IMG/VR virus record: IMGVR_UViG_3300029868_000036
Location: 1-47,494 of that record
Strand: one strand, 5' to 3'
From: a virus
Length of the DNA stretch: 47,494 nt
Part shown: one piece after another, positions 1 to 47,494 of the stretch
Position numbering within the stretch: position 1 is the stretch's first letter
How the letters are laid out: each line of letters opens with the position of its first letter
Translations under genes and position numbers: made by a program
The notes under the pieces: model-generated
Databases searched by the model: none
What the model was told of the DNA's origin: nothing
The model's input: only the letters and a program-made list of their open reading frames with translations

Positions 1-305
1 CAAAAGAGACTCAACTCACAGCATTTAAAGATGCAAAAGTAGTCGACCTTGACACATACACAACAACAAAAGAGACTCAACTCACAGCATTTAAAGATGC
101 AAAAGTAGTGGACCTAGAAGCCTATAAGGATTTGAAAAACATAGACTTAGAAGCTTACAAAGACTTAAAAATTTCAGATTTAGAAACATATAAAAATCTA
201 AAAATTGATGATATAAATAATCAAGTAAATACCATCTATAGTGATACTTTTAAAGTAGCTAGAAGATTTAAAATGCAGAGTTTCGGAATAGGTTTAAACC
301 TATAA
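1..305 (+). CDS. C-terminal part of a wrap-around tail-fibre-like repeat protein (same ORF as 46560..47494 across the circular junction)
   Basis: Bases 1-109 equal 47386-47494. The ORF open from ATG 46560 to the window end continues in phase (codons at 3,6,...) and stops at TAA 303-305. The listed 108..305 ORF is only its tail. It contains 11-residue repeats (DLEAYKDLKNI-like). Confidence 0.6.
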   Translation, partial: KETQLTAFKDAKVVDLDTYTTTKETQLTAFKDAKVVDLEAYKDLKNIDLEAYKDLKISDLETYKNLKIDDINNQVNTIYSDTFKVARRFKMQSFGIGLNL

Positions 306-359
306 GCAGATGACCAAAAACATGTCTTTAAACTGTTCAAAAAATATAAGGAGTTACAA

Positions 360-1880
360 ATGGGTTTAAAAAGTGCAAGAGATACACTTGTTCGAAAAAT
401 TGAAGAAGTTGCAGATACAAGTACAGACCTTGAACAGTTAAGCTATGCAGGTGCGAGCTTACAGAAGTTAGTTGATATCAATTTTGATATTTTACCAGAG
501 GACACAGCTTATAATATCGGTGTAGCTGGAACTATGGGCTTTGGTGTTGCTGCCATGAAAGATGAGTTAGTTCCCGCAGGATATGTAAAGCTTACAGGTC
601 ATGCAGATGTCGCACATCCAAACTATGGTCTTATTATGGACTTAAAAGGAAGTGTGCTTGAATACATTGCTCCATTTACATACAAGATGACAGGTAATGT
701 TATAAGCATTAGTCCTATTGCAGTAACAGGAAATGTAACGCCAAGAGCATTTATTGACTCACCAAATGGTTTTCTGCATTTTAAATACATGGCAGGAAAT
801 GAGGGTGGGAAGATGGTATCTAAACAAAATTTAGATCCACTATCTACAAACTCTGCTCACAATCCTATTAGTGCTTTAGTATCAGCACCAGCAAATAACT
901 ATGCAGGATTTATAGATGCTTGTAGAGCTGATGGGTATAAGACACCTACTATTTTTGAATGGATTGCTCTGCAATTAATAGCTTTAGCTCAAAGCCAAAG
1001 TGGTGCATCGACTGCTTTGTGTGCATATAATGATGTCTTACCATACTTCCCAAAAGGAAATCTTGCTAATGCACTCAGTGATGTAAATGATACAAGTGTT
1101 ACTTTTACAGCAAGTGGTTATTCCAATGCTTCTTTAACGGGAAGTGGTTCAAATTTCGCAAAAACTACACACAATGGTCAGGACTGCGGTATAGCAGATA
1201 TGACAGGTAATATGTGGAAGATTGTTACAGGACTTACCTACCTTGCAAAAACTGGTGCTAGTGTTGCAAGTGGTGGTACTGCAATAGCTATGGTTGGTCA
1301 TGGACTTGCTGTAAACGATGTTATCTACTTCGGTGGGACTCCAGCTAGTGGTTCTACATATAACACAGCAGCTTATACAGTTACAGCAGTCACCGATGCC
1401 GATAATTTTACAGTAGGTACAGCACTTGAGAGAGCTATTTCTGCTACTGATGGTGTTTATTCATCAAGATATTTTAGAATATTAAAAACATCTGTAAGAG
1501 CAGATAGTTTAACATCTGCTAACCTACTTGATAGTGCAAACTATGATTTACTAGATATGACAGGGGTTATAGATAGCAATAGCGGAACAGTATATTTTGG
1601 AAGTGGGACAAATACAGTTTTAAACTTTTCTACTGATACAAACTCCAAAGAGTACAAGATGGCTAGTTGTGGAATTCCTACGGCTCTTGGTGTAGATGCT
1701 ACAGGTACAACAGAGTTTGGTAATGATTATATTTATAAATATATGAGACATGGTCTCGTGCCGATTGTCGGTGGGGCTTGGGCTGATTCTTCTAGGTCTG
1801 GGGTTTTCGCCCTCAGTTTGCTTTACTATTCTTCGATCTCGGGCACGGCTGTTGGTGGTTTCGCCTCTGTTTCTCTGTAA
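360..1880 (+). CDS. DGR target protein: tail fibre / receptor-binding protein with C-terminal variable (C-type-lectin-fold-like) region
   Basis: 506-aa ORF in the tail-fibre module. The last ~40 codons (VPIVGGAWADSSRSGVFALSLLYYSSISGTAVGGFASV) are the VR copy of the Asn-rich TR downstream. An RBS-like aaggag lies at 349-354. Confidence 0.85.
   Translation: MGLKSARDTLVRKIEEVADTSTDLEQLSYAGASLQKLVDINFDILPEDTAYNIGVAGTMGFGVAAMKDELVPAGYVKLTGHADVAHPNYGLIMDLKGSVLEYIAPFTYKMTGNVISISPIAVTGNVTPRAFIDSPNGFLHFKYMAGNEGGKMVSKQNLDPLSTNSAHNPISALVSAPANNYAGFIDACRADGYKTPTIFEWIALQLIALAQSQSGASTALCAYNDVLPYFPKGNLANALSDVNDTSVTFTASGYSNASLTGSGSNFAKTTHNGQDCGIADMTGNMWKIVTGLTYLAKTGASVASGGTAIAMVGHGLAVNDVIYFGGTPASGSTYNTAAYTVTAVTDADNFTVGTALERAISATDGVYSSRYFRILKTSVRADSLTSANLLDSANYDLLDMTGVIDSNSGTVYFGSGTNTVLNFSTDTNSKEYKMASCGIPTALGVDATGTTEFGNDYIYKYMRHGLVPIVGGAWADSSRSGVFALSLLYYSSISGTAVGGFASVSL
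1753..1871 (+). repeat. DGR variable repeat (VR)
   Basis: Ungapped 119-bp alignment to 2334-2452 gives 100/119 identical. Of the 19 mismatches, 17 fall where the TR has A. All 10 AAY (Asn) codons of the TR are changed in the VR. Confidence 0.9.
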
Positions 1881-1896
1881 TAGAGAGCGGTAGCGA

Positions 1897-2298
1897 ATGG
1901 TAAAGGCTTGTAAAGGAGAGGTTGTTTTGAACCGTAAGTTTGTGGAGATGATGAAGTTACTCAATATGTATCTTAATCATTTCCCTCGGTATGAGAAGTA
2001 TGCTTTATCTAATGGGATTAGAAATACTGCATATCGCGTTTACGATTTAATTACTGAGTGTCAAAAGAGGTATCACAAAAAGACCTCTTTAACGATGCTT
2101 GATATTGAGCATGAAAAACTTAGAATGCAGATAAATCTTGCTTATGAGCTTGAATATTTTGCTTTTAAGAATGGTGCTAAAAACATAAAAGTAGCTAAAC
2201 CTGAACATAGATACCTTGCTATATCGAGACTTATAGACGAAATAGGTAAGATTATTGGTGCTTGGATAAACAAGCTAAAAGAACTAAAAGAGTTTTAA
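1897..2298 (+). CDS. avd: Accessory variability determinant (Avd-like four-helix-bundle protein)
   Basis: 133-aa basic helical protein lying between VR and TR. It has the N-terminal FPRYEKYALSNGIRNTA motif typical of Avd / 23S-rRNA-IVS family proteins. The true start could be the internal MMKLL (about 1948). Confidence 0.75.
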   Translation: MVKACKGEVVLNRKFVEMMKLLNMYLNHFPRYEKYALSNGIRNTAYRVYDLITECQKRYHKKTSLTMLDIEHEKLRMQINLAYELEYFAFKNGAKNIKVAKPEHRYLAISRLIDEIGKIIGAWINKLKELKEF

Positions 2299-2333
2299 AT
2301 AACTCAATGGGCTATCACATTAACATGCTTTGT

Positions 2334-2452
2334 GTCTCGTGCCGATTGTCGGTGGGAATTGGAATAATTCTTCTAATGCTGGGGTTTTCGCCCTCAATTT
2401 GAATAACTATTCTTCGAACTCGAACACGAATGTTGGTGGTTTCGACTCTATT
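2334..2452 (+). repeat. DGR template repeat (TR), non-coding
   Basis: Adenine-rich copy of the VR with 10 AAT/AAC codons in the VR frame. It lies 36 nt after the avd stop and 89 nt before the RT start. The listed ORF 2330..2554 over it is spurious. Confidence 0.9.
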
Positions 2453-2541
2453 GTAATCCTAAAATGTCAAAAACAAGATTGGAAAAGAGGGATGTGGAGT
2501 CCAGCTAAAAGCGAAATTTTAAAGAGGGGATTTATTAAAGT

Positions 2542-3591
2542 ATGGCAAGTATGAAAGAAAAATATGGCTTAGAAATTCTAAGAACCTCGAAACGATATGG
2601 CAACTTGTATGAACTTGCTTTTACTCAAGATAACCTTTTTGTAGCATATTTAGAAGCTAGAAAAGGCAAGAGAAAAAAAGTAGGAACATATCTATTTGAA
2701 AAAAATTTAAGTCTTAACTTGGATGCACTATTTGAAGAGTTAAAAACACAAACATATACCACAAAACCATATAGAGAGTTTGAGGTGTATGAACCAAAGA
2801 GAAGAGTTATTTTAGCACCTCATTTTAGAGACCTTGTTGTGCAACATGCTATTTATAGAGTCATCTATAATATTTTTAATAGTACGTTTATAGACACAAG
2901 CTTCGCTTGTAGAAAAAATGGTGGGACACATAAGGCTAGTGCTTATACACAAAAAGAGATGTGTAAGTATGATGGAGATAAATATACATTAAAGCTTGAC
3001 ATTAAGAAGTTTTTTTACTCTATTGATAGAACTATATTAAGAGGACTATTTGAAAAAAGGATAAAAGACAAGAAGTTTATAGACTTGATGATGGTTTTTG
3101 CTGATGCAAATGGATCAAGTGTCGGCATTCCTATTGGCAACCTTTTGAGTCAGTTGTACTCTCTAGTCTATATGAATGAGGTAGACAACTTCATAAAGAG
3201 AGTTTTGAAGATAAAGAGTTATGTTAGATATGTAGATGACTTTGTACTGGTAGGGCTAACTTTAGATGAAGCAAAAATAGCACAAAAACAGTGTGAAGAG
3301 TTTGTTGATAAAAAGCTAAAAATGCAACTAAGTCACTGGCATATACTAAAGATAAAAAGAGGCTTGAACTTTGTGGGGTATCGTACATGGAGAAGTGTAA
3401 AATTTGTTCGAAAACATACATTGTACAAGTTTAGAAAATCAGTTATAGATAAAAATATTAGTTCGATAGTATCTATTATCGGTCATGCAAAAGGCACAAA
3501 TACTCTTAGCTACTTTAGAAAAATAGTTTTAAGATATATGCCTGATTTTATTTTAATACCAAAGAGGAGTTTGTTATGTTTAAGTATGTAA
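2542..3591 (+). CDS. DGR-type reverse transcriptase
   Basis: 349 aa. The catalytic YVDD is at 3229-3240. IGNLLSQ (3133-3153) matches the (I/L)GxxxSQ signature that distinguishes DGR RTs from group II intron and retron RTs. The gene is immediately downstream of the TR. Confidence 0.9.
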   Translation: MASMKEKYGLEILRTSKRYGNLYELAFTQDNLFVAYLEARKGKRKKVGTYLFEKNLSLNLDALFEELKTQTYTTKPYREFEVYEPKRRVILAPHFRDLVVQHAIYRVIYNIFNSTFIDTSFACRKNGGTHKASAYTQKEMCKYDGDKYTLKLDIKKFFYSIDRTILRGLFEKRIKDKKFIDLMMVFADANGSSVGIPIGNLLSQLYSLVYMNEVDNFIKRVLKIKSYVRYVDDFVLVGLTLDEAKIAQKQCEEFVDKKLKMQLSHWHILKIKRGLNFVGYRTWRSVKFVRKHTLYKFRKSVIDKNISSIVSIIGHAKGTNTLSYFRKIVLRYMPDFILIPKRSLLCLSM

Positions 3592-3977
3592 AGTTTACAA
3601 AAGTTGAGGCTGAGTTTTCAGTTTTAGAGTTCAAGGGTGGTGTTGTGAGTGTTACAGTTAATGTTTTTGATACAGGTGTTGTTAGTTTAGAGTCTACGGT
3701 TGAGGCTGATATTGATGCACTTATAGCACAACAGCCAACAGAGATAAGTGCAACCGTAATTTTAAAAGATGAGTTTAAAGCACTAGTTACTAACTCTGCA
3801 CAGCTTAAGCGTATCCGTGAAGTTGTAAAAACAGAAATAGCAAAAAAGTATGATGTTGCTGATGAAGTTGCACAGAGTAAGAGAGATCCAGCAGATGCTA
3901 AAAGAGTTGCTTATGAGGCTTATGTACAAGAGTGTTTATCTTTAGGATTTGGTCTCAAAGCTGAAATAGGGTACTAA
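3576..3977 (+). CDS. Hypothetical acidic protein, start overlaps the RT stop by 16 nt
   Basis: 133-aa ORF with aggag RBS at 3564-3568, co-oriented with its neighbours. No recognisable motif. Confidence 0.5.
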   Translation: MFKYVKFTKVEAEFSVLEFKGGVVSVTVNVFDTGVVSLESTVEADIDALIAQQPTEISATVILKDEFKALVTNSAQLKRIREVVKTEIAKKYDVADEVAQSKRDPADAKRVAYEAYVQECLSLGFGLKAEIGY

Positions 3978-3978
3978 G

Positions 3979-4242
3979 ATGAGCAAAGTACTCAAGTGGA
4001 TGCTGATGCCACAAGATAAAGCAAATCATGCTTTTTACGGTTTGCTGACATATATTGTAGTAGGTATGGTTAATCCACACTTAGCGATATGTGTAGTGTT
4101 TGTTCAATCACTAGGTAAAGAAGTTTATGACTATTATAATCCTAAAACGAACACAGCAGACTTTATGGATTTTGTTTATACATTTGCACCTTCTATGGTT
4201 TTATACGCTTTAGAGTATGGAATCATAGTTACTAAGGTTTAG
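3979..4242 (+). CDS. Small membrane protein (holin candidate)
   Basis: 87 aa with 2-3 hydrophobic segments (YGLLTYIVVGMV, AICVVFVQSLG, FAPSMVLYALEYGIIV). It lies upstream of the endolysin. Confidence 0.45.
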   Translation: MSKVLKWMLMPQDKANHAFYGLLTYIVVGMVNPHLAICVVFVQSLGKEVYDYYNPKTNTADFMDFVYTFAPSMVLYALEYGIIVTKV

Positions 4243-4244
4243 AG

Positions 4245-4673
4245 ATGTTTGATTTAATAAAAGGTATATTTAGTGTCAAAAGTATAGATAGCGTTGTAGA
4301 TGCTGTTATAGCTACGGGTGATAAACTTGTATATACCAATGAAGAAAAAGCAGAGATGAAGCAAAAGGTCGGAGAACTACATATAAAAATGCTTGGTGCT
4401 TACGAACCTTTTAAAATAGCTCAAAGGTTCATTACATTTAGTTTTATGTTTTTGTACTCTTTAGCTTTTTTAATAGGTCTTGTGATAGTAGTATTTAATT
4501 CTATACATAAGTATATAGAACTAAGCAATGGTGTAGAAGTGAAAAATATAATTGAAATATCTTTAGAACCGTTGTTTAATCTTGTACTTACTTTTAATGT
4601 AGGCATAATCATAGGAACGATAGTAGTTTTTTATTTTGGTGGTGGAACTATAAACTCGATTAGAGGAAAGTGA
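4245..4673 (+). CDS. Membrane protein (holin/lysis-associated candidate)
   Basis: 142 aa with two long hydrophobic segments (FITFSFMFLYSLAFLIGLVIVVF, LVLTFNVGIIIGTIVVFYFGG). Confidence 0.45.
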   Translation: MFDLIKGIFSVKSIDSVVDAVIATGDKLVYTNEEKAEMKQKVGELHIKMLGAYEPFKIAQRFITFSFMFLYSLAFLIGLVIVVFNSIHKYIELSNGVEVKNIIEISLEPLFNLVLTFNVGIIIGTIVVFYFGGGTINSIRGK

Positions 4674-4713
4674 TATGAAAGTCATATTAGTTAGTAAGTA
4701 CAAGGAGAGCTAA

Positions 4714-5133
4714 ATGTTAGAGAGTTGGATGATAAGTGCGGGAAGTGGACTGTTAGCTGTTGCTTTTGGTTATGGAATAGTTAGGAATAGACTAGACTCA
4801 CTAGAAAAAGGTGCAAAGTCACACTTAGAGACTGACACTGTTTATCATCATGATATGGACAGGAAGTTGGATGCTCAGTTTAGAAGAATAGATGACTGCC
4901 ATGATAGAGCTACAAGACTCGAATCAAAATTTGGAACTCTTCTTGATGAAAAAACAGCAGATAGTAAATTTGTTTCAAAACATGAACTTGCTCTACACTT
5001 AAAAAATATAGACAGCGAACTGGCACACATGACTAAAAATAGCGATGTGATGCTGGGAAAGCTAGAAGAGCTGACAAAAGCATTTTCTACTTACATGTTA
5101 AGAGAACTAAACGATAACAAGGATAAAGAATGA
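4714..5133 (+). CDS. N-terminally membrane-anchored coiled-coil protein (lysis accessory / spanin-like candidate)
   Basis: 139 aa with an N-terminal TM segment (ISAGSGLLAVAFGYGIV) and a helical remainder. Its stop overlaps the endolysin start (ATGA). Confidence 0.4.
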   Translation: MLESWMISAGSGLLAVAFGYGIVRNRLDSLEKGAKSHLETDTVYHHDMDRKLDAQFRRIDDCHDRATRLESKFGTLLDEKTADSKFVSKHELALHLKNIDSELAHMTKNSDVMLGKLEELTKAFSTYMLRELNDNKDKE

Positions 5134-5528
5134 AAGAGTTAATAGAAAACGTTAAAGAGTCTGAGGGGTTTCGTGGGATGCCTTATGCTGATACACTAGG
5201 TTTTGCAACTATAGGTTATGGAACAAAACTACCACTAAGTAAAGAAGAGTCACAAGTAATCTTAGAGATGAGACTAAAAGAGAAAATCAAAGAGCTTGAG
5301 AAAAAAGAGCCTTTTGTTAATAAACTTACATTAAATGCACAAAGTGTAATTTCAGAAATGAGTTATCAGATGGGTGTTAATGGTGTACTTAAATTTAAGA
5401 AAATGTGGAAGCATTTAAAGAATTTTGATTATGTAAGTGCAAGTGAAGAGATGCTCGATAGTAAATGGGCGATACAGACTCCAAATAGAGCTAAAAAATT
5501 ATCTAACCTGATGAAGAGAAGTATATAA
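5130..5528 (+). CDS. Endolysin, T4-lysozyme-like (GH24) muramidase
   Basis: The motif ESEGFRGMPYADTLGFATIGYGT has the E-x8-D-x5-T catalytic spacing of T4 lysozyme. Confidence 0.85.
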   Translation: MKELIENVKESEGFRGMPYADTLGFATIGYGTKLPLSKEESQVILEMRLKEKIKELEKKEPFVNKLTLNAQSVISEMSYQMGVNGVLKFKKMWKHLKNFDYVSASEEMLDSKWAIQTPNRAKKLSNLMKRSI

Positions 5529-5534
5529 AATATT

Positions 5535-5756
5535 ATGAACAATAACATAGCAGCATCTTCTCTCGTTAAGATACGTGAACTGCAAGGTCTTATAGATATT
5601 CTTAATAATACTACTATCGGAACTATAACACTAGATATATCAGATATTCAAGCGAGATTAACTTCTATAGAATCAGACATCATAAACTTACAAAACAATA
5701 AAACAAGTTTAAAACAAGTCAAGCAATACATAAGGCTCAAAGAGTCTTTAATATAA
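5535..5756 (+). CDS. Hypothetical small coiled-coil protein
   Basis: 73-aa ORF co-oriented in the structural/lysis block. Confidence 0.4.
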   Translation: MNNNIAASSLVKIRELQGLIDILNNTTIGTITLDISDIQARLTSIESDIINLQNNKTSLKQVKQYIRLKESLI

Positions 5757-5765
5757 GGAAAAAAC

Positions 5766-6647
5766 ATGGCAATAGATACAACTGAACTTAAAAGTTTATA
5801 TGATGAATTTTTAACAAAAGGGATGAGTGAACTTAAAAAGTTACAAGAAGCTACTCAAATGGAGGATGAGAGTTTAGCAACTGCTGCATCAAACATAATC
5901 ATAGGAGCAATGAGCCAGAGTACTCAATCACTCCAAGTCATAAAAGGTTTTTTACTTTTAGATAAGCAGATAGTTACAGAGGCAAACAAAGCACTAGACA
6001 TAGCAAGTGCTACAGCCGTAAGGGATGCACAATCAACTCAGGACCTACTTAACAAAGCGAGTGAGAGAATTAGAATAGACAAAAGTGCTACACTCGTTGG
6101 AAGACAAGCCGATAGTGAAACAAACAAAGCACTAGACATAGCAAGTGCAACAGCTGCTAGAGATGCACAATTAGCAAAAGATTTACTTATTAAAGATGAA
6201 CAGTACATAGCTGCTAAACTCACTACAGGAAATACATACTTTGACTATACATATTATGTAAGTACTGATCAAGAAGTTATAGATGGACTTGCTTCGGTTG
6301 GAGATGTAAAAACGAAAACACTTGCTACTACTGGTGTTGCAAAGTCTACTCAAGAACTTACACAAGAGAAGTTAAATGCAGATGTAAATTTCGTAAAAGA
6401 GCAAGAAAAGCAGTTAGGATACTCAGTAATATATAACAACAGAATAAAAGCGATGCAAGACTATAGTGATACATTAGGGAACTTAGGCGTTGGTGGTTTT
6501 GTCATTACTACAGATATGTGGAAGATATATAAAAATATGCTTGAAAAAATTTATATAAATTCAGGTTCTTCTCCTGTGGATTATAGTCCTGTACTTAATG
6601 CAGATGGTACTGAGATAGCTTTAGCTGAGACTGTAAAGGCAACATAA
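5766..6647 (+). CDS. Hypothetical structural protein with internal 46-aa duplication
   Basis: 293 aa. NKALDIASATA(V/A)RDAQ occurs twice (nt 5983 and 6121, offset 138 bp). Confidence 0.5.
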   Translation: MAIDTTELKSLYDEFLTKGMSELKKLQEATQMEDESLATAASNIIIGAMSQSTQSLQVIKGFLLLDKQIVTEANKALDIASATAVRDAQSTQDLLNKASERIRIDKSATLVGRQADSETNKALDIASATAARDAQLAKDLLIKDEQYIAAKLTTGNTYFDYTYYVSTDQEVIDGLASVGDVKTKTLATTGVAKSTQELTQEKLNADVNFVKEQEKQLGYSVIYNNRIKAMQDYSDTLGNLGVGGFVITTDMWKIYKNMLEKIYINSGSSPVDYSPVLNADGTEIALAETVKAT

Positions 6648-7799
6648 ATGTCTTCTGTAGTATATGATGGAACTGGTGGTGGAACAACTGGTGGTGGAAC
6701 AACTGGTGGAAGTGCAGGACAAACTGGAGACTTTAGTAATCTTAATGTTGATTCTAATAAGTTTAAGTACTTAAGTTCTGAAGATATTAAAAACAATAGT
6801 ATACAAAAAAGGTTATCAACTTTTACAAATACCGTAGCACCAATAACAGTTACTCTACCTGATGAGACTTATATTGGTAATGCTGAGGATATAATAAAAG
6901 CATATGGAACGAATCTCAATAATGTTGAAAATCCTTTTAAGCCATATATAACAGGATATACAGAATCCATAAGAACTGCTACTACTAATGATGGGTATGA
7001 GTTTACATATACAAAATATACTCCAACTTATGAGTACTCTGATGCTTACTATCAATTTGAAAAAGCTTTACAAGATGCTAAAGAAGAGATAAGTAAAAAT
7101 GATAACAAATCTAAGAGTGAAGATGATAAAAAAACTAAAACAGAGTCTGACTACTGGGAATTAGAGTTTGAGTTTATATTATCTTCTGCTCCTGATGAAC
7201 TACCACTCTATGGGCTACAAAGAAACTATGAGCTTATACCTAGTGCTTCTGTAGTTAGTAGTAGTATTGATGGGAGCATATATGACTGGTTTGCTGGTGG
7301 TGTAAACTATGATGCCCCTCGTGCTGGTGGCACTTTGTTTAATGAGACTGGAGACTTAAATACAGTAAGATTTTTAGGACTACAAGACAAAAATTACAAT
7401 AAAATACTACAAAATAGACTCACATCTCCAGCAGAACTTTACAGAATGTTAAATATTACAGCAGGGAACCGTGCCCAAAGTGAAGATAGCATCTTTGCAA
7501 AACTAGCTCAATCTCAAAGGGCTAATGCCCCTGAAGGTGCTATAACAGTTGAGGAGTATGAAAGAGGAAAGGCTGGATTAAAGATTACTCCAACTTATAC
7601 GAAATCAGTAGACCAAGATGCACTAGACCTGTCTAATATAAGAGAAGGAGAAAATAATAATCTAGGTGATTTTTTCCTTGATGTTGTTGATGTGATAGGA
7701 GATGATGAGTTTACATTATCTGTAAAAGATGTAGCAGACAATGCTGGAAGTTCAATATCAGACGGATTGAAAGGAATTGGTAACTTTTTAGGATTTTAA
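6648..7799 (+). CDS. Hypothetical structural (tail-associated?) protein with Gly-rich N-terminus
   Basis: 383 aa. The ATG overlaps the upstream stop (TAAATG). A 15-bp tandem repeat at 6671-6711 encodes TGGGT units. Confidence 0.5.
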   Translation: MSSVVYDGTGGGTTGGGTTGGSAGQTGDFSNLNVDSNKFKYLSSEDIKNNSIQKRLSTFTNTVAPITVTLPDETYIGNAEDIIKAYGTNLNNVENPFKPYITGYTESIRTATTNDGYEFTYTKYTPTYEYSDAYYQFEKALQDAKEEISKNDNKSKSEDDKKTKTESDYWELEFEFILSSAPDELPLYGLQRNYELIPSASVVSSSIDGSIYDWFAGGVNYDAPRAGGTLFNETGDLNTVRFLGLQDKNYNKILQNRLTSPAELYRMLNITAGNRAQSEDSIFAKLAQSQRANAPEGAITVEEYERGKAGLKITPTYTKSVDQDALDLSNIREGENNNLGDFFLDVVDVIGDDEFTLSVKDVADNAGSSISDGLKGIGNFLGF

Positions 7800-7800
7800 A

Positions 7801-7833
7801 AATTTAAAACTATCAAATATATACCCCACTTAA
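7801..7833 (+). promoter_or_regulatory. Conserved intergenic motif copy 1 (AATTTAAAACTATCAAATATATACCCCACTTAA), putative promoter/activator site
   Basis: 33 bp identical to 45949-45981. The core ACCCCACTTAA also occurs at 14702 and, inverted, at 35621. A TATAAA box lies 29 nt downstream and the start codon 55 nt downstream. Confidence 0.5.
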
Positions 7834-7887
7834 TCTTTTTTTTATTACTACAATACTCCTATATAAATTATATTTAAAGGACACGAG

Positions 7888-8640
7888 ATGGGTAATGCAG
7901 AAAAAGGATTAGAGGCAGTGGATATTGATGCTCTTGAGAGTACTGTTTTTGGTGGTGAAAAAAAAGAAGAGACTCCAAAAGAAGAAGAAGTTAAAGAATC
8001 TAGTGAAAAAAAGATAGAAGAGACACCAAAAGAACCTCTTACTAAAACAACTCTTGTTACAGATGAGCAGTTAAGTATCAACGAAGAGATAGTAAAGATA
8101 GATGTGCAGATACAACAGCTTGAAGCTGAGAGTGTTGATGTTTCTACATTTTATGATAACCTCGATACACACCTTAGTGATGCAGAGCAGGCTTTGGAGT
8201 TTGAGGACAAGCCTAAGTACATGAAGCTTGTAAATGATAAACTCAAAGAGTTTGAGAAGTCAGGTTCTAAAGTTGATGAGATACAGGCTCTAAAAGATGA
8301 AAAAGAGAACAAACAACTCATCTATGAAAGACAGAGTGCTATAGTAGAAGTCAGTGCAAAATATCCTGAGTATGACCATGAAAAAGTGACTGCATACTTT
8401 ACAAACGACCTCTCTAAAGCACAACAAGACAAAATCCTAAATGATTCAGAATCTTATGCAGATGTTTTTCTTAAGACTTATGAGAAGTATGTAAACATTA
8501 ACCCAAAAAACATTAAAAAATCTACAACACCAAACATCCCAAATGTAAATGACTTAAGAAAAGAGACTCCAAGTAACACTGATGTCTCTACTGGAACTCT
8601 TAGTGATGATAAGTTACTGCAAGAAGCTTTAGGCTTGTAA
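7888..8640 (+). CDS. Putative scaffolding protein
   Basis: 250-aa highly acidic, K/E-rich helical protein lying upstream of the capsid gene, separated from it by one small ORF. Confidence 0.5.
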   Translation: MGNAEKGLEAVDIDALESTVFGGEKKEETPKEEEVKESSEKKIEETPKEPLTKTTLVTDEQLSINEEIVKIDVQIQQLEAESVDVSTFYDNLDTHLSDAEQALEFEDKPKYMKLVNDKLKEFEKSGSKVDEIQALKDEKENKQLIYERQSAIVEVSAKYPEYDHEKVTAYFTNDLSKAQQDKILNDSESYADVFLKTYEKYVNINPKNIKKSTTPNIPNVNDLRKETPSNTDVSTGTLSDDKLLQEALGL

Positions 8641-8657
8641 AAAAATAAAAGGAAAAC

Positions 8658-8909
8658 ATGATGATGGAAATGAAAGGAAAGATGAACGAGAAGATGGAAG
8701 AGAAGATGGAGTCTACTCCAGCTAAAAAGCGAGATGATTGGGAGATAAAAGAGGACATAAGAGCTACTGAAAAGTTCTTTGAAATCATGAAAGACCCTGC
8801 AAGACTCAAAGAGATGCAGGATATGATTAAGTCAAAAAAGAGTTCTGTAGAAGCGATGGATGCTTTAGCGGATGGGGATTTGCAAAAAGCTATAGGCTTT
8901 ATAAGCTAA
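8658..8909 (+). CDS. Hypothetical small charged protein
   Basis: 83-aa ORF with RBS aaaggaaaa upstream. It lies between the scaffold and capsid genes. Confidence 0.4.
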   Translation: MMMEMKGKMNEKMEEKMESTPAKKRDDWEIKEDIRATEKFFEIMKDPARLKEMQDMIKSKKSSVEAMDALADGDLQKAIGFIS

Positions 8910-8920
8910 ACATAATCTTA

Positions 8921-9005
8921 GCCTACCTTAATGTAGGTAGCAAGTATAGAGATGCCTAACCCTAACCGTGTCTCTCTTTACTTTGCTATCTACATTAGGG
9001 TAGGC
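8921..9005 (+). promoter_or_regulatory. Long imperfect RNA hairpin (about 30-bp stem) in the capsid-gene leader; candidate RNase III / mRNA-stabilising element
   Basis: GCCTACCTTAATGTAGGTAGCAAG pairs with the far arm (...TTGCTATCTACATTAGGGTAGGC, ending 9005). At least two mismatch positions are G:U on the + strand RNA and would be A:C on the - strand. Confidence 0.6.
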
Positions 9006-9054
9006 AAAAGATAAAAATGTCTCAAGACATTTACAAAAAAACTAAGGAAATAAC

Positions 9055-10218
9055 ATGGCAGTTTTTAGTGGATTGTCAGCAACAGATTTTTTATCTACTG
9101 CTGATGAGAGTGTAGGTTACAGTAAGTCAATAACAAAAGAGGTTATTGCAAAGTCGAAGGTTTTACCTTTTATAGCAAAGACTGAAGATGATACGACTAG
9201 TATCATTAAAACAGTTTTAAAAAGTATTGATGATGTTGGTTCTGTTATCGGTGTGAAGATGGAAGATGCTCTTATAGAGAGTGGGACTATCGGTAATGTT
9301 GATTTTTCAGGAAGTTCTGAAGAGCTTAAAGACATTAACATGTTTATCAAAGTTGATAGATTTCAGCACTCAGTACCATCAACTCAAGGTATCATTAACC
9401 AGAGAAACTCAAGTAAGTTTAAGTCAAGAGCAAAAACTTCACTGACAAACTGGGGTACTCGTAAGTTTGATAAGATTTTCTTTTCTGCTATGAGTGCAAA
9501 CTGTACGAACATCGTTGTATGTGGACATCCAGTTGATGCTACAACTGCAAACCTTGTAACAGCAGATGTTATCACTACTACAGATGTAGAAGAGGCAAAA
9601 AACAGAGCAGTGCTAGGGCTAGACTATGCAGGTAAAGCAACAGTTCCACCACTTCTTCCAGTGAGCACTACTCAAAATGAGAACATGGGCTTTTATGATG
9701 AAGTAGAGTTCTATGTTATGTTCGTTGGAACAAACTCGGCTAGACATATCAAAAATGATGCAAACTGGGAAGCGGCAAGAAGAGATGCTCTTGAGAGAGG
9801 AAAAACAAATCCTATCTTTACAGGTGCTTTAGGTTTTTGGGATGGTGTTCTTTTACTTGATGTAAAAACAGACACTCCAAGACAATCAGGTGTGCTTACT
9901 TCTGGTGGAAAGTTTAACGGCTTTGGTAATACTAAAAGTTTTGATTTAAAAACTTATGCAGGTGGTGCTGGGCAAGAGACAGAGATCAACTTACTTGTTG
10001 GTGCTGGTTCATGTTACATGGTTGTAGACCAAGGTATCGCTTACTATGACTGGGCTGACAAAAGTGACCCTCGTAGAATGCATGCAGGTATAGACAGAGT
10101 CTATGGTATGGCAAAAACGAAGTATGAAGCAAGTGCAAACGATGGCATCTTAGCTGATAGTATCTTTGATAACAAAGATTATGGTGTTGTAGCAGTTATC
10201 GCTTCAACTGGAAAGTAG
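9055..10218 (+). CDS. Putative major capsid protein
   Basis: 387 aa with a strong RBS (aaggaaataacATG). The call rests on position after the scaffold-like gene, size, and the long structured leader typical of a highly expressed gene. Confidence 0.65.
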   Translation: MAVFSGLSATDFLSTADESVGYSKSITKEVIAKSKVLPFIAKTEDDTTSIIKTVLKSIDDVGSVIGVKMEDALIESGTIGNVDFSGSSEELKDINMFIKVDRFQHSVPSTQGIINQRNSSKFKSRAKTSLTNWGTRKFDKIFFSAMSANCTNIVVCGHPVDATTANLVTADVITTTDVEEAKNRAVLGLDYAGKATVPPLLPVSTTQNENMGFYDEVEFYVMFVGTNSARHIKNDANWEAARRDALERGKTNPIFTGALGFWDGVLLLDVKTDTPRQSGVLTSGGKFNGFGNTKSFDLKTYAGGAGQETEINLLVGAGSCYMVVDQGIAYYDWADKSDPRRMHAGIDRVYGMAKTKYEASANDGILADSIFDNKDYGVVAVIASTGK

Positions 10219-10227
10219 GAGTAGAGT

Positions 10228-10632
10228 ATGGCAATTATAGTTAAAAGAAAAAACCGTGAGATTAGAGATAGTGGTACTATCACTTTTGATGTAGGTTTTG
10301 GTGATGTTGGTAAGACACTAGACTTCATGGGTATCGCAGAGGGTTTTAGAATCGTTGCGGTAAATGTAAGCATTGATGAAAAGTTTAATGGACAAAACGC
10401 AACACCTGCGGATGACAATACTATTAGTGTTGGAATTGAGGGTGATTATGCAAGATTTATCCCTGCGACTATTGCAAATACAGTAAAGGGAATTGACTTT
10501 AACAAAAGACAGTTCACTGCTACTCAGTCTACTGCTATTGTTGTTGATTTAGTTGGTGGCGTTGCTACTACTGGTAAGGCTACTATCACAGTTACTTATG
10601 CAAAACTTGCAACATCAAAGCAAGAGTACTAG
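10228..10632 (+). CDS. Hypothetical beta-rich head-associated protein (decoration candidate)
   Basis: 134-aa ORF 9 nt after the capsid gene, with RBS ggagtagag. Confidence 0.4.
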   Translation: MAIIVKRKNREIRDSGTITFDVGFGDVGKTLDFMGIAEGFRIVAVNVSIDEKFNGQNATPADDNTISVGIEGDYARFIPATIANTVKGIDFNKRQFTATQSTAIVVDLVGGVATTGKATITVTYAKLATSKQEY

Positions 10633-10641
10633 GAGTACTAT

Positions 10642-10974
10642 ATGGCTAAAGTATACTTCGCACCTTATAGTGCTATCAAGTATGTCGGGACTAAGGCTAA
10701 GGTACTCAATACCTCCTTAGCTCGACCAAAGCCGAAGCTTGTAAAAGGCGATATTGTCATAGTAGATAAAAAAGTCGCTTTTAACTTAGTACATAAAGGT
10801 TTTGATGAGTTTGTCAGTGTTGATGAGATTTCATTTGTAAAAGCAGATGTTTCCTCTGAGCAAAAAATAAAGGCTCTTGTGGAGAAAACACAAGCACTAG
10901 AAAATGAGATACACTCACTTTTTAGTAAAAATGTAGAACTCACAAGAGTTCTAAATGACTTAGAGGCAAAATAG
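10642..10974 (+). CDS. Hypothetical structural-module protein
   Basis: 110-aa ORF with RBS aggag at 10631-10635 and a C-terminal coiled coil. Confidence 0.45.
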   Translation: MAKVYFAPYSAIKYVGTKAKVLNTSLARPKPKLVKGDIVIVDKKVAFNLVHKGFDEFVSVDEISFVKADVSSEQKIKALVEKTQALENEIHSLFSKNVELTRVLNDLEAK

Positions 10975-11561
10975 TGAAAGCAAAAGACTTAATCATTCAG
11001 ATACGAAGTGACTTACAAGAGAAGTCACAACAGTGGAAGGATGAGGAGTTGTTTGTCAAACTACAAAGTAGCTATGCTACTTTGCAGACTGATTTTCCTT
11101 TTTTTATAGCTAAAGAGACTATAGCTATAAGAAAAGATAAAACAGAGTACTACTTACTCTATGAAGCGCTGAGAAACATAACACTTACAATAGATGCGAT
11201 TACCTTTAAGTATACTCCCATAGAGAACTTTCACATCACGAAGGAAAGAGCAAGGTACTCTTTTTATCAAAACACATTTGTGATAAACGAGATACCTACT
11301 GCTGATACTACTGGAGTTATAGTCTACAGACATGCAAAAGTACTAGAAAATATAAACTGTGAGATAGAACTCCCTGTTAGTTATATAAAAGCACTCAAGC
11401 TTCTGTTTAAGTCTGACATATATGAAAAGCCAACGAGAAACACAAAAGAGAGAAACTTAAACCTACACTATCTAAAGCTTTACAACATAGCACTATCTGA
11501 GCTAAAAGCAGACATAAACACTAGAGCAAGTGGTGTTACTTCAAAATATCAAAAAATATAA
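10974..11561 (+). CDS. Hypothetical structural-module protein (GTG start)
   Basis: 195-aa ORF. Its start overlaps the upstream stop (TAGTG). Confidence 0.45.
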   Translation: MKAKDLIIQIRSDLQEKSQQWKDEELFVKLQSSYATLQTDFPFFIAKETIAIRKDKTEYYLLYEALRNITLTIDAITFKYTPIENFHITKERARYSFYQNTFVINEIPTADTTGVIVYRHAKVLENINCEIELPVSYIKALKLLFKSDIYEKPTRNTKERNLNLHYLKLYNIALSELKADINTRASGVTSKYQKI

Positions 11562-11572
11562 AGGATTTTATA

Positions 11573-11860
11573 ATGGCAAAAGATAAATGGTATGAAAGAA
11601 ATGCAGGAGCAATAGTTCAAGGTGTCGGTGCTTTGGCTGGAGCATACGGACAGTACCAAACAGATACAGCAAGAAACAAGATGATAGATAAGCAGTTTAA
11701 CTATCAAGTAGCACAAGATAAACTTGCCCTCTCAAGATACAACAAAGCACAAACGAACTTAGATGATGCGTTTGCGGACTCTTCTTTGAACCCAAAGAAA
11801 AAGAAAAAGAAAAAAGATACACTTGGAAATGAGATAGAAGACACTACTCAAATGGCTTAG
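11573..11860 (+). CDS. Hypothetical small protein with lysine run
   Basis: 95-aa ORF with a PKKKKKKKD stretch encoded by an A-rich run at 11793-11816. Confidence 0.4.
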   Translation: MAKDKWYERNAGAIVQGVGALAGAYGQYQTDTARNKMIDKQFNYQVAQDKLALSRYNKAQTNLDDAFADSSLNPKKKKKKKDTLGNEIEDTTQMA

Positions 11861-11870
11861 GGGTTAAAAG

Positions 11871-13742
11871 ATGTTTGAAGATACAGTACTTTTAGTAGAG
11901 TGGCTCAGAGAGTCAGCTCGCCACTTTAAAGATACAAAAGCTTTTAGTAGAAAAGTAAGAGAGTACTATAATGGTGACCAACTCGATGACTTCATAAAAG
12001 GCATACTAGCCAACCGTGAGCAACCAGAGCAGTATGAAAACCAGATAGCAAAACATAACAATGCCATACTCGGGTTTAAAAAAGAGAGACGCATAGATAT
12101 AAAGCTCTTTGGAAGACAGCAAAAAGATAAAGCAGGGGCAAATATGCTCAATGCTCTCATGAAAGCCATAACTCAAGTAAGTGAGTATGAAGAGCAGATA
12201 GACGCACTTGATGATGAGCTTAGCATAGAAGGACTAGCAGTTGCAGAACTCAGTATAAGTGCTAGTGGTGAGTATGATGAATTTGGACGAGAACACAAAG
12301 ACCTTGACATCAACCATGTTCCTGCGGATGAGATATACCTTGACCCATTTTCCCGCGGGAAAAACTACAACAAAGATGCAAGGTATATCACTCGTTGTTT
12401 TTGGATAGACAAAGAAGACCTTTACGGGCTTGGATTTGATGCAAAAGATATAGAGTCTTTAAACTCAAGCAACCATCTCTCAGACATAGTAGATGATGAC
12501 CTTTATGCTGATGCACACATAAGAGATAGAGTGCTTCTCTCTTACACTTGGTACAGAAAGTGGGATAAGCAAGCCAAAAAAGATAAGTTTTACTACTGCT
12601 TCTGGAGTGATAGAACTATACTACTTCAAAATGAAACACCATACGACTTTGATGGCTTCCCTTATGAAGTAGAGTTTTTAGGAAGAGATACTAAGGGAAA
12701 GATAAAGTACTGGGGGCTATACCGTGACATCATGCCTCTACAAGATAACATAAACTACTCAAAACTAAGACTACAAAATATGCTTGCAAACCAAAAAGTA
12801 TATGTAGAAAAAGGTGCTCTCATAGATGAGGACATAGAAAAGTTTGCAGATGAGAACAGCAGAGATGATGCCACTGTTATGGTGGAAAGTGTAAACGGCA
12901 TAAAAGATGTCAAGCAAAATGTTCAGATACAGCAGATACTCAACATCATCATAGATGCACGACAGCAGATAAGTGAGCTGCTTAACTCGAACAAAGAGAT
13001 GCTAGGAACTGCCAACAACCGCATGAGTGGAGTAGGACAAGAGCAGAGAATACAGACAGGACTTGTAGGGCTGAGTCGTTTTATGAACAAGGGCGATAAT
13101 CTTCAAAAGAAGATAATAAAAAAAGCCGTAAAGTTTGTAGAGCAGTACTATGACTCGGCTAGAGTTGTGAGCATAATAGATGAAGACTATATGCAAGACT
13201 TTATGATGATGAATGAACCTGTAAAGAATGAGTTTGGTGGTGTAGAGTTTGAGAATGTGAGTGGTGGGGAGGTAAGACCAGTAGCTAAAAATGCTATATC
13301 TGTAGGTAAATATGACCTTGTCTTTACTGCTAAACCGAAGTCTAACTCTATGAGTGCAGAGAGACTACGACAAAATGTAGAGCTACTCAAAGTACTTCAA
13401 AGCACAGACCCAGCACTTGTCAAGTACCTAATCCCTGACATACTCAGAGATAGTGACTCTCCAAGTGCAAATAAGATACGAGAGATCATAGAGCAAAGAG
13501 ATAAAGATGCACAAGACTCTCCACAAGCACAACAAAATGCACAGCTCGAGCAAGAGAACATAAGACTAGAGATGTTACTCAAACAGTCTCAGGCTACTCT
13601 AAACAACTCAAGAGCAAAGGCTTTGACAGACAAGAATAAGATAGACCTGCAAAAAGCTTTTAGTAACTCGCTTGTCTCAAAGCAAAATGTAAGAGCAAAG
13701 ATGGATAAAAATATGTTAGATGCTAACAGGAGGGCAAGTTAA
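11871..13742 (+). CDS. Putative portal protein
   Basis: The call rests on the 623-aa size, position in the head module immediately before internal-protein-like genes, and an acidic helical C-terminus. No diagnostic motif can be verified without a search. Confidence 0.5.
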   Translation: MFEDTVLLVEWLRESARHFKDTKAFSRKVREYYNGDQLDDFIKGILANREQPEQYENQIAKHNNAILGFKKERRIDIKLFGRQQKDKAGANMLNALMKAITQVSEYEEQIDALDDELSIEGLAVAELSISASGEYDEFGREHKDLDINHVPADEIYLDPFSRGKNYNKDARYITRCFWIDKEDLYGLGFDAKDIESLNSSNHLSDIVDDDLYADAHIRDRVLLSYTWYRKWDKQAKKDKFYYCFWSDRTILLQNETPYDFDGFPYEVEFLGRDTKGKIKYWGLYRDIMPLQDNINYSKLRLQNMLANQKVYVEKGALIDEDIEKFADENSRDDATVMVESVNGIKDVKQNVQIQQILNIIIDARQQISELLNSNKEMLGTANNRMSGVGQEQRIQTGLVGLSRFMNKGDNLQKKIIKKAVKFVEQYYDSARVVSIIDEDYMQDFMMMNEPVKNEFGGVEFENVSGGEVRPVAKNAISVGKYDLVFTAKPKSNSMSAERLRQNVELLKVLQSTDPALVKYLIPDILRDSDSPSANKIREIIEQRDKDAQDSPQAQQNAQLEQENIRLEMLLKQSQATLNNSRAKALTDKNKIDLQKAFSNSLVSKQNVRAKMDKNMLDANRRAS

Positions 13743-14686
13743 TGGGATGGTATGATTCTTTTAAAGGGGATATTTCACGAGTAGATACTAGAGGACTTAC
13801 GAGTAGTAGAGGGAGTGCTTTTAAGAACTTAGGGGATGCTTTTGCAAGCATAGGAAAAAATATGGTAGATGCAAAGGCACAGAAGTCTCGTTCTGATTTA
13901 GTAGATGCTGAGACTAAACAAAGAAATGCTACAGTAGTAAAACAAGAAGCAGAGCAAGCACAAAAAGATGTGAGTGATGCTTTTGGGAAAAGCTACTTAG
14001 GGCAGACAGATAGAAATGCTTATGAGTCTAGTCCATTGTATAGTGCTTTTGCAAGTGAAGACGCGAATGTTAAGCCAAGTGCTACTGACCTACAAGCAGA
14101 AGATGCTTACTTCAAAAAGATAGCAGATGAGAGTGCATATAAAAATGCAAGTCTCTACAATGTAGGTGCAAAAGATGGACTCTCTCTTGATGTATGGATG
14201 CAAAACAACCCTAATGTAAGTGCAACAACTGTAGCAAAAGTAAAAGCAGAGATACTTGCAAAGAATGCAGAACTATCTAAATTAACAACAAAAGAGAAAG
14301 ATATTAAAAATGCTACAAAATTATCTAAGATGCAGGAGAAGTTAAATAAGGCTGCACTTAAAAACTCTAAAGATGATAGTTTTAAATATACTGAGATAAC
14401 CGATGCAAAAATAGCAGCACAAGTAAAAACAGCTATGGGGATGGATGCCCCTAACTTTAATTTTGATGATGCAACTAAAGTTCAGTACCAAAACACTGTA
14501 TCTGGGGCTGCTAAAATATCTAAAAAGTACAAGCTTGAGCCTAGTTTAGCAATACATGTATACCAAAACCCAGACCTTTATGAGTTTACTGCTGATGGTA
14601 ATGTTTTGTTAAAAAAAGCTTCAAATGAAAGTCCTAAGAAAACTACTCAAAAGCAAAGCGGTTCATGGAAAGATTATCAAAATTAA
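13742..14686 (+). CDS. Hypothetical virion-associated protein
   Basis: 314-aa ORF. Its ATG overlaps the portal stop (TAATG). The protein is K/A/D-rich. Confidence 0.45.
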   Translation: MGWYDSFKGDISRVDTRGLTSSRGSAFKNLGDAFASIGKNMVDAKAQKSRSDLVDAETKQRNATVVKQEAEQAQKDVSDAFGKSYLGQTDRNAYESSPLYSAFASEDANVKPSATDLQAEDAYFKKIADESAYKNASLYNVGAKDGLSLDVWMQNNPNVSATTVAKVKAEILAKNAELSKLTTKEKDIKNATKLSKMQEKLNKAALKNSKDDSFKYTEITDAKIAAQVKTAMGMDAPNFNFDDATKVQYQNTVSGAAKISKKYKLEPSLAIHVYQNPDLYEFTADGNVLLKKASNESPKKTTQKQSGSWKDYQN

Positions 14687-14701
14687 CTGGTGCTTTTAAA
14701 G

Positions 14702-14712
14702 ACCCCACTTAA
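14702..14712 (+). promoter_or_regulatory. Conserved motif copy 2 (ACCCCACTTAA core)
   Basis: Same core followed by TCTTTTTTT as in copy 1. TATAAT is at 14743-14748 and the TTG start of the giant ORF lies 51 nt downstream. Confidence 0.45.
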
Positions 14713-14762
14713 TCTTTTTTTATTCGTTAGTATAAGCCTTTATATAATAATAAAGGCATATT

Positions 14763-17700
14763 TTGAAAAAGCTAGATACATTTAACGACAATGAATTTCA
14801 ATCCCTCGACTTAAAAGAAAAACAGACTATAGCTACTAACTATTTTGATACTGAGATAGCTGATAATGAGTTCACTGCCCTTGATACATCTACACAAACA
14901 AGCATCAGAGATAATTTTATAAATGCACAAATTGATTTTGATGTGAGTGATACTGTTGATAAAGTAGTCGACTTTGTAAACCCTCCAAAAAACTACATAC
15001 AAGATGATACTGTAAGTGATCCGTCAATTCACAATCCAACTGCCCCAAATATTGATGGGAGTATACCTACTATAAAGCAAAAACCATTATCAATAGAGAC
15101 TCCAGATACTTCTTTTAATCAAGACAGCACTAGTACTATGGATATAGCTACATTTGAAGACAACATCAAACCACAAGAAGATTATATTAACCCTGAGTCT
15201 GGAGATTTTGAACTAGCTAAGAGAGTTGTAAATAGAACTAATGAGCTAACTGCAAATGCAATACAAGGTACTTACAATATCTTAGGAAACATTAAAAGCC
15301 CTATAGAGTATCTTGGAATATCTACTGATGCTATGGATGCTCAGAGCAAAAAAAGGAAAGAGTGGTTCAAAGATGCTAGTGATAAACTAAATGACTTTGT
15401 TTATGAGCAAAACAAGTTTAAACTCAACAAAAAAGATAAACCAACTCACTCGTGGGAAGAGGTAAAAAAAGGTTTTAATACAGGTGGAGTGTTTGATATT
15501 GATGCTTGGCAAGAGCTTGGAAACTATGTGGGAAGTGAGGGAGTTGCTAGTAGTGTTGATATGGCAGAGATGGTAGCTACCCTACCACTGTACTATGCTT
15601 CAAGACTTCAAGAGAGTGCTGAGAAGAGAGCAAAAAATCAAAATAGAAAAGAGCCTAATGCTACTGACTACCTTATATCTGCACCAACTACAATAGGAAG
15701 TATTTTGTTGGATAGGTTCGGTCTTAAAGCTATGACTAGTGATGTTGTCCAGAGTGTTGGTAAAAAAGCACTTGATGGTAAACTTACAGAAGTTGCCAAA
15801 GAGATAGGCTCAAAGATGAAAGATGGTTTTATTAAAGAGGGTGTTACTGAGGGGGTACAAAATCCTTTAGAGATGTTTGGAGAAGAAGTAAGTACGAAGA
15901 AAGGTCTTAGCAGTGTTGAGCAGTATGTAGATAATTCTTTAGCTGGTGTGGTTGCTGGTGCTGGTATGGGAGGTACTCTTAGTGGTGCTACTGCAACTGG
16001 TAGTATGGCACTCAATGAGTACTCTGCAAAAAAACGAGAGACTCAAAGAGAAGAGTATATTTTAGATACTTACAAGAGAGATGTTCTTGGTAATGGTCTT
16101 GTTGCTACTGTGGATGATAATGGATATATAGAGTTTAAACAAAGCCTTGAGGTAAAAGTAAAAACTATTCAAGATGAGTTTACTAACTTTGTTATAAACA
16201 ATCCTGAAGTAGAAGTACCTGTAGAAGCAGTAGAGAATATAAATATGCAAGAAGTCATAGTCGAAGATGCTAAAAAGCAAGGACTCAATGTTTTAAACGA
16301 AGATGGACTTAATGCTATTGATATAGGTTTTAAAGAGCTTGAAGCAGAGATAGGAAGTACAGAAGAGATAGCTTTAGAACCTAAAGGTGTAGAGGCAGAA
16401 CCGACACAAGTTATTGAGCCTACTGCTACCAAAATAGAAACAGCACCAAAAAATGCTAAAAATCTTTATGAAGATGATAGTCCCGCACTTCAAGCTGATA
16501 ATATTGGCACTTATGAGAGTGGAAAACAAGTTGAGTATACCACTTCAGATGGTAAAAGCAGTATAGTGACAGTTGCACCTAGTGATAATCAATACAATTA
16601 TGATAGAAAAAAGGTAGCAGTAATAAATGCTGATGGTGTAGAGTTTGCAGTAAGTCCAAGTACTCTTAGTATAGTTTCTTCGGCACCATCAATAGAAGAG
16701 TCACAAGCTAATGCGAGAGGGAAGAAGAAACCTACTCCTAGTGCAATAGATGCAAAGCTCGCACTCAATGAAAAGCTTTATGGATATAGTGAAGATGCTT
16801 TAGCACAAGCAAATAAAAAACTTTTTGATGCAGACAAGAGCGAAGAGGCTCGACTCAAAAAACTTAGTACCAGTGACATAGCAGAAGAAGAGAGAGCTTA
16901 CTACGAAAACAAGAACACACCTGCTGAGACTCAAAGAGCTTATGACTTTTTAAGTACTAATACTAAAAAAGTTCAGAGCAAACAGGGTTCACTTACTGGA
17001 CTAGAACCAACAGGACAAAATGCTCTTTTTGATACACAAGCAAGTGAGGAGTATATTACTCCATCATGGGCAAAAGAGATAGTGAGTGATACTACAAAAT
17101 ATAGTGATATAATTACAGCACTTACAGATGCAAATAATGGTACATATACGGAGTTGTCAGATAGAGCGATGAATGCTTTACATAGTGCAGGAGACCCACA
17201 TCTTGTAAAAGAGATAATTAGGTTTGATGAACTTGATGGGAGATGGGACTTAAATGAGATAGAGATACAAGAGCAAAAAGCTCTTTATGATTTACTAGAG
17301 AATAACTTAAAAGGAGTAGAAAATGGCACAATCCCAAGAAGAACAAGCGACACTACAGAGACTCAAGGAGCGAGAAGTGAGACGGGAGTTTCAGAAAGTA
17401 AAACCAAAGATAATGGAGATGTACAAGAGACTACAAGAGGAGGGATACTCCAAGGAGGAATCCAAGAAGATGGTAGTACAGAAGTACCCTCAAGCAAGCA
17501 AGATGAAATAACTACAGATGTATCTATAAATGATACAAACTACAAGATATATGATGATGGAAGTGTTCTTGAAATAAAAAAAGATGGCAAACTGACAGAT
17601 TTTAAACTTGATAAACAAAAAGAAGATAGTATTAGACAGGGTGCATCTTGGACTGGTTCTACTCCTGAGTATGAGTATAGTAATCTTTCTAAAGTTTATC

Positions 17701-20700
17701 TCGTATCTAAACTATCTAAGGCTAGTTACTATGGTAGCGAGCAGAAGTACAAAAACTTTATAGACAAACTAGAGAGTGGAGACTTACCAAAAAATGAAGC
17801 TACTACAATAGCTTTAAACGAAATGGCTACCGCACTAGATGTTAAAGCAAAACAACTCAATCAAACAAGGGAGGTATACAAAAATGAAAGTGAACTTAGA
17901 AAATATGAAGGGCTGGATAAAGATACAATCAAAAAGTATGAAGATGGAACTCAAAGAAGAAAAGATAGCACAGCTAGCAGAGGAAGCGATGCAGACTTAC
18001 AAGAGACAGCTAAGTCTGACAAAGGACAAACAAGAGTCACAAGAGACAGCGATGCTAGTGACAATAGACAAACTCCAAAAGATATAATATTTGATAGTGC
18101 TAAGGTCTACAGCACTAAAGGTGTTACTGATGAGATACCAAGCAGGTTAATCTCTAAGCAGATTCAAAAAGATGTAGCAAGGTATGTAAAACAACTAGCT
18201 GATAGACTAGGATATGAGTTTGCTCTGAATGCTAAGGGTAAAAAACTTTCATATAATGGAGTAAGTGATAACATTGCAGAAGCAGGAGGAAATACTACTT
18301 TTAAATTATTTAAACCAAAGAGTGACATAGGGATATATGTCTCTTTAAACTATGACTTAGATTACAAGAGTGACTCCAATAATGATGCCTATACTCTTAG
18401 TGATGGATTTGTTGGTGGGCATCTTTTTAGGACCACTTCAAAGAGTGGTGTTGATGGTAATAATCAGTTCATACCTACACATAAACTTGACAGTAAAGAG
18501 TTTATAGATGATATAATATATGAAGTTGAAAATAGAATTAAAAGAGAGGAAACAAAAAATGCAAGCGAAAATAAAAGCAGTACAACAACTGACAGAACAA
18601 GTGATACAGCTGGAGTACCAACTGCAAAACAAAAAACACCTGAATCCAAAAGCGATAAAGGAAGTGACAAGTCAGTACCAAACAGCGATAAACGACCTGA
18701 CAGACTTAGTGATGATAGAAGCAATAGAAATGAAGTACCCACAAAAGATGAAAGAGTGGACAGACTTCCGACCACTAGCGAAGATAAACTCAATGAGCAA
18801 CAAACAACTAATGCAGACACAGTACTACCAAAACCTAATGAACGACTCACTCCTACAAAGAACTACAGCCTAGTAGGTAAAGAATCAGTAGAACTAACTA
18901 AAGGGCAGAGAAAAAAGTTTAATGCTTCTGCCCTTGACATCATCAAAAAACCTTTAGAAGAGATAACTGAGGCAGATAGAGAGATACTTAGACACTATAC
19001 TGGAGAGGGTGGGCTTGATGCAGTTAATGAAAACTCTATCAATCAACACTATACAAACTATGAAACAGTAGATGCTATGTACTCCGCTTTAAAAAGTACT
19101 GGTATCACTATGGACAAGGTACTAGAGCCAGCAGTTGGAAGTGGTAACTTTGTAGGCTTTAATCCTGATGCCTCATGGGATGTTGTGGATATAGACACTA
19201 CAAATATAGAAGTGACTAAAAGGTTATACCCTCAAATAAAAAACTTTTATGATGAAACTTATGAAACATTCGCTGGTAAAAACTACGACCTAATCATCTC
19301 TAATGTTCCTTTTGCAAGTGAGCAGTTGCTTATGAGAGAACATGCCATGACTATTAAGCCAGCGTTTAAAGCAATTCACAACTTTTACTTTGCTCATTCA
19401 ATAGACAAGGTAAAAGATAATGGTGTTGTCGCGTTTATGACAAGTACTGGTACTATGGATGGGACTACTACGGCTAGAAGTTTGAGAAAGTATCTTATGG
19501 ATAGAGGCGACTTAATAGGGGCTTTTAGACTACCTGAGAAGAGTCAAGCAAAAAATTCTCATACAGACACTATGATAGATATAATCTTCATACAAAAAAG
19601 ACCTAGTGGTGTAGAGTCAAGACAAAATGACATAAACAATCTCTTTATCAATGTTGGCTCTAGAGAGGGATTTGCTATGAATGAGTACTTCATAGCTAAC
19701 CCTGAGTTTCTTTTAGGGGATGAAGTTCTTATAGATAAAGATAAAACTAAGATGGGTAAAGAGGGTTGGATAGTTCGAGGCGAGAGTAATCTAGAAAAAA
19801 TCAAACTCAATTATGAGCCATATAAAAAACTTAAAAAGTCTAAAGAAGAAAAGAGCAATTTTGTAGACTTAGATGAAGCTAGAGTCTATGCTAAAAATAA
19901 TGCCCTTGTTATGAAAGTTGTTCAAGACACAAAGGTGTTCTCTGAAATTACAAGTGATAGTTTTACTCTCTTTGACAAAGTAGTGACTTTTAGGGACTCT
20001 GAGCAGATAGTAATGTTTGGAACTAAACTCAAAGGAAACAATACAAATAAGGCTTTGCACTTAAACAGAATCATGACCTTAACAGAAGATGCGGTAAATC
20101 AAGAAAGTAAAACACTCTTAGAAAATGCACTTAGTGAGATAGAGTCCTATAAAGAGATATATGAGAAGTCTCCACATAATGACCTTGGACTTAAAAAGTT
20201 TATGAAAGCTAATCGTGCAGATGTAAAACTCAAAGAGTTTATGTCTTACTTTGACAAAGATTTTAACCCTGCTGCTATTTATGGAGAAAAGACACGTTTT
20301 AAAAATAGTGGAGATATAAAGATAGACTCATCTAGCCCTCTTATGGATAGAGCACTCTTTTACTCAAACTTTGATAGCATCATAGATACTTCTAAATCGT
20401 ATGAGTTTTTAAACTCAAATGATATTAAGCAGCTAAAGAGCGAAAGTCTTTTTGTACAAAGTGGTGAGAATGAAATTCAACTTGGATTTATGTACTATGC
20501 TGGTAATGTTTATAAAAAGCTAGACAACTTAGAAAATCTTAATGCTAGTGGTAATATTTCAAGTGCTGAGTATAAGGCTCAATATACAAACCTTAAAGGT
20601 ATTATCCCCAAAGCGATTCCCTACAAGAGTATAAAAGTTAAGGGCGGAGAGTCTTGGATACCGAGTGTTGTAAAAGATAAACTTCTTGCAGTGCAAAAGG

Positions 20701-23700
20701 GAGAACTTAAAGTTAATGATAGTGTTTTTAATGGGAATGCTTCTCATGCTGAACTTTATAACAGATACTTAAATAAAACAGCCCTTGCACCAAAGCTCAA
20801 AGATGAGAGTGATTCTGAAAATATCCAAAGAACTATGGATGCGGAAGAGATTTTAAATGTTACTCTTGTTCCTAAAGTCATGCAATACATAGAAAGTGTT
20901 GGACTTTCTGAAATACTTACAGATGAGTACAATAGATTTTCAAACTTCTATGTAAGACCTGAAATGACTGGTGTACTCTTAAGAGATTTACCTAAGTCTT
21001 TTCGTGGTAAACCTTTTAAAATGCAAGGGCATCAAGCCGAGGGTGCTGAAAAAATAGTCTTTAATAAAAAAGGTGTTTTAGCTTTTGCCCCCGGCGGAGG
21101 AAAAACAATCACAGCAGTTGTAGCAGTTAAAAACCTTTTGGATCAGAGTGTAATGAAAAAACCTCTTTTTGTTGTTCCTGTAAATACCATAGCACAATGG
21201 GAAGAAACTGTTAAAGAATTGTATCCTGATGCTAGTGTTTACGAGTTTCCAAAAGTGAAGAGTGGAAAGAATAAAGGTAATGCTAAAGAGTGGACACAAC
21301 TCTCTCGTGAAGAGAAAGAGCAGATGGCATTTGACCTTGCTAATAATAGATATGACTTTACTATCATTGGCGATACAATGTTTCAAAAGTTTGGTCTGCC
21401 TAGTGATGTGCTCAGTGAGTATGTTGATGACCTTGTAGCTCAGATGATAAAAGAAGAGAGTGCTACAGATGATGCAAGTAAAAAAGATAAAAAAGAGATA
21501 GTATCTGCGGAGCAAAAAAGAAAAGCTCTTAAAGTAGGTCTGAGACAAGCTTATGGTGGAGAGGTTGAGTTTGACTTTGCAAAACTTGGCTTTGATGGAC
21601 TTATAGCAGATGAAGTGCAGTACTATAAAAACATAGGTATGCAAGGTAAAGATGTTAAAGGTGGACTTGGGGCAACTATAGCTATCAAGTACTCCGATAA
21701 AGCTGGAAAGAGTCTGACTACTAAAGATATTAAAGATGGTGCAGAGCCTTACTCTGCTACTCTTGGTTCTATGAGAAGTTATGACTTTAGATTTAAAAGT
21801 AAATATGTATCTCAAAACAACAATGGTAACAATGTAATACTCCTCACAGGGACACCAACACCAAACAAACCTCTTGAACTATATACACTCCTGCAACACC
21901 TAGATGAGAATATCCTTTTAGAGTACGGCATAGAAGCTTCTAGTGATTTTGTAGATACTTTTTATGACATTGAAAATTATGAGACTACAGATAGTATTGG
22001 TAAGATAGTAAAAAGAGAAGGTCTCGGTAGTATGAAAAACTTGGAGTGGTTAGGTAAGATACTTGATAGATATGTAGACTATAAAGGTTTTGAGTCTATG
22101 CCTGACTTACCACGACCTAAGCAGATAGAAGTAGAACACTATATGAAACTCTCAAAAGCTGGGGAGGTAATCTTTGGGGATGTGCAAGCTCGACTTATTC
22201 AAGCTATAGAAGATGGTAAACTTTTAAAATCTGGTGCAATAACTGCTGATAGTATAGAGATAGCACTTGTTCCTATGGGTGCAGGTCGAAGTGCATCTAT
22301 AGACTTGAGACTCTACGATATAGGCACTAAAGGAAAGTCTGAACTTACACATGATGAACTCTCAGAGCTTATTGTTAATGATGAAGCTACGATAGAAAAC
22401 AACAAGATATTAAAAACAGTAGACCTTGTTAAAAATCAATATAAAGAGAACCCTGATAGCGGACAGATAATATTTTTAGATAGATTAAAAGTAAAAAATC
22501 CTGATGGTACTACAACTTCTACACACCAAGAGATACGAGAGCAAGTTTTAGCTACTGGTCTTTTTGATGAAACAGAGGTTGTGTTTGTTAATGGTGGTGA
22601 GTTTGTAAACCATAACACTGGTAAAGTCTCAAAGGGTTCTATTAAACCTGACATGTTAAACAAAATCATGGATATGTATAATGAAGGAAAGATAAAAGTC
22701 ATTATAGGCAATACATCTAAGCTTGGTGTTGGAGTAGACCTAAACAGAAAAACTACTGACATATATCAGTTAGATATTCCTTTTCGCCCTGATGAAATAG
22801 AGCAGAGGAATAACCGTGGTGTAAGACAAGGTAATGAAAATGCTTCTGTACGAACACATAAGTTCTTCCAACTTGGAACCTTTGATAAAAGAAGTTATGA
22901 CATTGTTATTGCTAAGAGAGGGTTTAACGACATATATGGTTTTAGTGATACATCTGATATTGTATATAATGATGGTGTTTCTAAGATAGACAACAAGTCT
23001 ATGACTGACCCATATCAAGCTATAATAGATTTAGAGAGTGATCCATTTGTGAGAGAGAAACTTAGAAAACAGAGAGTTATAGATAATGCTGTAGTGGACG
23101 CTAACAATCTTAAAAATATAGTGACAAAACTTGAAGCTGATATTAGAATTAAGCAGGGTTCTATTGTAAACTATGAAAACGGAATAAAAGGTGTAGAGTC
23201 TAACTTGCAAGAGAAGAACTACCCTGAGTATAAAGCTGTTAAAGATGTAGCAGAGAAAAAAGCTAAACTAGAGAAGTATATCTCAGATAATCAAGCTCGA
23301 AAAGTAAAATATGAAAACACTATTCAAGAGATAAGAGATGATATAAAAACTATTGAGAGTAAGCTTGATGGGAGAAGAGAGATGCAAGCTACACAGCTTG
23401 CAGATACTAAGTTTATCACTGATGAGTATACAAAAGATGGTGTGAATGTAGATATAGCTCTCATAAAAGCTGCATACACAGAGCAACAGATACTTGAGAG
23501 TGAAGAGAATGTAAGCGATAGTGGCTCGGATAGTTATATGCAAAACAAGATGAACCATTCTATTAATAACAATATGACTCAAAAAGAGAAAAAAAATCAA
23601 GAAGAAGCAGATGCTTATGCTCGTGCTAATGGTTTTGATGAAGCTGGAGCGAACTATATACCTACTTACTCTTCTTCAAATATGCCGACTCGTTCTAAAG

Positions 23701-26700
23701 ATGGAACTATAGACATAGGTGTAAAAACTGTACTTCTTCCAAGCATAGATGCTCCTATAAATGCTGATAGCTTAAGAGTATATCTTAAAGACATTATAGG
23801 CAATAGACTCTACGAAGCAAAAATAAAAGCTAAGAGTGCTTTAGGTGTTTACAAAAGACAAGATAGTGCTATACGAGTAAAAAACTATAGTGACATGGAA
23901 GTAATGGCTCATGAGATGGCACACTACTTAGACTTCTTTTACAAGAACAAGACTAAAAAATCGAATGATAGTTTCTTTAGAGTTGAGATACTTAGAAACA
24001 AAGAAGAAGTAAAAGCACTCAGCTATACTACAAACCCAAAGAATGTAATAAGAGAGGGTTTTGCAGAGTTTGTTAGACTATGGCTAACTAACTACAATTC
24101 TCTTGAACTTGTGGCTCCAAATATGGTAGCAGACTTTGAGGTAAAACTCTCATCAGATAAAGTGCTGCTTAAAAAAATGACTTTACTGCAAGAGGGTCTA
24201 CACCAGTACTTCCACCAAGGTTCTCACGCAACCCTTAGAAGTAAGCAAGGTGGAGAATTAAATAAAACTGCAAAGAAGTTACAAAGAAGTCAAGCAGAGA
24301 TAGCGAAGAACTTTAGACAAGCTACTATAGACAAGATACATAGCATTAAACGCATAGAAGCAGAAGTTTTAGGTGACAATGCATCTGATGCGATTGATAG
24401 TCCTTATAAGCTCTTACAGTTAGTCAATGGTGCTAGTTCAATTATGTATAGTGCTATGAATATAGGAATCCCTACTGTACAAGATAATGGAGATATATCT
24501 TATAGTGGAAAAGCTTTGAATGATATATTTGCACCTGTTACTTCTAAAGGAGAAGAGAGAGTACGACTCTTTAGCGATTATCTTGTAGCAAAGAGAGCTA
24601 ATGAGCTTATGGCACAAGGTAGAGAGAACCTTATAAGTAAAGATGAGATAAAAATAGGGCTTGACCTTGGCGAAATGTATCCTGAGTTTGAATCTGTTTC
24701 TGATGAGTATCAAGAGTTTAATGATAGGATGCTTGATTTTTATGTAAATATGAATCTCATTACGACTTCTCAAAGAGAGAACTTCAAAGAGTTTAATAAA
24801 AACTATGTTCCATTTGCTAGAGTTACTGAGAGTGTGCAGTTTGGAGAAGTAGCACCAGCAACTATAGGACAAAGACTCACTGGTGGTACTCGTTCTTTAG
24901 GCGATATAATGGAAAATATTATTAATGGCATAGAAAGTAATATTAAAGAGGCTCTAATTTCCCGAGGGAAATCTGTATTTTATGAGATGCTTCAAGAGAG
25001 TGGTATGGGTGGTGTTTATGCAACTAAGGTGAGTGTAGAAGATAAGCTTGTAAAAAGTGATATTCAACAGCAAGCTAAAAAGATAGCTCTTATAATGAGT
25101 GAACTTGGCATAACTGTAAGTAAAGATGGAATGATACTTAGTGGTGATATAACAAGTGACAATATCATAGATGTTAAAGAGATAGAAGCTAATCTTGTAC
25201 AAAACCCTGAGGCTTTAGAGTTTTGGACTCATGGGCATAAACCTACTTCTAAAACTGCATATATAGATAGTGCAATCATAGATGATAAGGTTGTTTACTT
25301 TGAGGTTAATGATAAGGCTCTTGTTGATGCGATGACTTCTTTTAGGAGTGCTAATTACAATGAGCTAGTTCAAGGACTCATGACTATAAAAAATGTTATG
25401 ACTTGGAACATTACTAATAATCCTCTTTTTTATCTAACAAACTTTGTGCGAGATACTATCTCTGCGAGTGTTCTTAGTAAAAACAACTTTAAGCCTGTAC
25501 TTAGTTCAATAGCTGGTGCTTATCACTTTGTAACGAAGTCAAAAACTTTTAAAGAGTTTATGGCTAGTGGTTCTGGATATGGAACAAGAAGAACAACTCT
25601 TGGAAGTGATATACAAGCCATGTCAATGCTAAAGGTTAATCGTGGGCTTGATTTAGTTAGTAAACTTATAAGTGCTATGGAGTACGGTGCTGATATATTT
25701 GAGTATGGAACTCGTGTTGGAGATTTTTCTTTAGCACAAAGGAGCGGTAAGAGTAATCTGCAATCTTCTTATGAAGCTCGTGAGGTAAGTACTGACTTTG
25801 CCATAAAAGGTGGTAACGATACATTTAGTGGGTTTATGGCTACGGTTCCTTTTATGAAAGCGGGTATCAATGGTATAGATAAAACTGCAAGAAGAATTTT
25901 CTCTTTAAATGGAGAGATGCAGTTTTCTAATGCAATCAAGTTTAAAAATCAACTTGGAGAGCTTCAAACACATAAGATAAAGATTTATGCTACTGGTGGG
26001 ATGATAGCTGGGCTTACTCTTGCTTTATGGTTTCAAAATAGAGATGATGAGAGATATAAAAAACTTACACGAGACTCTAAACTTATGTACTGGCATTTCT
26101 TTATTGGAGATAATCATATAAAAGTACCAAGACCTTATGATATAGGTTTTGCATTTTCTACTATTCCTGAGATTATAGTAGATGGTATTTATACTAAGCA
26201 TGGAGAGCAAGCGGTAAAAGACTTTCTTTGGGGATCTAAAAATATGTTTAGTGTTGGAGATATTAGTGGTTTGTTCCAGCCGATACTTGAAGATATGACA
26301 AACACTAACTGGACTGGTTCTCCTATAGTTCCTAGAAATATGCAAAATTTAGATGACTTAAGTGACCAATACTTTAGCAGCACTCCAAAGATGTATAGAG
26401 AGTTTGGCAAGGCTACAGGAACGAGTCCTATAAAACTGCAACACTATGTAGATGGATACCTTGGACTTACTGCAAAAATGATAGAAGAAGTTACAGAGAA
26501 TTTACTTTGGAATAAAAAAGAGTGGGGAGCAAGACCATTTGAGAGAAATGCTTTAGAGTTTTTAACATATAGATTTAAAGCTAGAGAGGTAGAACCTAGA
26601 AGCAAGTATAGTGAAAAGTACTATGAGCTAATGAAAAAGGCAAGTGGGGTTAAGGCTAGTTATGAGAAGAAAAGAAAAGAAGCTTTTATCGATAAAGGTA

Positions 26701-26948
26701 AAGACATAAGAGCATACATGAGCGATAAAGAAAAACAAGCTTATTTAAGTGTTGATAAAATGCTTAAGAAGTTTAACAAGACACTTACTCAGATAAAAGT
26801 TAGTATAGAAGTTGTTTCTTATGATAAGAGTTTAAGTAAGACTCAAAAAGAGAAACTAATCAATGATGCTTATACAAATAAAACAACTATGTTTAAAGAG
26901 ATAACTGAGAGTTTAGAAACTGAACTTAAAAAGCTAAAAGGGGAATAG
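14763..26948 (+). CDS. Giant polyvalent protein (4061 aa): N6-adenine DNA methyltransferase + SF2/SNF2-like helicase + HExxH metallopeptidase-like region; probable packaged/ejected anti-restriction protein
   Basis: Uninterrupted 12,186-nt ORF with a TTG start after aaagg. Methyltransferase, helicase and zincin motifs are listed as separate features. The gene follows the portal-region genes. Confidence 0.85.
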   Translation: MKKLDTFNDNEFQSLDLKEKQTIATNYFDTEIADNEFTALDTSTQTSIRDNFINAQIDFDVSDTVDKVVDFVNPPKNYIQDDTVSDPSIHNPTAPNIDGSIPTIKQKPLSIETPDTSFNQDSTSTMDIATFEDNIKPQEDYINPESGDFELAKRVVNRTNELTANAIQGTYNILGNIKSPIEYLGISTDAMDAQSKKRKEWFKDASDKLNDFVYEQNKFKLNKKDKPTHSWEEVKKGFNTGGVFDIDAWQELGNYVGSEGVASSVDMAEMVATLPLYYASRLQESAEKRAKNQNRKEPNATDYLISAPTTIGSILLDRFGLKAMTSDVVQSVGKKALDGKLTEVAKEIGSKMKDGFIKEGVTEGVQNPLEMFGEEVSTKKGLSSVEQYVDNSLAGVVAGAGMGGTLSGATATGSMALNEYSAKKRETQREEYILDTYKRDVLGNGLVATVDDNGYIEFKQSLEVKVKTIQDEFTNFVINNPEVEVPVEAVENINMQEVIVEDAKKQGLNVLNEDGLNAIDIGFKELEAEIGSTEEIALEPKGVEAEPTQVIEPTATKIETAPKNAKNLYEDDSPALQADNIGTYESGKQVEYTTSDGKSSIVTVAPSDNQYNYDRKKVAVINADGVEFAVSPSTLSIVSSAPSIEESQANARGKKKPTPSAIDAKLALNEKLYGYSEDALAQANKKLFDADKSEEARLKKLSTSDIAEEERAYYENKNTPAETQRAYDFLSTNTKKVQSKQGSLTGLEPTGQNALFDTQASEEYITPSWAKEIVSDTTKYSDIITALTDANNGTYTELSDRAMNALHSAGDPHLVKEIIRFDELDGRWDLNEIEIQEQKALYDLLENNLKGVENGTIPRRTSDTTETQGARSETGVSESKTKDNGDVQETTRGGILQGGIQEDGSTEVPSSKQDEITTDVSINDTNYKIYDDGSVLEIKKDGKLTDFKLDKQKEDSIRQGASWTGSTPEYEYSNLSKVYLVSKLSKASYYGSEQKYKNFIDKLESGDLPKNEATTIALNEMATALDVKAKQLNQTREVYKNESELRKYEGLDKDTIKKYEDGTQRRKDSTASRGSDADLQETAKSDKGQTRVTRDSDASDNRQTPKDIIFDSAKVYSTKGVTDEIPSRLISKQIQKDVARYVKQLADRLGYEFALNAKGKKLSYNGVSDNIAEAGGNTTFKLFKPKSDIGIYVSLNYDLDYKSDSNNDAYTLSDGFVGGHLFRTTSKSGVDGNNQFIPTHKLDSKEFIDDIIYEVENRIKREETKNASENKSSTTTDRTSDTAGVPTAKQKTPESKSDKGSDKSVPNSDKRPDRLSDDRSNRNEVPTKDERVDRLPTTSEDKLNEQQTTNADTVLPKPNERLTPTKNYSLVGKESVELTKGQRKKFNASALDIIKKPLEEITEADREILRHYTGEGGLDAVNENSINQHYTNYETVDAMYSALKSTGITMDKVLEPAVGSGNFVGFNPDASWDVVDIDTTNIEVTKRLYPQIKNFYDETYETFAGKNYDLIISNVPFASEQLLMREHAMTIKPAFKAIHNFYFAHSIDKVKDNGVVAFMTSTGTMDGTTTARSLRKYLMDRGDLIGAFRLPEKSQAKNSHTDTMIDIIFIQKRPSGVESRQNDINNLFINVGSREGFAMNEYFIANPEFLLGDEVLIDKDKTKMGKEGWIVRGESNLEKIKLNYEPYKKLKKSKEEKSNFVDLDEARVYAKNNALVMKVVQDTKVFSEITSDSFTLFDKVVTFRDSEQIVMFGTKLKGNNTNKALHLNRIMTLTEDAVNQESKTLLENALSEIESYKEIYEKSPHNDLGLKKFMKANRADVKLKEFMSYFDKDFNPAAIYGEKTRFKNSGDIKIDSSSPLMDRALFYSNFDSIIDTSKSYEFLNSNDIKQLKSESLFVQSGENEIQLGFMYYAGNVYKKLDNLENLNASGNISSAEYKAQYTNLKGIIPKAIPYKSIKVKGGESWIPSVVKDKLLAVQKGELKVNDSVFNGNASHAELYNRYLNKTALAPKLKDESDSENIQRTMDAEEILNVTLVPKVMQYIESVGLSEILTDEYNRFSNFYVRPEMTGVLLRDLPKSFRGKPFKMQGHQAEGAEKIVFNKKGVLAFAPGGGKTITAVVAVKNLLDQSVMKKPLFVVPVNTIAQWEETVKELYPDASVYEFPKVKSGKNKGNAKEWTQLSREEKEQMAFDLANNRYDFTIIGDTMFQKFGLPSDVLSEYVDDLVAQMIKEESATDDASKKDKKEIVSAEQKRKALKVGLRQAYGGEVEFDFAKLGFDGLIADEVQYYKNIGMQGKDVKGGLGATIAIKYSDKAGKSLTTKDIKDGAEPYSATLGSMRSYDFRFKSKYVSQNNNGNNVILLTGTPTPNKPLELYTLLQHLDENILLEYGIEASSDFVDTFYDIENYETTDSIGKIVKREGLGSMKNLEWLGKILDRYVDYKGFESMPDLPRPKQIEVEHYMKLSKAGEVIFGDVQARLIQAIEDGKLLKSGAITADSIEIALVPMGAGRSASIDLRLYDIGTKGKSELTHDELSELIVNDEATIENNKILKTVDLVKNQYKENPDSGQIIFLDRLKVKNPDGTTTSTHQEIREQVLATGLFDETEVVFVNGGEFVNHNTGKVSKGSIKPDMLNKIMDMYNEGKIKVIIGNTSKLGVGVDLNRKTTDIYQLDIPFRPDEIEQRNNRGVRQGNENASVRTHKFFQLGTFDKRSYDIVIAKRGFNDIYGFSDTSDIVYNDGVSKIDNKSMTDPYQAIIDLESDPFVREKLRKQRVIDNAVVDANNLKNIVTKLEADIRIKQGSIVNYENGIKGVESNLQEKNYPEYKAVKDVAEKKAKLEKYISDNQARKVKYENTIQEIRDDIKTIESKLDGRREMQATQLADTKFITDEYTKDGVNVDIALIKAAYTEQQILESEENVSDSGSDSYMQNKMNHSINNNMTQKEKKNQEEADAYARANGFDEAGANYIPTYSSSNMPTRSKDGTIDIGVKTVLLPSIDAPINADSLRVYLKDIIGNRLYEAKIKAKSALGVYKRQDSAIRVKNYSDMEVMAHEMAHYLDFFYKNKTKKSNDSFFRVEILRNKEEVKALSYTTNPKNVIREGFAEFVRLWLTNYNSLELVAPNMVADFEVKLSSDKVLLKKMTLLQEGLHQYFHQGSHATLRSKQGGELNKTAKKLQRSQAEIAKNFRQATIDKIHSIKRIEAEVLGDNASDAIDSPYKLLQLVNGASSIMYSAMNIGIPTVQDNGDISYSGKALNDIFAPVTSKGEERVRLFSDYLVAKRANELMAQGRENLISKDEIKIGLDLGEMYPEFESVSDEYQEFNDRMLDFYVNMNLITTSQRENFKEFNKNYVPFARVTESVQFGEVAPATIGQRLTGGTRSLGDIMENIINGIESNIKEALISRGKSVFYEMLQESGMGGVYATKVSVEDKLVKSDIQQQAKKIALIMSELGITVSKDGMILSGDITSDNIIDVKEIEANLVQNPEALEFWTHGHKPTSKTAYIDSAIIDDKVVYFEVNDKALVDAMTSFRSANYNELVQGLMTIKNVMTWNITNNPLFYLTNFVRDTISASVLSKNNFKPVLSSIAGAYHFVTKSKTFKEFMASGSGYGTRRTTLGSDIQAMSMLKVNRGLDLVSKLISAMEYGADIFEYGTRVGDFSLAQRSGKSNLQSSYEAREVSTDFAIKGGNDTFSGFMATVPFMKAGINGIDKTARRIFSLNGEMQFSNAIKFKNQLGELQTHKIKIYATGGMIAGLTLALWFQNRDDERYKKLTRDSKLMYWHFFIGDNHIKVPRPYDIGFAFSTIPEIIVDGIYTKHGEQAVKDFLWGSKNMFSVGDISGLFQPILEDMTNTNWTGSPIVPRNMQNLDDLSDQYFSSTPKMYREFGKATGTSPIKLQHYVDGYLGLTAKMIEEVTENLLWNKKEWGARPFERNALEFLTYRFKAREVEPRSKYSEKYYELMKKASGVKASYEKKRKEAFIDKGKDIRAYMSDKEKQAYLSVDKMLKKFNKTLTQIKVSIEVVSYDKSLSKTQKEKLINDAYTNKTTMFKEITESLETELKKLKGE
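18960..19700 (+). other. N6-adenine methyltransferase domain of the giant protein (approximate bounds)
   Basis: SAM-binding motif I is EPAVGSGNF (19125-19151). Catalytic motif IV is NVPF (19302-19313), about 59 aa downstream. Confidence 0.75.
21000..22900 (+). other. SF2 / SNF2-like helicase domain of the giant protein (approximate bounds)
   Basis: Motifs read: Walker A APGGGKT (21087-21107), DEVQ box (21609-21620), LLTGTPTPNKPLELY, motif VI QRNNRGVRQG (22803-22832). Confidence 0.8.
23850..24100 (+). other. Zincin-like HExxH region of the giant protein (approximate bounds)
   Basis: HEMAH is at 23910-23924, with a downstream REGFAEF segment. This is a single short motif, so the call is tentative. 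Confidence 0.45.
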
Positions 26949-27623
26949 ATGGCACATGATATAGAAATACGGTTTAAATGTAGAGCACTCTTTGAGGTTC
27001 TTGATATGAGTCTTACTACCATATCAAAACAAGAGTCGGTAGGGATATCTACTCTGAGTGACTGGAAAAATGATGATAGAGAAGAGTTTGGCGGTATTTG
27101 GGTTCAAGGATGCAAGGCTGGAACTATAGAACAGACTACTATGAAGCTCAGAGAAGAGTTAAAAGCTACTTCTGTTTATGATGAGATGAAAAACAGAGTC
27201 AATAGATACCAAGGTATCACTAAAGATGGTGCTATAAAAACGGATGGAATGCTGAGTGTCGGTAGTGAAAATGCTGAGATACAAGCAAGAGTAGAAGCCG
27301 ATGTCACACTCTTAGCATCTGTAGGTGCTGACTACTTTGACTCACAACTCTTTAAAAACTCTATGCTTAGTTCTATCGTTTTAAATAACCAAGTGAAAAA
27401 AGATATATCTAAAGTCAAGCAAGCAGATATAAAAGCAAGTAGTGAGATACATAAGATAGCTAAAGAAGCTAGGTTTGGTAAGAGTCCTGAGACTGTCATA
27501 TTTAATGCCAATGGTAATTACTCTCCTGAAGAGTTAAACGACCTTACTATAGAACAGCTTGAGGAATTAATGAAGAGAGAGAGTGAACCTATTTTGGATG
27601 TTGTATTAGATGAAAAGTGTTAA
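26949..27623 (+). CDS. HTH-domain protein (possible small terminase subunit or regulator)
   Basis: 224 aa. The N-terminus (LDMSLTTISKQESVGISTLSDWKN) looks like a helix-turn-helix. The ATG abuts the giant ORF stop (TAGATG). Confidence 0.35.
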   Translation: MAHDIEIRFKCRALFEVLDMSLTTISKQESVGISTLSDWKNDDREEFGGIWVQGCKAGTIEQTTMKLREELKATSVYDEMKNRVNRYQGITKDGAIKTDGMLSVGSENAEIQARVEADVTLLASVGADYFDSQLFKNSMLSSIVLNNQVKKDISKVKQADIKASSEIHKIAKEARFGKSPETVIFNANGNYSPEELNDLTIEQLEELMKRESEPILDVVLDEKC

Positions 27624-27634
27624 AAATAAAGACA

Positions 27635-27663
27635 AACTTGGTACCCATCTTGGTACCCATTAA
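27635..27663 (+). repeat. 29-bp direct repeat copy 1 (AACTTGGTACCCATCTTGGTACCCATTAA), candidate integrase arm-type sites
   Basis: Identical to 27877-27905. Each copy is itself a tandem of CTTGGTACCCAT. The two copies flank the tRNA-fragment core. Confidence 0.7.
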
Positions 27664-27727
27664 AAACTTAAATAGATTTATCAGTTTATAAATTCTTTGA
27701 AATGTCGTTGTTTGGGGGATTGTAAAG

Positions 27728-27772
27728 TGGTGGGTCCTATGTGACTCGAACACATGACCACTCCGTTATGAG
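27728..27772 (-). other. attP core: 3' 45 nt of a tRNA gene (CAT anticodon loop through CCA end); not a complete tRNA
   Basis: The - strand reads CTCATAA-CGGAG-TGGTC-ATGTG-TTCGAGT-CACAT-AGGACCC-A-CCA. These are the anticodon loop, 3' anticodon stem, variable loop, T arm with TTCGAGT loop, 3' acceptor strand, discriminator and CCA. The upstream sequence cannot pair as a 5' half. Confidence 0.75.
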
Positions 27773-27876
27773 ACAAAAGCACTTAATTCTATGTAGTTAC
27801 ATATTAGTATAGATGCACCCATCTATTGTGTTTGTAATTCTATCTTAATATATATTAACCTATACTTCTATCTATG

Positions 27877-27905
27877 AACTTGGTACCCATCTTGGTACCC
27901 ATTAA
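27877..27905 (+). repeat. 29-bp direct repeat copy 2, candidate integrase arm-type sites
   Basis: Identical to 27635-27663. It ends 21 nt before the integrase start. Confidence 0.7.
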
Positions 27906-27926
27906 TATAAAGTAGGGATTATAATA

Positions 27927-29012
27927 ATGGCAATTGATAGAAGAGATTATTCGATTAAACTAGAATCTGGATTATGGTCCAATAAAAAGCACACTATATT
28001 TTTATATAGATTTACTTATGAGAAAAAAACATATAGCGGTCTGATAGATTTAACAGATAAAATCAGTTGGAACAAAAAAGATAAAATATCTACTGCTCGT
28101 GCTGAACTTATAAAAATCAAGAATGATAAAAAAGATTCAGTACTTAGTGACAAAGTTACTCTTGATGAGTTTATGTCTAGCTTTTTTAAATTAAGACCTG
28201 ATACAAACAATACTAAAACTAGAAAAAGTCATTATGATAGATATGTAAGTCCGATTTGTGGGATGAAGAGAGTTGTGGACATACGACAACTACATATAAA
28301 ACAGAGCATAAAGAGTCAAGAAGATTTAGGTCTTGCTCCTCGAACTGTTAAGCAGACTCTTGAAGCACTCTCCCCTGCTTTTAAAAGTGCTATTGCAAAT
28401 AGGCTTATCTCTTACAACCCTCTTGATGGCATAGTTATTAAACTACCTAAAACAAAGAAAATAGTTAGTGAGGCTGGTGTAGAACTTACAAAAATATATA
28501 AAGCTATATATGAAGAGTTTGGAGATGATCCTTTTTATCTTTCTCTTTTTCTGTTTGCCCTTCAAGGTAGAAGAAGAGGAGAGATACTTACTCTTAAGTG
28601 GGAAGATGTCAGTATAGATAACTCTTACTACATTTTGAGAAACACTAAGAATAATGAAGAGCAGAAGATATTTTTACCTAATGTTATCAAAGACAATTTA
28701 AAAGAGATACCTCGCGTTAGTGAGTGGGTTTTTACTTCTCGTAGAACTGGTTCGCATCTCGTGGATATTAGAAAGATTACTAATAAGCTTAAGGCTAGGC
28801 TTCAAGATGATAAATTCGGCATACACTACTTAAGAAATGTAATAGTAAGTGCTATGGCTGAACAAGGCTTAGAGAGTATGCACCTTAGTGGTGCTTTAGG
28901 GCATAACGACCCTAACACTATCAAGAAGTATCTTACTATGAACTACTTGAAGTCTAGTGAGTTGGCTAGTGGGGTCATTGATGGGATAGTTTTAAACTCT
29001 CCTTTAAAATGA
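27927..29012 (+). CDS. int: Tyrosine integrase
   Basis: 361 aa. Catalytic residues are recognisable: GRRRGEILTLKWEDV (Arg), HYLRN (His-x-x-Arg), GHNDPNTIKKYL (His...Tyr). The gene is adjacent to attP. Confidence 0.85.
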   Translation: MAIDRRDYSIKLESGLWSNKKHTIFLYRFTYEKKTYSGLIDLTDKISWNKKDKISTARAELIKIKNDKKDSVLSDKVTLDEFMSSFFKLRPDTNNTKTRKSHYDRYVSPICGMKRVVDIRQLHIKQSIKSQEDLGLAPRTVKQTLEALSPAFKSAIANRLISYNPLDGIVIKLPKTKKIVSEAGVELTKIYKAIYEEFGDDPFYLSLFLFALQGRRRGEILTLKWEDVSIDNSYYILRNTKNNEEQKIFLPNVIKDNLKEIPRVSEWVFTSRRTGSHLVDIRKITNKLKARLQDDKFGIHYLRNVIVSAMAEQGLESMHLSGALGHNDPNTIKKYLTMNYLKSSELASGVIDGIVLNSPLK

Positions 29013-29294
29013 TGTATCTATTGGCACAATAAATGTTCCGTATATTTTTAAACATTTCTCATTTATGATTTCTATAGGAATAAATAAAAATGTTTTTCTA
29101 TATCTCTCTTTTTTTGATGTTTTAAAGCGGTTTCTTTTTATAAACTGTGTTCTTGTTTTATAATTTTTAGCTAGATACATAAGCTTTTTAAAGTTTTCAT
29201 TACTTATAAGTGAGTATGGTAGTGTTGGTACTTGCCCATTCTGCTTTGCTAGCATATCTCTTGCATTTATTAAGTCATCATGAGTTAATGGCAT
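29004..29294 (-). CDS. Hypothetical basic protein
   Basis: 96-aa ORF, last gene of the - strand block, convergent with int. Confidence 0.4.
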   Translation of the reverse strand: MPLTHDDLINARDMLAKQNGQVPTLPYSLISNENFKKLMYLAKNYKTRTQFIKRNRFKTSKKERYRKTFLFIPIEIINEKCLKIYGTFIVPIDTSF

Positions 29295-29457
29295 TTTTCT
29301 TTTCCTTTTTTTCTACATAAGCATTGCAATCTTTTACTTCTTTAGGTTTTAATCCATTATTGTCTATAGAATATGGATAACCATAAGAACACATATCACA
29401 AGTTCCATCATCGTACCAGTGATAACAAGTTTTACAATCCCATTTATTATCCGACAT
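29278..29457 (-). CDS. Small Cys-rich protein (CxxC-x8-CxxC, zinc-ribbon-like), below the ORF-track cut-off
   Basis: Manual translation gives MSDNKWDCKTCYHWYDDGTCDMCSYGYPYSIDNNGLKPKEVKDCNAYVEKKEKKNAINS (59 aa). It fills the gap between two - strand genes and overlaps both ends. Confidence 0.5.
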   Translation of the reverse strand: MSDNKWDCKTCYHWYDDGTCDMCSYGYPYSIDNNGLKPKEVKDCNAYVEKKEKKNAINS

Positions 29458-29782
29458 TTACTAGCTCCTTATTTTCATAAATGTTTCCGATAACTTCAAG
29501 GTCTGTACTAGGGTTCACTTCCCATCTTCTATGATATTTATTGTTGTCAGATATGCAATAAAATCCACCATTTTCAAACTTAATATATCTTATTTCATTA
29601 CCTATACTGTTAAAAGAAACGATATCACCCTCATAAATCTCAACACCATTTTTATCTTTTAAGCCTGTGTATTGCATAAGATTTTCATCGTTCCTCGCAA
29701 TATACTTGTTTAAACTATTGATAATTGCTTCTTGATTTAGCATTTTATCGCTCGTCCAATACCTAAACTTAATTTCTCTCAT
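29447..29782 (-). CDS. YopX-family phage protein
   Basis: MREIKFRYW...YTGLKDKNGVEIYEGDIV...IGNIYENKEL is the characteristic YopX pattern. Confidence 0.7.
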   Translation of the reverse strand: MREIKFRYWTSDKMLNQEAIINSLNKYIARNDENLMQYTGLKDKNGVEIYEGDIVSFNSIGNEIRYIKFENGGFYCISDNNKYHRRWEVNPSTDLEVIGNIYENKELVNVG

Positions 29783-30183
29783 GCCACACCCCTTTCATTA
29801 AAATAATAGTAAGCTATCTCACTATCAAGCTCTTTTATAAGTGCTGTTGCTACTCTACTGCTTGAGAATATATGCTGGTTTAGTGTACTGTCTGAATACT
29901 TTTCTAGCTTTTTACCATTGAAGCCATACCACTTTTTCATACTCTCTTCTTTTCTAAGAAGAGCTAGTATAAGTTGGTTTACTGTTATGGCGTTTGTTGC
30001 AGGAAATGCTTTAGCAGCTTTTATCCATGCACTATCACTCACTTTTGCATGAGTCTCCCAGTAGTTAGCACTTTGAATCATTCTTTTTTGTGCATTTTTC
30101 CCTTGTTGTAGGAGTTGGTGTCTCTTTTTTTCGTTTTTCGTTTTACTTATCATGTCAGATATGGTTGATGGATTTGCCATCAT
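29779..30183 (-). CDS. Hypothetical protein
   Basis: 134-aa ORF overlapping the downstream YopX start by 4 nt. Confidence 0.45.
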   Translation of the reverse strand: MMANPSTISDMISKTKNEKKRHQLLQQGKNAQKRMIQSANYWETHAKVSDSAWIKAAKAFPATNAITVNQLILALLRKEESMKKWYGFNGKKLEKYSDSTLNQHIFSSSRVATALIKELDSEIAYYYFNERGVA

Positions 30184-30232
30184 TCTAGTTTTAGCATCGC
30201 TATTTTTTATATTAAAATGTTTCTTCCGTAAT

Positions 30233-30281
30233 GTTTCAGCTATATAGCGAATGTCTTTATGTTTTGCTATATAGCTGAAAC
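30233..30281. repeat. Perfect 16-bp inverted repeat (GTTTCAGCTATATAGC / GCTATATAGCTGAAAC) with 17-nt spacer
   Basis: Read directly. Each arm contains the self-complementary decamer GCTATATAGC. No U-tract follows on either strand, so it is not a canonical terminator. Confidence 0.7.
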
Positions 30282-30357
30282 ATAGTGACTCATGGCACCT
30301 AGTATAAACATACCTACGAGTAAGTTTCTGTTTAGTTCTTGTTTCATCATAGTCCCT

Positions 30358-30663
30358 TTATCTATATCTATACTCAATCATACTCTTAGCAAGAGCTAAC
30401 TCTACCATGTCATCCCAGTAGCCTAAACCATCAAGGTGTTCTAGTAACTCAAGATACTTCTTGTAAGTATCTATCTTTTTTTCATCACTCCTTATCTGCC
30501 CTTTTGCATGTTTTCTATACTCATGCTTAAATATATTCGCTTTACAAAACCCCATCATCTCTGTTACAGTGAGTAGTCCTTCTAGTATTTCTATAGCACT
30601 CTTTTCATCTATGTCATAGTGTGCTGAATCTTTATTTATCAATGGGTGTAGTTTCTTTTTCAT
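30358..30663 (-). CDS. DUF3310-like phage protein
   Basis: 101 aa. The pattern HYDIDEKSAIEILEG...FCKANIFKHEYRKHAKG...DTYKKYLELL resembles the DUF3310 family. Confidence 0.5.
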   Translation of the reverse strand: MKKKLHPLINKDSAHYDIDEKSAIEILEGLLTVTEMMGFCKANIFKHEYRKHAKGQIRSDEKKIDTYKKYLELLEHLDGLGYWDDMVELALAKSMIEYRYR

Positions 30664-32300
30664 ACTATTTTCTCCTTTGTATTTAAATGTTTTTTGAGTC
30701 CAAAAATGACTCCTTTTATTTTCTTCATTTCAAAACTTTTCTTCTCATAATCATCTTGTGAATTGATAATAAGTTGAATTTGTCTTTCGTGATAAGCTAT
30801 GAGAATCATCTTGAGCTGTTTCGTTAGCTCATCTTCTGTATAAATAGTCAGTCCATCTCTTAGGAGAAGTCCTCCAAGTGTTGCATCTTTGGATTTGAGC
30901 ATCTCGAACTCTCTTTGATGGTAACTAAACATAGGTGTATCTATAAAGTCAAGTACTATTTCAAAAAAAGTATCATTTTCGCTTGCAGTCTTTATGATGT
31001 TCATCTCGTTTATATTTATGAGCTGACTCTGTTGTGCTGGTTGCTGCACAAACTCTTCATTTGTACTTATAGTGATTATATGGTTTTGGTTTATGTTGAG
31101 CACTTTTGCTACATAAGGCTTGTACTCATCTTGGATAAGAGGGCTTAAAGTCCTTAAGAACTGTTGTACTTCTTGCAGAGCTTCTTGTTTTTGTTGAGGG
31201 ATATTTAGCTTATAGTTTTGGGCTATATGTGAAATAGCATACTTAATAAATGGAATGCTCTTACCCATAATCTCATACAGTTCTTCTTTGTTGTCATCTT
31301 TTACCATATCGGCTGGGTCTTTTCCCTCGGGAAAAACTACTACCCCACCATGTATATCATGTGAGCACAAAAGCTTACTTGCTTTAAATGCAGCAGATAG
31401 TCCTGCCTTATCTCCATCAAAGCAGATAAGAGCTTTTGCCCTAGCTTTTTTTATGATGTTGCAGTGAAGCTCAGTTAATGCAGTTCCCATCGTTGCTACT
31501 GCTGTCTGTATGCCCGCTTGATGGAACATAACTACATCTAAGTAACCCTCCGTAACTACGAATGTACCTTTTTTGTAGATATGCTCTTTTGCTATGTTGT
31601 ATCCGTACAGGTTACGAGACTTATCAAAGAGTTTGGTTTGTGGGGAGTTTATATACTTTGCTCCTCTTGTATCGCCTTGGAGTATGCGACCACCAAAACC
31701 TATGAGCTTGCCTGTATGGTTTCTTATGGGGAAACTGATGCGTTTGGTTAGCCTTGCATAAGTTTTGCTCTTCTCATCCATCGCAACTACTCCGCACTCC
31801 ATAGCATCACTCATACTAAAGAAGTTCTCAGGAAGTGTTTGCAGTTGCAGGTCTGATGTAGGTGCGAAACCTATCTCAAAAGTTTTTATACTCTCGTTGC
31901 TTATGCCTCTCTCATGCAAGTACTCTAAGATGTCTTTACTTATATGTTTTAGATAAAAGTTGTTCATGTGTTCCATTAGTTTGGAGTAGTCTTTTTTTTC
32001 TACACTTGAGTCGTACTCTAAAGTAAAGTTCATATCGTTTGCTATGTACTCAACTGACTCTATAAATGTAAGTTTTTTATACTCTTGGACAAAGCCTATA
32101 GCATCTGAACCATAACCACAACCGAAACAGTGGCATATCTGCTTAGATGGACTAATGACAAAGCTTCCACTCTTCTCTTCATGAAAAGGACAGTTAGCCT
32201 TAAAGTTCGCTCCAGCTTTTTTAAGCTCGATAGAGTTACTTATGATGTCTACTATATCTATCTGAGCCTTTAAAGACTCTAATGAAGTGCTTTTTATCAT
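30660..32300 (-). CDS. dnaG: DnaG-type DNA primase
   Basis: 546 aa. It has a CHC2 zinc finger (CPFHEEKSGSFVISPSKQICHCFGCG) and a TOPRIM motif (VVTEGYLDVVMF ... DGDKAG). Confidence 0.9.
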   Translation of the reverse strand: MIKSTSLESLKAQIDIVDIISNSIELKKAGANFKANCPFHEEKSGSFVISPSKQICHCFGCGYGSDAIGFVQEYKKLTFIESVEYIANDMNFTLEYDSSVEKKDYSKLMEHMNNFYLKHISKDILEYLHERGISNESIKTFEIGFAPTSDLQLQTLPENFFSMSDAMECGVVAMDEKSKTYARLTKRISFPIRNHTGKLIGFGGRILQGDTRGAKYINSPQTKLFDKSRNLYGYNIAKEHIYKKGTFVVTEGYLDVVMFHQAGIQTAVATMGTALTELHCNIIKKARAKALICFDGDKAGLSAAFKASKLLCSHDIHGGVVVFPEGKDPADMVKDDNKEELYEIMGKSIPFIKYAISHIAQNYKLNIPQQKQEALQEVQQFLRTLSPLIQDEYKPYVAKVLNINQNHIITISTNEEFVQQPAQQSQLININEMNIIKTASENDTFFEIVLDFIDTPMFSYHQREFEMLKSKDATLGGLLLRDGLTIYTEDELTKQLKMILIAYHERQIQLIINSQDDYEKKSFEMKKIKGVIFGLKKHLNTKEKIV

Positions 32301-32310
32301 TTTTTATGCC

Positions 32311-32895
32311 TTAAGGTCTTTTAATGTATCTTCGCGCTAAAAGTTCATGCAGTTTTTTAGTAGCTTCTATATCACTAAGAGCACAGTGAGCATCTATCTC
32401 TATGCCGAAGTGATTACAGAGCGTCTCAAGCTTGTTATTTTCACTCTCAAATAAATCTAAATATTTTAGGTTTCTTACAAATTCTAAAACATCTATCTTT
32501 TGATAACCAAACGATCTATAGAAACTAAGATATTCTCCACCATCTTTAAACCACTCTTCTATAAAATTAAAGTCAAACTCAACATTAAAACCAGCCATAG
32601 TAAAATTATCATTTTTTGCATCTAAAATAGTATATTTTCCTATAAATCCGATAAATTGTTTTAGTTGTGCTGAACTATCTGGGTATTTGTGAAGTTCTTC
32701 TTCATCGACTCCCATCATATCTTTAACATACTTACTTATATATTTTTCATTTTTGTACGTAGTTGTGTCTATATATAGCAAGAGCCTCTCTTTCACAACA
32801 TTATCTATCTCAATAATAAATGCCACTTCTCTAAGCCCATGCTTATCAACTTCCAACCCTGTTGTTTCAGTATCTATCCACATTACTTTTTTCAT
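32311..32895 (-). CDS. DEDDh 3'-5' exonuclease (DnaQ-like)
   Basis: Exo I is WIDTETTGL, Exo II is GFNVEFDFNFI, Exo III is HCALSDIEAT. Confidence 0.8.
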   Translation of the reverse strand: MKKVMWIDTETTGLEVDKHGLREVAFIIEIDNVVKERLLLYIDTTTYKNEKYISKYVKDMMGVDEEELHKYPDSSAQLKQFIGFIGKYTILDAKNDNFTMAGFNVEFDFNFIEEWFKDGGEYLSFYRSFGYQKIDVLEFVRNLKYLDLFESENNKLETLCNHFGIEIDAHCALSDIEATKKLHELLARRYIKRP

Positions 32896-33032
32896 TTTTT
32901 CTTCCCCTTAGTTTTTTTATCTGCTTTAACATCTTTTAAAACTCTTTTTATCTGTTCTTCCCCAAACTCTTGACCATTTATGAGTAAACTATCTACTTGG
33001 CTTACTGGTTTACCTCTTAAAAAGCCTATCAT
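32892..33032 (-). CDS. Small translationally coupled ORF (46 aa)
   Basis: The manually found ORF is MIGFLRGKPVSQVDSLLINGQEFGEEQIKRVLKDVKADKKTKGKKK. ATGA start/stop overlaps occur at both ends (33029-33032 and 32892-32895). Confidence 0.45.
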   Translation of the reverse strand: MIGFLRGKPVSQVDSLLINGQEFGEEQIKRVLKDVKADKKTKGKKK

Positions 33033-33463
33033 TTTGCGAAGTACTTAAAAGCTTCATCGAACATTTGTTGTGTGCTTTTTGCTTGGGCTACTTCTAGCTC
33101 AACAAAAGGTTCTTGACCTGATACAGCCAATACAACTCTGAGGTTTTTTTGTTTATGTTCAGTAAGTATGGAAACTTGAAACTCCCATGTGCCATCGTTA
33201 AGAGTTAGACCTTTAGATACATAATAAGCTTGCACTGCTTTTTCAAGCTCTGCTACTCTATCACTTGCAACTTTTTCTATTCTACCCTTTTTGATATCTC
33301 TCCATCTTTTTTTAACAAGTTTACCTTTTGCATTAGTAAGTGATACAAATCTGTTTATTTTCTTGTCTATATCTTCTATAAGAGCAGCAACTTCTTCATG
33401 TATACTTTCTCCGTTATCCATTGGCATTTCTGTATGCATCTCTTCATGATTTTCTTTTGTCAT
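33029..33463 (-). CDS. Hypothetical protein
   Basis: 144-aa ORF in the early operon. Confidence 0.5.
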   Translation of the reverse strand: MTKENHEEMHTEMPMDNGESIHEEVAALIEDIDKKINRFVSLTNAKGKLVKKRWRDIKKGRIEKVASDRVAELEKAVQAYYVSKGLTLNDGTWEFQVSILTEHKQKNLRVVLAVSGQEPFVELEVAQAKSTQQMFDEAFKYFAK

Positions 33464-33478
33464 TTTCTTTTCCTTAAT

Positions 33479-33706
33479 TTATATTTGTTCTTCATACTCT
33501 TGAACTCTTTGTATATCAAAGAAAGTATCACTCATCACTTCTTTGCACAACTCGAACTCATTACATAAAAACTTATCATCTACTTTGCTATCATACTTTA
33601 CACATAGTAGAGTCTCTGTACCTTCTTGCACATCTACAAACATACAGATGTCGCAAGTTTTATTTACTATTATTGCTAACTGATTTTTACTCATTACTTC
33701 CTCCAT
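33479..33706 (-). CDS. Hypothetical small acidic protein
   Basis: 75-aa ORF with four Cys residues (CDIC ... C ... C). Confidence 0.4.
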   Translation of the reverse strand: MEEVMSKNQLAIIVNKTCDICMFVDVQEGTETLLCVKYDSKVDDKFLCNEFELCKEVMSDTFFDIQRVQEYEEQI

Positions 33707-33833
33707 ATAAACCCATCTCCTCCGTGTCTGCGAAGATAAGATAAAAAACTCTGAAGATATTTTATATCTCTTGATATCTCTTCATACTCTTTTCCATCAT
33801 ATACTCCTCTGAGCGAGTACATTTGCCCATTCA

Positions 33834-34058
33834 CTAGAGTTCTCCTAGTTTTAAGTCTGCTTCAGGGACTATGGCTATATGCCTTAGTTGGTCTCTGTTT
33901 AGGCATGAGTCTATAGCCTCCATAAGCAAGTCTTTGGTCTCCATCTTGTAGTCCATAGATGAAGATATAATCTCTCTTTGCTTTACTAGCCTCTCATGGC
34001 TCATAGAACGAAACATCTCTAATGCTTCTCTTTTTGTTTTCATCGGTTTTCTCCCCAT
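33834..34058 (-). CDS. Hypothetical small protein
   Basis: 74-aa ORF downstream of parB. Confidence 0.4.
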   Translation of the reverse strand: MGRKPMKTKREALEMFRSMSHERLVKQREIISSSMDYKMETKDLLMEAIDSCLNRDQLRHIAIVPEADLKLGEL

Positions 34059-34108
34059 TTTCTTTTTTTAAAAATACATATAAAAAACTTCCATATTCTT
34101 TTGAACAT

Positions 34109-34975
34109 TTATATCTCCTCTATTGTGATTTTGTAGTTATTGTTATTTGAGTGTTTTACAAAGTCTTCAGTATCAATAGCGATGCGACCTTCTAAGTCGC
34201 CACTGCTTAAGCTTATAAAATTTCCCATGTCGTTTACTGTTCCAAAACCATAAGAGATAAATACTTTGCTTTTGTTTATCTTCCTTTGAGGTACTTCTTT
34301 TACTTTAGCACCATCCCATCCCTCTAAACTTTTAAAGTTCTTTATCTCATCACGGGTAATCTCTTTTTTTACTATGAGATCATAGACTTCTTTTTGTATC
34401 TTCTTATCGGGGAGTCTTGCTATCTCATCTAAAACAGATAAGCCTATATCTCTTTTTCCCTCTTCTATATCTTTGATGATGCTCTCGTCGAGCTTGAGAC
34501 AAGAAAAAGCTTTAGAGAGATAAGACTGTGACTTCCCTATAGCTTTTGCTAAGTCGCGTTTACATTCATACTTTCCACTTGCTTGTAGCTTCCCGATATG
34601 AACTGCTATCTCGAAGTCTGTTAAGTCCTCTCTTTGTATGTTCTCTATAAGTGCAAGTTCTAAGACTTTTGCATCATCTACATTTACTATGTGTGTTTTT
34701 ATGGTTGTCATAGTTGTAAACTGCTTATGAGCACGGTATCTTCTCTCACCGCTTACTATCATGTAACCATCATCGCGTTTGACAACAACTATAGGTTGCA
34801 AAAGTCCGTTTGTCTCTATGTCTCTTGCTAGCTCTATGAGTGCATACGAGTCAAACTCTTTACGGGGTTGCTTAGGATTTGCATAGATTTTTGAGAGTTC
34901 TATCTCTGCGAATGAGCTTATGCCACCTGTACGAGTGTTTCCCTCTGTCGCTTTTTTAATTGCCGATAAGTTCAT
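34109..34975 (-). CDS. parB: ParB-family partition / DNA-binding protein
   Basis: The ParB N-terminal domain motifs are PKQPRKEF ... LLQPIVV ... IVSGERRYRA. Confidence 0.85.
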   Translation of the reverse strand: MNLSAIKKATEGNTRTGGISSFAEIELSKIYANPKQPRKEFDSYALIELARDIETNGLLQPIVVVKRDDGYMIVSGERRYRAHKQFTTMTTIKTHIVNVDDAKVLELALIENIQREDLTDFEIAVHIGKLQASGKYECKRDLAKAIGKSQSYLSKAFSCLKLDESIIKDIEEGKRDIGLSVLDEIARLPDKKIQKEVYDLIVKKEITRDEIKNFKSLEGWDGAKVKEVPQRKINKSKVFISYGFGTVNDMGNFISLSSGDLEGRIAIDTEDFVKHSNNNNYKITIEEI

Positions 34976-35570
34976 CTCTTAGTCCTCTTATCTCTTCTTT
35001 TGCTCTGTCGTTATTTGTGTCAAAAACACTAGCACCTACACCAAGAGTAGACTTATATAGCTTTCTACTTCTTATGACTGTGCTAAGGAGTTTATATTGT
35101 TCTCCTATGGCTTCTTTTATGATGCTAAAATTACGAGTGAGTGGGTGGATGTTGTTGAGCACTATGTTAAACTCAGTATCTCCAAGTATGAGAGTATCAA
35201 GTATGCCCTCAAATGTTTTAAAGCCTAAAACCTCTGTGACACTATCACTTATAGGTATGAGTACTTTATGAGAGCAGTCTATAGCTGTTCTGTTTATGTC
35301 GCTATCAAAACCGCCAATATCTACTATGTAATAGTCGCTCTTTTTGTTTGTTGCTTGTAAAAGAACTTCTAGTACTTCACCCACTGTTTTAGGTTGTAGT
35401 ACTTCTATGTCATCAAGTCCACGGATTTGGTTTACAAAGTATAGTGTCTGCTGAAAGTCAAGGTCTACGAGTGTTACACTCTTATCTATCTCTTTAAGCG
35501 AATGTGCTAATTGCCAAGCTAGAGTGCTTTTACCTACTCCGCCTTTTGTGTGTGCTACTGTTATTGTCAT
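34956..35570 (-). CDS. parA: ParA-family partition ATPase
   Basis: The deviant Walker A is AHTKGGVGKST. The protein is 204 aa and overlaps the parB start by 20 nt. Confidence 0.9.
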   Translation of the reverse strand: MTITVAHTKGGVGKSTLAWQLAHSLKEIDKSVTLVDLDFQQTLYFVNQIRGLDDIEVLQPKTVGEVLEVLLQATNKKSDYYIVDIGGFDSDINRTAIDCSHKVLIPISDSVTEVLGFKTFEGILDTLILGDTEFNIVLNNIHPLTRNFSIIKEAIGEQYKLLSTVIRSRKLYKSTLGVGASVFDTNNDRAKEEIRGLRDELIGN

Positions 35571-35620
35571 TTCCTAACCCCTTAGTTTATGTTGTGTTCA
35601 TTATATAAATATGTTTTTAG

Positions 35621-35650
35621 TTAAGTGGGGTATATAAAGTACCCACTTAA
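35621..35650 (-). promoter_or_regulatory. Conserved motif copy 4 (TATATACCCCACTTAA on the - strand) embedded in a 30-bp palindrome upstream of parA
   Basis: TTAAGTGGGGTATATAAAGTACCCACTTAA has inverted TTAAGTGGG / CCCACTTAA arms. The - strand copy ends 51 nt upstream of the parA ATG, and TATAAT lies between. Confidence 0.5.
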
Positions 35651-35651
35651 A

Positions 35652-36299
35652 TTACCACTCTCTTCTGTTTTTCCCTCGGGAAATCTCTGCATTACTTACA
35701 CTGGCATATCTTGCCGTGGTTGCTATACTTGCATGACCTATATCTTGTCTTATGTGCTCAAGGCTCAAGTCTTTGCTATGAGCTGTAGTTATATAACCGC
35801 TTCTAAAGCTATGAGTAGAGTAGAGAGTTCCTAGAACTGAGTGTATAAACTTGTTCATCATAAGTTTAAGAGCACTTACAGTCATAGGTTTATCTGAGTT
35901 ATTTTTTGCAAAAAGATAGCCTATGTTTTTTTGTAGCAACTCTTCTAAAAACTTCACTTGCTCTCTGTTTTCATCAAATAATATAAGTCGTGGTGTTTTA
36001 GTCTTTGTCGCGTTTGTCAAAGAGTACTCATTATCTTGTACCATCTTTTGAATCTCATCTGTATGAATGTTTATAATCTCACTCACACGACACCCAGTTA
36101 AATAAAGCAGAGTAAATGCACTATGGAGTTTTACCTTTGTGCTACGCTTTATACTAAGACTCTTATGTGTTGCATTTATGAGTCTGTCAAACTCTTTTTT
36201 GAGTATGGGCTTTTTTACTCTGGTAGTTCCTATTTTCCTACCAACTTGTTCTTTTCCTTCTTGTAATCTCTGTAGATTTATTGATTTTGTATGATTCAT
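35652..36299 (-). CDS. Small tyrosine recombinase (Xer/resolvase-like)
   Basis: 215 aa. Catalytic motifs are TGCRVSE (Arg), HSFRSGY (His-x-x-Arg) and GHASIATTARY (His...Tyr). It has no long N-terminal arm-binding domain and sits directly upstream of parAB. Confidence 0.8.
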   Translation of the reverse strand: MNHTKSINLQRLQEGKEQVGRKIGTTRVKKPILKKEFDRLINATHKSLSIKRSTKVKLHSAFTLLYLTGCRVSEIINIHTDEIQKMVQDNEYSLTNATKTKTPRLILFDENREQVKFLEELLQKNIGYLFAKNNSDKPMTVSALKLMMNKFIHSVLGTLYSTHSFRSGYITTAHSKDLSLEHIRQDIGHASIATTARYASVSNAEISRGKNRREW

Positions 36300-36302
36300 A
36301 AT

Positions 36303-36524
36303 TTAATTCTCGCTTATCATAACAGCATGATAAAGAAAAATATCTTCATCTATTGCTTTAAGATGTTCAAAATCTTTTATGCGATTAAAATCTCTAATAT
36401 CTTCTATATCAATTACTATAGATTGTAAATCTACATCCTCATATATGAAAGTTCCATCTATCTTTTTAGATATCTTTTCATATAGTCTTGAATCCTTTAT
36501 ACATAAGGCACTTTGGCAATACAT
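36303..36524 (-). CDS. Hypothetical small acidic early protein
   Basis: 73-aa ORF with RBS aaaggagaag upstream. Confidence 0.4.
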   Translation of the reverse strand: MYCQSALCIKDSRLYEKISKKIDGTFIYEDVDLQSIVIDIEDIRDFNRIKDFEHLKAIDEDIFLYHAVMISEN

Positions 36525-36736
36525 ATCTTCTCCTTTAGTATGTTTTAGTTAAGCTTTCGCTTATCGCTTTTTGAATATAATCACTCATTCGTTCACAAGT
36601 ATCTCACTACTTGTAAACTGATGAATAATTCTTTTTAGAATACTTTTGTAGATAGTTTGTAGAATTTATTTTCTAGTCGTTCCAATAAACTATCTGCTTT
36701 TTTTATGAACTTCGCCATTTTCAGTTACCTCCCGTT

Positions 36737-37126
36737 TTAATATTCACAATGAGACATATATTCTTTAGCTGCCACTCTGAACTCTTCATCACTGAAGTTA
36801 AACTCTTCTAGTGCTTCTTTTGTGTCTGTTAAGTCTTCTCTAATACAATACTCATAGTTTCCAAGCTCATACCTAATAATCTCTGTTGGAGTAAAAAGCT
36901 CTTTTGCCTTAACTATGAACTCCTCTCCTCTTCCTTCTTGTTCTTTTATAAACATTTCAAAATTATCTTTTGGAACAAGCATTCCAAGCCCAGTAGAGTA
37001 ATACTCAACACCCTCTTTTTTACCCTCATCAAATTGTTCTTTACTAAATGCAAAAAATACACCGTATTTATTTAAAAGTTCTGTGTGTGCTGTTTCTCTT
37101 GTCTGCTTATATTCATAATATGTCAT
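36737..37126 (-). CDS. Hypothetical acidic early protein
   Basis: 129-aa ORF with tight spacing to the upstream gene. Confidence 0.5.
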   Translation of the reverse strand: MTYYEYKQTRETAHTELLNKYGVFFAFSKEQFDEGKKEGVEYYSTGLGMLVPKDNFEMFIKEQEGRGEEFIVKAKELFTPTEIIRYELGNYEYCIREDLTDTKEALEEFNFSDEEFRVAAKEYMSHCEY

Positions 37127-37128
37127 TT

Positions 37129-37365
37129 TTATTTCTCCTCTTCTTTTTTGGATAACTGATTTTCTAAAAGAACTGATATTTCTCTGAAAATCACATCATT
37201 CGCATTAATTCTTTTTTTTAATAAGAACTGCTCTTCTTGCTTTTCAAATAACAGCTTTTGTAAAACTCCAATGACAGGATATAAAGCTGTAATTGAGTTG
37301 TTAATATCTTCACTATCCTCGGTTAAAGCATCTAAATGTTCTTGGTGTGTGTTGTAGTTTTTCAT
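37129..37365 (-). CDS. Hypothetical small early protein
   Basis: 78-aa ORF, 2 nt after the upstream gene. Confidence 0.45.
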   Translation of the reverse strand: MKNYNTHQEHLDALTEDSEDINNSITALYPVIGVLQKLLFEKQEEQFLLKKRINANDVIFREISVLLENQLSKKEEEK

Positions 37366-37367
37366 AT

Positions 37368-37667
37368 TTAATCCTTTGTTGTTTCATCTTCAAGATAGTC
37401 CATTAAATCTTGAATACTTTCTGTTACTGTTAAAAAGTGCAGCTTGCAATATTTATACACTTCACTCTTGTTAAAATCTATATCTATTAAGTAAGAGCCA
37501 TTTGATGATACTACAGTTATGTTCTCATGTGGTAATCTTTGTAGCTTCTCTAGTAGTCTCTCTAAAGCAAATAAATATGACCATCTATTTTTAGTACCAT
37601 CAACATCTGTGTCTGCAAATGCTGTTAATCCAGCTAAACCTTTTAAATCTTTTAGTAAAACTTTCAC
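37368..37667 (-). CDS. Hypothetical early protein (GTG start)
   Basis: 99-aa ORF with AAGGAG 8 nt upstream of the GTG. It is the first sizeable gene of the - strand early operon. Confidence 0.5.
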   Translation of the reverse strand: MKVLLKDLKGLAGLTAFADTDVDGTKNRWSYLFALERLLEKLQRLPHENITVVSSNGSYLIDIDFNKSEVYKYCKLHFLTVTESIQDLMDYLEDETTKD

Positions 37668-37806
37668 TTTATACTCCTTTAAGAGATTTTCTAATTTTTA
37701 GAGCTTGTATAAGGAGATATACAACTGGAACTACTATAAAAGCTAGTTCAACTAATGTTTTAGCTTGATTTATATTTTCATATAACATTTTGTTTCCTTT
37801 ATTAAA

Positions 37807-37891
37807 AGTCACTTATGAATGACTTTGTGTATTTGAAAGTCTAAGATATGTTACCTTAAAAACATATTAAAATAGTCATCTATTCGTGACT
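37807..37891. promoter_or_regulatory. Two operator-like sites AGTCA-N8-TGACT in the divergent promoter region
   Basis: The sites are AGTCACTTATGAATGACT (37807-37824) and AGTCATCTATTCGTGACT (37874-37891). The second is nested in an 11-bp inverted repeat, AACATATTAAA / TTTAATATGTT (37861-37871 / 37891-37901). Confidence 0.45.
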
Positions 37892-37939
37892 TTAATATGT
37901 TTAAGTTAATTTATTCGTGTTTTTTGCTAAAATTGGAGC

Positions 37940-38137
37940 ATGAAAAATATAACTTATAAAGATATTGCAGAATATATTGGGAAATCAGAGGGTACAATTA
38001 AGAACTGGAACAAAAACTTCCCATCTTTACTAGCATTAGTAAAGCTTGGTGCATTTTGTAAAAAAAATGATTTAAGCCAAGAAAAAATAGAAAAGCTTGT
38101 AGAAATACAGGATGCGGTTAAAGGGGTTGAAGGATGA
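37940..38137 (+). CDS. Small HTH DNA-binding protein
   Basis: 65 aa. YKDIAEYIGKSEGTIKNWNK is a helix-turn-helix pattern. The gene is divergent from the early operon. Confidence 0.55.
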   Translation: MKNITYKDIAEYIGKSEGTIKNWNKNFPSLLALVKLGAFCKKNDLSQEKIEKLVEIQDAVKGVEG

Positions 38138-38583
38138 AAAAGATTGTATTAGTATTATTATTATTATTAGTTAGTAATAACTTACTTGCAGAAGATAACT
38201 TGAACTGGATGTTTGAAGACAAATCTAGTAATGAAGTAAAGCAAGATACAAAGATAACGAAAGCAAATTGTATCAGACCTATACAGCTAGAAGCACTTAA
38301 TGACAATAGAGACGTGCATACAATTAACAAAATGAGAGAACGATACTCTAGTTGCATGACCAACTTCATTAATAAACAAGTAGAACTATATAACATATCC
38401 AAAAACAATAACAATAGAAAATCATATATGATGTCTATAAATAAAGCCAAAGATGAACTTCATACATATCTTAATAAGGATATTGAAGAAAATCAACAGC
38501 ACCAGAGTACAGTAAAACTTGGTGGATTAGGTTATAAGAGAGAGTTAGAGGAAGAGAAGAAGAAAGTAGAAAAACTTAATTGA
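38134..38583 (+). CDS. Secreted protein with signal peptide (moron candidate)
   Basis: The N-terminus MKKIVLVLLLLLVSNNLLA-EDN is a signal peptide. The ATGA overlaps the upstream gene. Confidence 0.55.
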   Translation: MKKIVLVLLLLLVSNNLLAEDNLNWMFEDKSSNEVKQDTKITKANCIRPIQLEALNDNRDVHTINKMRERYSSCMTNFINKQVELYNISKNNNNRKSYMMSINKAKDELHTYLNKDIEENQQHQSTVKLGGLGYKRELEEEKKKVEKLN

Positions 38584-38966
38584 AAAACCTATTAATCTCT
38601 TTTATTATTTTACTTCCTGTGCTATCTATCAGTCTATTAGCTAGCTCACAGAATGGATATACTCCTCAAAAGATTAAAACACTCGCATACAACTACAAAA
38701 AAGTAAGAGAACATAGGCTTACTTTAAATATTGCAAAGAACCCACTTATATTCTTTATGTCTTATGAGTTTAAAGGTTATGTTACGGGTATACTAGATAA
38801 CGATACGAGTCTACATCAATGCAAAAAACAATATTCATACTCAGAGATAATATATAAAACAGCAATCGTTATTTCTGAATCTAAACTCGATAAAAAAGTA
38901 CAGTCTCATATTAGTACTCTTGTTGCAATAAATTTCGCTTGTGATAGTTCTAATTGGAGTAAATAA
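38580..38966 (+). CDS. Secreted protein with signal peptide (TTG start; moron candidate)
   Basis: The N-terminus MKNLLISFIILLPVLSISLLASSQ is a signal peptide. The TTGA overlaps the upstream stop. Confidence 0.5.
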   Translation: MKNLLISFIILLPVLSISLLASSQNGYTPQKIKTLAYNYKKVREHRLTLNIAKNPLIFFMSYEFKGYVTGILDNDTSLHQCKKQYSYSEIIYKTAIVISESKLDKKVQSHISTLVAINFACDSSNWSK

Positions 38967-39133
38967 GAGAGTCAATATTTCTACAATCATCTTAGCCATA
39001 CAAATGTATGCACTAAAGCACTAAAAGCCCTCACAGAGCGTCCTACAGCCATACAACTACAAGAAAACACTACAAACAGAGCAAAAAATTTTCCTAACAG
39101 CCGAGCCGCACATCTTCCACCACCTCACAAACT

Positions 39134-39160
39134 TCGCCGCCTTTTGAAATTTTTTTGGCT
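39134..39160. repeat. Left arm of a perfect 27-bp inverted repeat
   Basis: TCGCCGCCTTTTGAAATTTTTTTGGCT is the exact reverse complement of 39875-39901. Confidence 0.9.
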
Positions 39161-39428
39161 ATTTTTAGGTTATTCCGATTTTAATATGAGAAATAGAGTT
39201 GTATTAGAATAGCTATTATATAAAAGAGTTGAATCTGAGGACATCGGACTTAGATTCCGTGAGAACTACTGTTTTTACGGAAGGAATTGCAGGTTGAGTT
39301 TGGTTTTGTGAGATTTTTCGGAATGTTCGGGTTTCGGGTGTGGGGTTTATGTGGTGTTGAGTTAGTGGAACTGATGGGAAATTCCTAATAGTTGTATCGT
39401 TTTGCTGACATCGGGAAGATGATGCGAG

Positions 39429-39650
39429 TGGATTATGTTGTTTTTACTTACAATGCTATGATGTCGGGAAATTTAGTAAAAGTGGTGTAAACATATTTAA
39501 TTATTTATTTTAATATGTTTAGTTTAAGTTGAGATGGATTATATCTAAGTTTAGTGGTGTGTTTAAGGTTCGGGCTTGTTTTTGGTGGATTATGGCTTAA
39601 GGTTGGAGTGGTAGTCAATCATTAGTTGACTTGATGGTTCATGGATTATG
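39429..39650 (+). repeat. Four direct TGGATTAT(G/A) repeats (iteron-like) plus an AT-rich palindrome
   Basis: Copies start at 39429, 39535, 39586 and 39642 (spacings 106, 51, 56 bp). The AT-rich AAACATATTTAA-N8-TTTAATATGTTT lies at 39489-39520. Confidence 0.5.
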
Positions 39651-39874
39651 TTGATGGTGGTGTGGTGGTGCTTGTTTGTGGTGGTACTTACTTGTGGGTT
39701 GTGGTGGTGCTCAAAAAGTGTTTATCTCCTCTGAACTCCGTTGGGGGGGGTAATTCCCCAAGCCTGACTCTGTCTGAACTATATATGAGGTATTTGCCCT
39801 ATGAATATTTTAAACTAGATTTAGTTTCCCCTAAAAGTGAAACCAAAAAGACAGTGTGATACTCGTATAAATCA

Positions 39875-39901
39875 AGCCAAAAAAATTTCAAAAGGCGGCG
39901 A
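39875..39901. repeat. Right arm of the perfect 27-bp inverted repeat
   Basis: AGCCAAAAAAATTTCAAAAGGCGGCGA is the reverse complement of 39134-39160. The arms are separated by 714 bp. Confidence 0.9.
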
Positions 39902-40020
39902 TTTTTCAGGTTAAAATATCCATCTTGAAAATTTTGCGAATTTTCATACAAATAGAGTACTTTTTTTTACTTTTAAAAATGCTAGTATCTCTTGAAAGTA
40001 CCTTGACAACGAGCTTTGAA

Positions 40021-40085
40021 GTACTAGACACAAATGTAGTCTAGCTAGACACAATCGTGGTCGAGTACTAAACACAATTGTGGTC
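40021..40085 (+). promoter_or_regulatory. Three tandem operator-like repeats (consensus TA(G/A)ACACAAT-GTGGTC) downstream of the repressor gene
   Basis: The TAGACACAA/TAAACACAA cores are at 40025, 40046 and 40069 (spacing 21 and 23 bp). The third contains the palindrome CACAATTGTG. TTGACA is at 40003-40008 and TATAAT at 40088-40093. Confidence 0.5.
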
Positions 40086-40105
40086 ACTATAATAATACCA
40101 ACCTA

Positions 40106-40140
40106 TCCCTTATAAAATAACTAAAGGGAATTTTTACTTT
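40106..40140 (+). terminator. Weak candidate intrinsic terminator (+ strand)
   Basis: A 6-bp stem TCCCTT / AAGGGA with a 12-nt loop is followed by ATTTTTACTTTTT. The stem is short, so confidence is low. Confidence 0.3.
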
Positions 40141-40171
40141 TTACTAAAAGCTATAGATTTTTAAAAGAGTC

Positions 40172-40846
40172 TTATAGTTTAGATATTTGCATATTTGCAA
40201 CAACTCTTCCAATTATTCTAAAATCTTCACAGTCTGCTTTGAGTTGTGGGAAGAGTGGATTATCTGATTTTAAAATTATAGATTTATCACGAGGCTCTAT
40301 AAAAATTCTTTTCACATAGACTTCATCGCATAGGAATAGAACATATATTTTCCCGTTTACAGCATCAGTATCACTCTTGTCTATAAAAATTACATCTTCA
40401 TCTTCTATGGTCCCACTCATGGAGTTACCCACTACTCTTATGGCTTCAATGCTTTTAGAAGTAGTTGGAAGCATATCAGGAGCCATATTTATGTATATAG
40501 GTTTACAGTCTCCGTTGGTGCATCCATATCCAGCACTAGCATTAATATCCTTATAGTAAGGGATTGAAATTGTTTTTGAGAACATGGCACTCACTGCTGA
40601 TATATCACCAAGAAGTAAATCTCCATTATTTGGGATAGCTTCTCCTACTCCATCCTCAATCCATTCTTTAGAAAATCCATACCGTTCGCTCAATAGTGTA
40701 GAATCTTTAAGTTTTATATTTTTAGTTTTGTCTTGCTCCCAGCCCTTTATTTTCCCATCTGTACAGCTTAGTATATCGGCTAGTTCTTGCTGATTTATGC
40801 CTAATTTTTTACGAATAAATCTTATTCTATCTGATAACTTTTCCAA
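40172..40846 (-). CDS. cI: CI/LexA-like repressor (XRE HTH + S24 autopeptidase domain), TTG start
   Basis: The N-terminal HTH is IRKKLGINQQELADILSCTDGKIKGWEQ. The C-terminal S24 motifs are VVGNSMSGT (Ser) and VYVKRI (Lys). AAGGAG lies 5 nt upstream of the TTG. Confidence 0.85.
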   Translation of the reverse strand: MEKLSDRIRFIRKKLGINQQELADILSCTDGKIKGWEQDKTKNIKLKDSTLLSERYGFSKEWIEDGVGEAIPNNGDLLLGDISAVSAMFSKTISIPYYKDINASAGYGCTNGDCKPIYINMAPDMLPTTSKSIEAIRVVGNSMSGTIEDEDVIFIDKSDTDAVNGKIYVLFLCDEVYVKRIFIEPRDKSIILKSDNPLFPQLKADCEDFRIIGRVVANMQISKL

Positions 40847-40972
40847 TTTATCTCCTTGTTTTATCCCTAATTAATGTCTATATAAGATTTAAAGTACTAA
40901 ACTGACGGACATTAAAAGATATAAATAGTTATTTTAATACTATATTATACCTTAAATACGGAGATTTACATC

Positions 40973-41152
40973 ATGTGTGCGAATATTTTTACCATAAAAG
41001 AAGTAGAGTCTATCCTCAAAATAAATGAAAAAGCAGTCAGACATCTTTTAAATATTAAAAAACTAGAACATTTTAAAGTAAGTGGCAAGATCAGAGTAAG
41101 CGAAAATCAAATAGATGAGTATTTAGAGTCTGTAAAAGTATCTGCTGCATGA
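40973..41152 (+). CDS. Small excisionase-family (HTH_17-like) DNA-binding protein, divergent from cI (Cro/Xis-like); below the ORF-track cut-off
   Basis: Manual translation gives MCANIFTIKEVESILKINEKAVRHLLNIKKLEHFKVSGKIRVSENQIDEYLESVKVSAA (59 aa). GGAG lies 9 nt upstream. Its stop overlaps the next ATG (ATGA). Confidence 0.6.
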   Translation: MCANIFTIKEVESILKINEKAVRHLLNIKKLEHFKVSGKIRVSENQIDEYLESVKVSAA

Positions 41153-41817
41153 CTTACAACATAAACATAAATCAGTTAAAAGCTCAGGAGTGGGATTTAT
41201 CACTCAAAGCTTGTTTTGGAATGTGTAAGATGGCTGACTTGTCATCTTGGGCTAATCCTGTAGTGGTCGATAAAAAAGTTTATTATGTACTCTACAGGAA
41301 TAAACTACTCCAAGAGATACCCTTAGTTGGAAAATCTCTTACAACCGCTTCTCGCATAATTACTGAACTTGAAAACAAGGGTATTATTGAGTCAATAAAT
41401 AAAGCGACTACACCAGCTTATAGATTAACAGATAAAGGTAAAGAGTGGTTAAGTGATACTGCTTGCAAAATTTCAAATGATTGCGAAAATAATCCACTTG
41501 AAAAATCAGATGAAGAAAAGGTTACATTTACTTTTAGACTCAAAACAGAAATGGAATATGAAGATTTAAGTGATGATTATAAACATTATCTACATGATGG
41601 TTGCATGGTGTATCTCAAAAAAGAAGGACTTTCATCATCAAACTATGATGATTTTATAAATAAATATAAAAGTACTGGTAAAAAGTATAAAGACTGGAGA
41701 GCTGCTTTTAAAACATGGTGTGCTAATGCTATACGATATGGTGCAAAAGTAACTAAAACTCAAAAAAATAGCTCAAATGGTGGCGAAAGCTACTCTCTTG
41801 ATGATGTGAATTTATAA
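41149..41817 (+). CDS. Winged-helix-containing protein (replication initiator candidate)
   Basis: 222 aa. GKSLTTASRIITELENKGIIESINK resembles a MarR/wHTH recognition segment. The gene sits at the head of the replication module. Confidence 0.35.
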   Translation: MTYNININQLKAQEWDLSLKACFGMCKMADLSSWANPVVVDKKVYYVLYRNKLLQEIPLVGKSLTTASRIITELENKGIIESINKATTPAYRLTDKGKEWLSDTACKISNDCENNPLEKSDEEKVTFTFRLKTEMEYEDLSDDYKHYLHDGCMVYLKKEGLSSSNYDDFINKYKSTGKKYKDWRAAFKTWCANAIRYGAKVTKTQKNSSNGGESYSLDDVNL

Positions 41818-41818
41818 A

Positions 41819-42259
41819 ATGATTCGCTTACTTGATGGACTTGTTCTACTTAAAGAGATTGATGAGATAGATGGGATTGGATATACATCAAGTCAGCTCA
41901 AAATCATGCACCCTGAAAAAATTATAGTCATAAGACATAATTCATACATTTATAACAGTGCTTTATGTGATATAGCAAAAAAGAATGTAACTAATCTTGA
42001 TGATTATGTTCAGCTTGGTGCATTATCTGAAAATATAAACATTACAAAAAAGCAATTTTTACAGAGACTTCGATTTATGGAAAAAACAGGGACTAAGATA
42101 TTTGACTATATTATGGTTTCAAACATCTACTTTATAAAGCTAGATGATGAGTTTAAATACCTACTACAAAACTTTATACCGTTTGTCGCTACTTATGCCG
42201 ATGCACAACACATAGTTCACTGTAAAATGCTAGGTGACTTAAAGATAGGATTCTACTAA
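41819..42259 (+). CDS. Hypothetical protein
   Basis: 146-aa ORF, tightly packed between neighbouring genes. Confidence 0.45.
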   Translation: MIRLLDGLVLLKEIDEIDGIGYTSSQLKIMHPEKIIVIRHNSYIYNSALCDIAKKNVTNLDDYVQLGALSENINITKKQFLQRLRFMEKTGTKIFDYIMVSNIYFIKLDDEFKYLLQNFIPFVATYADAQHIVHCKMLGDLKIGFY

Positions 42260-42447
42260 TGGACAATACAAAATGGTTAAATACTGAGACATTGGCTCAA
42301 GAGTTTGGAATTGCTGGAAGTACACAAGCAAAAATGAGAAAAGAGAAAAAAATACCTTATTCAAAAGTTGGTGGATTTATATTTTACAGTAGAAAAAAGA
42401 TAGATGAATGGTTAGAACAACATAGCTTTGAAGCACAAGGAGTATAA
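42259..42447 (+). CDS. Excisionase-family HTH DNA-binding protein
   Basis: 62 aa. LNTETLAQEFGIAGSTQAKMRKEKKIPYSKVGGFIFYSRKKIDEWL is the AlpA/Xis-type HTH pattern. Confidence 0.6.
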   Translation: MDNTKWLNTETLAQEFGIAGSTQAKMRKEKKIPYSKVGGFIFYSRKKIDEWLEQHSFEAQGV

Positions 42448-43774
42448 AAAAATGGATAACTTAGAAAATATTAGAATGCTGGTACTCTCATCTATACTAA
42501 CAGCAAATGAGTTTAGTGAGATAGACTTAGATGTAGTCATGAACTCTCATATAAGCAAAGAGTGGTTCATAGATGAGGCTCAAGCTACTATGTTTGAAGT
42601 CATGAGTGTTTGTCATACTGGTTCTATCGCATTTGATGATAGTGTTGTCATAAACTACATGAAAAAAGCAGGTGTAGTTCACCCTGAAAATATGCTTTTA
42701 AACATAATGGCACAAAAACAAGTCCCTCAAAATGTTTTAATGGAGCATATACAAACACTTAAAGAGTCATACAGAAGAAGAATGTTACAGGTGTTAAACA
42801 CTGACATAGCAAAAATGCTTCAAGATGAGACAGTAAGTTCAGATGCTATAACTCAGATGATACAAAACTCCATAGACGACTATGCAAGTCTCAACAAGGG
42901 ATCATCTACTCGCAGACTAAGCGAAGTAAGAAAAATAAGAAAATCAAAACCACAAGCACAGAGAATAAGAACTCACATACCATTTATAGATACAGTGCTT
43001 ACAGACAAGCATGGTGCAAAAGGCATAAGAAATGAGGGGCTATTTTTTATAAGTGGAAAAAAACAGAGTGGAAAAACTTTTGTACTCACACGACTTATAG
43101 AAAATGTATCTAGAGAACATCCCGTTATGTTTGGAAGTATGGAGTTTGGGCAAGAGCTTTATGATGAAAACATAGAACAGCAACAAGAAGAGAAAGTGTT
43201 TGATGGGAACATAGATAACATATTTACCTTTGATGATATTTATGATGTAAGTGGAATTATAGCTGAGATAAGACTCCAGCATAAGCTATTTGGCATAAAG
43301 CTAGTAGCACTTGACTCAATGATGAGAATGACAAACAACAACCCAGACCTTAAAACAGATGAGAGAAGAATATCAGAAATGTTCTCTAAGCTTGGAAAGT
43401 TATCTAAAGAGTTGAAGGTGCCTATTATAGTAATTGTTCAGAGTTCTAAAGAGGATTTAAAGAGTAGCATCATTAGTGTTAAGGGTAGTATGAATGCTGA
43501 CCATGAGGCTTATGTATGGTTCCATCTTGCCAAGACTAAACCTAAAGAGCCTGATGATGAGATGCGAACGGTTATCTGGAATAAAAATAAAGATACACAT
43601 AAGCACCCAAAACAGAACCTTATGTTTGTTCCTCAAACAAGTGACTTTTATAGAGTTGAAGTTGATGAGCATGGTAATGCTGCTAAAGCACTTGATAAGT
43701 TTAGAGCACCACCAATAAATCATGTAGAAGTAGCATATGAAGAAGCACCTACTTTAGATATGCCCGTATTTTAA
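42428..43774 (+). CDS. DnaB-like replicative helicase
   Basis: 448 aa. It has a DnaB-N-like helical N-terminus, Walker A FISGKKQSGKTF and Walker-B-like LVALDSMMRM. Confidence 0.7.
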   Translation: MKHKEYKKMDNLENIRMLVLSSILTANEFSEIDLDVVMNSHISKEWFIDEAQATMFEVMSVCHTGSIAFDDSVVINYMKKAGVVHPENMLLNIMAQKQVPQNVLMEHIQTLKESYRRRMLQVLNTDIAKMLQDETVSSDAITQMIQNSIDDYASLNKGSSTRRLSEVRKIRKSKPQAQRIRTHIPFIDTVLTDKHGAKGIRNEGLFFISGKKQSGKTFVLTRLIENVSREHPVMFGSMEFGQELYDENIEQQQEEKVFDGNIDNIFTFDDIYDVSGIIAEIRLQHKLFGIKLVALDSMMRMTNNNPDLKTDERRISEMFSKLGKLSKELKVPIIVIVQSSKEDLKSSIISVKGSMNADHEAYVWFHLAKTKPKEPDDEMRTVIWNKNKDTHKHPKQNLMFVPQTSDFYRVEVDEHGNAAKALDKFRAPPINHVEVAYEEAPTLDMPVF

Positions 43775-43876
43775 ATAATTTCCCTCGGGGAAAAATGGAG
43801 AAGATAATGACTGCAAGTGAGAGAAAAAAGTTGAGAAAAAAAAGAAAAGCTAGACTAGAAAAAGGAGAATAAGATT

Positions 43877-44398
43877 ATGGCACAAATAGGAAGAGTTTAT
43901 AAAGATAGTTATGTTAAAAATGGTAAAGAGTTCCCACTACTAGTTCTTGATATAAGAACTATAAGCATACGAAAAAAGTTTACAATAAGTGTAAATAAAA
44001 ACAAGTATGAAAATGGTGATGTTACATCTATTGCAGTGCAAGGTAAAGAAGAGCATCCTGATTATCATATTTGGTATAACTTCTCTAACCGTGGGGAATC
44101 TATACCATCGGTAATAGTTGGAAATATAAAAAATGCTACAAGTGAGGGTGGACTTGCATATAAAAGAGCGAAGATATTTGACCCTTTTTTATCTAAAGAG
44201 AATATTTATTTTACACTATTTAGTGTTGATGATGATAAAAAGATAGATAAAAATCATCTGTACAATGTAGTTGCAGAACCTTACAGGAAGATAACTACAG
44301 GTTCTCATGACTATACACAAGAAGCACACCCATCATATAGTAAAAATGATACAAGTACTGCATCTGAATCGACTACAGATGAAGAGATACCATTTTAA
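43877..44398 (+). CDS. ssb: Single-stranded DNA-binding protein candidate with canonical acidic C-terminal tip
   Basis: The 173-aa protein ends in TTDEEIPF, matching the bacterial SSB C-terminal D-D-D-I-P-F protein-interaction tip. The N-terminal part is not a textbook SSB OB sequence. Confidence 0.5.
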   Translation: MAQIGRVYKDSYVKNGKEFPLLVLDIRTISIRKKFTISVNKNKYENGDVTSIAVQGKEEHPDYHIWYNFSNRGESIPSVIVGNIKNATSEGGLAYKRAKIFDPFLSKENIYFTLFSVDDDKKIDKNHLYNVVAEPYRKITTGSHDYTQEAHPSYSKNDTSTASESTTDEEIPF

Positions 44399-44401
44399 CA
44401 A

Positions 44402-45955
44402 ATGAGTGATATTCAAAAGATTTTAGCAAAAAAGAAAGCAGAACCTCTTGCTTTAGCCCTTGCTAGAAAAGACCTACTGCATTATGCAAGGTATATATTT
44501 GCAGAGGAGTATGAGACCCCACTTCTTGAGTCGTGGTATCATAGACTTCTTTGTGATGCACTGATGAAGGTTGCAAGTGGAGATGTTACTAGACTCATCA
44601 TCAACATGCCTCCAGCTTATGGAAAAACAGAGTTTGCAGTACGACTTTTTGTCTCATGGTTTTTGGGAAATGCACCAAAGAAAAGAGTTATATATACTTC
44701 TTACTCTGATGACTTAGCTACAAAAACACCTGCTGAAGTAAAGGAACTTATAAAGTCAAAATCGTATAACAAAGTGTTTGATGGTATTTCACTTGGTAGA
44801 AAAACAGCAGATAAGGAGTGGTACTTAGAGTCTAAGGGTGGAATGTTCTCCACAACTGTAGGTGGTGGTATCACTGGTTTTCACGGAAATATAGTCATCA
44901 TAGATGATCCAATGAAAGCAATAGAGAAAAACTCAAAGGCTACAAGAGATTTAGTTACGAACTTTTACAAAGGCTCTATATCTTCAAGACTCAGAAAAGA
45001 TGACCCCAATAGTGCCATAATAGTAATCATGCAAAGACTCCATGAAGATGACTTAGTCGGATACTTGCTTGATGAAGAAGATGGAATCTGGACACATATA
45101 AATCTTACAGGTATAGAAGATAAACCACAAATGTACGACTTCTTTGAGTATCACTATAAAAGAGCTGCAAATGAACCACTTAATCAATTTTTTGAGACAC
45201 AAGAAGCATTAGCACAACAAAAAAAAGTGATGAAAGAGGACTGGTACTCTCAGTATATGCAAGACCCTCGTACTATAGAAACTGGGTATGTGAGTAGTGA
45301 AGATTTTGTGAGTGTTGCCTCGTGGGAGCTTAGTGAAGATAACAAGTGCATAAGTATAGACCCTGCTCAATCTACAAAGCAGACATCCGATAACAGAGCC
45401 ATAAGTGTTGTAGGAAGTTTTTTAAGTGAAGAAAAAATAGAACTTTTTAATGTGTATGGAACTTGGTTTGGGAAGTGGACTAACGAAGTGTTTATCATTC
45501 AAATCATTGAAGTTATGACAAAATATCCTAATGTTCCTGTTTTTATGGAAAGTAGTGGTGGAGGAATAATTACAGAGCAGTATCTAAAAAAAGAGATACA
45601 AAAAGTAAACTATCAACTCAAACTTCAAGGTAAAAAAACTCTTACAAATAGAGTAATACTTTTTAATCCAAAAACAAAAATAAGTAAAAACCAAAAAATA
45701 GACCAAAGCATAACATACTTGAAAAACCATCAAATACGAACGGTTGTAGGTGCTGTAGGACAAGAGCAGGTAGAGTTAGAGTATAAAGGTTTCCACCCAG
45801 AAAAAGACTCTAAAGAGGATGACTGCATAGAGACTATAGCAAATGTGGTTATAAATAATTTTGTGACTCCAAAGTCTCCAGCAAAGAAAAAAACAACCAT
45901 CTCTATGGGCGATAATCGCAGAAGAAATTCTCATCGTGGTAAGTATAGAATTTAA
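44402..45955 (+). CDS. terL: Terminase large subunit
   Basis: 517 aa. Walker A-like is MPPAYGKTEF and Walker B is NIVIIDDP. A C-terminal nuclease-like region carries conserved acidic residues. Confidence 0.85.
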   Translation: MSDIQKILAKKKAEPLALALARKDLLHYARYIFAEEYETPLLESWYHRLLCDALMKVASGDVTRLIINMPPAYGKTEFAVRLFVSWFLGNAPKKRVIYTSYSDDLATKTPAEVKELIKSKSYNKVFDGISLGRKTADKEWYLESKGGMFSTTVGGGITGFHGNIVIIDDPMKAIEKNSKATRDLVTNFYKGSISSRLRKDDPNSAIIVIMQRLHEDDLVGYLLDEEDGIWTHINLTGIEDKPQMYDFFEYHYKRAANEPLNQFFETQEALAQQKKVMKEDWYSQYMQDPRTIETGYVSSEDFVSVASWELSEDNKCISIDPAQSTKQTSDNRAISVVGSFLSEEKIELFNVYGTWFGKWTNEVFIIQIIEVMTKYPNVPVFMESSGGGIITEQYLKKEIQKVNYQLKLQGKKTLTNRVILFNPKTKISKNQKIDQSITYLKNHQIRTVVGAVGQEQVELEYKGFHPEKDSKEDDCIETIANVVINNFVTPKSPAKKKTTISMGDNRRRNSHRGKYRI

Positions 45956-45981
45956 AACTATCAAATATATACCCCACTTAA
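45949..45981 (+). promoter_or_regulatory. Conserved intergenic motif copy 3 (33 bp identical to 7801-7833)
   Basis: It overlaps the terL stop. CATAAT lies 28 nt downstream and the ATG of the next gene 47 nt downstream. Confidence 0.5.
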
Positions 45982-46027
45982 GCATAAATATATAGTTAAA
46001 ATCGTTCTCATAATTTAAAGGTTTATA

Positions 46028-46540
46028 ATGAGAATAGTATCTTTGCCTATAGCAAAACTCGGTTTGATTGTTGGAGATGTTATAAAACTAGAGCTTGTTG
46101 ATAGTGTTGGAAATCTAATGGTTTCTAGTTCTGGATATGCACTTAATGCTTCTATCACTCTTGATGCTACAACATTTGAGTACAGTTTACTAGAGAGTGA
46201 ATCAATATCTCAGCTATCAAACTACAGACTTACTCTACCAAATTCATTAACTTTTAACTTTCAGGTTCCATACTCTTTTGAAAATGCAAATCATGACTTA
46301 TTATCTCTTTTACAAGTTGGATGTTTTTACGGGATAGTGACTAAAGATGGGGACAATGTGATTTTGGATGAAAAGTTTATAAAAAAGATAGAACTTTACC
46401 TCACAAATAAAAATCCGCACTTTACTGATACTGAAAAAAGCATAATATCTCTATATGAGTACTATGCAGATGAAGTGCTAATAACAGAAAATACAATAGA
46501 TATTATCAGACTGATGGATATATATCTATCTAAAATATAA
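46028..46540 (+). CDS. Hypothetical tail-module protein
   Basis: 170-aa ORF between the terminase and fibre genes. Confidence 0.45.
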   Translation: MRIVSLPIAKLGLIVGDVIKLELVDSVGNLMVSSSGYALNASITLDATTFEYSLLESESISQLSNYRLTLPNSLTFNFQVPYSFENANHDLLSLLQVGCFYGIVTKDGDNVILDEKFIKKIELYLTNKNPHFTDTEKSIISLYEYYADEVLITENTIDIIRLMDIYLSKI

Positions 46541-46559
46541 AGAAAACTGGAGAACATAA

Positions 46560-47494
46560 ATGAGCCTCATAAATAATATAAATACAATAGCAGATGATTT
46601 GAACTTAGGTCTTGCTTCAAAGATAGTTATTATCAATGATAATATTTCTACTTTTGATGTAAAAGTAACAGATTCTATTATCGCTCTTGATACACAAGCA
46701 GGTTCTAAACAAGCACAACTAGACACATACACAACAACAAAAGAGACTCAGCTCACAGCATTTAAAGATGCAAAAGTAGTAGACCTAGACACATACACAA
46801 CAACAAAAGAGACTCAACTCACAGCATTTAAAGATGCAAAAGTAGTAGACCTAGACACATACACAACAACAAAAGAGACTCAACTCACAGCATTTAAAGA
46901 TGCAAAAGTAGTAGACCTAGATACTCATACTGTAACCAAGCAGACTCAGCTAGATACTTATGAAGTAGCAAAAGAGACAGAGCTTGATGCACACAGAGAC
47001 ATTAAGATAACAGAGCTTGATACACACACAACTACTAAACAAACTCAATTAGATACTCACACAACAACAAAAGAGACTCAAATAGATACATATACAGCAG
47101 GGTTTCTTGCAAGTATGTTAGCTACTAAAACAAAGACAGGTAGGTATCTTCGTAATGTAGAAGAGCATGCTTATGATGTAGATAAAAAGTTTACCTACAT
47201 TAAGGCTATTGAGGGAACCAAGGTAAAAGCTTTAGATGAAGTGACACTTCTTAAAAAAGATGCTATTAATCAGTATAGTAATCTAAAAAAAGTAGAACTA
47301 GATAGTTATGTCACTACTGTAAATAAACCAGTACTTGATACTCATACTATAAGTAAACAGACGCAACTTGACACATACACAACAACAAAAGAGACTCAAC
47401 TCACAGCATTTAAAGATGCAAAAGTAGTCGACCTTGACACATACACAACAACAAAAGAGACTCAACTCACAGCATTTAAAGATGCAAAAGTAGT
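46560..47494 (+). CDS. N-terminal part of the wrap-around tail-fibre-like repeat protein (continues at 1..305; about 376 aa in total)
   Basis: I translated from ATG 46560 to the window end and found no in-frame stop. The protein has repeated 11/22-residue units (DTYTTTKETQL TAFKDAKVVDL). It is absent from the ORF track because it lacks a stop inside the window. Confidence 0.6.
   Translation, partial: MSLINNINTIADDLNLGLASKIVIINDNISTFDVKVTDSIIALDTQAGSKQAQLDTYTTTKETQLTAFKDAKVVDLDTYTTTKETQLTAFKDAKVVDLDTYTTTKETQLTAFKDAKVVDLDTHTVTKQTQLDTYEVAKETELDAHRDIKITELDTHTTTKQTQLDTHTTTKETQIDTYTAGFLASMLATKTKTGRYLRNVEEHAYDVDKKFTYIKAIEGTKVKALDEVTLLKKDAINQYSNLKKVELDSYVTTVNKPVLDTHTISKQTQLDTYTTTKETQLTAFKDAKVVDLDTYTTTKETQLTAFKDAKV
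46722..46919 (+). repeat. Three near-perfect 66-bp in-frame tandem repeats
   Basis: Units start at 46722, 46788 and 46854. Copy 1 differs by one base (cagctc vs caactc). Degenerate 33-bp units follow to about 47100. Confidence 0.9.
47370..47494 (+). repeat. Second cluster of the same 66-bp repeat (about 2 units, continuing to position 116 after the junction)
   Basis: Units start at 47370 and 47436. The first unit carries the variant GTCGACCTT and the second ends in GTGGACCTA after the wrap. Confidence 0.85.

Follow-up and report, generated by a model that had tools for sequence, protein, structure and literature searches.

A probably complete BPP-1-type diversity-generating retroelement, with its predicted cis-acting RNA, in a temperate phage of a Sulfurimonas-like host

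Introduction

Among the described systems closest to the locus presented here is the diversity-generating retroelement (DGR) of BPP-1 (mtd-avd-TR-brt), in which a target gene carrying the variable repeat (VR) is followed by avd, the template repeat (TR), a spacer and the gene of the reverse transcriptase (RT). In BPP-1 the mismatches between the repeats are adenine-specific, a GRNA-loop hairpin lies 3' of VR, and the RNA comprises a template:primer duplex, an Avd-binding stem-loop, an RT-binding stem-loop and a cPRT-Stop duplex with a short stem-loop and adenosines. Other points of comparison are the DGR variable protein TaqVP of Thermus aquaticus (PDB 5vf4) and, for the RT, the Helicobacter ganmani prophage BK070120.1 and Pseudomonas phage Bise, whose RTs, with 43.7% and 48.6% identity, are nearest among the phages of the collection. 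BK070120.1 has the order 570-aa target, small ORF, RT, and carries a repeat pair of its own (113 nt, 91% identical); its target is related to ours over aa 56-291, that is, in the N-terminal half only, with 33% identity. The DGR of this prophage is unannotated, all its genes being labelled 'hypothetical'.

The DNA analyzed here, a stretch of 47,494 nucleotides that we call the window, belongs to a temperate phage of about 47 kb that infects sulfur-oxidising Campylobacterota, with a Sulfurimonas-like host; a low-GC member of the Campylobacterota as host is one difference from BPP-1. We found nothing specific in the literature searched on a DGR described from Campylobacterota, and a nucleotide search of positions 1-8000 against 50,697 phage records returned no match. 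Positions 360-3591 very probably constitute a complete BPP-1-type DGR, made of target and VR, avd, TR, spacer RNA and RT in the same order as in BPP-1 and operating by the mechanism proposed below. An earlier note on this DNA had proposed the mtd-avd-TR-brt-type architecture, and each of its components (RT, Avd, adenine bias and target fold) passed an independent test. The element is a well-preserved but ordinary DGR, and the system to which it belongs is already well known.

The VR/TR pair and its adenine bias

VR (1753-1871, plus strand; codons 465-504 of the 506-aa target) and TR (2334-2452, plus strand) form a gapless alignment of 119 nt in which 19 positions differ, exactly as the earlier note had counted, and a repeat search recovered the same pair independently (family D1). 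The same note had placed 17 of the 19 mismatches at some 25 template adenines. Tabulated by TR base, there are exactly 25 adenines, 17 of them mismatched in VR (A>G 9, A>C 5, A>T 3), against 2 of the 94 non-A positions (Fisher one-sided p = 9.7e-13), which leaves VR identical to TR at 92/94 non-A sites. All ten AAT/AAC codons of TR (473, 475, 476, 479, 486, 488, 489, 493, 495 and 497) are altered in VR, to A, A, D, R, S, L, Y, I, G and A, respectively, which again reproduces the first count. The bias is shared by the family: over 40 loci, 540 of 563 mismatches sit at TR adenines.

The mutagenised part of VR extends over about 1764-1850 on the plus strand (codons 469-497), the same codons that vary in clusters of sister phages, and within this part alone 15 of 23 adenines are changed. 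None of these 23 mutagenic adenines of TR occupies a third codon position, while A makes up 154 of the 464 third positions elsewhere in the gene. Adenine mutagenesis of TR cannot create a stop codon, and the ceiling of diversity is up to 3.7e13 variants over 13 codons, of the order of the 1e13 of BPP-1. Searching both strands of the genome with the whole TR and with thirds of it gave no second VR, so that the genome has a single one. One feature counts against the DGR reading: the adjacent non-A mismatches at 1796-1797 (TG>GT), which produce R479 (AGG) and S480, are out of reach for adenine-only mutagenesis.

The reverse transcriptase and Avd

The RT (349 aa, 2542-3591, plus strand) begins 89 nt past the end of TR and matches the BPP-1 bRT (PDB 8ub7) with E 1.4e-55 and 192 bits, being 36% identical over 89% of its length, whereas retron and group II RTs reach at most 74 bits. 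It also matches PHROG 1423 (331 bits) and Pfam RVT_1, and the phage proteins matching it best come from DGR phages. The motifs IGNLLSQ (198-204) and YVDD (230-233) are present, and conserved residues include D153, I198-G199, Q204, D232-D233, K43, F80, R88 and I90; the residues to which the paper on the BPP-1 structure assigns catalysis or contact with the template are thus kept. The description of this protein in the earlier note, as a DGR-type RT with both motifs placed 89 nt after TR, was therefore confirmed, and bit scores, profiles and motifs together support its membership among the DGR RTs. The alternative reading takes the enzyme for an RT of the retron, group II intron or defence type and sees in the 119-nt repeat an unrelated duplication. 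It could draw on the best named NCBIfam match, a group II intron RT/maturase, on the listing of DRT-type models by PADLOC, which calls only a generic RT, and on the lack of a DGR-RT model among the NCBIfam or PADLOC matches. Yet the group II model scores 111 bits for a cut-off of 300, also under the 192 bits of bRT, Retron St85 scores 48 bits for a cut-off of 235, and the Drt models are far under theirs. Neither intron RNA nor retron msr/msd was found by Rfam, the repeat mismatches are adenine-specific, an Avd is present, and sister phages in nature carry series of alleles differing at A sites. We consider this alternative effectively refuted.

The DGR-type RT is accompanied by avd (133 aa, 1897-2298, plus strand), located between VR and TR. 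Its product exceeds the cut-off of Pfam bAvd (65.7 bits for 40) and matches PHROG 3206 'Avd protein of DGR' (E 3e-21), which bears out the Avd-like protein noted previously between the repeats. Against this identification, NCBIfam DivGenRetAVD gives 72.9 bits, just under its cut-off of 80; a sequence search against solved structures gave no match to Avd.

The target protein

The target gene (506 aa, 360-1880, plus strand) encodes N-terminal helices, a central domain, an inserted beta-barrel and a C-terminal variable tip. Its AF2 model (pLDDT 83.5, pTM 0.84), in which the barrel lies at about aa 300-360, has TaqVP as its top Foldseek match in the PDB (E 5e-11, probability 1.0, TM 0.43/0.56), and VR sits in the place equivalent to the variable segment of TaqVP. 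The C-type-lectin fold previously suggested for the tip is in agreement with this model, its best match being of the C-type-lectin/FGE type. By sequence, the match to TaqVP is weak (14-17% identity), although it takes in both the GIAD..GN.WE motif and the VR segment at the C-terminus; the window protein differs from TaqVP by its N-terminal helices, its inserted barrel and its being encoded by a phage. FGE and Mtd are weaker Foldseek matches, and this distinguishes the target from that of BPP-1, since it is not an Mtd homologue and resembles Mtd in structure only weakly.

Within the late operon, the gene lies in the interval that separates the terminase from the lysis genes. Its immediate predecessor is a gene with fibre-shaft-like 22-aa repeats, and it is followed by RT, orf133, holin-like genes and an endolysin. 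The orf133 reading frame is conserved and overlaps the RT stop codon. From this neighbourhood and the annotation of its structural neighbours, the target is a probable tail-fibre protein, and it is most probably a virion protein that binds the host receptor via its C-terminal lectin-like tip. It is nevertheless possible, if rather unlikely, that the DGR is real but diversifies another lectin-like protein of the virion or cell surface, having other ligands or a role in the lysogen. In cellular genomes, numerous DGRs act on proteins other than phage tail proteins. In the window, no profile match identifies a tail protein in the target or among its neighbours, which also counts against the tail-fibre reading, and the genes downstream (RT, orf133, holin-like genes, endolysin) include no tail genes. 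On the other side stand the position in the late operon immediately after the fibre-shaft-like gene and the BFVD structural neighbours, which include CP220 and 'tail collar fiber' proteins, are mostly annotated as tail (collar) fibres and take in the fibre of the DGR-bearing crAss-like phage cr55_1. The inserted barrel, for which the Pfam End_beta_barrel match is weak, resembles those of tailspikes and endosialidases, and the central domain is common to proteins of Campylobacter phages.

The 3' boundary of VR and the putative target-site hairpin

An IMH-like 3' boundary (1863-1880, plus strand) closes VR; there VR reads GCC TCT GTT and TR reads GAC TCT ATT, and encodes the terminal ASVSL and the stop codon. 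The GCC(T)/GAC(T) difference is fixed in all 29 relatives or loci examined; 'GGFASVSL' is seen in every cluster and the ASVSL-stop tail is invariant in the family. Because this stretch is fixed across the 29 relatives, the two 3'-most mismatches (1864 A>C and 1869 A>G) are, as far as sequence comparison tells, boundary differences of the IMH/IMH*-type and not products of mutagenesis.

Past this boundary, a conserved motif abutting the avd start codon forms the putative target-site hairpin GA-GC-[GGTA]-GC-GA (1885-1896, plus strand), with a GRNA-type tetraloop. Among loci it lies 22-26 nt past the GCC anchor of VR (32 in one locus), its inner pairs are 100% paired with covariation between GC and AU, and its loop is G(A/G)TA. 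The loop type and the distance from VR reported in PMC3240598 fit the hairpin; however, the target hairpins of other phage DGRs have a GC-rich stem of 7-10 bp (PMC3240598), while here, also unlike BPP-1, the short stem has two Watson-Crick pairs and two tandem G.A pairs and folds weakly, which we count against it. We rejected the idea that the conserved motif GAGCGRTAGCGA is merely the ribosome-binding site or start of avd, as the spacing between this motif and the avd start codon differs among loci.

The cis-acting RNA and the proposed mechanism

About 30 diverged relatives, ranging from low-GC to GC-rich, were used for analyzing covariation in the RNA, and the roles of the elements, all on the plus strand, were assigned by analogy with the BPP-1 RNA. 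The upstream strand (T-GGGCTATCACAT, 2308-2320) of a cPRT-Stop-like duplex lies in the avd-TR spacer, and not within avd as in BPP-1 and in the GC-rich relatives; it pairs with a strand (ATGTGGAGTCC-A, 2492-2503) of the spacer that follows TR. At the end of TR come an invariant GACT (2444-2447) and the template strand TCTATTGTAATC of a template:primer duplex (2447-2458; both features 2444-2458), recognized by conservation in relatives and by pairing. Just past TR, in the place of the BPP-1 Avd-binding stem-loop, a small stem-loop TGT-CAAAA-ACA (2465-2475) shows compensatory changes at all 4 pairs among the relatives. The primer strand GATTGGAAAAGA (2477-2488) follows, continued by an invariant AGGG (2488-2491; together 2477-2491) and likewise supported by conservation and pairing; A2488, paired with U2447, is the putative priming adenosine, comparable to Sp A56 of BPP-1. 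After the stop duplex, a short stem-loop GCT-AAA-AGC and a nearly invariant GAAA (2504-2516) are the analogue of BPP-1 Sp 71-81, and the GAAA adenosines are candidate A-minor adenosines. Finally, in the place of the BPP-1 RT-binding element, a long interrupted stem-loop (2524-2588) with conserved internal motifs UU..AGUA and GAAAnUC presents compensatory changes at 7/7 predicted pairs.

When the upstream strand was joined to the spacer, mimicking the TR-deleted cryo-EM RNA, the stop duplex and the short stem-loop emerged de novo in RNAalifold, whereas hardly any helix was predicted when the spacer was aligned by itself with MAFFT. For the stop duplex, 82% of the cells are paired and covariation is 0.46, versus 0.146 for shuffled alignments (0/500) and at most 0.125 for slid ones. 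Since MAFFT placed two clades in different registers, the template:primer helix was scored by anchor-based counting with a strand-swap control. Within their own locus strands pair at 10.6/11 and 9.1/12 positions, and at 8.1 and 7.0 when swapped between loci. Rfam gave no match, either for the whole window at the gathering level or for 1840-2620 at E<=1, and the window has no tRNAs. A scan for sigma-70 promoters found 8 sites, under the 15.3 expected by chance, and we therefore propose no transcript start.

Within the long stem-loop lie the start codon of RT and its first 15 codons; in the protein alignment, residue 16 of the RT is opposite residue 2 of bRT. Because the RT ORF begins inside the RT-binding stem-loop, the non-coding spacer is shorter here than in BPP-1 (89 versus 140 nt), where this element is non-coding. 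An RT that binds its own message could thus repress or gate its own translation, or oblige the RNP to assemble in cis during translation, a speculative idea to which we give a small chance; if true, this binding would be a built-in feedback limiting the rate of mutation of the receptor-binding protein, and orf133 could be a further, clade-specific accessory factor.

The mechanism that we propose for the DGR as a whole follows BPP-1. The RNA from about 2308 to about 2588 would be bound by the RT-Avd complex, and pairing of the spacer strand 2477-2488 with the 3' end of TR (2447-2458) would position A2488, from which we infer that cDNA is primed in cis at C2446/A2445. The RT would copy TR leftwards, misincorporating opposite the 23 adenines, until synthesis halts at the 2308-2320/2492-2503 duplex. 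The cDNA would then replace VR (about 1764-1862), guided by two signals, the VR-specific boundary at the 3' end and the hairpin with the GRNA loop (1885-1896), to yield up to 3.7e13 variants of the 13 codons on the C-terminal lectin-like tip.

Natural variation and present activity

Sister phages, represented by the metagenomic loci L009-L015, L017, L020-L023 and L097, are syntenic with the window from the terminase to the lysis genes, with RTs 68-81% and targets 70-79% identical and the same variable codon positions. They are other species-level phages, and several of them have multiple VR alleles, versus one here. In a sister phage with 7 assemblies and 4 VR alleles, 21 of the 23 variable columns over 3300 nt fall in VR and 20 of these 21 are opposite TR adenines, TR being identical in the 7 assemblies; clusters 3, 5 and 8 exhibit the same pattern at the protein level. 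Each VR follows its own TR at 7/7 of the non-A sites separating the window TR from the TR of the closest relative (L023), and at 11/11 versus L009; over nine comparisons the window VR does so at 189/190 non-A TR-difference sites. As read from these sequences, the comparisons show diversification in nature in the sister phages and transfer from TR to VR in the window lineage.

For the window phage itself, an exact search of IMG/VR with the VR-flank pattern gave no match, so no further VR alleles were retrieved. The single allele on record recurs, as an identical VR, in a 3.6 kb contig assembled independently from a different sample, which counts against present activity. Such recurrence speaks for a DGR recently silenced, with recognisable parts, no more homing and a frozen VR; the two non-A substitutions in VR and the weak hairpin stem point the same way, as do the truncated Avd/RT of two relatives (L028 and L038), so decay does occur in this family. 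This scenario appears improbable to us: the RT, Avd and target ORFs are intact with all catalytic residues, every RNA element is intact, the stop-free AAY design of TR is retained, and VR both keeps 92/94 non-A identity to TR and follows its own TR at 7/7 sites against the closest relative. With one VR allele recorded, we infer that the DGR of the window phage is probably active.

Significance

These results leave the general understanding of DGRs unchanged. Among about 30 diverged relatives, they provide a covarying counterpart for each cis RNA element of the BPP-1 cryo-EM structure; this covariation set precisely predicts which adenosine acts as primer (A2488) and which template base comes first. 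For DGR specialists, the four-allele VR series with an invariant TR in a repeatedly sampled sister phage is useful, and the variant target-site hairpin, with its GRTA loop and its G.A pairs in tandem, is a testable by-product. For annotation, a hypervariable adsorption-related protein and its retroelement are identified with high confidence in an uncultured temperate phage, whose diversified tip would let it track the surface changes of its Sulfurimonas-like host.

Template, reverse transcriptase and Avd

The region 360-3591 had been described in the earlier note as a complete diversity-generating retroelement (DGR), in which a non-coding template repeat (TR, 2334-2452) rewrites a variable repeat (VR, 1753-1871) at the 3' end of the 506-aa target gene (360-1880). 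The counts on which that description relied proved exact: the ungapped alignment of the two copies covers 119 nt and contains 19 mismatches and, when these are tabulated by TR base, 17 of the 25 adenines are changed in VR versus 2 of the 94 non-adenines (Fisher p = 9.7e-13). The 17 adenine mismatches comprise nine A>G, five A>C and three A>T changes, and the ten AAT/AAC codons of TR become A, A, D, R, S, L, Y, I, G and A in VR in the frame of the 506-aa protein, as had been reported. The same bias extends to 40 loci of the family, where 540 of 563 VR/TR mismatches involve TR adenines. The transferred part of TR contains 23 adenines, 12 at codon position 1, 11 at position 2 and none at position 3; in the remainder of the target gene, 154 of 464 third positions carry A. 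Adenine mutagenesis of this TR can reach 3.7e13 possible proteins and not a single stop codon. The TR shows the classic DGR design. The two adjacent non-adenine changes (VR GT at 1796-1797, TR TG at 2377-2378) lie beside an A>G change and produce R479 and S480, both of which are out of reach for adenine-only mutagenesis; all other family VRs seen have A480.

The 349-aa RT ORF begins 89 nt past the TR and contains the IGNLLSQ motif, which includes Q204. Its assignment to the DGR class, which the earlier note had made from motifs, held when other RT classes were compared: the alignment to the cryo-EM chain of bRT, the RT of the reference DGR of Bordetella phage BPP-1 (8ub7), gave an E-value of 1.4e-55 and 192 bits, versus at most 74 bits for retron-type and group II intron RTs. 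In this alignment, the catalytic residues D138, D215 and D216 of bRT correspond to D153, D232 and D233, and the other residues that the BPP-1 structure study singles out (bioRxiv 10.1101/2023.10.23.563531), K29, F66, R74, I76, I181, G182 and Q187, to K43, F80, R88, I90, I198, G199 and Q204, all of them conserved. The RT matched PHROG 1423 with 331 bits, scored far under the cut-offs of the NCBIfam group II, retron and Drt models, and received from PADLOC a generic RT call and nothing narrower. Its nearest relatives among 50,697 phage records are found in phages with DGR-type RTs, with identities of 48.6% for Pseudomonas phage Bise, 43.7% for a Helicobacter ganmani prophage and 35.8% for BPP-1/BIP-1/BMP-1. 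The 133-aa ORF at 1897-2298, between VR and TR, had been called Avd-like and is Avd: it lies over the cut-off of the Pfam bAvd model and slightly under that of the NCBIfam equivalog, and its PHROG is annotated as the Avd protein of DGR.

A second 133-aa ORF (3576-3977, + strand) overlaps the RT stop by 16 nt. Profile searches gave no family match for it. A syntenic counterpart lies directly 3' of the RT in relatives from Campylobacterota phages and is kept beside truncated RTs (loci L028 and L038). The ORF could belong to the lysis module or, alternatively, be an accessory gene of the DGR that is specific to this clade.

The target protein

The structure of the 506-aa target was predicted from an alignment of 48 sequences (pLDDT 83.5, pTM 0.84). 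The C-type-lectin fold proposed for its tip agrees with the prediction, whose top PDB match is TaqVP, the DGR variable protein of Thermus aquaticus (5vf4, E 5e-11, probability 1.0), with Mtd variants and a formylglycine-generating enzyme further down the list; in a weak sequence match to 5vf4, the VR segment aligns with the C-terminal segment of TaqVP. The model also contains an inserted beta-barrel (about aa 300-360) similar to those of endosialidases and tailspikes, and a central domain common to Campylobacter phages. The target is likely a tail fibre, because its viral structural neighbours, one of them from a DGR-bearing crAss-like phage, are mostly annotated as tail (collar) fibres. Upstream of the gene lie the terminase, an ORF of 170 aa and a 354-aa protein of 22-aa tandem repeats; lysis genes come after it. 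The repeat gene, built of 66-nt units, spans the genome-end junction and encodes 354 aa in contig L008; its product is likely a coiled coil or fibre shaft, and the number of repeats may have been distorted in assembly.

RNA and candidate DNA signals of the element

Using the BPP-1 RNP structure (bioRxiv 10.1101/2023.10.23.563531) as a guide and comparing about 30 non-identical relatives, we found a counterpart for each BPP-1 RNA element, all on the + strand. An invariant GACT closes the TR (2444-2447) and an invariant AGGG lies in the spacer between TR and RT (2488-2491). In the template:primer duplex (TR 3' end, 2447-2458, with 2477-2488, anchored on U2447:A2488), 7-11 of 12 positions pair in every locus, and the sequences differ between clades. 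Between its strands, at the site of the BPP-1 Avd-binding stem-loop, is a small stem-loop (2465-2475) with compensatory changes in 4 of 4 pairs. The stretch that directly follows AGGG (2492-2503) forms an 11-12 bp stop duplex with 2308-2320, on the 5' side of the TR, with one bulged base in the clade of the window; RNAalifold recovered this helix unaided. A 3-bp stem-loop (2504-2512) resembling the BPP-1 stop stem-loop and a near-invariant GAAA (2513-2516) resembling the A-minor adenosines of BPP-1 follow. Scored jointly, the helices have 82% of cells paired and a covariation score of 0.46, versus 0.146 for shuffled data (none of 500 shuffles attained 0.46) and no more than 0.125 with slid partners; strands pair better with partners from their own locus (10.6 of 11 and 9.1 of 12) than with partners exchanged from other loci (8.1 and 7.0). 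By analogy with BPP-1, A2488 would prime cDNA synthesis, with C2446 as the base copied first; A2445, the expected second templated base, was never passed to any VR.

The last element is a long interrupted stem-loop (2524-2588) with the conserved motifs UU..AGUA and GAAAnUC and compensatory changes in 7 of 7 RNAalifold pairs. In the window, the RT start codon and 15 codons fall inside it, bRT residue 2 aligning with residue 16 of the RT, and for this reason the apparent spacer measures 89 nt and not 140 nt. It is possible, though not likely, that such an overlap of the RT start with an RT-binding-like stem-loop gives feedback on RT synthesis.

On the DNA side, VR and TR begin to diverge after G(C/A)CTCT. 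VR has GCC and TR has GAC in 29 of 29 loci, and the whole family shares the protein tail GGFASVSL, so that the mismatches at 1864 and 1869 represent IMH/IMH*-type differences at the boundary. A motif GA-(G/A)C-G(A/G)TA-G(C/T)-GA follows in nearly every locus, 22-26 nt past the GCC anchor (32 in one); its two closing pairs are 100% paired and covary (GC 20, AU 9), and GC-rich relatives add a 5-7 bp stem around it. Guo et al. (PMC3240598) showed that BPP-1 homing requires a hairpin 3' of VR with a sequence-specific 4-nt loop, and described phage DGR hairpins as 7-10 bp GC-rich stems with GRNA loops at distances of 4-34 bp. The candidate hairpin of the window (1885-1896) matches in loop and distance, but its stem is much weaker than those described.

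Judged on all the sequence criteria that could be tested, the element belongs to the DGRs with BPP-1 architecture. It departs from BPP-1 in details: its target family is another one, the upstream strand of the stop duplex is found outside avd, the RT start sits within the RT-binding-like RNA element, and the candidate target hairpin has a short stem with G.A pairs as a buttress. Public surveys count DGRs in tens of thousands (bioRxiv 10.1101/2023.10.23.563531). One in a published Helicobacter ganmani prophage record (L096, BK070120.1 9702-13308) is unannotated, its genes all labelled 'hypothetical protein'; its 570-aa target is accompanied by a small ORF, an RT of 325 aa and two 113-nt repeat copies with 91% identity.

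Genome and host

The ends of the window have 109 identical bases in common and contig L008 bridges them, indicating a complete genome of about 47.4 kb, circularly permuted or circular; the junction (46560-47494 joined to 1-305) falls within the 22-aa-repeat gene, directly upstream of the target. Among its genes are those for terminase, portal, major head protein, endolysin, integrase, CI-like repressor, ParA/ParB, primase and helicase. The contigs that carry the target's closest genomic relatives were binned as Sulfurimonas, Sulfurovum and other Campylobacterota, which is consistent with the G+C content of about 35% in the window. The phage is temperate: an integrase, a second shorter integrase-like ORF, a ParA/ParB pair and a CI/LexA-like repressor occupy 27927-29012 (+), 34109-35570 (-), 35652-36299 (-) and 40172-40846 (-), and it might be maintained as a plasmid-prophage besides integration. 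Intergenic tandem repeats adjoining the repressor gene (39661-39697, 16-nt x2.3; 40020-40085, 23-nt x3) could be operators or iterons. A single 4061-aa ORF (14763-26948, +), a short way downstream of the portal gene with one 314-aa ORF in between, accounts for 26% of the genome; with Pfam matches to LPD38 (large polyvalent protein domain), SNF2, ResIII and Helicase_C and PHROG matches to DNA methyltransferase, DarB-like antirestriction and helicase families, its product is probably a packaged and injected polyvalent anti-restriction protein.

Signs of use in relatives and in this lineage

For the phage of the window one VR allele was found: its exact target protein forms a 90% cluster of its own, and a contig of 3.6 kb from a different JGI sample is 100% identical across 1-2046, VR included. 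Among related targets, members of four 90% clusters that are otherwise identical or one residue apart differ at 3-14 of the last 45 residues, at or adjoining codons that are AAY in the window TR. For a sister phage (target 75% identical), DNA from seven assemblies was compared across 3300 nt that begin at the target start and reach into the RT; 21 of the 23 variable columns are in VR, 20 of these 21 opposite TR adenines, and the four VR alleles accompany a TR that is the same in 7 of 7 assemblies. A sister-phage contig (L010, ENA ERZ23497142 scaffold_44) has 96,538 nt, very nearly twice the 48,271-nt genome, and may be a dimeric assembly that could hold two different VR alleles of one sample. 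L028 (5571-5926) and L038 (5359-5793) retain only fragments of Avd and/or RT beside an intact target gene, and in them a DGR of this family has apparently decayed.

The non-adenine differences between TRs offer an indirect test of transfer. At these sites each VR matches its own TR in the comparisons with the metagenomic sister phages L023 (7 of 7), L009 (11 of 11) and L017 (25 of 25) and, summed over nine comparisons, the window VR agrees with its own TR at 189 of 190. TR-to-VR transfer in the lineage of the window therefore went on after these phages had diverged.

Follow-up and report, generated by a model that had tools for sequence, protein, structure and literature searches.

Giant polyvalent proteins are one of the chief means by which a phage delivers finished enzymes to a cell before the phage DNA arrives. 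Beyond P1 DarB and N4 vRNAP, almost none of them has been studied to our knowledge. The locus described here belongs to a temperate phage of Campylobacterales and raises the question of what a single cysteine-free protein of 4061 aa, encoded by a quarter of the genome, does for the phage that carries it. The window, by which we mean the whole 47,494-nt stretch that was analysed, repeats its positions 1-109 as 47386-47494, so the unique genome measures 47,385 bp. The giant ORF lies at 14763..26948 (+). The ORF listing and translation give 12,186 nt and 4061 codons read from a TTG start with no stop inside, or 25.7% of the unique genome, in agreement with the preliminary description, which had reported one unbroken ORF occupying a quarter of the genome; every motif that it had listed was found in the translation. 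The predicted product is a phage-type large polyvalent protein in four parts: an N-terminal module (N-module), a polar spacer, a methylase-helicase pair and a C-terminal module (C-module). It is probably packaged in the virion and ejected, with the two end modules carrying the pair as cargo.

The TTG start codon falls in the T-rich tail of a terminator-like hairpin (GCCTTTAT-loop-ATAAAGGC; 14736..14757, +), the one site returned by a terminator scan in which 0.2 were expected. The same start behind an identical upstream hairpin stem occurs in L005, L006, L008 and the prophage L009, among the relatives whose DNA was read, and the start is further supported by four homologues (P0001, P0073, P0074 and the L008 ORF) whose alignments with the giant protein begin at residue 1. 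Upstream lie the gene for a portal protein of the P22_portal family (11871..13742, +) and, directly before the giant ORF, a 314-aa ORF encoding a hydrophilic, cysteine-free protein (13742..14686, +). Downstream, a 224-aa ORF with a weakly DUF1804-like N-terminus (26949..27623, +) starts at the first base past the giant ORF's stop codon. This block of portal gene, ORF of about 310-330 aa, giant gene and ORF of about 225 aa is shared by the window and four relatives, and the gene does follow the portal region as had been proposed. Such adjacency to late or virion genes is typical of phage-type polyvalent proteins. Megablast of the giant gene against 50,697 phage records gave no match, and protein databases were searched in two parts, one with the first 1380 aa and one with the last 1112.

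An N6-adenine DNA methyltransferase domain occupies aa 1380-1680 (18900..19802, +), with motif I EPAVGSGNF at aa 1455 and motif IV NVPF at aa 1514 (SNVPF from aa 1513). When this segment was searched alone, N6_Mtase (PF02384) scored 29.8 bits against a cut-off of 20.4. An SNF2-like superfamily 2 helicase or translocase follows at aa 2084-2720 (21012..22922, +), recognised by APGGGKT (aa 2109), DEVQ (aa 2283, within IADEVQ), LLTGTPTPNKP (aa 2360, including LTGTP) and QRNNRGVRQG (aa 2681). SNF2-rel_dom (43.4 against a cut-off of 24.9) and ResIII (30.5 against 22.5) exceed their thresholds, Helicase_C (22.1) falls slightly below its cut-off of 23.5, and the PHROG 'DarB-like antirestriction' profile matches at 1.8e-89; the profiles thus agree with the earlier reading of a methylase joined to an SNF2-like helicase. 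Between the two domains, aa 1681-2083 (19803..21011, +) belong to no curated family, are covered by PHROG giant-protein profiles and are 68% conserved with P0074 and the L008 protein. A spacer of aa 2721-2949 (22923..23609, +) connects the helicase with the C-module and includes, at aa ~2793, the distal junction of a cassette that is absent from P0073. A reading of the pair as part of a defence system (DISARM DrmD, Dnd or BREX) was rejected, the matches being weak, local, confined to helicase motifs and far under the family cut-offs.

P1 DarB (YP_006479.1, 2255 aa) likewise pairs an N6-adenine methylase with a superfamily 2 helicase C-terminal to it, the two being collinear with their counterparts in the giant protein. 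BLASTP aligns the two proteins in three collinear segments with identities of only 22-38%, namely the methylase domain with DarB aa 47-277 (E 3e-14), and q2051-2448 and q2632-2749 with DarB aa 783-1192 and 1460-1567 (E ~1e-15 to 1e-16). Motif IV is identical (GNVPF in DarB), motif I reads EPSAGTGVF in DarB, motifs II, III and VI are similar (IADEGH, LTATP and QRNGRGARVG), and darB also adjoins a portal gene. DarB, a protein of the phage head, confers protection from type I restriction (PMC9024508; PMC5512222). Its packaging, at about 40 copies per virion, uses a 30-aa N-terminal signal and requires DarA, Hdf, DdrB and Ulx (PMC9024508). This route is not evident for the giant protein; none of these four partners turned up when the neighbouring ORFs were scanned with PHROG and Pfam, and a DarB-like signal placed where the methylase begins could not serve because that point is aa 1380. 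DarB also differs in having no N-module, HExxH site or LPD38, in containing nine cysteines and in belonging to a myovirus.

The final 1112 residues, aa 2950-4061 (23610..26945, +), form one conserved and mostly helical unit, the C-module, with 68 homologues in the database at E<=1e-10. The preliminary description had recognised no motif in the C-terminal ~950 aa, a stretch that in fact falls within this module and contains LPD38 (Pfam PF18857; aa 3762-3923, 26046..26531, +) at E 2.6e-33 and 116 bits against a cut-off of 27. LPD38 is an LPD type restricted to phage polyvalent proteins. At the other end of the module, a zincin-like subdomain (aa 2960-3184; 23640..24314, +) carries HEMAH at aa 3050-3054 (nt 23910-23924) and EGFAE at aa 3098. 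The H, E, H and E..E residues of this site, whose HExxH motif had been noticed at the outset, are invariant in 47 sequences and likewise in a 19-sequence set. Pfam matches to the subdomain are all sub-threshold and mostly to zincin families, which also lead (SprT-like, M91, M9 and ATLF at E 0.0015-0.1), and the AF2 model places strands, the HExxH helix and the Glu helix in that order. Phage-type large polyvalent proteins unite several domains of widely differing biochemical activity in a single chain (Iyer et al. 2017, PMC5512222), and a zincin-like metallopeptidase domain for processing is one of their traits (PMC5512222). The giant protein combines N6_Mtase, SNF2/ResIII/Helicase_C, an HExxH site and LPD38 in one ORF.

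The AF2 model of the C-module (pLDDT 84.9, pTM 0.79) has 66 fold matches in BFVD, and Foldseek against a PDB copy to 2026-04-08 gave no match at E<=0.001. Among PDB sequences, nothing significant was found either by phmmer with the full 4061 aa or by hmmsearch, for which the C-module and zincin profiles were used. A hydrophobic helix (IKIYATGGMIAGLTLALWF, aa 3739-3757; 25977..26033, +) was picked out directly before LPD38 by a Kyte-Doolittle scan, and it might have a membrane role. The C-module carries a Gly/Ala-rich stretch as well as this helix.

The N-module (aa ~130-430; 15150..16052, +) is modelled by AF2 as an all-alpha bundle of long helices (pLDDT 86) and ends in a Gly/Ala-rich stretch (LAGVVAGAGMGGTLSGATATG). 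A Pfam scan assigned it to no family, and Foldseek of the model against the PDB returned nothing with E <0.5; resemblances to transporter and pore-forming helical bundles, all at E>0.5, were dismissed as noise. Its profile matches 676 representative clusters, in proteins as long as 4475 aa, and the match invariably lies close to the N-terminus; the module is a widespread domain without a curated family. Farther along the chain is a small conserved island (FDT...WAK..VSDTT.Y.DI, aa ~730-830; 16950..17252, +) of narrow distribution. It is always found between the N-module and the cargo, and was ruled out as a general landmark of cargo insertion since only 8 of the 221 collected relatives have it. 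The spacer that follows (aa 846-1380; 17298..18902, +) had been called a low-complexity linker of roughly 500 aa. Its polar bias holds, with a K/E/D/S/T/N/Q content of 47-61% per 100 aa, but a search for tandem repeats found none in aa 846-1380 and the spacer is conserved in stretches from aa ~1066, with 50% identity to P0073 over aa 1066-1443 and 68% identity to the L008 protein from aa 1075 onward.

Among named phage proteins, gp01 of the Vibrio phage VvAW1 (YP_007518343.1, 3640 aa), annotated 'DarB-like antirestriction', has a methylase, an SNF2-like helicase, a HEMAH zincin and LPD38 in the same order, and the domain combination is therefore already on record. The C-modules of the two proteins are 40% identical over ~1170 aa, and the VvAW1 gene takes up 28% of a 38.7-kb genome, placed after virion and 'DNA transfer' genes. 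However, its pair is of another subtype (motif IV NPPF, motif VI QREGRIIRQG; 23-31% identity), the N-module is undetected by BLAST, and the host is a Vibrio rather than a member of the Campylobacterales. A phage backbone shared with VvAW1 or with Vibrio phage 1.183.O was considered and rejected, as no other window ORF matches either phage, the comparison with VvAW1 covering part of its genome. The giant protein is a further member of a class already known, anti-restriction proteins carried in the virion, and does not constitute a new system.

Evidence from virions comes from two LPD38-bearing relatives. Burkholderia phage JC1 gp69 (4515 aa) contains an LT-like domain, a methylase, a helicase, LPD3 and LPD38, and 51 unique peptides from it were recovered from CsCl-purified virions (PMC9144972). 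As described, JC1 gp69 and Bcep22 gp75 (~4500 aa, 'DarB-like') resemble the giant protein in being giant and polyvalent with a methylase, a helicase and a C-terminal LPD38, and their genes fill 22% of the genome at the end of a podovirus virion module. They differ in their N-terminal lytic transglycosylase-like (LT-like) domain, LPD3, GC-rich genomes and Betaproteobacteria hosts. The Stx phage phi24B gp47 (2811 aa), with LPD5, LPD1, LPD38 and a MuF-C metallopeptidase, is part of the virion proteome, invisible in cryo-EM and a proposed ejection protein (bioRxiv 10.64898/2026.04.10.717836). It is also a giant LPD38-bearing protein, although its other LPD domains differ and no methylase or helicase is reported. 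Because purified virions contained JC1 gp69 and phi24B gp47, the best reading of the giant protein is the one first offered for it, an injected counter-defence protein.

A different kind of comparison is offered by N4 gp50 (vRNAP, 3500 aa, PDB 9PNR), which has the same layout: its N-terminal domain is followed by a low-complexity linker and then by the enzymatic cargo, in this case an RNA polymerase, with the HExxH-bearing subdomain C1 and the helical C2 coming last. C2 is a ~110 kDa helical subdomain without a structural relative (PMC13434306). The protein enters the host by ejection, and encapsidation depends on its C-terminal region (PMC13434306; PMC5512222). Homology of the end modules to N4 vRNAP was looked for and is not supported; N- and C-module HMMs found nothing significant in gp50, and hhalign of the C-module with the N4 C-terminal-domain profile gave a probability of 2.4%, with only the HExxH strand and helix aligned.

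Relatives of the giant protein vary chiefly in the middle. Assemblies of Sulfurimonas and other Campylobacterales contain collinear, nearly full-length homologues of 3921-4118 aa, one of them within a 422-kb bacterial contig. P0003 (1855 aa) has an N-module and a C-module without methylase or helicase, and in P0073 aa ~1444 is joined straight to aa ~2793, with the cassette missing and synteny unchanged. P0072 has end modules 59-63% identical to those of the window protein and a methylase-helicase pair that is 48% identical to the VvAW1 pair and only 23-30% to that of the window. Since one relative cleanly lacks the pair and another has a pair of the Vibrio-phage type, the pair behaves as exchangeable cargo between conserved end modules. 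Precomputed annotations place other Pfam families upstream of C-module homologues (PF00990, PF00959, PF04002, PF18760, PF18809 and PF18810), and BFVD fold matches of the C-module are labelled RelA/SpoT, LT_GEWL and methylase. The end modules had been expected to form an obligate pair, an idea weakened by the presence of the C-module in only 31 of 144 N-module proteins (E<1e-5).

The preliminary description had also singled out the N- and C-terminal thirds as candidates for new activities. For new enzymatic activities they are poor candidates, being conserved modules common to many giant phage proteins with differing middles, and, the zincin site excepted, none of their invariant positions has a catalytic appearance. 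End modules that accompany quite different middles fit a packaging or delivery role, which is an argument from distribution, as neither module has a solved structural analogue. Cysteine content points the same way. The giant protein has no cysteine in 4061 residues, compared with 62 in the 9051 residues of the other window ORFs; there is a single one in 75,982 residues across 46 homologues, and none in the 3640 residues of VvAW1 gp01 or the 3500 of N4 vRNAP. This absence is consistent with packaging and delivery, but it is less specific to ejection because several other structural ORFs of the same phage are also cysteine-free.

We infer packaging, ejection, methylation and anti-restriction in the present phage from homology, with ejection and anti-restriction well supported. 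The gene would be expressed late, together with the head genes and probably at a low level, from a TTG start behind a terminator-like hairpin, and the conserved end modules would take the protein into the capsid. At infection it may pass out by way of the portal and tail, loosely folded, a step suggested by the virion proteomics of the LPD38 relatives and the absence of cysteine. The helical N- and C-modules could then serve delivery or membrane anchoring, and the invariant HExxH...E zincin of the C-module may trim the chain and free the cargo, an idea put forward by Iyer et al. (PMC5512222). By analogy with P1 DarB, the N6-adenine methyltransferase and SNF2-like translocase would track the entering phage DNA and methylate or shield it, protecting it in cis from restriction, chiefly of type I.

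The same parts could be read as a structural ejection protein whose end modules form or anchor a trans-envelope conduit, with the translocase mainly pulling the genome in and methylation secondary. We consider this unlikely, though the end modules are far more widely conserved than the cargo, both have Gly/Ala-rich or hydrophobic helices, and relatives carry lysozyme or lytic transglycosylase cargo typical of ejection proteins. The papers on N4 and phi24B moreover propose that the N4 gp50 N-terminal domain and phi24B gp47 serve as conduit or anchor, and that an enzyme drives a step of entry (PMC13434306; bioRxiv 10.64898/2026.04.10.717836). A helicase motor is not generally needed for DNA entry, however, because P0073 and P0003 do without one, P0073 with its synteny kept. 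The Kyte-Doolittle scan of the giant protein found no transmembrane-grade segment (maximum 19-residue mean 1.4), and the PDB copy searched held no fold match to the ejection proteins of T7, P22 or N4. It is less probable still that the protein is never packaged and works as a late enzyme in the cytoplasm, either methylating progeny DNA ahead of its packaging or remodelling host DNA, its position among head genes being incidental. Orphan phage methylases are common and PADLOC gives an 'orphan methyltransferase' match (6.6e-08), but LPD38 relatives occur in virions, cysteine is nearly absent family-wide, and about 2600 residues of conserved non-enzymatic modules would be left unexplained. That the 12-kb ORF is an artefact of mis-assembly, or of neighbouring genes fused through sequencing errors, is very improbable even though the window is a metagenome scaffold and the L010 gene is split (2815 + 343 aa), because unbroken collinear homologues of 3950, 3921 and 4118 aa occur in three independent assemblies (54-70% identity over aligned segments), and cultured phages have versions of 3640 and 4515 aa.

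This locus refines the current picture and does not change it. It provides a clean full-length example from a new host group, the temperate phages of Campylobacterales (with relatives in Sulfurimonas and Arcobacter), and relatives without the pair or with a different pair reveal the modularity of the cargo. More tentatively, the N-module and the ~1100-residue zincin/LPD38 C-module might be a general cysteine-free vehicle that delivers nearly any protein cargo through a podovirus tail. Were this so, cargo would be inserted at defined junctions, the two modules would correspond in function, and perhaps very distantly in structure, to the N- and C-terminal domains in N4 vRNAP, and the cargo-less P0073 and cargo-swapped P0072 would mark the junctions for loading foreign enzymes. 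Near-total absence of cysteine, as in N4 vRNAP, could be a useful marker for spotting ejected proteins in metagenomic data. The C-module of the window also matches PTXU04, a phage related to phi24B, at about 25% identity.

The best-supported reading of the giant gene, a single open reading frame on the + strand (14763-26948; 4061 codons, TTG start), is that it encodes a polyvalent protein that would be packaged in the virion and ejected. The preliminary description had recognized a methyltransferase and an SNF2-like helicase from motifs, and Pfam profiles bear this out: SNF2-rel_dom (43.4 against a cut-off of 24.9), ResIII (30.5 against 22.5) and N6_Mtase (29.8 against 20.4, with the segment scanned alone) exceed their cut-offs, and Helicase_C (22.1) falls slightly under its cut-off of 23.5. 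The frame is uninterrupted, as described, and holds all seven motifs listed (EPAVGSGNF at residue 1455, NVPF at 1514, APGGGKT at 2109, DEVQ at 2283, LLTGTPTPNKP at 2360, QRNNRGVRQG at 2681 and HEMAH at 3050); the "quarter of the genome" it was said to occupy is 25.7% of 47,385 bp. PHROG families of giant phage proteins also match, including 'DarB-like antirestriction' at 1.8e-89. The methylase-helicase pair spans residues ~1380-2790, and BLASTP against P1 DarB returned three collinear segments (E 1e-14 to 1e-16), in which the methylase (residues 1383-1615) corresponds to DarB 47-277 and the helicase (2051-2448 and 2632-2749) to DarB 783-1192 and 1460-1567. Motif IV is NVPF in both proteins, whereas motifs II, III and VI are IADEVQ, LTGTP and QRNNRGVRQG in the window protein and IADEGH, LTATP and QRNGRGARVG in DarB. 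With the LPD38 domain, these profiles and collinear segments confirm the polyvalent, DarB-like kind first proposed.

LPD38 was found at residues 3762-3923 (116 bits against a Pfam cut-off of 27), preceded by a hydrophobic helix at 3739-3757, and no Pfam family matched residues 2950-3760, even at E<=1. The whole C-terminal module (residues 2950-4061) has 68 homologues at E<=1e-10, most of them proteins of 1600-1950 aa on 30-43 kb contigs that cover it completely. In a 47-sequence alignment the H, E and H of HExxH are invariant, as are both glutamates of EGFAE, 45 residues downstream. AF2 modeled the module confidently (pLDDT 84.9, pTM 0.79) as a strand-rich start, the HExxH helix, a glutamate-bearing helix and a large, mostly helical body. 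Foldseek found no analogue of it in the PDB and 66 matches among predicted viral structures (TM-score up to 0.82); among those with a name, 'large polyvalent protein associated domain' proteins form the majority, and others are labeled RelA/SpoT, LT_GEWL or methylase. Against Pfam the zincin subdomain gave only sub-threshold matches, led and dominated by zincin families (SprT-like, M91, M9, ATLF).

No Pfam family matches the first 1380 residues, even at E<=1. An N-terminal module (residues ~130-430), closed by a Gly/Ala-rich stretch, had only three relatives in the first database search because the polar linker overwhelmed the filter on words; an exhaustive search with a four-sequence profile recovered 676 representative clusters, 439 at E<=1e-10, with the match in every case close to the N-terminus and the proteins as long as 4475 aa. 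AF2, run on a 30-sequence alignment, confidently predicts long helices that form an all-alpha bundle (pLDDT 86, pTM 0.72), for which Foldseek found no PDB analogue (best E-value 0.5). The unassigned terminal thirds had been named among the reasons to expect new activities, which was too optimistic: both are conserved end modules, and probably delivery modules rather than unexplored enzymes. The low-complexity linker first described stands as to composition, since the spacer (residues ~430-1380) contains 47-61% K/E/D/S/T/N/Q per 100 aa, counted from residue 800, but it is not featureless, with ~50% identity to relatives over residues 722-898 and 1066-1443. No tandem repeats were found in the spacer, and an island at residues ~730-830 recurs in just 8 of 221 collected proteins.

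Comparison of sequences shows that the methylase-helicase pair is exchangeable cargo between conserved ends, because relatives exist without it, with another version of it, or with other families in its place. In the 1855-aa relative P0003 both end modules are present, the N-module at 41% identity and the C-module at 26% over 1158 aa, with neither methylase nor helicase. P0073 (2724 aa), which has the same synteny, matches residues 1-561, 722-898 and 1066-1443 and then directly residue ~2793; it retains the methylase lead-in RHYTGEGG...NQHYTNY and lacks everything from motif I through the helicase end. P0072 (3832 aa) is a clear mosaic, as its end modules are 59-63% identical to those of the window protein and its pair shares 48% identity with the one in Vibrio phage VvAW1 gp01, and only 23-30% with the window's. 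Other C-module proteins carry upstream the precomputed Pfam families PF00990, PF00959, PF04002, PF13489, PF18760, PF18809 and PF18810, which correspond to GGDEF, phage lysozyme, RadC, a methyltransferase, ART-PolyVal and PBECR. An obligatory pairing of the end modules was rejected, as the C-module was detected at E<1e-5 in 31 of 144 N-module representatives, many of the remainder being fragments. In 24 it is nearly complete; there the median start of the N-module is residue 128, the median distance from the end of the C-module to the C-terminus is 4.5 residues, and the stretch that separates the two modules measures 171-2488 residues.

The large polyvalent class was defined by Iyer et al. 2017 (PMC5512222), who described the methylase-helicase pair with DarB as archetype, the zincin peptidase and LPD38. 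The added value here is modest, and consists of a host group, natural cargo-less and cargo-swapped relatives, a widespread N-terminal domain without a curated family, and avoidance of cysteine throughout the family. Among cultured phages the nearest counterpart is VvAW1 gp01, with the same domain order and a 40% identical C-module. The layout of N4 vRNAP (gp50) is strikingly parallel, comprising an N-terminal domain, low-complexity linker, cargo, HExxH subdomain (C1) and helical C2, the last of ~110 kDa and without structural relative (PMC13434306). Homology to N4 vRNAP is nevertheless unsupported: HMM searches against gp50 found nothing, and a comparison of profiles, in which the strand and helix of HExxH alone were aligned, reached a probability of 2.4%.

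The giant protein contains no cysteine in 4061 residues, and the other 37 window ORFs contain 62 in 9051 (0.69%). Cysteine is equally absent from three Campylobacterales homologues, VvAW1 gp01 (0/3640) and N4 vRNAP (0/3500), and occurs once in 75,982 residues of 46 C-module homologues, 57 times in 261,455 residues (0.02%) of the 144 N-module representatives and nine times in the 2255 residues of P1 DarB. N4 vRNAP is known to leave via a ~35 Å channel (PMC13434306), and cysteine avoidance fits a loosely folded passage through the tail and an oxidising periplasm, although several other structural ORFs of this phage are cysteine-free, which tempers this reading of the composition. The cysteine-free run in the structural module (5130-8640, 10228-10974 and 13742-14686) comprises ORFs of 132, 293, 383, 250, 134, 110 and 314 aa, and replication and regulatory ORFs have 1-8 cysteines each. 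Some of these structural ORFs may be further ejected or periplasm-exposed proteins; those at 5766-8640 match no PHROG or Pfam family.

By analogy the giant protein is very probably injected. The LPD38-bearing JC1 gp69 (4515 aa), whose gene fills 22% of its genome, was detected in purified virions through 51 unique peptides (PMC9144972), phi24B gp47, a proposed ejection protein, belongs to the virion proteome (bioRxiv 10.64898/2026.04.10.717836), and P1 DarB is located in the head (PMC9024508). Packaging of DarB uses its first 30 residues and Dar partners (PMC9024508); here the methylase starts at residue 1380, and the route would differ. After packaging and ejection the zincin may process the polyvalent protein, as hypothesized for the class, and methylation coupled to translocation would protect incoming DNA in cis, as with DarB (PMC5512222). 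A protein that is mainly a structural conduit with a DNA-pulling motor is unlikely. A cytoplasmic enzyme that is never packaged is more doubtful still.

That the frame is an assembly artefact is scarcely credible on sequence grounds, because uninterrupted, mostly collinear homologues of 3950, 3921 and 4118 aa (54-70% identity over aligned segments) occur in three independent assemblies, alignments with P0001, P0073, P0074 and the protein of locus L008 begin at residue 1, and the TTG start follows the same hairpin in every relative whose DNA was read. The exact protein is recorded on ENA scaffold MEYE16-2_SAMN03458688_METAG-scaffold_404, a record of 46,752 nt. Since nucleotides 1-109 recur exactly at 47386-47494, the window is taken as a complete genome of 47,385 bp, circular or terminally redundant; a 52-nt unit occurs twice in the repeat region (1-52 and 67-118, 66 nt apart, 96% identity). 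The 76-nt spacer before the giant gene (region 14687-14765) carries a CCACTTAA...T-run motif and a terminator-like hairpin (14736-14757), with the TTG codon in its T-rich tail. Stem and TTG are identical in four relatives and the loop alone varies; the fold z-score is only -1.66, and the hairpin is a candidate attenuator that may hold copy number low. At locus L010 (214-9689), from an Arcobacter sp. MAG, the giant gene is split at the counterpart of residue ~3717 of the window protein, giving two ORFs (2815 and 343 aa) with a 4-nt overlap; a frameshift from sequencing, a pseudogene or a genuine two-gene arrangement could each account for this. Apart from the first 69 aa, the N-terminal two thirds of this relative have no relation to the window protein.

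The giant gene follows a portal gene (P22_portal family) and a 314-aa hydrophilic ORF, and precedes a 224-aa ORF and an integrase. The core block (~310-330-aa ORF, giant gene, ~225-aa ORF) recurs at loci L005, L006, L008 and L009, and a portal gene was identified upstream of it in L005. The closest genomic relatives, with C-modules 70% identical, lie in MAGs of Sulfurimonas, Arcobacter and an unclassified Campylobacterales bacterium; these relatives and a G+C content of 29-40% make a member of the Campylobacterales very probably the host. In the parts of Vibrio phages VvAW1 and 1.183.O that were fetched, no other window ORF has a match, and the giant gene therefore moves between unrelated phage backbones. 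The rest of the genome encodes TerL, a major capsid protein, lysozyme, DnaG, DnaB, ParA/ParB, a CI-like repressor and two tyrosine recombinases, and the phage is temperate. With its recombinase genes, ParA/ParB pair and CI/LexA-like repressor (27927-29012, 34109-36299 and 40172-40846), it may integrate, like the unclassified Campylobacterales relative, presumably an integrated prophage because it lies inside a 422-kb contig, or persist as a plasmid prophage.

The 224-aa ORF (26949-27623) begins at the base following the giant stop codon, and its synteny is kept in every relative. It contains three cysteines, where the giant protein has none, and its resemblance to DUF1804 and to a PHROG 'DNA binding protein', sub-threshold in both cases, is confined to the first 50 residues. 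In L005 (3822-5006) and L006 (2708-3886) the ~325-aa ORF is separated from the giant gene by an additional opposite-strand ORF of 392-394 aa, which matches no Pfam family and is not present in the window. A diversity-generating retroelement occupies 360-3591, with a 119-nt template repeat (2334-2452) upstream of the reverse transcriptase (2542-3591; PF00078; PHROG 'Reverse transcriptase' 2.6e-98) and a variable repeat (1753-1871) at the 3' end of a 506-aa ORF (360-1880). The repeats differ at 19 positions, 17 of which are adenine in the template, and the target ORF is probably a receptor-binding protein.

Follow-up and report, generated by a model that had tools for sequence, protein, structure and literature searches.

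A conserved non-coding interval between convergent genes

The window analyzed here is the whole 47,494-nt viral sequence. A 1.2-kb interval of it (positions 38967–40171) separates the stop codon of a 128-aa plus-strand ORF (38580–38966) from the stop codon of a minus-strand S24/HTH repressor gene (40172–40846). A nearby cluster has the order cro-like gene, gene for a 222-aa O-like protein, 146-aa gene, DnaB-like helicase gene. The genome also encodes ParA, ParB and a small tyrosine recombinase of 215 aa (35652–36299), which lies beside parA/parB and 2.9 kb to the left of the element; this recombinase consists of the tyrosine-recombinase catalytic domain only and is conserved in the phage family. 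The features of the locus, from left to right, are as follows.

39027–39039, minus strand: terminator-like hairpin GCUCUGUGAGGGC followed by UUUUAG, containing a G·U pair that is a C·A mismatch on the plus strand
39040–39134, plus strand: left skewed arm, C/A-rich and G-poor, poorly conserved in sequence; GC skew −0.46 to −0.78 and positive AT skew in 12 of 12 aligned relatives
39129–39167, plus strand: left arm of the inverted repeat (IRL), perfect core at 39135–39159; its minus strand is the oriented motif, A-run-TTTCAAAAGGCGGCGA
39173–39234, unstranded: AT-rich centre with the change of skew sign; GC 0.26–0.38 in the alignments
39173–39182: block B, TTCCGATTTT, in the AT-rich centre, from alignments
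39212–39234: block C, AGCtaTTAtATAAAAgAGTTGAA, in the AT-rich centre, from alignments
39259–39338, plus strand: block D (CCGT..ACGGAGGAAnTGG..GGTGAGTTTGG) and block E (TTTTCGGAAnnTTCGGnTTTCGG), with CGGAA and TTCGG invariant or nearly so
39339–39487, plus strand: variable spacer V1 (14–378 nt in relatives), unalignable, always C-poor, GGGAA-enriched
39488–39521, unstranded: block F, AT-rich palindrome AAACATATTTAA...TTAATATGTTT, Watson-Crick in 146 of 162 cells, with some compensatory changes in L002 and L013
39522–39604, plus strand: block G, TTAAG(G/T)TT in four direct copies, among them the invariant GTTTAAGGTT and GGCTTAAGGTT, from alignments
39605–39718, plus strand: variable spacer V2 (1–215 nt in relatives), holding TGTGGTGGTGCT repeats in the window
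39719–39809, plus strand: block H, with a G8 tract (39743–39750), ATTCCCCAA (39753–39761), CTATATATGnG and TATGAATAT (39800–39808)
39868–39906, plus strand: right arm of the inverted repeat (IRR), perfect core at 39876–39900, in the plus sense of the oriented motif
40020–40088, unstranded: three palindromic direct repeats of 21–23 bp, CTAGACACAAnnGTnGTCnAG, iteron-like, found nowhere else in the window
40089–40145, unstranded: AT-rich tract TATAATAATACC with palindrome TCCCTTATAAAATAACTAAAGGGA (40106–40129) and a T-run (40130–40144), GC about 0.23, abutting the repressor stop codon
41149–41817, plus strand: gene for the 222-aa O-like winged-helix protein, proposed binder of the 40020–40088 repeats and proposed initiator
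41772–41786, plus strand: oriented motif again (third copy), CAAATGGTGGCGA preceded by an A-run, in the 3′ end of the O-like gene

The element is found in the same place and orientation in 18–19 related phage genomes, mostly from Sulfurimonas/Campylobacterales, whose flanking proteins are 26–80% identical. Its architecture is one of near-invariant blocks separated by unalignable spacers of the same skew. Because position, orientation and block sequence are conserved across these genomes, decaying filler, the outcome that the first-pass annotation had set against its own proposals, is excluded. Interval 38967–40171 is a real non-coding control region shared by at least 18 related temperate phages of the Sulfurimonas type. 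Each genome has a single copy, whose syntenic position never varies, which argues against a MITE or other non-autonomous insertion element in spite of the terminal inverted repeats. No similar deposited phages were found.

Across the relatives, no ORF with a conserved position, strand or frame is present in the interval, and candidate frames are interrupted by stop codons and 1-nt indels. A hidden protein gene was rejected on two grounds: the peptide that could be read through blocks D and E is broken by stops and frameshifts in several relatives, and palindrome F carries stops in all three minus-strand frames. No tRNA or tmRNA was found, and promoter and terminator scans revealed no consistent transcription unit in the region. 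Some contigs of the relatives end within the element, those of L017–L019 at a 22-nt tandem repeat in V1 and those of L025 and L027 inside the iteron arrays. The shared breaks were considered as physical genome ends and dismissed as assembly artefacts, since they fall in repeats.

Strand composition of the element

The plus strand between 39240 and 39720 consists of 21.6% A, 7.9% C, 30.6% G and 39.9% T (70.5% G+T; GC skew +0.59). Relative to the whole window, C is lower by 7.8 points and A by 13.5, and T and G are higher by 9.7 and 11.6 points, respectively. It is the most skewed 481-nt stretch in the 47.5 kb; the runner-up (−0.46) lies within coding sequence. The 145 nt at the left (38990–39134) mirror this composition, with 39.3% A, 31.7% C, 11.0% G and 17.9% T, and the skew flips sign at the AT-rich centre. 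The first-pass annotation had described precisely such an abrupt switch from C+A-rich to G+T-rich sequence in a gene-free region between the ends of convergent genes, and both parts of the description hold. The word GTGGTGGTGCT, which it had reported as present twice, occurs exactly twice in the window (39662 and 39701), and the recurring TCGGG that it had pointed out is found five times here (39327, 39334, 39411, 39464 and 39570) out of 12 occurrences on the plus strand of the window.

The sign of the skew is identical in all 12 relatives that could be aligned there, unalignable spacers included, which indicates more than chance. GC skew ranges from +0.3 to +0.7 over blocks D–G in each of these 12 sequences; within V2 it is positive in most relatives, not all. 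Retention of the skew in spacers that lack conserved sequence points to a strand-specific process and not to protein-binding sites alone. A switch from C/A-rich to G/T-rich sequence is the polarity expected around a divergent DNA opening point.

Conserved blocks of the skewed module

The left flank of the module carries, at the same place in the relatives, either the minus-strand hairpin or a plus-strand hairpin, GGGCUUUAUAUGAGCC, with a U-run, and across the family it is ambiguous to which strand the terminator-like hairpins of either flank belong. The AT-rich centre (39173–39234) has no conserved canonical −10 hexamer. Block E comprises three TTCGG words spaced by about 9–11 nt, and its G clusters are not conserved in every relative. 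GGGAA occurs 18 times in V1 against 4.0 expected (z 5.9) and is present in 11 of the 18 sequences. The length of the G-tract in block H differs among relatives. A single −10-like hexamer of the element is conserved, TAAAAT, which lies on the minus strand of palindrome F (13 of 18 sequences); no conserved canonical plus-strand −10 hexamer was found within the element.

An inverted repeat with an oriented motif

The skewed core is flanked on both sides by a near-invariant inverted repeat of 23–25 nt. In the window, the repeat is a perfect 25-nt match, CGCCGCCTTTTGAAATTTTTTTGGC, at 39135–39159 (plus) and 39876–39900 (minus); shuffled sequence gave 0 such matches. The IRL core, TCGCCGCCATTTGAAA(T/A)TTTTTT, is nearly invariant in 18 relatives, and several relatives have two or three copies of IRR. 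The orientation of the 23-nt motif flips across the element, and all right-hand copies are co-oriented: it faces left at IRL and right at IRR, and many relatives have a further right-facing copy behind the cro-like gene, where lambda has nutR. Unlike lambdoid nut and put sites, the motif has no hairpin, and its copy after cro is missing from the window as well as from L013, L002 and L024, which lack the extra copies.

Copies at the 3′ end of the cro-like gene of relatives are kept in two different reading frames. Retention of the motif in two frames within the cro-like and O-like genes implies that it acts at the nucleic-acid level. A start codon within the motif was rejected, as the window copies read AAAAGG and not AAATGG. 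By eye, the motif fits neither the sigma-70 nor the sigma-54 consensus. A promoter for a phage RNA polymerase was also discarded: the 4061-aa protein considered in this respect is a polyvalent LPD38/SNF2 protein and not a polymerase.

Iteron-like repeats and the O-like protein

The relatives possess two to five repeats equivalent to those at 40020–40088, and in every genome these are unique to this locus. The order of repeats, TATATATAATACCTAT and AT-rich palindrome is kept in every relative, with TATATATAATACC followed by the AT-rich palindrome after the repeats in all of them. As in iteron-type origins, at least two repeats are clustered at one locus, with an AT-rich tract directly beside them. 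A second iteron cluster at 46.7–47.5 kb, with CTAGACAC, was considered and proved to be a coding 22-aa tandem repeat.

The repeat architecture splits exactly as does the O-like protein, into two clades that are 25–30% identical. It does not track the repressor helix-turn-helix, which is nearly invariant, nor the repressor family, as L037, with an unrelated repressor, has repeats like those of L021 and L022. Operators for CI like lambda OL/OR were thus rejected, the repeats being missing, in addition, from the repressor/cro-like intergenic region of every phage. A function as parS for ParB was rejected, as the repeats differ between phages that share a conserved ParB recognition helix; the window has no canonical parS or Noc-type site. 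Alternatively, the repeats, which lie beside TATAAT, could be the operators of a lambda PL-like promoter.

An N-terminal winged helix is predicted in the structure model of the O-like protein. Among the best fold matches of this model is that to RepA, a plasmid initiator, in its N-terminal domain (4pql, 4pt7); the match is weak (E 8e-3), and generic MarR/ArsR winged helices score about equally. The protein is proposed as the initiator on gene order together with this weak fold match.

RNA structure

The first-pass annotation had suggested a large ornate non-coding RNA of the GOLLD or ROOL kind, with extensive pairing through G:U wobble, and had recommended a scan with Rfam models. The scan was run against all families of Rfam 15, including GOLLD (RF01998), ROOL (RF03087), HEARO, OLE and raiA, and gave no match in the window at the gathering score; at E ≤ 10, the window returned a single chance match to snoU61 (E 4.5), and the element of 15 relatives gave 0 matches. 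Mean folding z-scores of the conserved blocks are −0.4, −0.9/−1.6 and +0.2/−0.3, and minimum free energies of the minus strand are near zero. RNAalifold recovered two to three short local hairpins: the F hairpin, a GGGG/CCCC hairpin and a UUAAG pairing. Pair counts show that most conserved positions are invariant and do not covary, with many mismatches in hairpins D and H; the D hairpin is weakly kept (Watson-Crick in 54 of 79 cells). The element resembles GOLLD, ROOL, HEARO, OLE and raiA in its size (0.5–1 kb), its intergenic position in a phage and a G+C content above that of the AT-rich surrounding genome. It differs from such ornate RNAs in having no covariance-model match, no significant folding energy and almost no covarying helices, and its C content (8%) is too scarce for extensive Watson-Crick pairing. 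The ornate RNA is thus unsupported, and nothing in the folding scores indicates the extensive wobble pairing. A sponge of the CsrA type (CsrB/RsmZ) is not supported either: in all 19 elements, GGA is as frequent as dinucleotide shuffling predicts (14 observed in the window against 13.6 expected), and enrichment is confined to GGGAA in V1.

A candidate replication-control region

In its sequence features, the element resembles the region of a replication origin more than an ornate RNA. An origin had also been among the first suggestions for this interval; the iteron-like repeats, the AT-rich tract with its palindrome and the agreement of repeat type with O-like clade favor it in part, at 40020–40150, and not in the skewed stretch to which attention had been drawn. 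Our preferred reading, tentative at a probability of roughly 0.35, combines an iteron origin of the lambda type with an accessory zone that is either transcribed or liable to form R-loops.

According to this reading, the interval would be the non-coding replication-control region of a temperate, plasmid-like Sulfurimonas/Campylobacterales phage, and would consist of two joined parts. The origin core (40020–40145) would be formed by the two to five phage-specific repeats, the AT-rich tract and the palindrome. The O-like winged-helix protein, whose gene lies 1 kb to the right, probably binds this core, and the bound protein would recruit the 146-aa protein and the DnaB-like helicase encoded downstream of its gene. 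The second part, a conserved accessory module of 0.5–1.1 kb bracketed by the inverted repeat (39133–39901), probably has one strand exposed as single-stranded DNA with unusual frequency. Right of about 39200 this would be the plus strand, and left of 39135 the minus strand. Such exposure would most likely result from untranslated, C-poor, G/U-rich transcription outward from the AT-rich centre (39135–39235). Its rightward branch would head to the iterons and form R-loops by which the origin may be opened, activated or primed. Deamination of the displaced strand (C to T, A to G) may in part account for the surplus of G and T in the unalignable spacers.

The presence of ParA, ParB and the small tyrosine recombinase supports this reading, as it speaks for a plasmid-like lifestyle. 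Against it, a promoter cannot be placed, the sole conserved −10-like hexamer lying on the minus strand; the inverted repeat and the extra motif copies in the cro-like and O-like genes are left unexplained; and the proposed origin lies outside the initiator gene, unlike in lambda. The strand ambiguity of the flanking hairpins, the weakness of the O-like fold match, the option of PL-like operators and the incomplete conservation of the block E G clusters also count against it. It is unlikely, in turn, that the locus represents an undescribed type of phage control region, in which one strand of the inverted-repeat-bracketed module would be displaced by stable R- or D-loops with C-depleted, G/U-rich RNA. 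Such a region would start or license the replication of a plasmid-like Campylobacterota prophage in the manner of a mitochondrial D-loop, and the oriented 23-nt motif would mark its ends as well as sites in the replication genes.

Alternative explanations

The strand-specific composition could also reflect a product of the element. We consider it doubtful that the locus is the source of long non-coding RNAs, one or several, that have little structure and act in trans; they would be made as G/U-rich RNA on the plus strand or as C/A-rich RNA on the minus strand, the latter co-transcribed with the repressor gene or just downstream of it. Such RNAs would act via short conserved single-stranded words (UUCGG three times, UUAAGGUU four times, and the GGGAA repeats), for example by titration of an RNA-binding protein or by pairing with phage mRNA; the motif of the inverted repeat could base-pair with the copies that lie where the cro-like and O-like genes end. 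The skew kept in unalignable spacers would then reflect constraint at the transcript level. The GGGAA enrichment in V1, the minus-strand terminator at 39027–39039 in the window and the two-frame retention of the motif fit an RNA, as does the site downstream of the repressor gene, where lysogen-expressed accessory loci are located; rexAB of lambda is a locus of this kind. These points are offset by the lack of structure, covariation and an Rfam family, by GGA being no commoner than composition predicts in the window (relatives being similar), and by the absence of extra motif copies from several phages (L013, L002 and L024) and from the cro-like gene of the window. Moreover, Rho would find an ideal substrate in a long untranslated minus-strand RNA rich in C and poor in G. 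In another reading, the element would be a two-sided zone of Rho-dependent termination that insulates convergent transcription, in which plus-strand transcripts from the left operon would meet about 100 nt, and minus-strand read-through from the repressor gene about 500 nt, of C-rich, G-poor RNA. Rho loading sites are typified by untranslated RNA that is C-rich, G-poor and weakly structured. Untranslated RNA arriving on either strand would be of this kind, with rut-like composition over at least 80 nt on the plus strand (39040–39134) and on the minus strand (39720–39240); the window, furthermore, has no plus-strand intrinsic terminator after the 128-aa gene. Many relatives, however, already have good intrinsic terminators at the left flank, and a Rho zone would leave the near-invariant blocks, the inverted repeat, the direct repeats and the length of 500 nt all unexplained, so that we regard it as quite improbable.

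Two further explanations place the function in the DNA. A scaffold for maintenance proteins that operates without transcription, either a partition centromere for ParB or a replication fork trap with the opposed 23-nt motifs in the role of Ter sites, would agree with the absence of a canonical parS from the window and of any other repeat cluster near parA and parB, with the ParB recognition helix being conserved like the motif and the blocks, and with the reversal of the oriented motif across the element while its right-hand copies are all co-oriented. Inverted Ter sites are known beside unidirectional plasmid origins. Protein-binding scaffolds do not, however, account for the strand-specific composition of the variable spacers. 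In addition, this ParB belongs to the chromosomal Spo0J type, whose binding sites are 16-bp palindromes, whereas the motif is not palindromic; no candidate terminator protein was found. We consider such a scaffold very unlikely. The least probable of the explanations is that the inverted repeats are recombination sites and the 740-bp core an invertible switch, flipped by the 215-aa tyrosine recombinase, that would redirect an internal promoter. Like fimS, the element has inverted repeats (23–39 nt) around a non-coding segment in a genome that encodes a catalytic-domain-only tyrosine recombinase of about 200 aa, the size of FimB/FimE, conserved in the family; L023, furthermore, departs from L022 about 20 nt inside an outer IRR copy, which indicates that the repeat can be a recombination junction. 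Unlike fimS, the core has a single orientation with respect to both flanks in all 18–19 independent assemblies, and the skew inside and outside the repeats forms one coherent pattern, as for a fixed orientation. Neither arm contains a dyad-symmetric core site. Essential genes also carry the repeat in direct orientation, and recombination there would remove the immunity region. Finally, the recombinase gene is not adjacent to the element; it lies beside parA and parB, the place expected for a dimer resolvase.

Comparison with known origins and significance

The lambda origin is composed of iterons and an AT-rich tract, two iterons are enough for unwinding, and nearby transcription is required for activation, according to two papers (PMC7466680, PMC3017604); transcription toward the iterons is likewise proposed here. 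The phages studied here share with lambda ori dyad-symmetric, repeated candidate initiator sites directly beside an AT-rich tract, in a number (two to five) like that of lambdoid phages. As for lambda O/P, the putative DNA-binding protein is encoded just after cro and just before the presumed helicase-recruiting gene. By contrast with lambda, the proposed origin is located beyond the repressor gene, no sequence similarity between the O-like protein and lambda O could be detected, and the phage carries its own DnaB-like helicase, where lambda relies on host DnaB. Lambda also has no counterpart of the strand-skewed, inverted-repeat-bracketed module of 0.5–1.1 kb.

Origins that are opened or primed by RNA include those of ColE1 (RNA II), T4 (oriF and oriG) and the mitochondrial D-loop region. 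As in R-loop origins, a non-coding stretch of several hundred bases with a G-rich non-template strand would lead into the proposed origin, and, as in the mitochondrial control region, short conserved blocks alternate with variable spacers. The proposed origin differs from ColE1 in having iterons and a dedicated putative initiator, and from R-loop origins in that the skew is two-sided and no conserved plus-strand promoter was found.

To our knowledge, almost nothing is known about replication and the upkeep of lysogeny in phages of Sulfurimonas and other free-living Campylobacterota, and the literature found on Sulfurimonas phages does not mention this region. The present analysis defines a conserved region, which we read as cis-acting, together with its parts, and names a likely initiator and its putative binding sites. 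The two-frame retention of the 23-nt motif inside genes provides a well-defined target for finding its binding factor. If an R-loop or a displaced strand is indeed formed at the element, it would represent a parallel in a bacterial virus to the origins of ColE1 and mitochondria, and a clear case of local base skew that records strand opening.

Composition and gene neighbourhood

The stretch between 38967 and 40171 holds a non-coding element that is real, conserved, unannotated and unusual in composition. The window itself is a temperate phage genome, complete or circularly permuted, of about 47.4 kb and about 35% G+C; its ends overlap, with bases 1–105 repeated at 47386–47490, and the genome is therefore circular or permuted. 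A search of a phage collection returned nothing similar to the window. The element is surrounded by the following genes:

Ends at 38966, plus strand: 128-aa ORF, left neighbour of the gene-free region
Left of the element, plus strand: small operon for a 65-aa helix-turn-helix protein and two secreted proteins
Further left, minus strand: DUF7659, a 215-aa tyrosine recombinase, ParA and ParB
40172–40846, minus strand: repressor gene, helix-turn-helix and S24 peptidase domain, like lambda CI
Right of the element: cro-like gene, O-like gene (222-aa winged-helix protein), and genes for a 146-aa protein, a DnaB-like helicase and the large terminase

The first-pass annotation had described an abrupt switch from a C+A-rich to a G+T-rich strand, and both parts were recovered. 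A+C amounts to 71% over 38990–39134, and 39240–39720 is 70.5% G+T with 7.9% C and a GC skew of +0.59, the most extreme of all 481-nt windows in the 47.5 kb. The repeated words that it listed are found in the sequence, and the region is indeed gene-free, with no conserved ORF in the element among relatives. Two features had escaped it: a perfect 25-nt inverted repeat around the skewed core (39135–39159, IRL; 39876–39900, IRR), which extends to 39 nt at 87% identity, and three palindromic direct repeats of 21–23 bp at 40020–40088. Between these repeats and the repressor stop codon, which they adjoin, come an AT-rich tract, then a palindrome and a T-run.

The partition and recombinase genes lie within 34109–36299. 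ParB is of the chromosomal Spo0J type, ParA is short and the tyrosine recombinase consists of the catalytic domain only, a set that suggests maintenance of the prophage as a plasmid; the window showed neither a canonical parS nor any other candidate centromere. A second divergent control region, at 37668–37939, opposes a 99-aa gene (minus strand) to the 65-aa Cro/CI-type helix-turn-helix gene (plus strand) that heads the small secreted-protein operon, which converges on the element. Elsewhere, a 4061-aa ORF (14763–26948) codes for a polyvalent protein that combines an LPD38 domain with a helicase domain of the SNF2/ResIII type. An ORF from 46560 that runs across the end junction (46560–47494) holds tandem repeats of 66 nt (22 aa) that are near-perfect, LDTYTTTKETQLTAFKDAKVVD; it looks like a tail-fibre gene.

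Conservation and anatomy of the element

Relatives were found by three routes: searches with repressor homologues, yielding contigs in IMG/VR, ENA, Logan and NCBI assemblies, and two DNA patterns, one for block E and one for the inverted repeat. The combined set comprises 18–19 distinct genomes, among them L006, a Sulfurimonas MAG, and L016, a prophage embedded in a Campylobacterales contig of 422 kb. The syntenic position and orientation of the element are identical in all of them, and the repeat arms of the relatives are spaced by 505–1064 nt. The sign of the skew is the same in 12 of 12 relatives aligned at that stage, unalignable spacers included, which indicates that the element is under selection or subject to a persistent strand-specific process; the earlier alternative of decaying filler is excluded. 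Alignments A2 and A4, together with a scripted alignment of 19 sequences, define the following order from left to right:

Left arm: C/A-rich, sequence unconserved
IRL: left inverted-repeat arm
Block B: TTCCGATTTT
Block C: AT-rich
Block D: between blocks C and E
Block E: TTTTCGGAAnnTTCGGnTTTCGG
Spacer V1: variable, 14–378 nt
F: AT-rich palindrome
Block G: TTAAG(G/T)TT, four times
Spacer V2: variable, 1–215 nt
Block H: G-tract, ATTCCCCAA, CTATATATGnG, TATGAATAT
Spacer V3: variable
IRR: right inverted-repeat arm, 1–3 copies

Homopolymer tracts of G8–G10 occur at 39743–39750 of the window and after IRR in four relatives (L006, L022, L026, L034), and G-tract length differs among relatives; in Campylobacterota such tracts are typical slipped-strand phase-variation sites. 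Three independent assemblies (L017, L018, L019) break at one 22-nt tandem repeat within V1 (compare L016:6160–6260); this shared break was rejected as a genome end and is an assembly artefact at the repeat. One relative carries a full-length 5S rRNA gene (L014:3122–3237; Rfam RF00001, 73 bits) amid phage genes, about 300 nt from the left flank of the element. In six relatives, an unrelated helix-turn-helix repressor of ~119 aa stands in place of the S24-type one (L036:1229–1588; equivalents in L034, L035, L037, L038 and L040). These phages retain the non-coding element together with the repeats and the O-like/helicase module, so that the immunity region is mosaic.

An oriented motif

The inverted-repeat sequence, an A-run followed by TTTCAAATGGCGGCGA (also given as TCAAATGGCGGCGA), is present outside the element as well. 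Many relatives carry copies at the 3' end of the cro-like gene (for example L001:5680, L014:972, L016:4689, L021:4669 and L022:4671) and others within the O-like gene or at its end (for example, at the 3' end, L014:371, L016:4078 and L021:4053), and the third copy of the window lies at 41772–41786. The extra copies are always co-oriented with IRR, and IRL is the only copy facing the opposite way. The cro-like copies are read in two frames, as QMAAN or NGGE, which implies that the nucleotide sequence itself is conserved, as a nucleic-acid signal embedded in coding sequence. No hairpin, conserved start codon or promoter-like hexamers were found in the motif. Its layout is reminiscent of lambda nutL/nutR or of opposed Ter sites, yet the full set of defining features is present for neither, and a complete model has to account for the motif. 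Two relatives with identical repressors, L022 and L023, diverge ~20 nt inside the outer IRR copy (L023:5654–5982, with unrelated sequence thereafter), and the repeat thus marks a recombination junction.

The right-hand end as a candidate origin

The repeats at 40020–40088 and their counterparts are confined to this locus in every genome. Their sequence varies between phages, and their architecture tracks a split of the O-like protein into two clades: three to five repeats of 21–23 bp stand in tandem in clade A phages, and clade B phages carry two palindromes of the type G..AAA..TTGC/TGGC, 33–41 bp apart. Beyond the last repeat, all genomes carry TATATATAATACC and an AT-rich palindrome. The O-like protein has a winged helix at its N-terminus, and its best fold matches include, as a weak match, the N-terminal domain of the plasmid initiator RepA. 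Its gene is placed as O is in lambdoid phages, with a small protein gene and then the helicase gene after it.

The repeats lie beside a TATAAT and could instead be operators of a leftward promoter. They show no co-variation with the repressor, whose recognition helix is almost invariant, or with the cro-like protein; L037, which has the unrelated ~119-aa repressor, still carries clade B repeats, and the ParB recognition helix is conserved although the repeats differ. In lambda, the origin comprises iterons and an AT-rich tract, unwinding needs just two iterons, and the origin depends on nearby transcription (PMC7466680; PMC3017604). The right-hand end of the element matches this logic of iterons and AT-rich tract and looks like a replication origin.

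The skewed module and its possible function

Measured against the genome, C and A are depleted and T and G enriched on the plus strand to the right of the centre; to its left, the minus strand is shifted in the same way. A strand frequently exposed in single-stranded form is expected to change in this direction, whether it is the non-template strand under heavy transcription or in R-loops, or a displaced or lagging-strand template close to a start point. The retained skew and the changes on opposite strands point to a divergence point in the AT-rich centre, 39135–39235. In our preferred model, transcription would proceed outward from this centre to give untranslated, C-poor RNA; the long rightward arm would extend toward the iterons and activate or prime them, and the C-poor RNA would escape Rho as well. 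Among the relatives compared, the plus strand of the element shows no conserved canonical −10 hexamer; the sole conserved one is TAAAAT, on the minus strand within palindrome F, and the strand preference of the flanking hairpins differs between relatives.

The proposal of a large ornate ncRNA did not hold. Rfam gave no match in the window or within the element of relatives, on either strand the conserved blocks fold about as stably as shuffled sequence (mean z −0.4/−0.0, −0.9/−1.6 and +0.2/−0.3), and the RNAalifold output is limited to hairpin F, a hairpin of GGGG with CCCC and a short pairing that involves UUAAG. Of the 23 base pairs that IRL and IRR could form, nearly all are invariant, with two compensatory events (window and L022). 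L022 has one shared variant in every motif copy, unpaired copies included, a pattern that fits sequence recognition by a factor better than an RNA helix. A plus-strand RNA at 8% C could pair mostly via G·U, and a minus-strand RNA hardly at all. The element is not an ornate ncRNA, and a trans-acting unstructured ncRNA is unlikely; its sponge version loses ground through the lack of any GGA enrichment.

A two-sided Rho termination zone is improbable, being weakened by the strong conservation of the blocks. A scaffold for DNA-binding maintenance proteins, acting as a centromere or fork trap, is quite improbable as well: the skew is kept where sequence is unconserved, which protein binding alone leaves without explanation. 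An invertible switch of the fimS kind, flipped by the small tyrosine recombinase, is very doubtful, as a single orientation is seen across all assemblies.

Most likely, the element is the origin and control region of a plasmid-like Campylobacterota phage family, in which a lambda-like iteron core is joined to an accessory module that is new and strongly strand-skewed. Systems of this kind are already known; the novelty lies in this variant, in the oriented motif and in the possible R-loop mechanism, all three of which are open to direct testing.

Follow-up and report, generated by a model that had tools for sequence, protein, structure and literature searches.

A perfect 27-bp inverted repeat in the genome of a temperate Campylobacterales phage is real and conserved, and consists of two opposed copies of a strand-specific box. 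The repeat belongs to a conserved cis-acting module of ~1.2 kb, defined here by polarity boxes, a skewed core and tandem repeats matched to a putative initiator, which does not appear to have been described before. Judged from sequence, the family that carries it consists of Campylobacterales (Sulfurimonas-type) temperate phages sharing one non-coding, fixed-orientation, G/T-skewed module. Tentatively, and with somewhat less than even confidence, we read the element as a replication-origin region in which the two arms would be oppositely oriented, strand-specific signals in a layout like that of RSF1010 oriV. Sulfurimonas and related Campylobacterales are key sulfur-oxidising chemolithoautotrophs of vents and redoxclines, and we know of no experimental work on the control of replication or immunity in their phages. 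If the element is an origin, it would provide a handle for replicons and genetic tools in these hosts.

Genomic setting and the inverted repeat

The DNA analysed, referred to below as the window, is a 47.5-kb temperate phage of Campylobacterales whose repressor has close homologues in Sulfurimonas and in Campylobacterales metagenome-assembled genomes (MAGs). To the left of the element the window encodes a tyrosine recombinase integrase (27927-29012, + strand), DnaG primase (30660-32300, −), ParB (34109-34975, −), ParA (34956-35570, −), a 215-aa tyrosine recombinase (35652-36299, −) and a small accessory operon headed by a 65-aa HTH gene (37940-38966, +). To its right lie a cI-type repressor with HTH and peptidase S24 domains (40172-40846, −), which served as the anchor for collecting relatives, an HTH_17 cro-like gene (40973-41152, +), an adjoining gene for a 222-aa winged-helix (wHTH) protein (41149-41817, +), a 146-aa open reading frame (ORF; 41819-42259, +), a DnaB-like helicase (42428-43774, +) and a terminase (44402-45955, +). 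The repeat-bounded segment belongs to the region of immunity and replication control, with the accessory operon on its left and the 3′ end of cI on its right. Searches for familiar replication and partition sites in the window yielded two rejected candidates: the DnaA-box sequence TGGATTATG occurs four times and is not conserved in relatives, and canonical parS is absent, with no repeat array near parAB.

The left arm of the repeat, TCGCCGCCTTTTGAAATTTTTTTGGCT at 39134-39160 on the + strand, is the exact reverse complement of 39875-39901, as the original prediction had stated. The prediction had also judged a chance origin unlikely, and indeed none of 100 dinucleotide-preserving shuffles of the window matched the 27-mer, even with three mismatches allowed. 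Its further observations, that the 714-bp interior holds no credible ORF and that no target-site duplication flanks the arms, were borne out: the longest interior ORF does not exceed 72 aa, and the flanks read ...ACAAACT and TTTTCAG.... A small ORF at 39287-39388, in which an SD-like GGAGGAA precedes a GTG/TTG start, was rejected because its frame is not kept in relatives, where direct reading of the alignment showed a spacer of 13 or 14 nt and the presence of stops. Beyond its perfect core the repeat extends imperfectly to 39 nt (39129-39167 and 39868-39906) with 87% complementarity. The arm sequence has no internal complementarity and forms no hairpin of its own.

Conservation in related phages

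We gathered 23 distinct copies of the element from IMG/VR, ENA, JGI, NCBI MAGs and Logan assemblies in scans that used the arm, blocks of the interior and homologues of cI; the block pattern of the conserved segment S2 yielded nine further family members from IMG/VR. The architecture is present in 23 distinct Campylobacterales phages and prophages, always downstream of a cI-type repressor gene and arranged identically in every copy: the left arm is followed by the conserved blocks, the right arm, the phage-specific tandem repeats, a hairpin and cI. Alignments of the relatives divide the interior into three conserved segments with variable spacers between them. The elements are 491-1078 bp long. 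The distance from arm to arm is highly variable (~490-1080 bp), and so is the quality of the repeat, which is perfect over 27-28 bp in three phages, over 22-24 bp in five and over 6-9 bp in another five. The arms are imperfect within their G+C core in about one-third of the phages; the two cores are identical in the window and 1-2 nt apart in L027, L038, L045, L054, L066, L084 and L090. Throughout the family the interior of the element diverges in step with its phage. One copy lies inside a 422-kb MAG contig, apparently an integrated prophage in which the element is intact, and the element is therefore not attP.

Outside the family the region was not encountered. A blastn search against 50,697 cultured-phage records gave no match, exact-pattern scans of genome and metagenome collections with the arm gave chance matches only (several of them in one Bacteroidetes coding gene), and the literature on Sulfurimonas phages does not mention the region.

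These comparisons bear directly on two of the three readings offered in the original prediction. The first was an invertible switch acted on by the 215-aa recombinase or by the integrase. The perfect 27-bp repeat of the window fits such a switch, as does a short tyrosine recombinase of FimB-like size, conserved in the phage family and encoded ~2.8 kb away; invertons such as fimS and the Bacteroides and Clostridioides promoter switches likewise have inverted repeats of 20-30 bp around a few hundred non-coding base pairs and a small tyrosine recombinase in the same genome. The phage element differs from them in that its interior has a single orientation relative to cI/cro in 23 of 23 phages, in that its arms are non-identical in many members (the seven listed above differ within the core) and in that further box copies stand in direct orientation in the essential cro and wHTH genes, where a recombination event would remove cI. 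The window's phage has a second assembly record (in ENA, possibly of the same sample), which is 100% identical and collinear, and the short recombinase adjoins parA and parB, where dimer-resolution enzymes are usually encoded. Assembly breaks were considered as a sign of inversion and rejected: in one phage every Logan contig stops 580 bp past cI, where there is an internal tandem repeat of 21 bp and not an arm. We regard an inversion switch as very improbable. The second reading, terminal inverted repeats of a non-autonomous transposable element (MITE), finds its sole support in the inverted repeat itself. It is hardly credible given the missing target-site duplication, the single syntenic locus in 23 diverged phages, an interior that diverges with its phage, and the outcome of the suggested search for the repeat-bounded unit at other sites, which returned syntenic copies and chance matches only from viral, genome and metagenome collections. 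One orientation, imperfect arms, no copies elsewhere and no duplication therefore leave both the inverton and the MITE unsupported. More generally, comparative evidence is needed before a long perfect inverted repeat of a phage is called an inverton.

The arms are copies of a strand-specific box

The arm is not a unique sequence but a multi-copy box, with further copies in the window and in the relatives. The box spans ~25 nt, an A-run followed by CAAATGNNGGCGA, and copies comprising the arm core and the A/T run number three to seven per phage. The left arm (39134-39160) is a copy read on the − strand, where it appears as an A-run plus TTTCAAAAGGCGGCGA; it is the sole copy in the window reading on that strand, and it is conserved as TCGCCGCC[A/T]TTTG followed by a T-run in 23 of 23 phages. 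The right arm (39875-39901) is the same box read on the + strand, and several relatives have two or three tandem copies of it there. A third copy in the window, CAAATGGTGGCGA at 41774-41786, lies within the wHTH gene, in the part encoding a disordered C-terminal tail (residues 205-222, pLDDT <50). Its core, TCGCCACCATTTG, is found on the − strand with one mismatch, so the box itself reads on the + strand.

The polarity of the box is strict. Within 4 kb on either side of the element midpoint, all 25 boxes to the left read on the − strand and all 70 to the right on the + strand. This polarity is independent of gene strand, since cI, on the − strand, lies beside + boxes and the accessory operon, on the + strand, beside − boxes. 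The innermost two copies face away from each other, and the inverted repeat is the strand-switch point of the boxes. Where copies fall in coding DNA they are read in two frames, as MAAN-stop at the end of cro and as NGGE in the wHTH tail; the use of two frames, together with the location in a region coding for a disordered tail, indicates that the constraint acts on the nucleic acid.

Boxes flank the cI–cro unit on both sides. In at least 12 phages the copy at the cro end lies 3-9 nt upstream of the wHTH start codon, in the Shine–Dalgarno position. Of the 48 coding boxes overall, 13 are that close to a start codon, compared with 10.6% of random positions. In the window itself the cro-end box has decayed. 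Sequence variants of the box can be common to the arms and the cro-end copy, as in L085 and L045, and in L045 the variant is common to the right-arm and cro-end copies and is not found in the left arm. The two arms also co-vary with each other: 88% of cells are paired, nine pairs have changed on both sides, and only 0-2 of 500 shuffles reach the observed values. It is possible that this co-evolution reflects pairing, a common binding factor or gene conversion.

The conserved interior and the GC-skew flip

The strand switch of the boxes coincides with a switch in base composition. The left flank (38980-39133) is C/A-rich on the + strand, and so G/T-rich on the − strand, and the left arm is where the skew reverses. 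GC skew averages −0.49 in the 120 nt to the left of the arm and +0.36 in the interior, and the change of sign at the left arm is seen in 23 of 23 phages. In the window the interior is strongly strand-asymmetric, with a GC skew of +0.5 to +0.7 and a T-rich + strand. The window-wide turning point, the minimum of the cumulative skew, falls at ~37-39 kb, a position that is confounded by gene orientation.

Within the interior, the first conserved segment (S1, 39161-39331, +) contains TTATTCCGATTTT (39170-39182), TTTTTACGGAAGGAATTG (39272-39289) and TTTTCGGAATGTTCGGGTTTCGGG (39315-39339). It is followed by a variable spacer (V1, 39332-39462) that measures ~0-360 nt in relatives and is C-poor on the + strand. 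The second segment (S2, 39463-39627, +) contains an A+T-rich palindrome (39489-39521) and the pair GTTTAAGGTT...GGCTTAAGGTT (39561-39604). The spacer after it (V2, 39628-39720) is GGTGGTG-rich; its C content is 3-13% in most phages, and in two it is C-rich on the + strand. The third segment (S3, 39721-39828, +) contains a run of eight G (G8, 39743-39750), then ATTCCCCAA (39753-39761), which is near-invariant, and CTCTGTCTGAACTATATATGAGGTATTTGCCCTATGAATATT (39769-39810). Between the right arm and the tandem repeats lies an A+T-rich spacer (39902-40019), with a GC content of 0.275-0.315 in the 200-nt windows that cover it, which by its composition is a candidate unwinding region.

Terminator-like structures stand on both sides of the element. 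A hairpin with a T-run on the − strand (39027-39039) lies ~100 nt beyond the left arm, and its equivalent, GCCCTACAAGGGC plus TTTT, is present in most relatives, as read directly from their sequences. On the right, the hairpin CCCTTATAAAATAACTAAAGGG, followed by a T-run (40107-40145), occupies the space between the tandem repeats and the 3′ end of cI and is probably a bidirectional terminator; direct reading of the relatives showed an A+T-rich hairpin at the equivalent position.

This arrangement could be taken to mean that the element controls or insulates transcription. The boxes would then be asymmetric operators, bound by a conserved phage DNA-binding protein and looping DNA around cI–cro, and/or the skewed DNA would form Rho-loading zones, in which Rho would load on the − transcript of the interior, which is C-rich and G-poor, and on the + transcript of the left flank, which is C/A-rich, and so stop convergent transcription between the accessory operon and cI. 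Consistent with such a role are the boxes on both sides of the cI–cro unit, the strongly G-poor composition of the strand read by transcription entering from either side, the − strand terminator to the left and the hairpin terminator beside cI; spacers constrained only in composition would fit a Rho-utilisation (rut) site. A protein operator, however, would not explain why the boxes are so strictly strand-polar, and no candidate for a protein that binds them was identified. It would be unusual for a Rho-loading site to extend over 500 bp and to contain highly conserved blocks, and the C-rich + strand of V2 in two phages does not fit such a site. We therefore consider transcriptional insulation distinctly unlikely. 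Recruitment of a NusG paralogue in the manner of ops was rejected because no NusG-like gene was found.

Folding of the element as a possible transcript

The remaining reading in the original prediction was a long-range helix that defines or processes a structured RNA. In this alternative, which we think possible but doubtful, a G/U-rich + strand transcript of 0.5-1.1 kb, for example one extending the accessory operon, which is directed towards the element, at its 3′ end, would be closed or processed by an arm duplex of up to 27 bp, acting like the RNase III stems around rRNAs. The left arm (UCGCCGCCAUUUG plus a U-run) could be antisense to the same-sense boxes in the early-right mRNA, and its targets could include the box just upstream of the wHTH start. 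Such an arrangement would be comparable with RNA-based immunity as it occurs in P1/P7 (c4) and P4 (CI RNA).

The arms do behave as a co-varying helix in the related phages, and they close the minimum-free-energy and centroid folds on both strands. Consensus folds of two of the conserved segments beat column shuffles, for S1 with z −3.0 on the + strand versus −0.8 on the − strand and for S3 with z −3.0 on the + strand. Local hairpins carry compensatory or G-U changes, of which CUCU/AGAG to CCCC/GGGG and AAACAUAUU/AAUAUGUUU to AAAGGUAUU/AAUACCUUU were read directly. Large RNAs typically show such an alternation of conserved blocks with spacers that vary in length. In nearly all phages the upstream operon is directed towards the element and has no obvious + strand terminator, and the frequent placement of the cro-end box just before the wHTH start would suit an antisense target.

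The evidence for a structured interior, by contrast, is weak. The thermodynamic signal of the whole element (z −7) was discarded because it is almost wholly due to the arm helix; the interior alone folds marginally better than shuffles (z −1.9), V1 gives z ~−1.2, and V2, with z ~0, has no structure beyond composition. The interior shows few true double compensations, most of its predicted pairs being invariant or G-U in G/U-rich sequence, and a crude search for co-varying stems returned, besides the arms, only G-U-rich candidates of low information. No conserved promoter or 3′ end could be assigned, as promoter and terminator scans did no better than shuffles. Rfam 15 gave nothing at gathering threshold for the window and 19 relatives, an E-value search of 38900-40200 returned only snoU61 (E 3.9), well below its gathering score, and a tRNA scan of the window found nothing relevant. 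Further points against a helix between the arms or an antisense role are the core mismatches in about one-third of phages, the L045 variant that bypasses the left arm and the decay of the window's own cro-end box.

Like rRNA-type RNase III stems and the large, ornate, phage-associated RNAs GOLLD and ROOL, the element combines a long-range helix between the ends of a 0.5-1 kb non-coding phage unit with conserved blocks and variable insertions. It differs from all of these in having no Rfam match, an extremely C-poor composition and weak interior covariation, and in being known from sequence alone. We think it rather unlikely that the element represents a class of G/U-rich phage RNA not described before, large in size (0.5-1.1 kb), with its ends clamped by inverted boxes and its 5′ box antisense to boxes in replication-gene mRNA, that would serve RNA-based control of immunity or replication in Campylobacterota phages. 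Were the element an RNA, it would form a new class of large non-coding RNA. The polar multi-copy box and the iteron-like repeats described below speak at least as strongly for a DNA role linked to an origin.

Tandem repeats matched to a winged-helix protein

Three tandem repeats of ~22-23 bp (AGTACTAGACACAATTGTGGTCG; 40020-40085) begin 118 bp beyond the right arm. They are iteron-like and phage-specific: the relatives have two to five copies of ~22 bp, each phage with its own sequence, and L041 has 4.8 perfect copies of a 22-bp repeat. We rejected the possibility that they are cI operators because they are missing from the cI–cro intergenic region, in the window and in relatives alike, and that region is itself conserved across phages.

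The class of repeat tracks the clade of the wHTH N-terminal domain exactly. Repeats with the core GCAAATTTTGC occur with a wHTH clade of nine phages and the other repeat types with a second clade of five, whereas cI and cro, encoded between the repeats and the wHTH gene, group differently from the repeat class. Since the repeat class follows the wHTH clade and not cI or cro, we infer that the repeats are iterons of the wHTH protein, a putative initiator. The structural model of this protein comprises two folded domains, the N-terminal one being a winged helix. In the PDB the protein's best fold matches are the N-terminal domains of RepA_N plasmid initiators, matches that are weak (E ~3e-3) and barely above those to generic MarR-type winged-helix proteins; no replication family was matched in Pfam or NCBIfam.

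The element as a candidate replication origin

In the replication-origin reading introduced at the outset, the tandem repeats would be iterons bound by the wHTH protein, which is encoded beside the DnaB-like helicase gene, and binding would be accompanied by opening of the A+T-rich stretch between the repeats and the right arm. The arms, with the same-sense boxes that flank them, would act as opposed single-strand signals on the two diverging lagging-strand templates, where they may recruit a factor for priming, helicase loading or fork-related events.

Several observations point this way. The element is conserved in 23 phages at one locus and in one orientation, the boxes are polar and the skew flips with them, the cumulative skew turns at ~37-39 kb, the repeats stand by the right arm across an A+T-rich spacer and their class follows the wHTH clade, the phage has its own DnaB-like helicase and DnaG primase, the wHTH protein has its best fold matches among RepA_N initiators, and the coding boxes are constrained as nucleic acid. 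Other features weigh against an origin. Arms ~490-1080 bp apart with variable spacing are unusual for a compact origin and, unlike ssi signals, have no hairpin of their own; the boxes are limited to ~3 kb; the fold match of the wHTH protein is weak, and the cumulative skew is confounded by gene orientation. The cro-end box near the wHTH start would fit a role at the RNA level better, and the fold of S1 on the + strand only, together with arm covariation, would fit a transcript equally well.

Parts of the proposed layout have precedents among origins of other kinds. Lambda ori within gene O, P1 oriR and the RepA_N plasmids combine tandem repeats of ~20 bp with a winged-helix initiator whose gene adjoins that of the helicase or loader, and in lambdoid and theta origins the stretch of DNA coding for a flexible part of the initiator contains cis elements. 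The phage element has both features in common with these iteron origins, with ~20-bp tandem repeats matched to a winged-helix protein whose gene lies by the helicase gene and with boxes in the coding DNA for the flexible part of what is here a putative initiator. It differs in that its repeats lie beyond cI and cro, ~1.1 kb from the putative initiator gene, and in that the large G/T-skewed module to which they are joined is common to both initiator clades.

The closest likeness is to the oriV of the IncQ plasmids RSF1010/R1162. RSF1010 combines iterons with two oppositely oriented priming signals on complementary strands and encodes its own initiator, helicase and primase (PMC8567376). Common to oriV and the phage element are iterons with an element-encoded initiator (putative in the phage) and an A+T-rich stretch (PMC8567376), two signals, one per complementary strand, that form an inverted pair beside the iterons, and a helicase and a primase encoded by the element's own genome. 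The RSF1010 signals ssiA and ssiB are 40 nt long, form hairpins, lie close together and are used by a RepB′-type primase, whereas the phage arms are hairpin-less and enclose a conserved core, with 0.5-1.1 kb between them, the phage has a DnaG-type primase, additional boxes in the same sense reach into neighbouring genes, and a role of the boxes in priming is conjectural. If it is an origin, the element would be an example of opposed strand signals used with a DnaG/DnaB-type replisome. Chi and KOPS, which are short and genome-wide whereas the phage box is ~25 nt long and limited to ~3 kb, have in common with it a strict strand polarity that flips at one point, coincident with the flip in GC skew.

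Conserved sequences around cI, cro and the winged-helix gene

The intergenic region between the repressor gene cI and cro (40847-40972 in the window, with its counterparts in relatives) is conserved between phages that share only 55-70% identity in their cI proteins, and it contains the conserved sequences ATATCCGTAAGTTTA... and GATATAATA. The heptamer TTACGGA is common to this region and to block B (39272-39289), a conserved stretch of the non-coding element, where an inverted TCCGT half precedes the block. At the other end of cro lies a copy of the box, the strand-specific sequence whose opposed copies form the arms of the element. In at least 12 phages (for example, at 5684-5703 in the related locus L030), 3-9 nt separate the end of this copy from the start codon ATG of the winged-helix gene, which puts the box at the expected Shine-Dalgarno position of that gene; the window's own cro-end copy is decayed. 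Tandem repeats with a unit of about 22 bp, whose sequence is particular to each phage, adjoin the 3' end of cI (40020-40085 in the window; 3260-3364 in the related locus L041). The class of these repeats follows the winged-helix protein encoded next to cro, not cI or cro.

Repeats within the element

In one relative, L030, a 21-bp unit (CACATATTTATGTGTAAAT...) is repeated in tandem about three times inside the variable spacer V1 (about 7225-7290 in locus coordinates), and the ends of several independent Logan contigs fall exactly at this array. Further along the element, a G8 run leads into the near-invariant ATTCCCCAA (window 39743-39761). Phages differ in the length of this run, which ranges roughly from G3 to G10, so it may be subject to slipped-strand variation.

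Neighbouring operons and accessory genes

A variable accessory operon points into the element from the left, headed by a conserved HTH gene of 65-68 aa (window 37940-38137, + strand, with equivalents in relatives). This gene is divergent from a leftward operon containing the recombinase, parA and parB, an arrangement that may constitute a second regulatory switch. The ParA/ParB pair and the short, 215-aa Xer-like tyrosine recombinase (window 34109-36299, - strand) are conserved across a phage family that also carries an integrase, and at least one family member sits within a 422-kb chromosomal contig. A search for a canonical parS gave no hit. In the related phage locus L036, a full-length 5S rRNA gene (3122-3237, - strand in locus coordinates; Rfam, 73 bits) occupies the slot for accessory genes immediately outside the left arm and is oriented towards the element. 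Another related phage contig, L085, encodes a diversity-generating-retroelement RNA (9801-9930, + strand; Rfam Phage_DGR, 74 bits). Within the structural-gene block of the window phage, a single ORF of 4061 aa (14763-26948, + strand) takes up a quarter of the genome.
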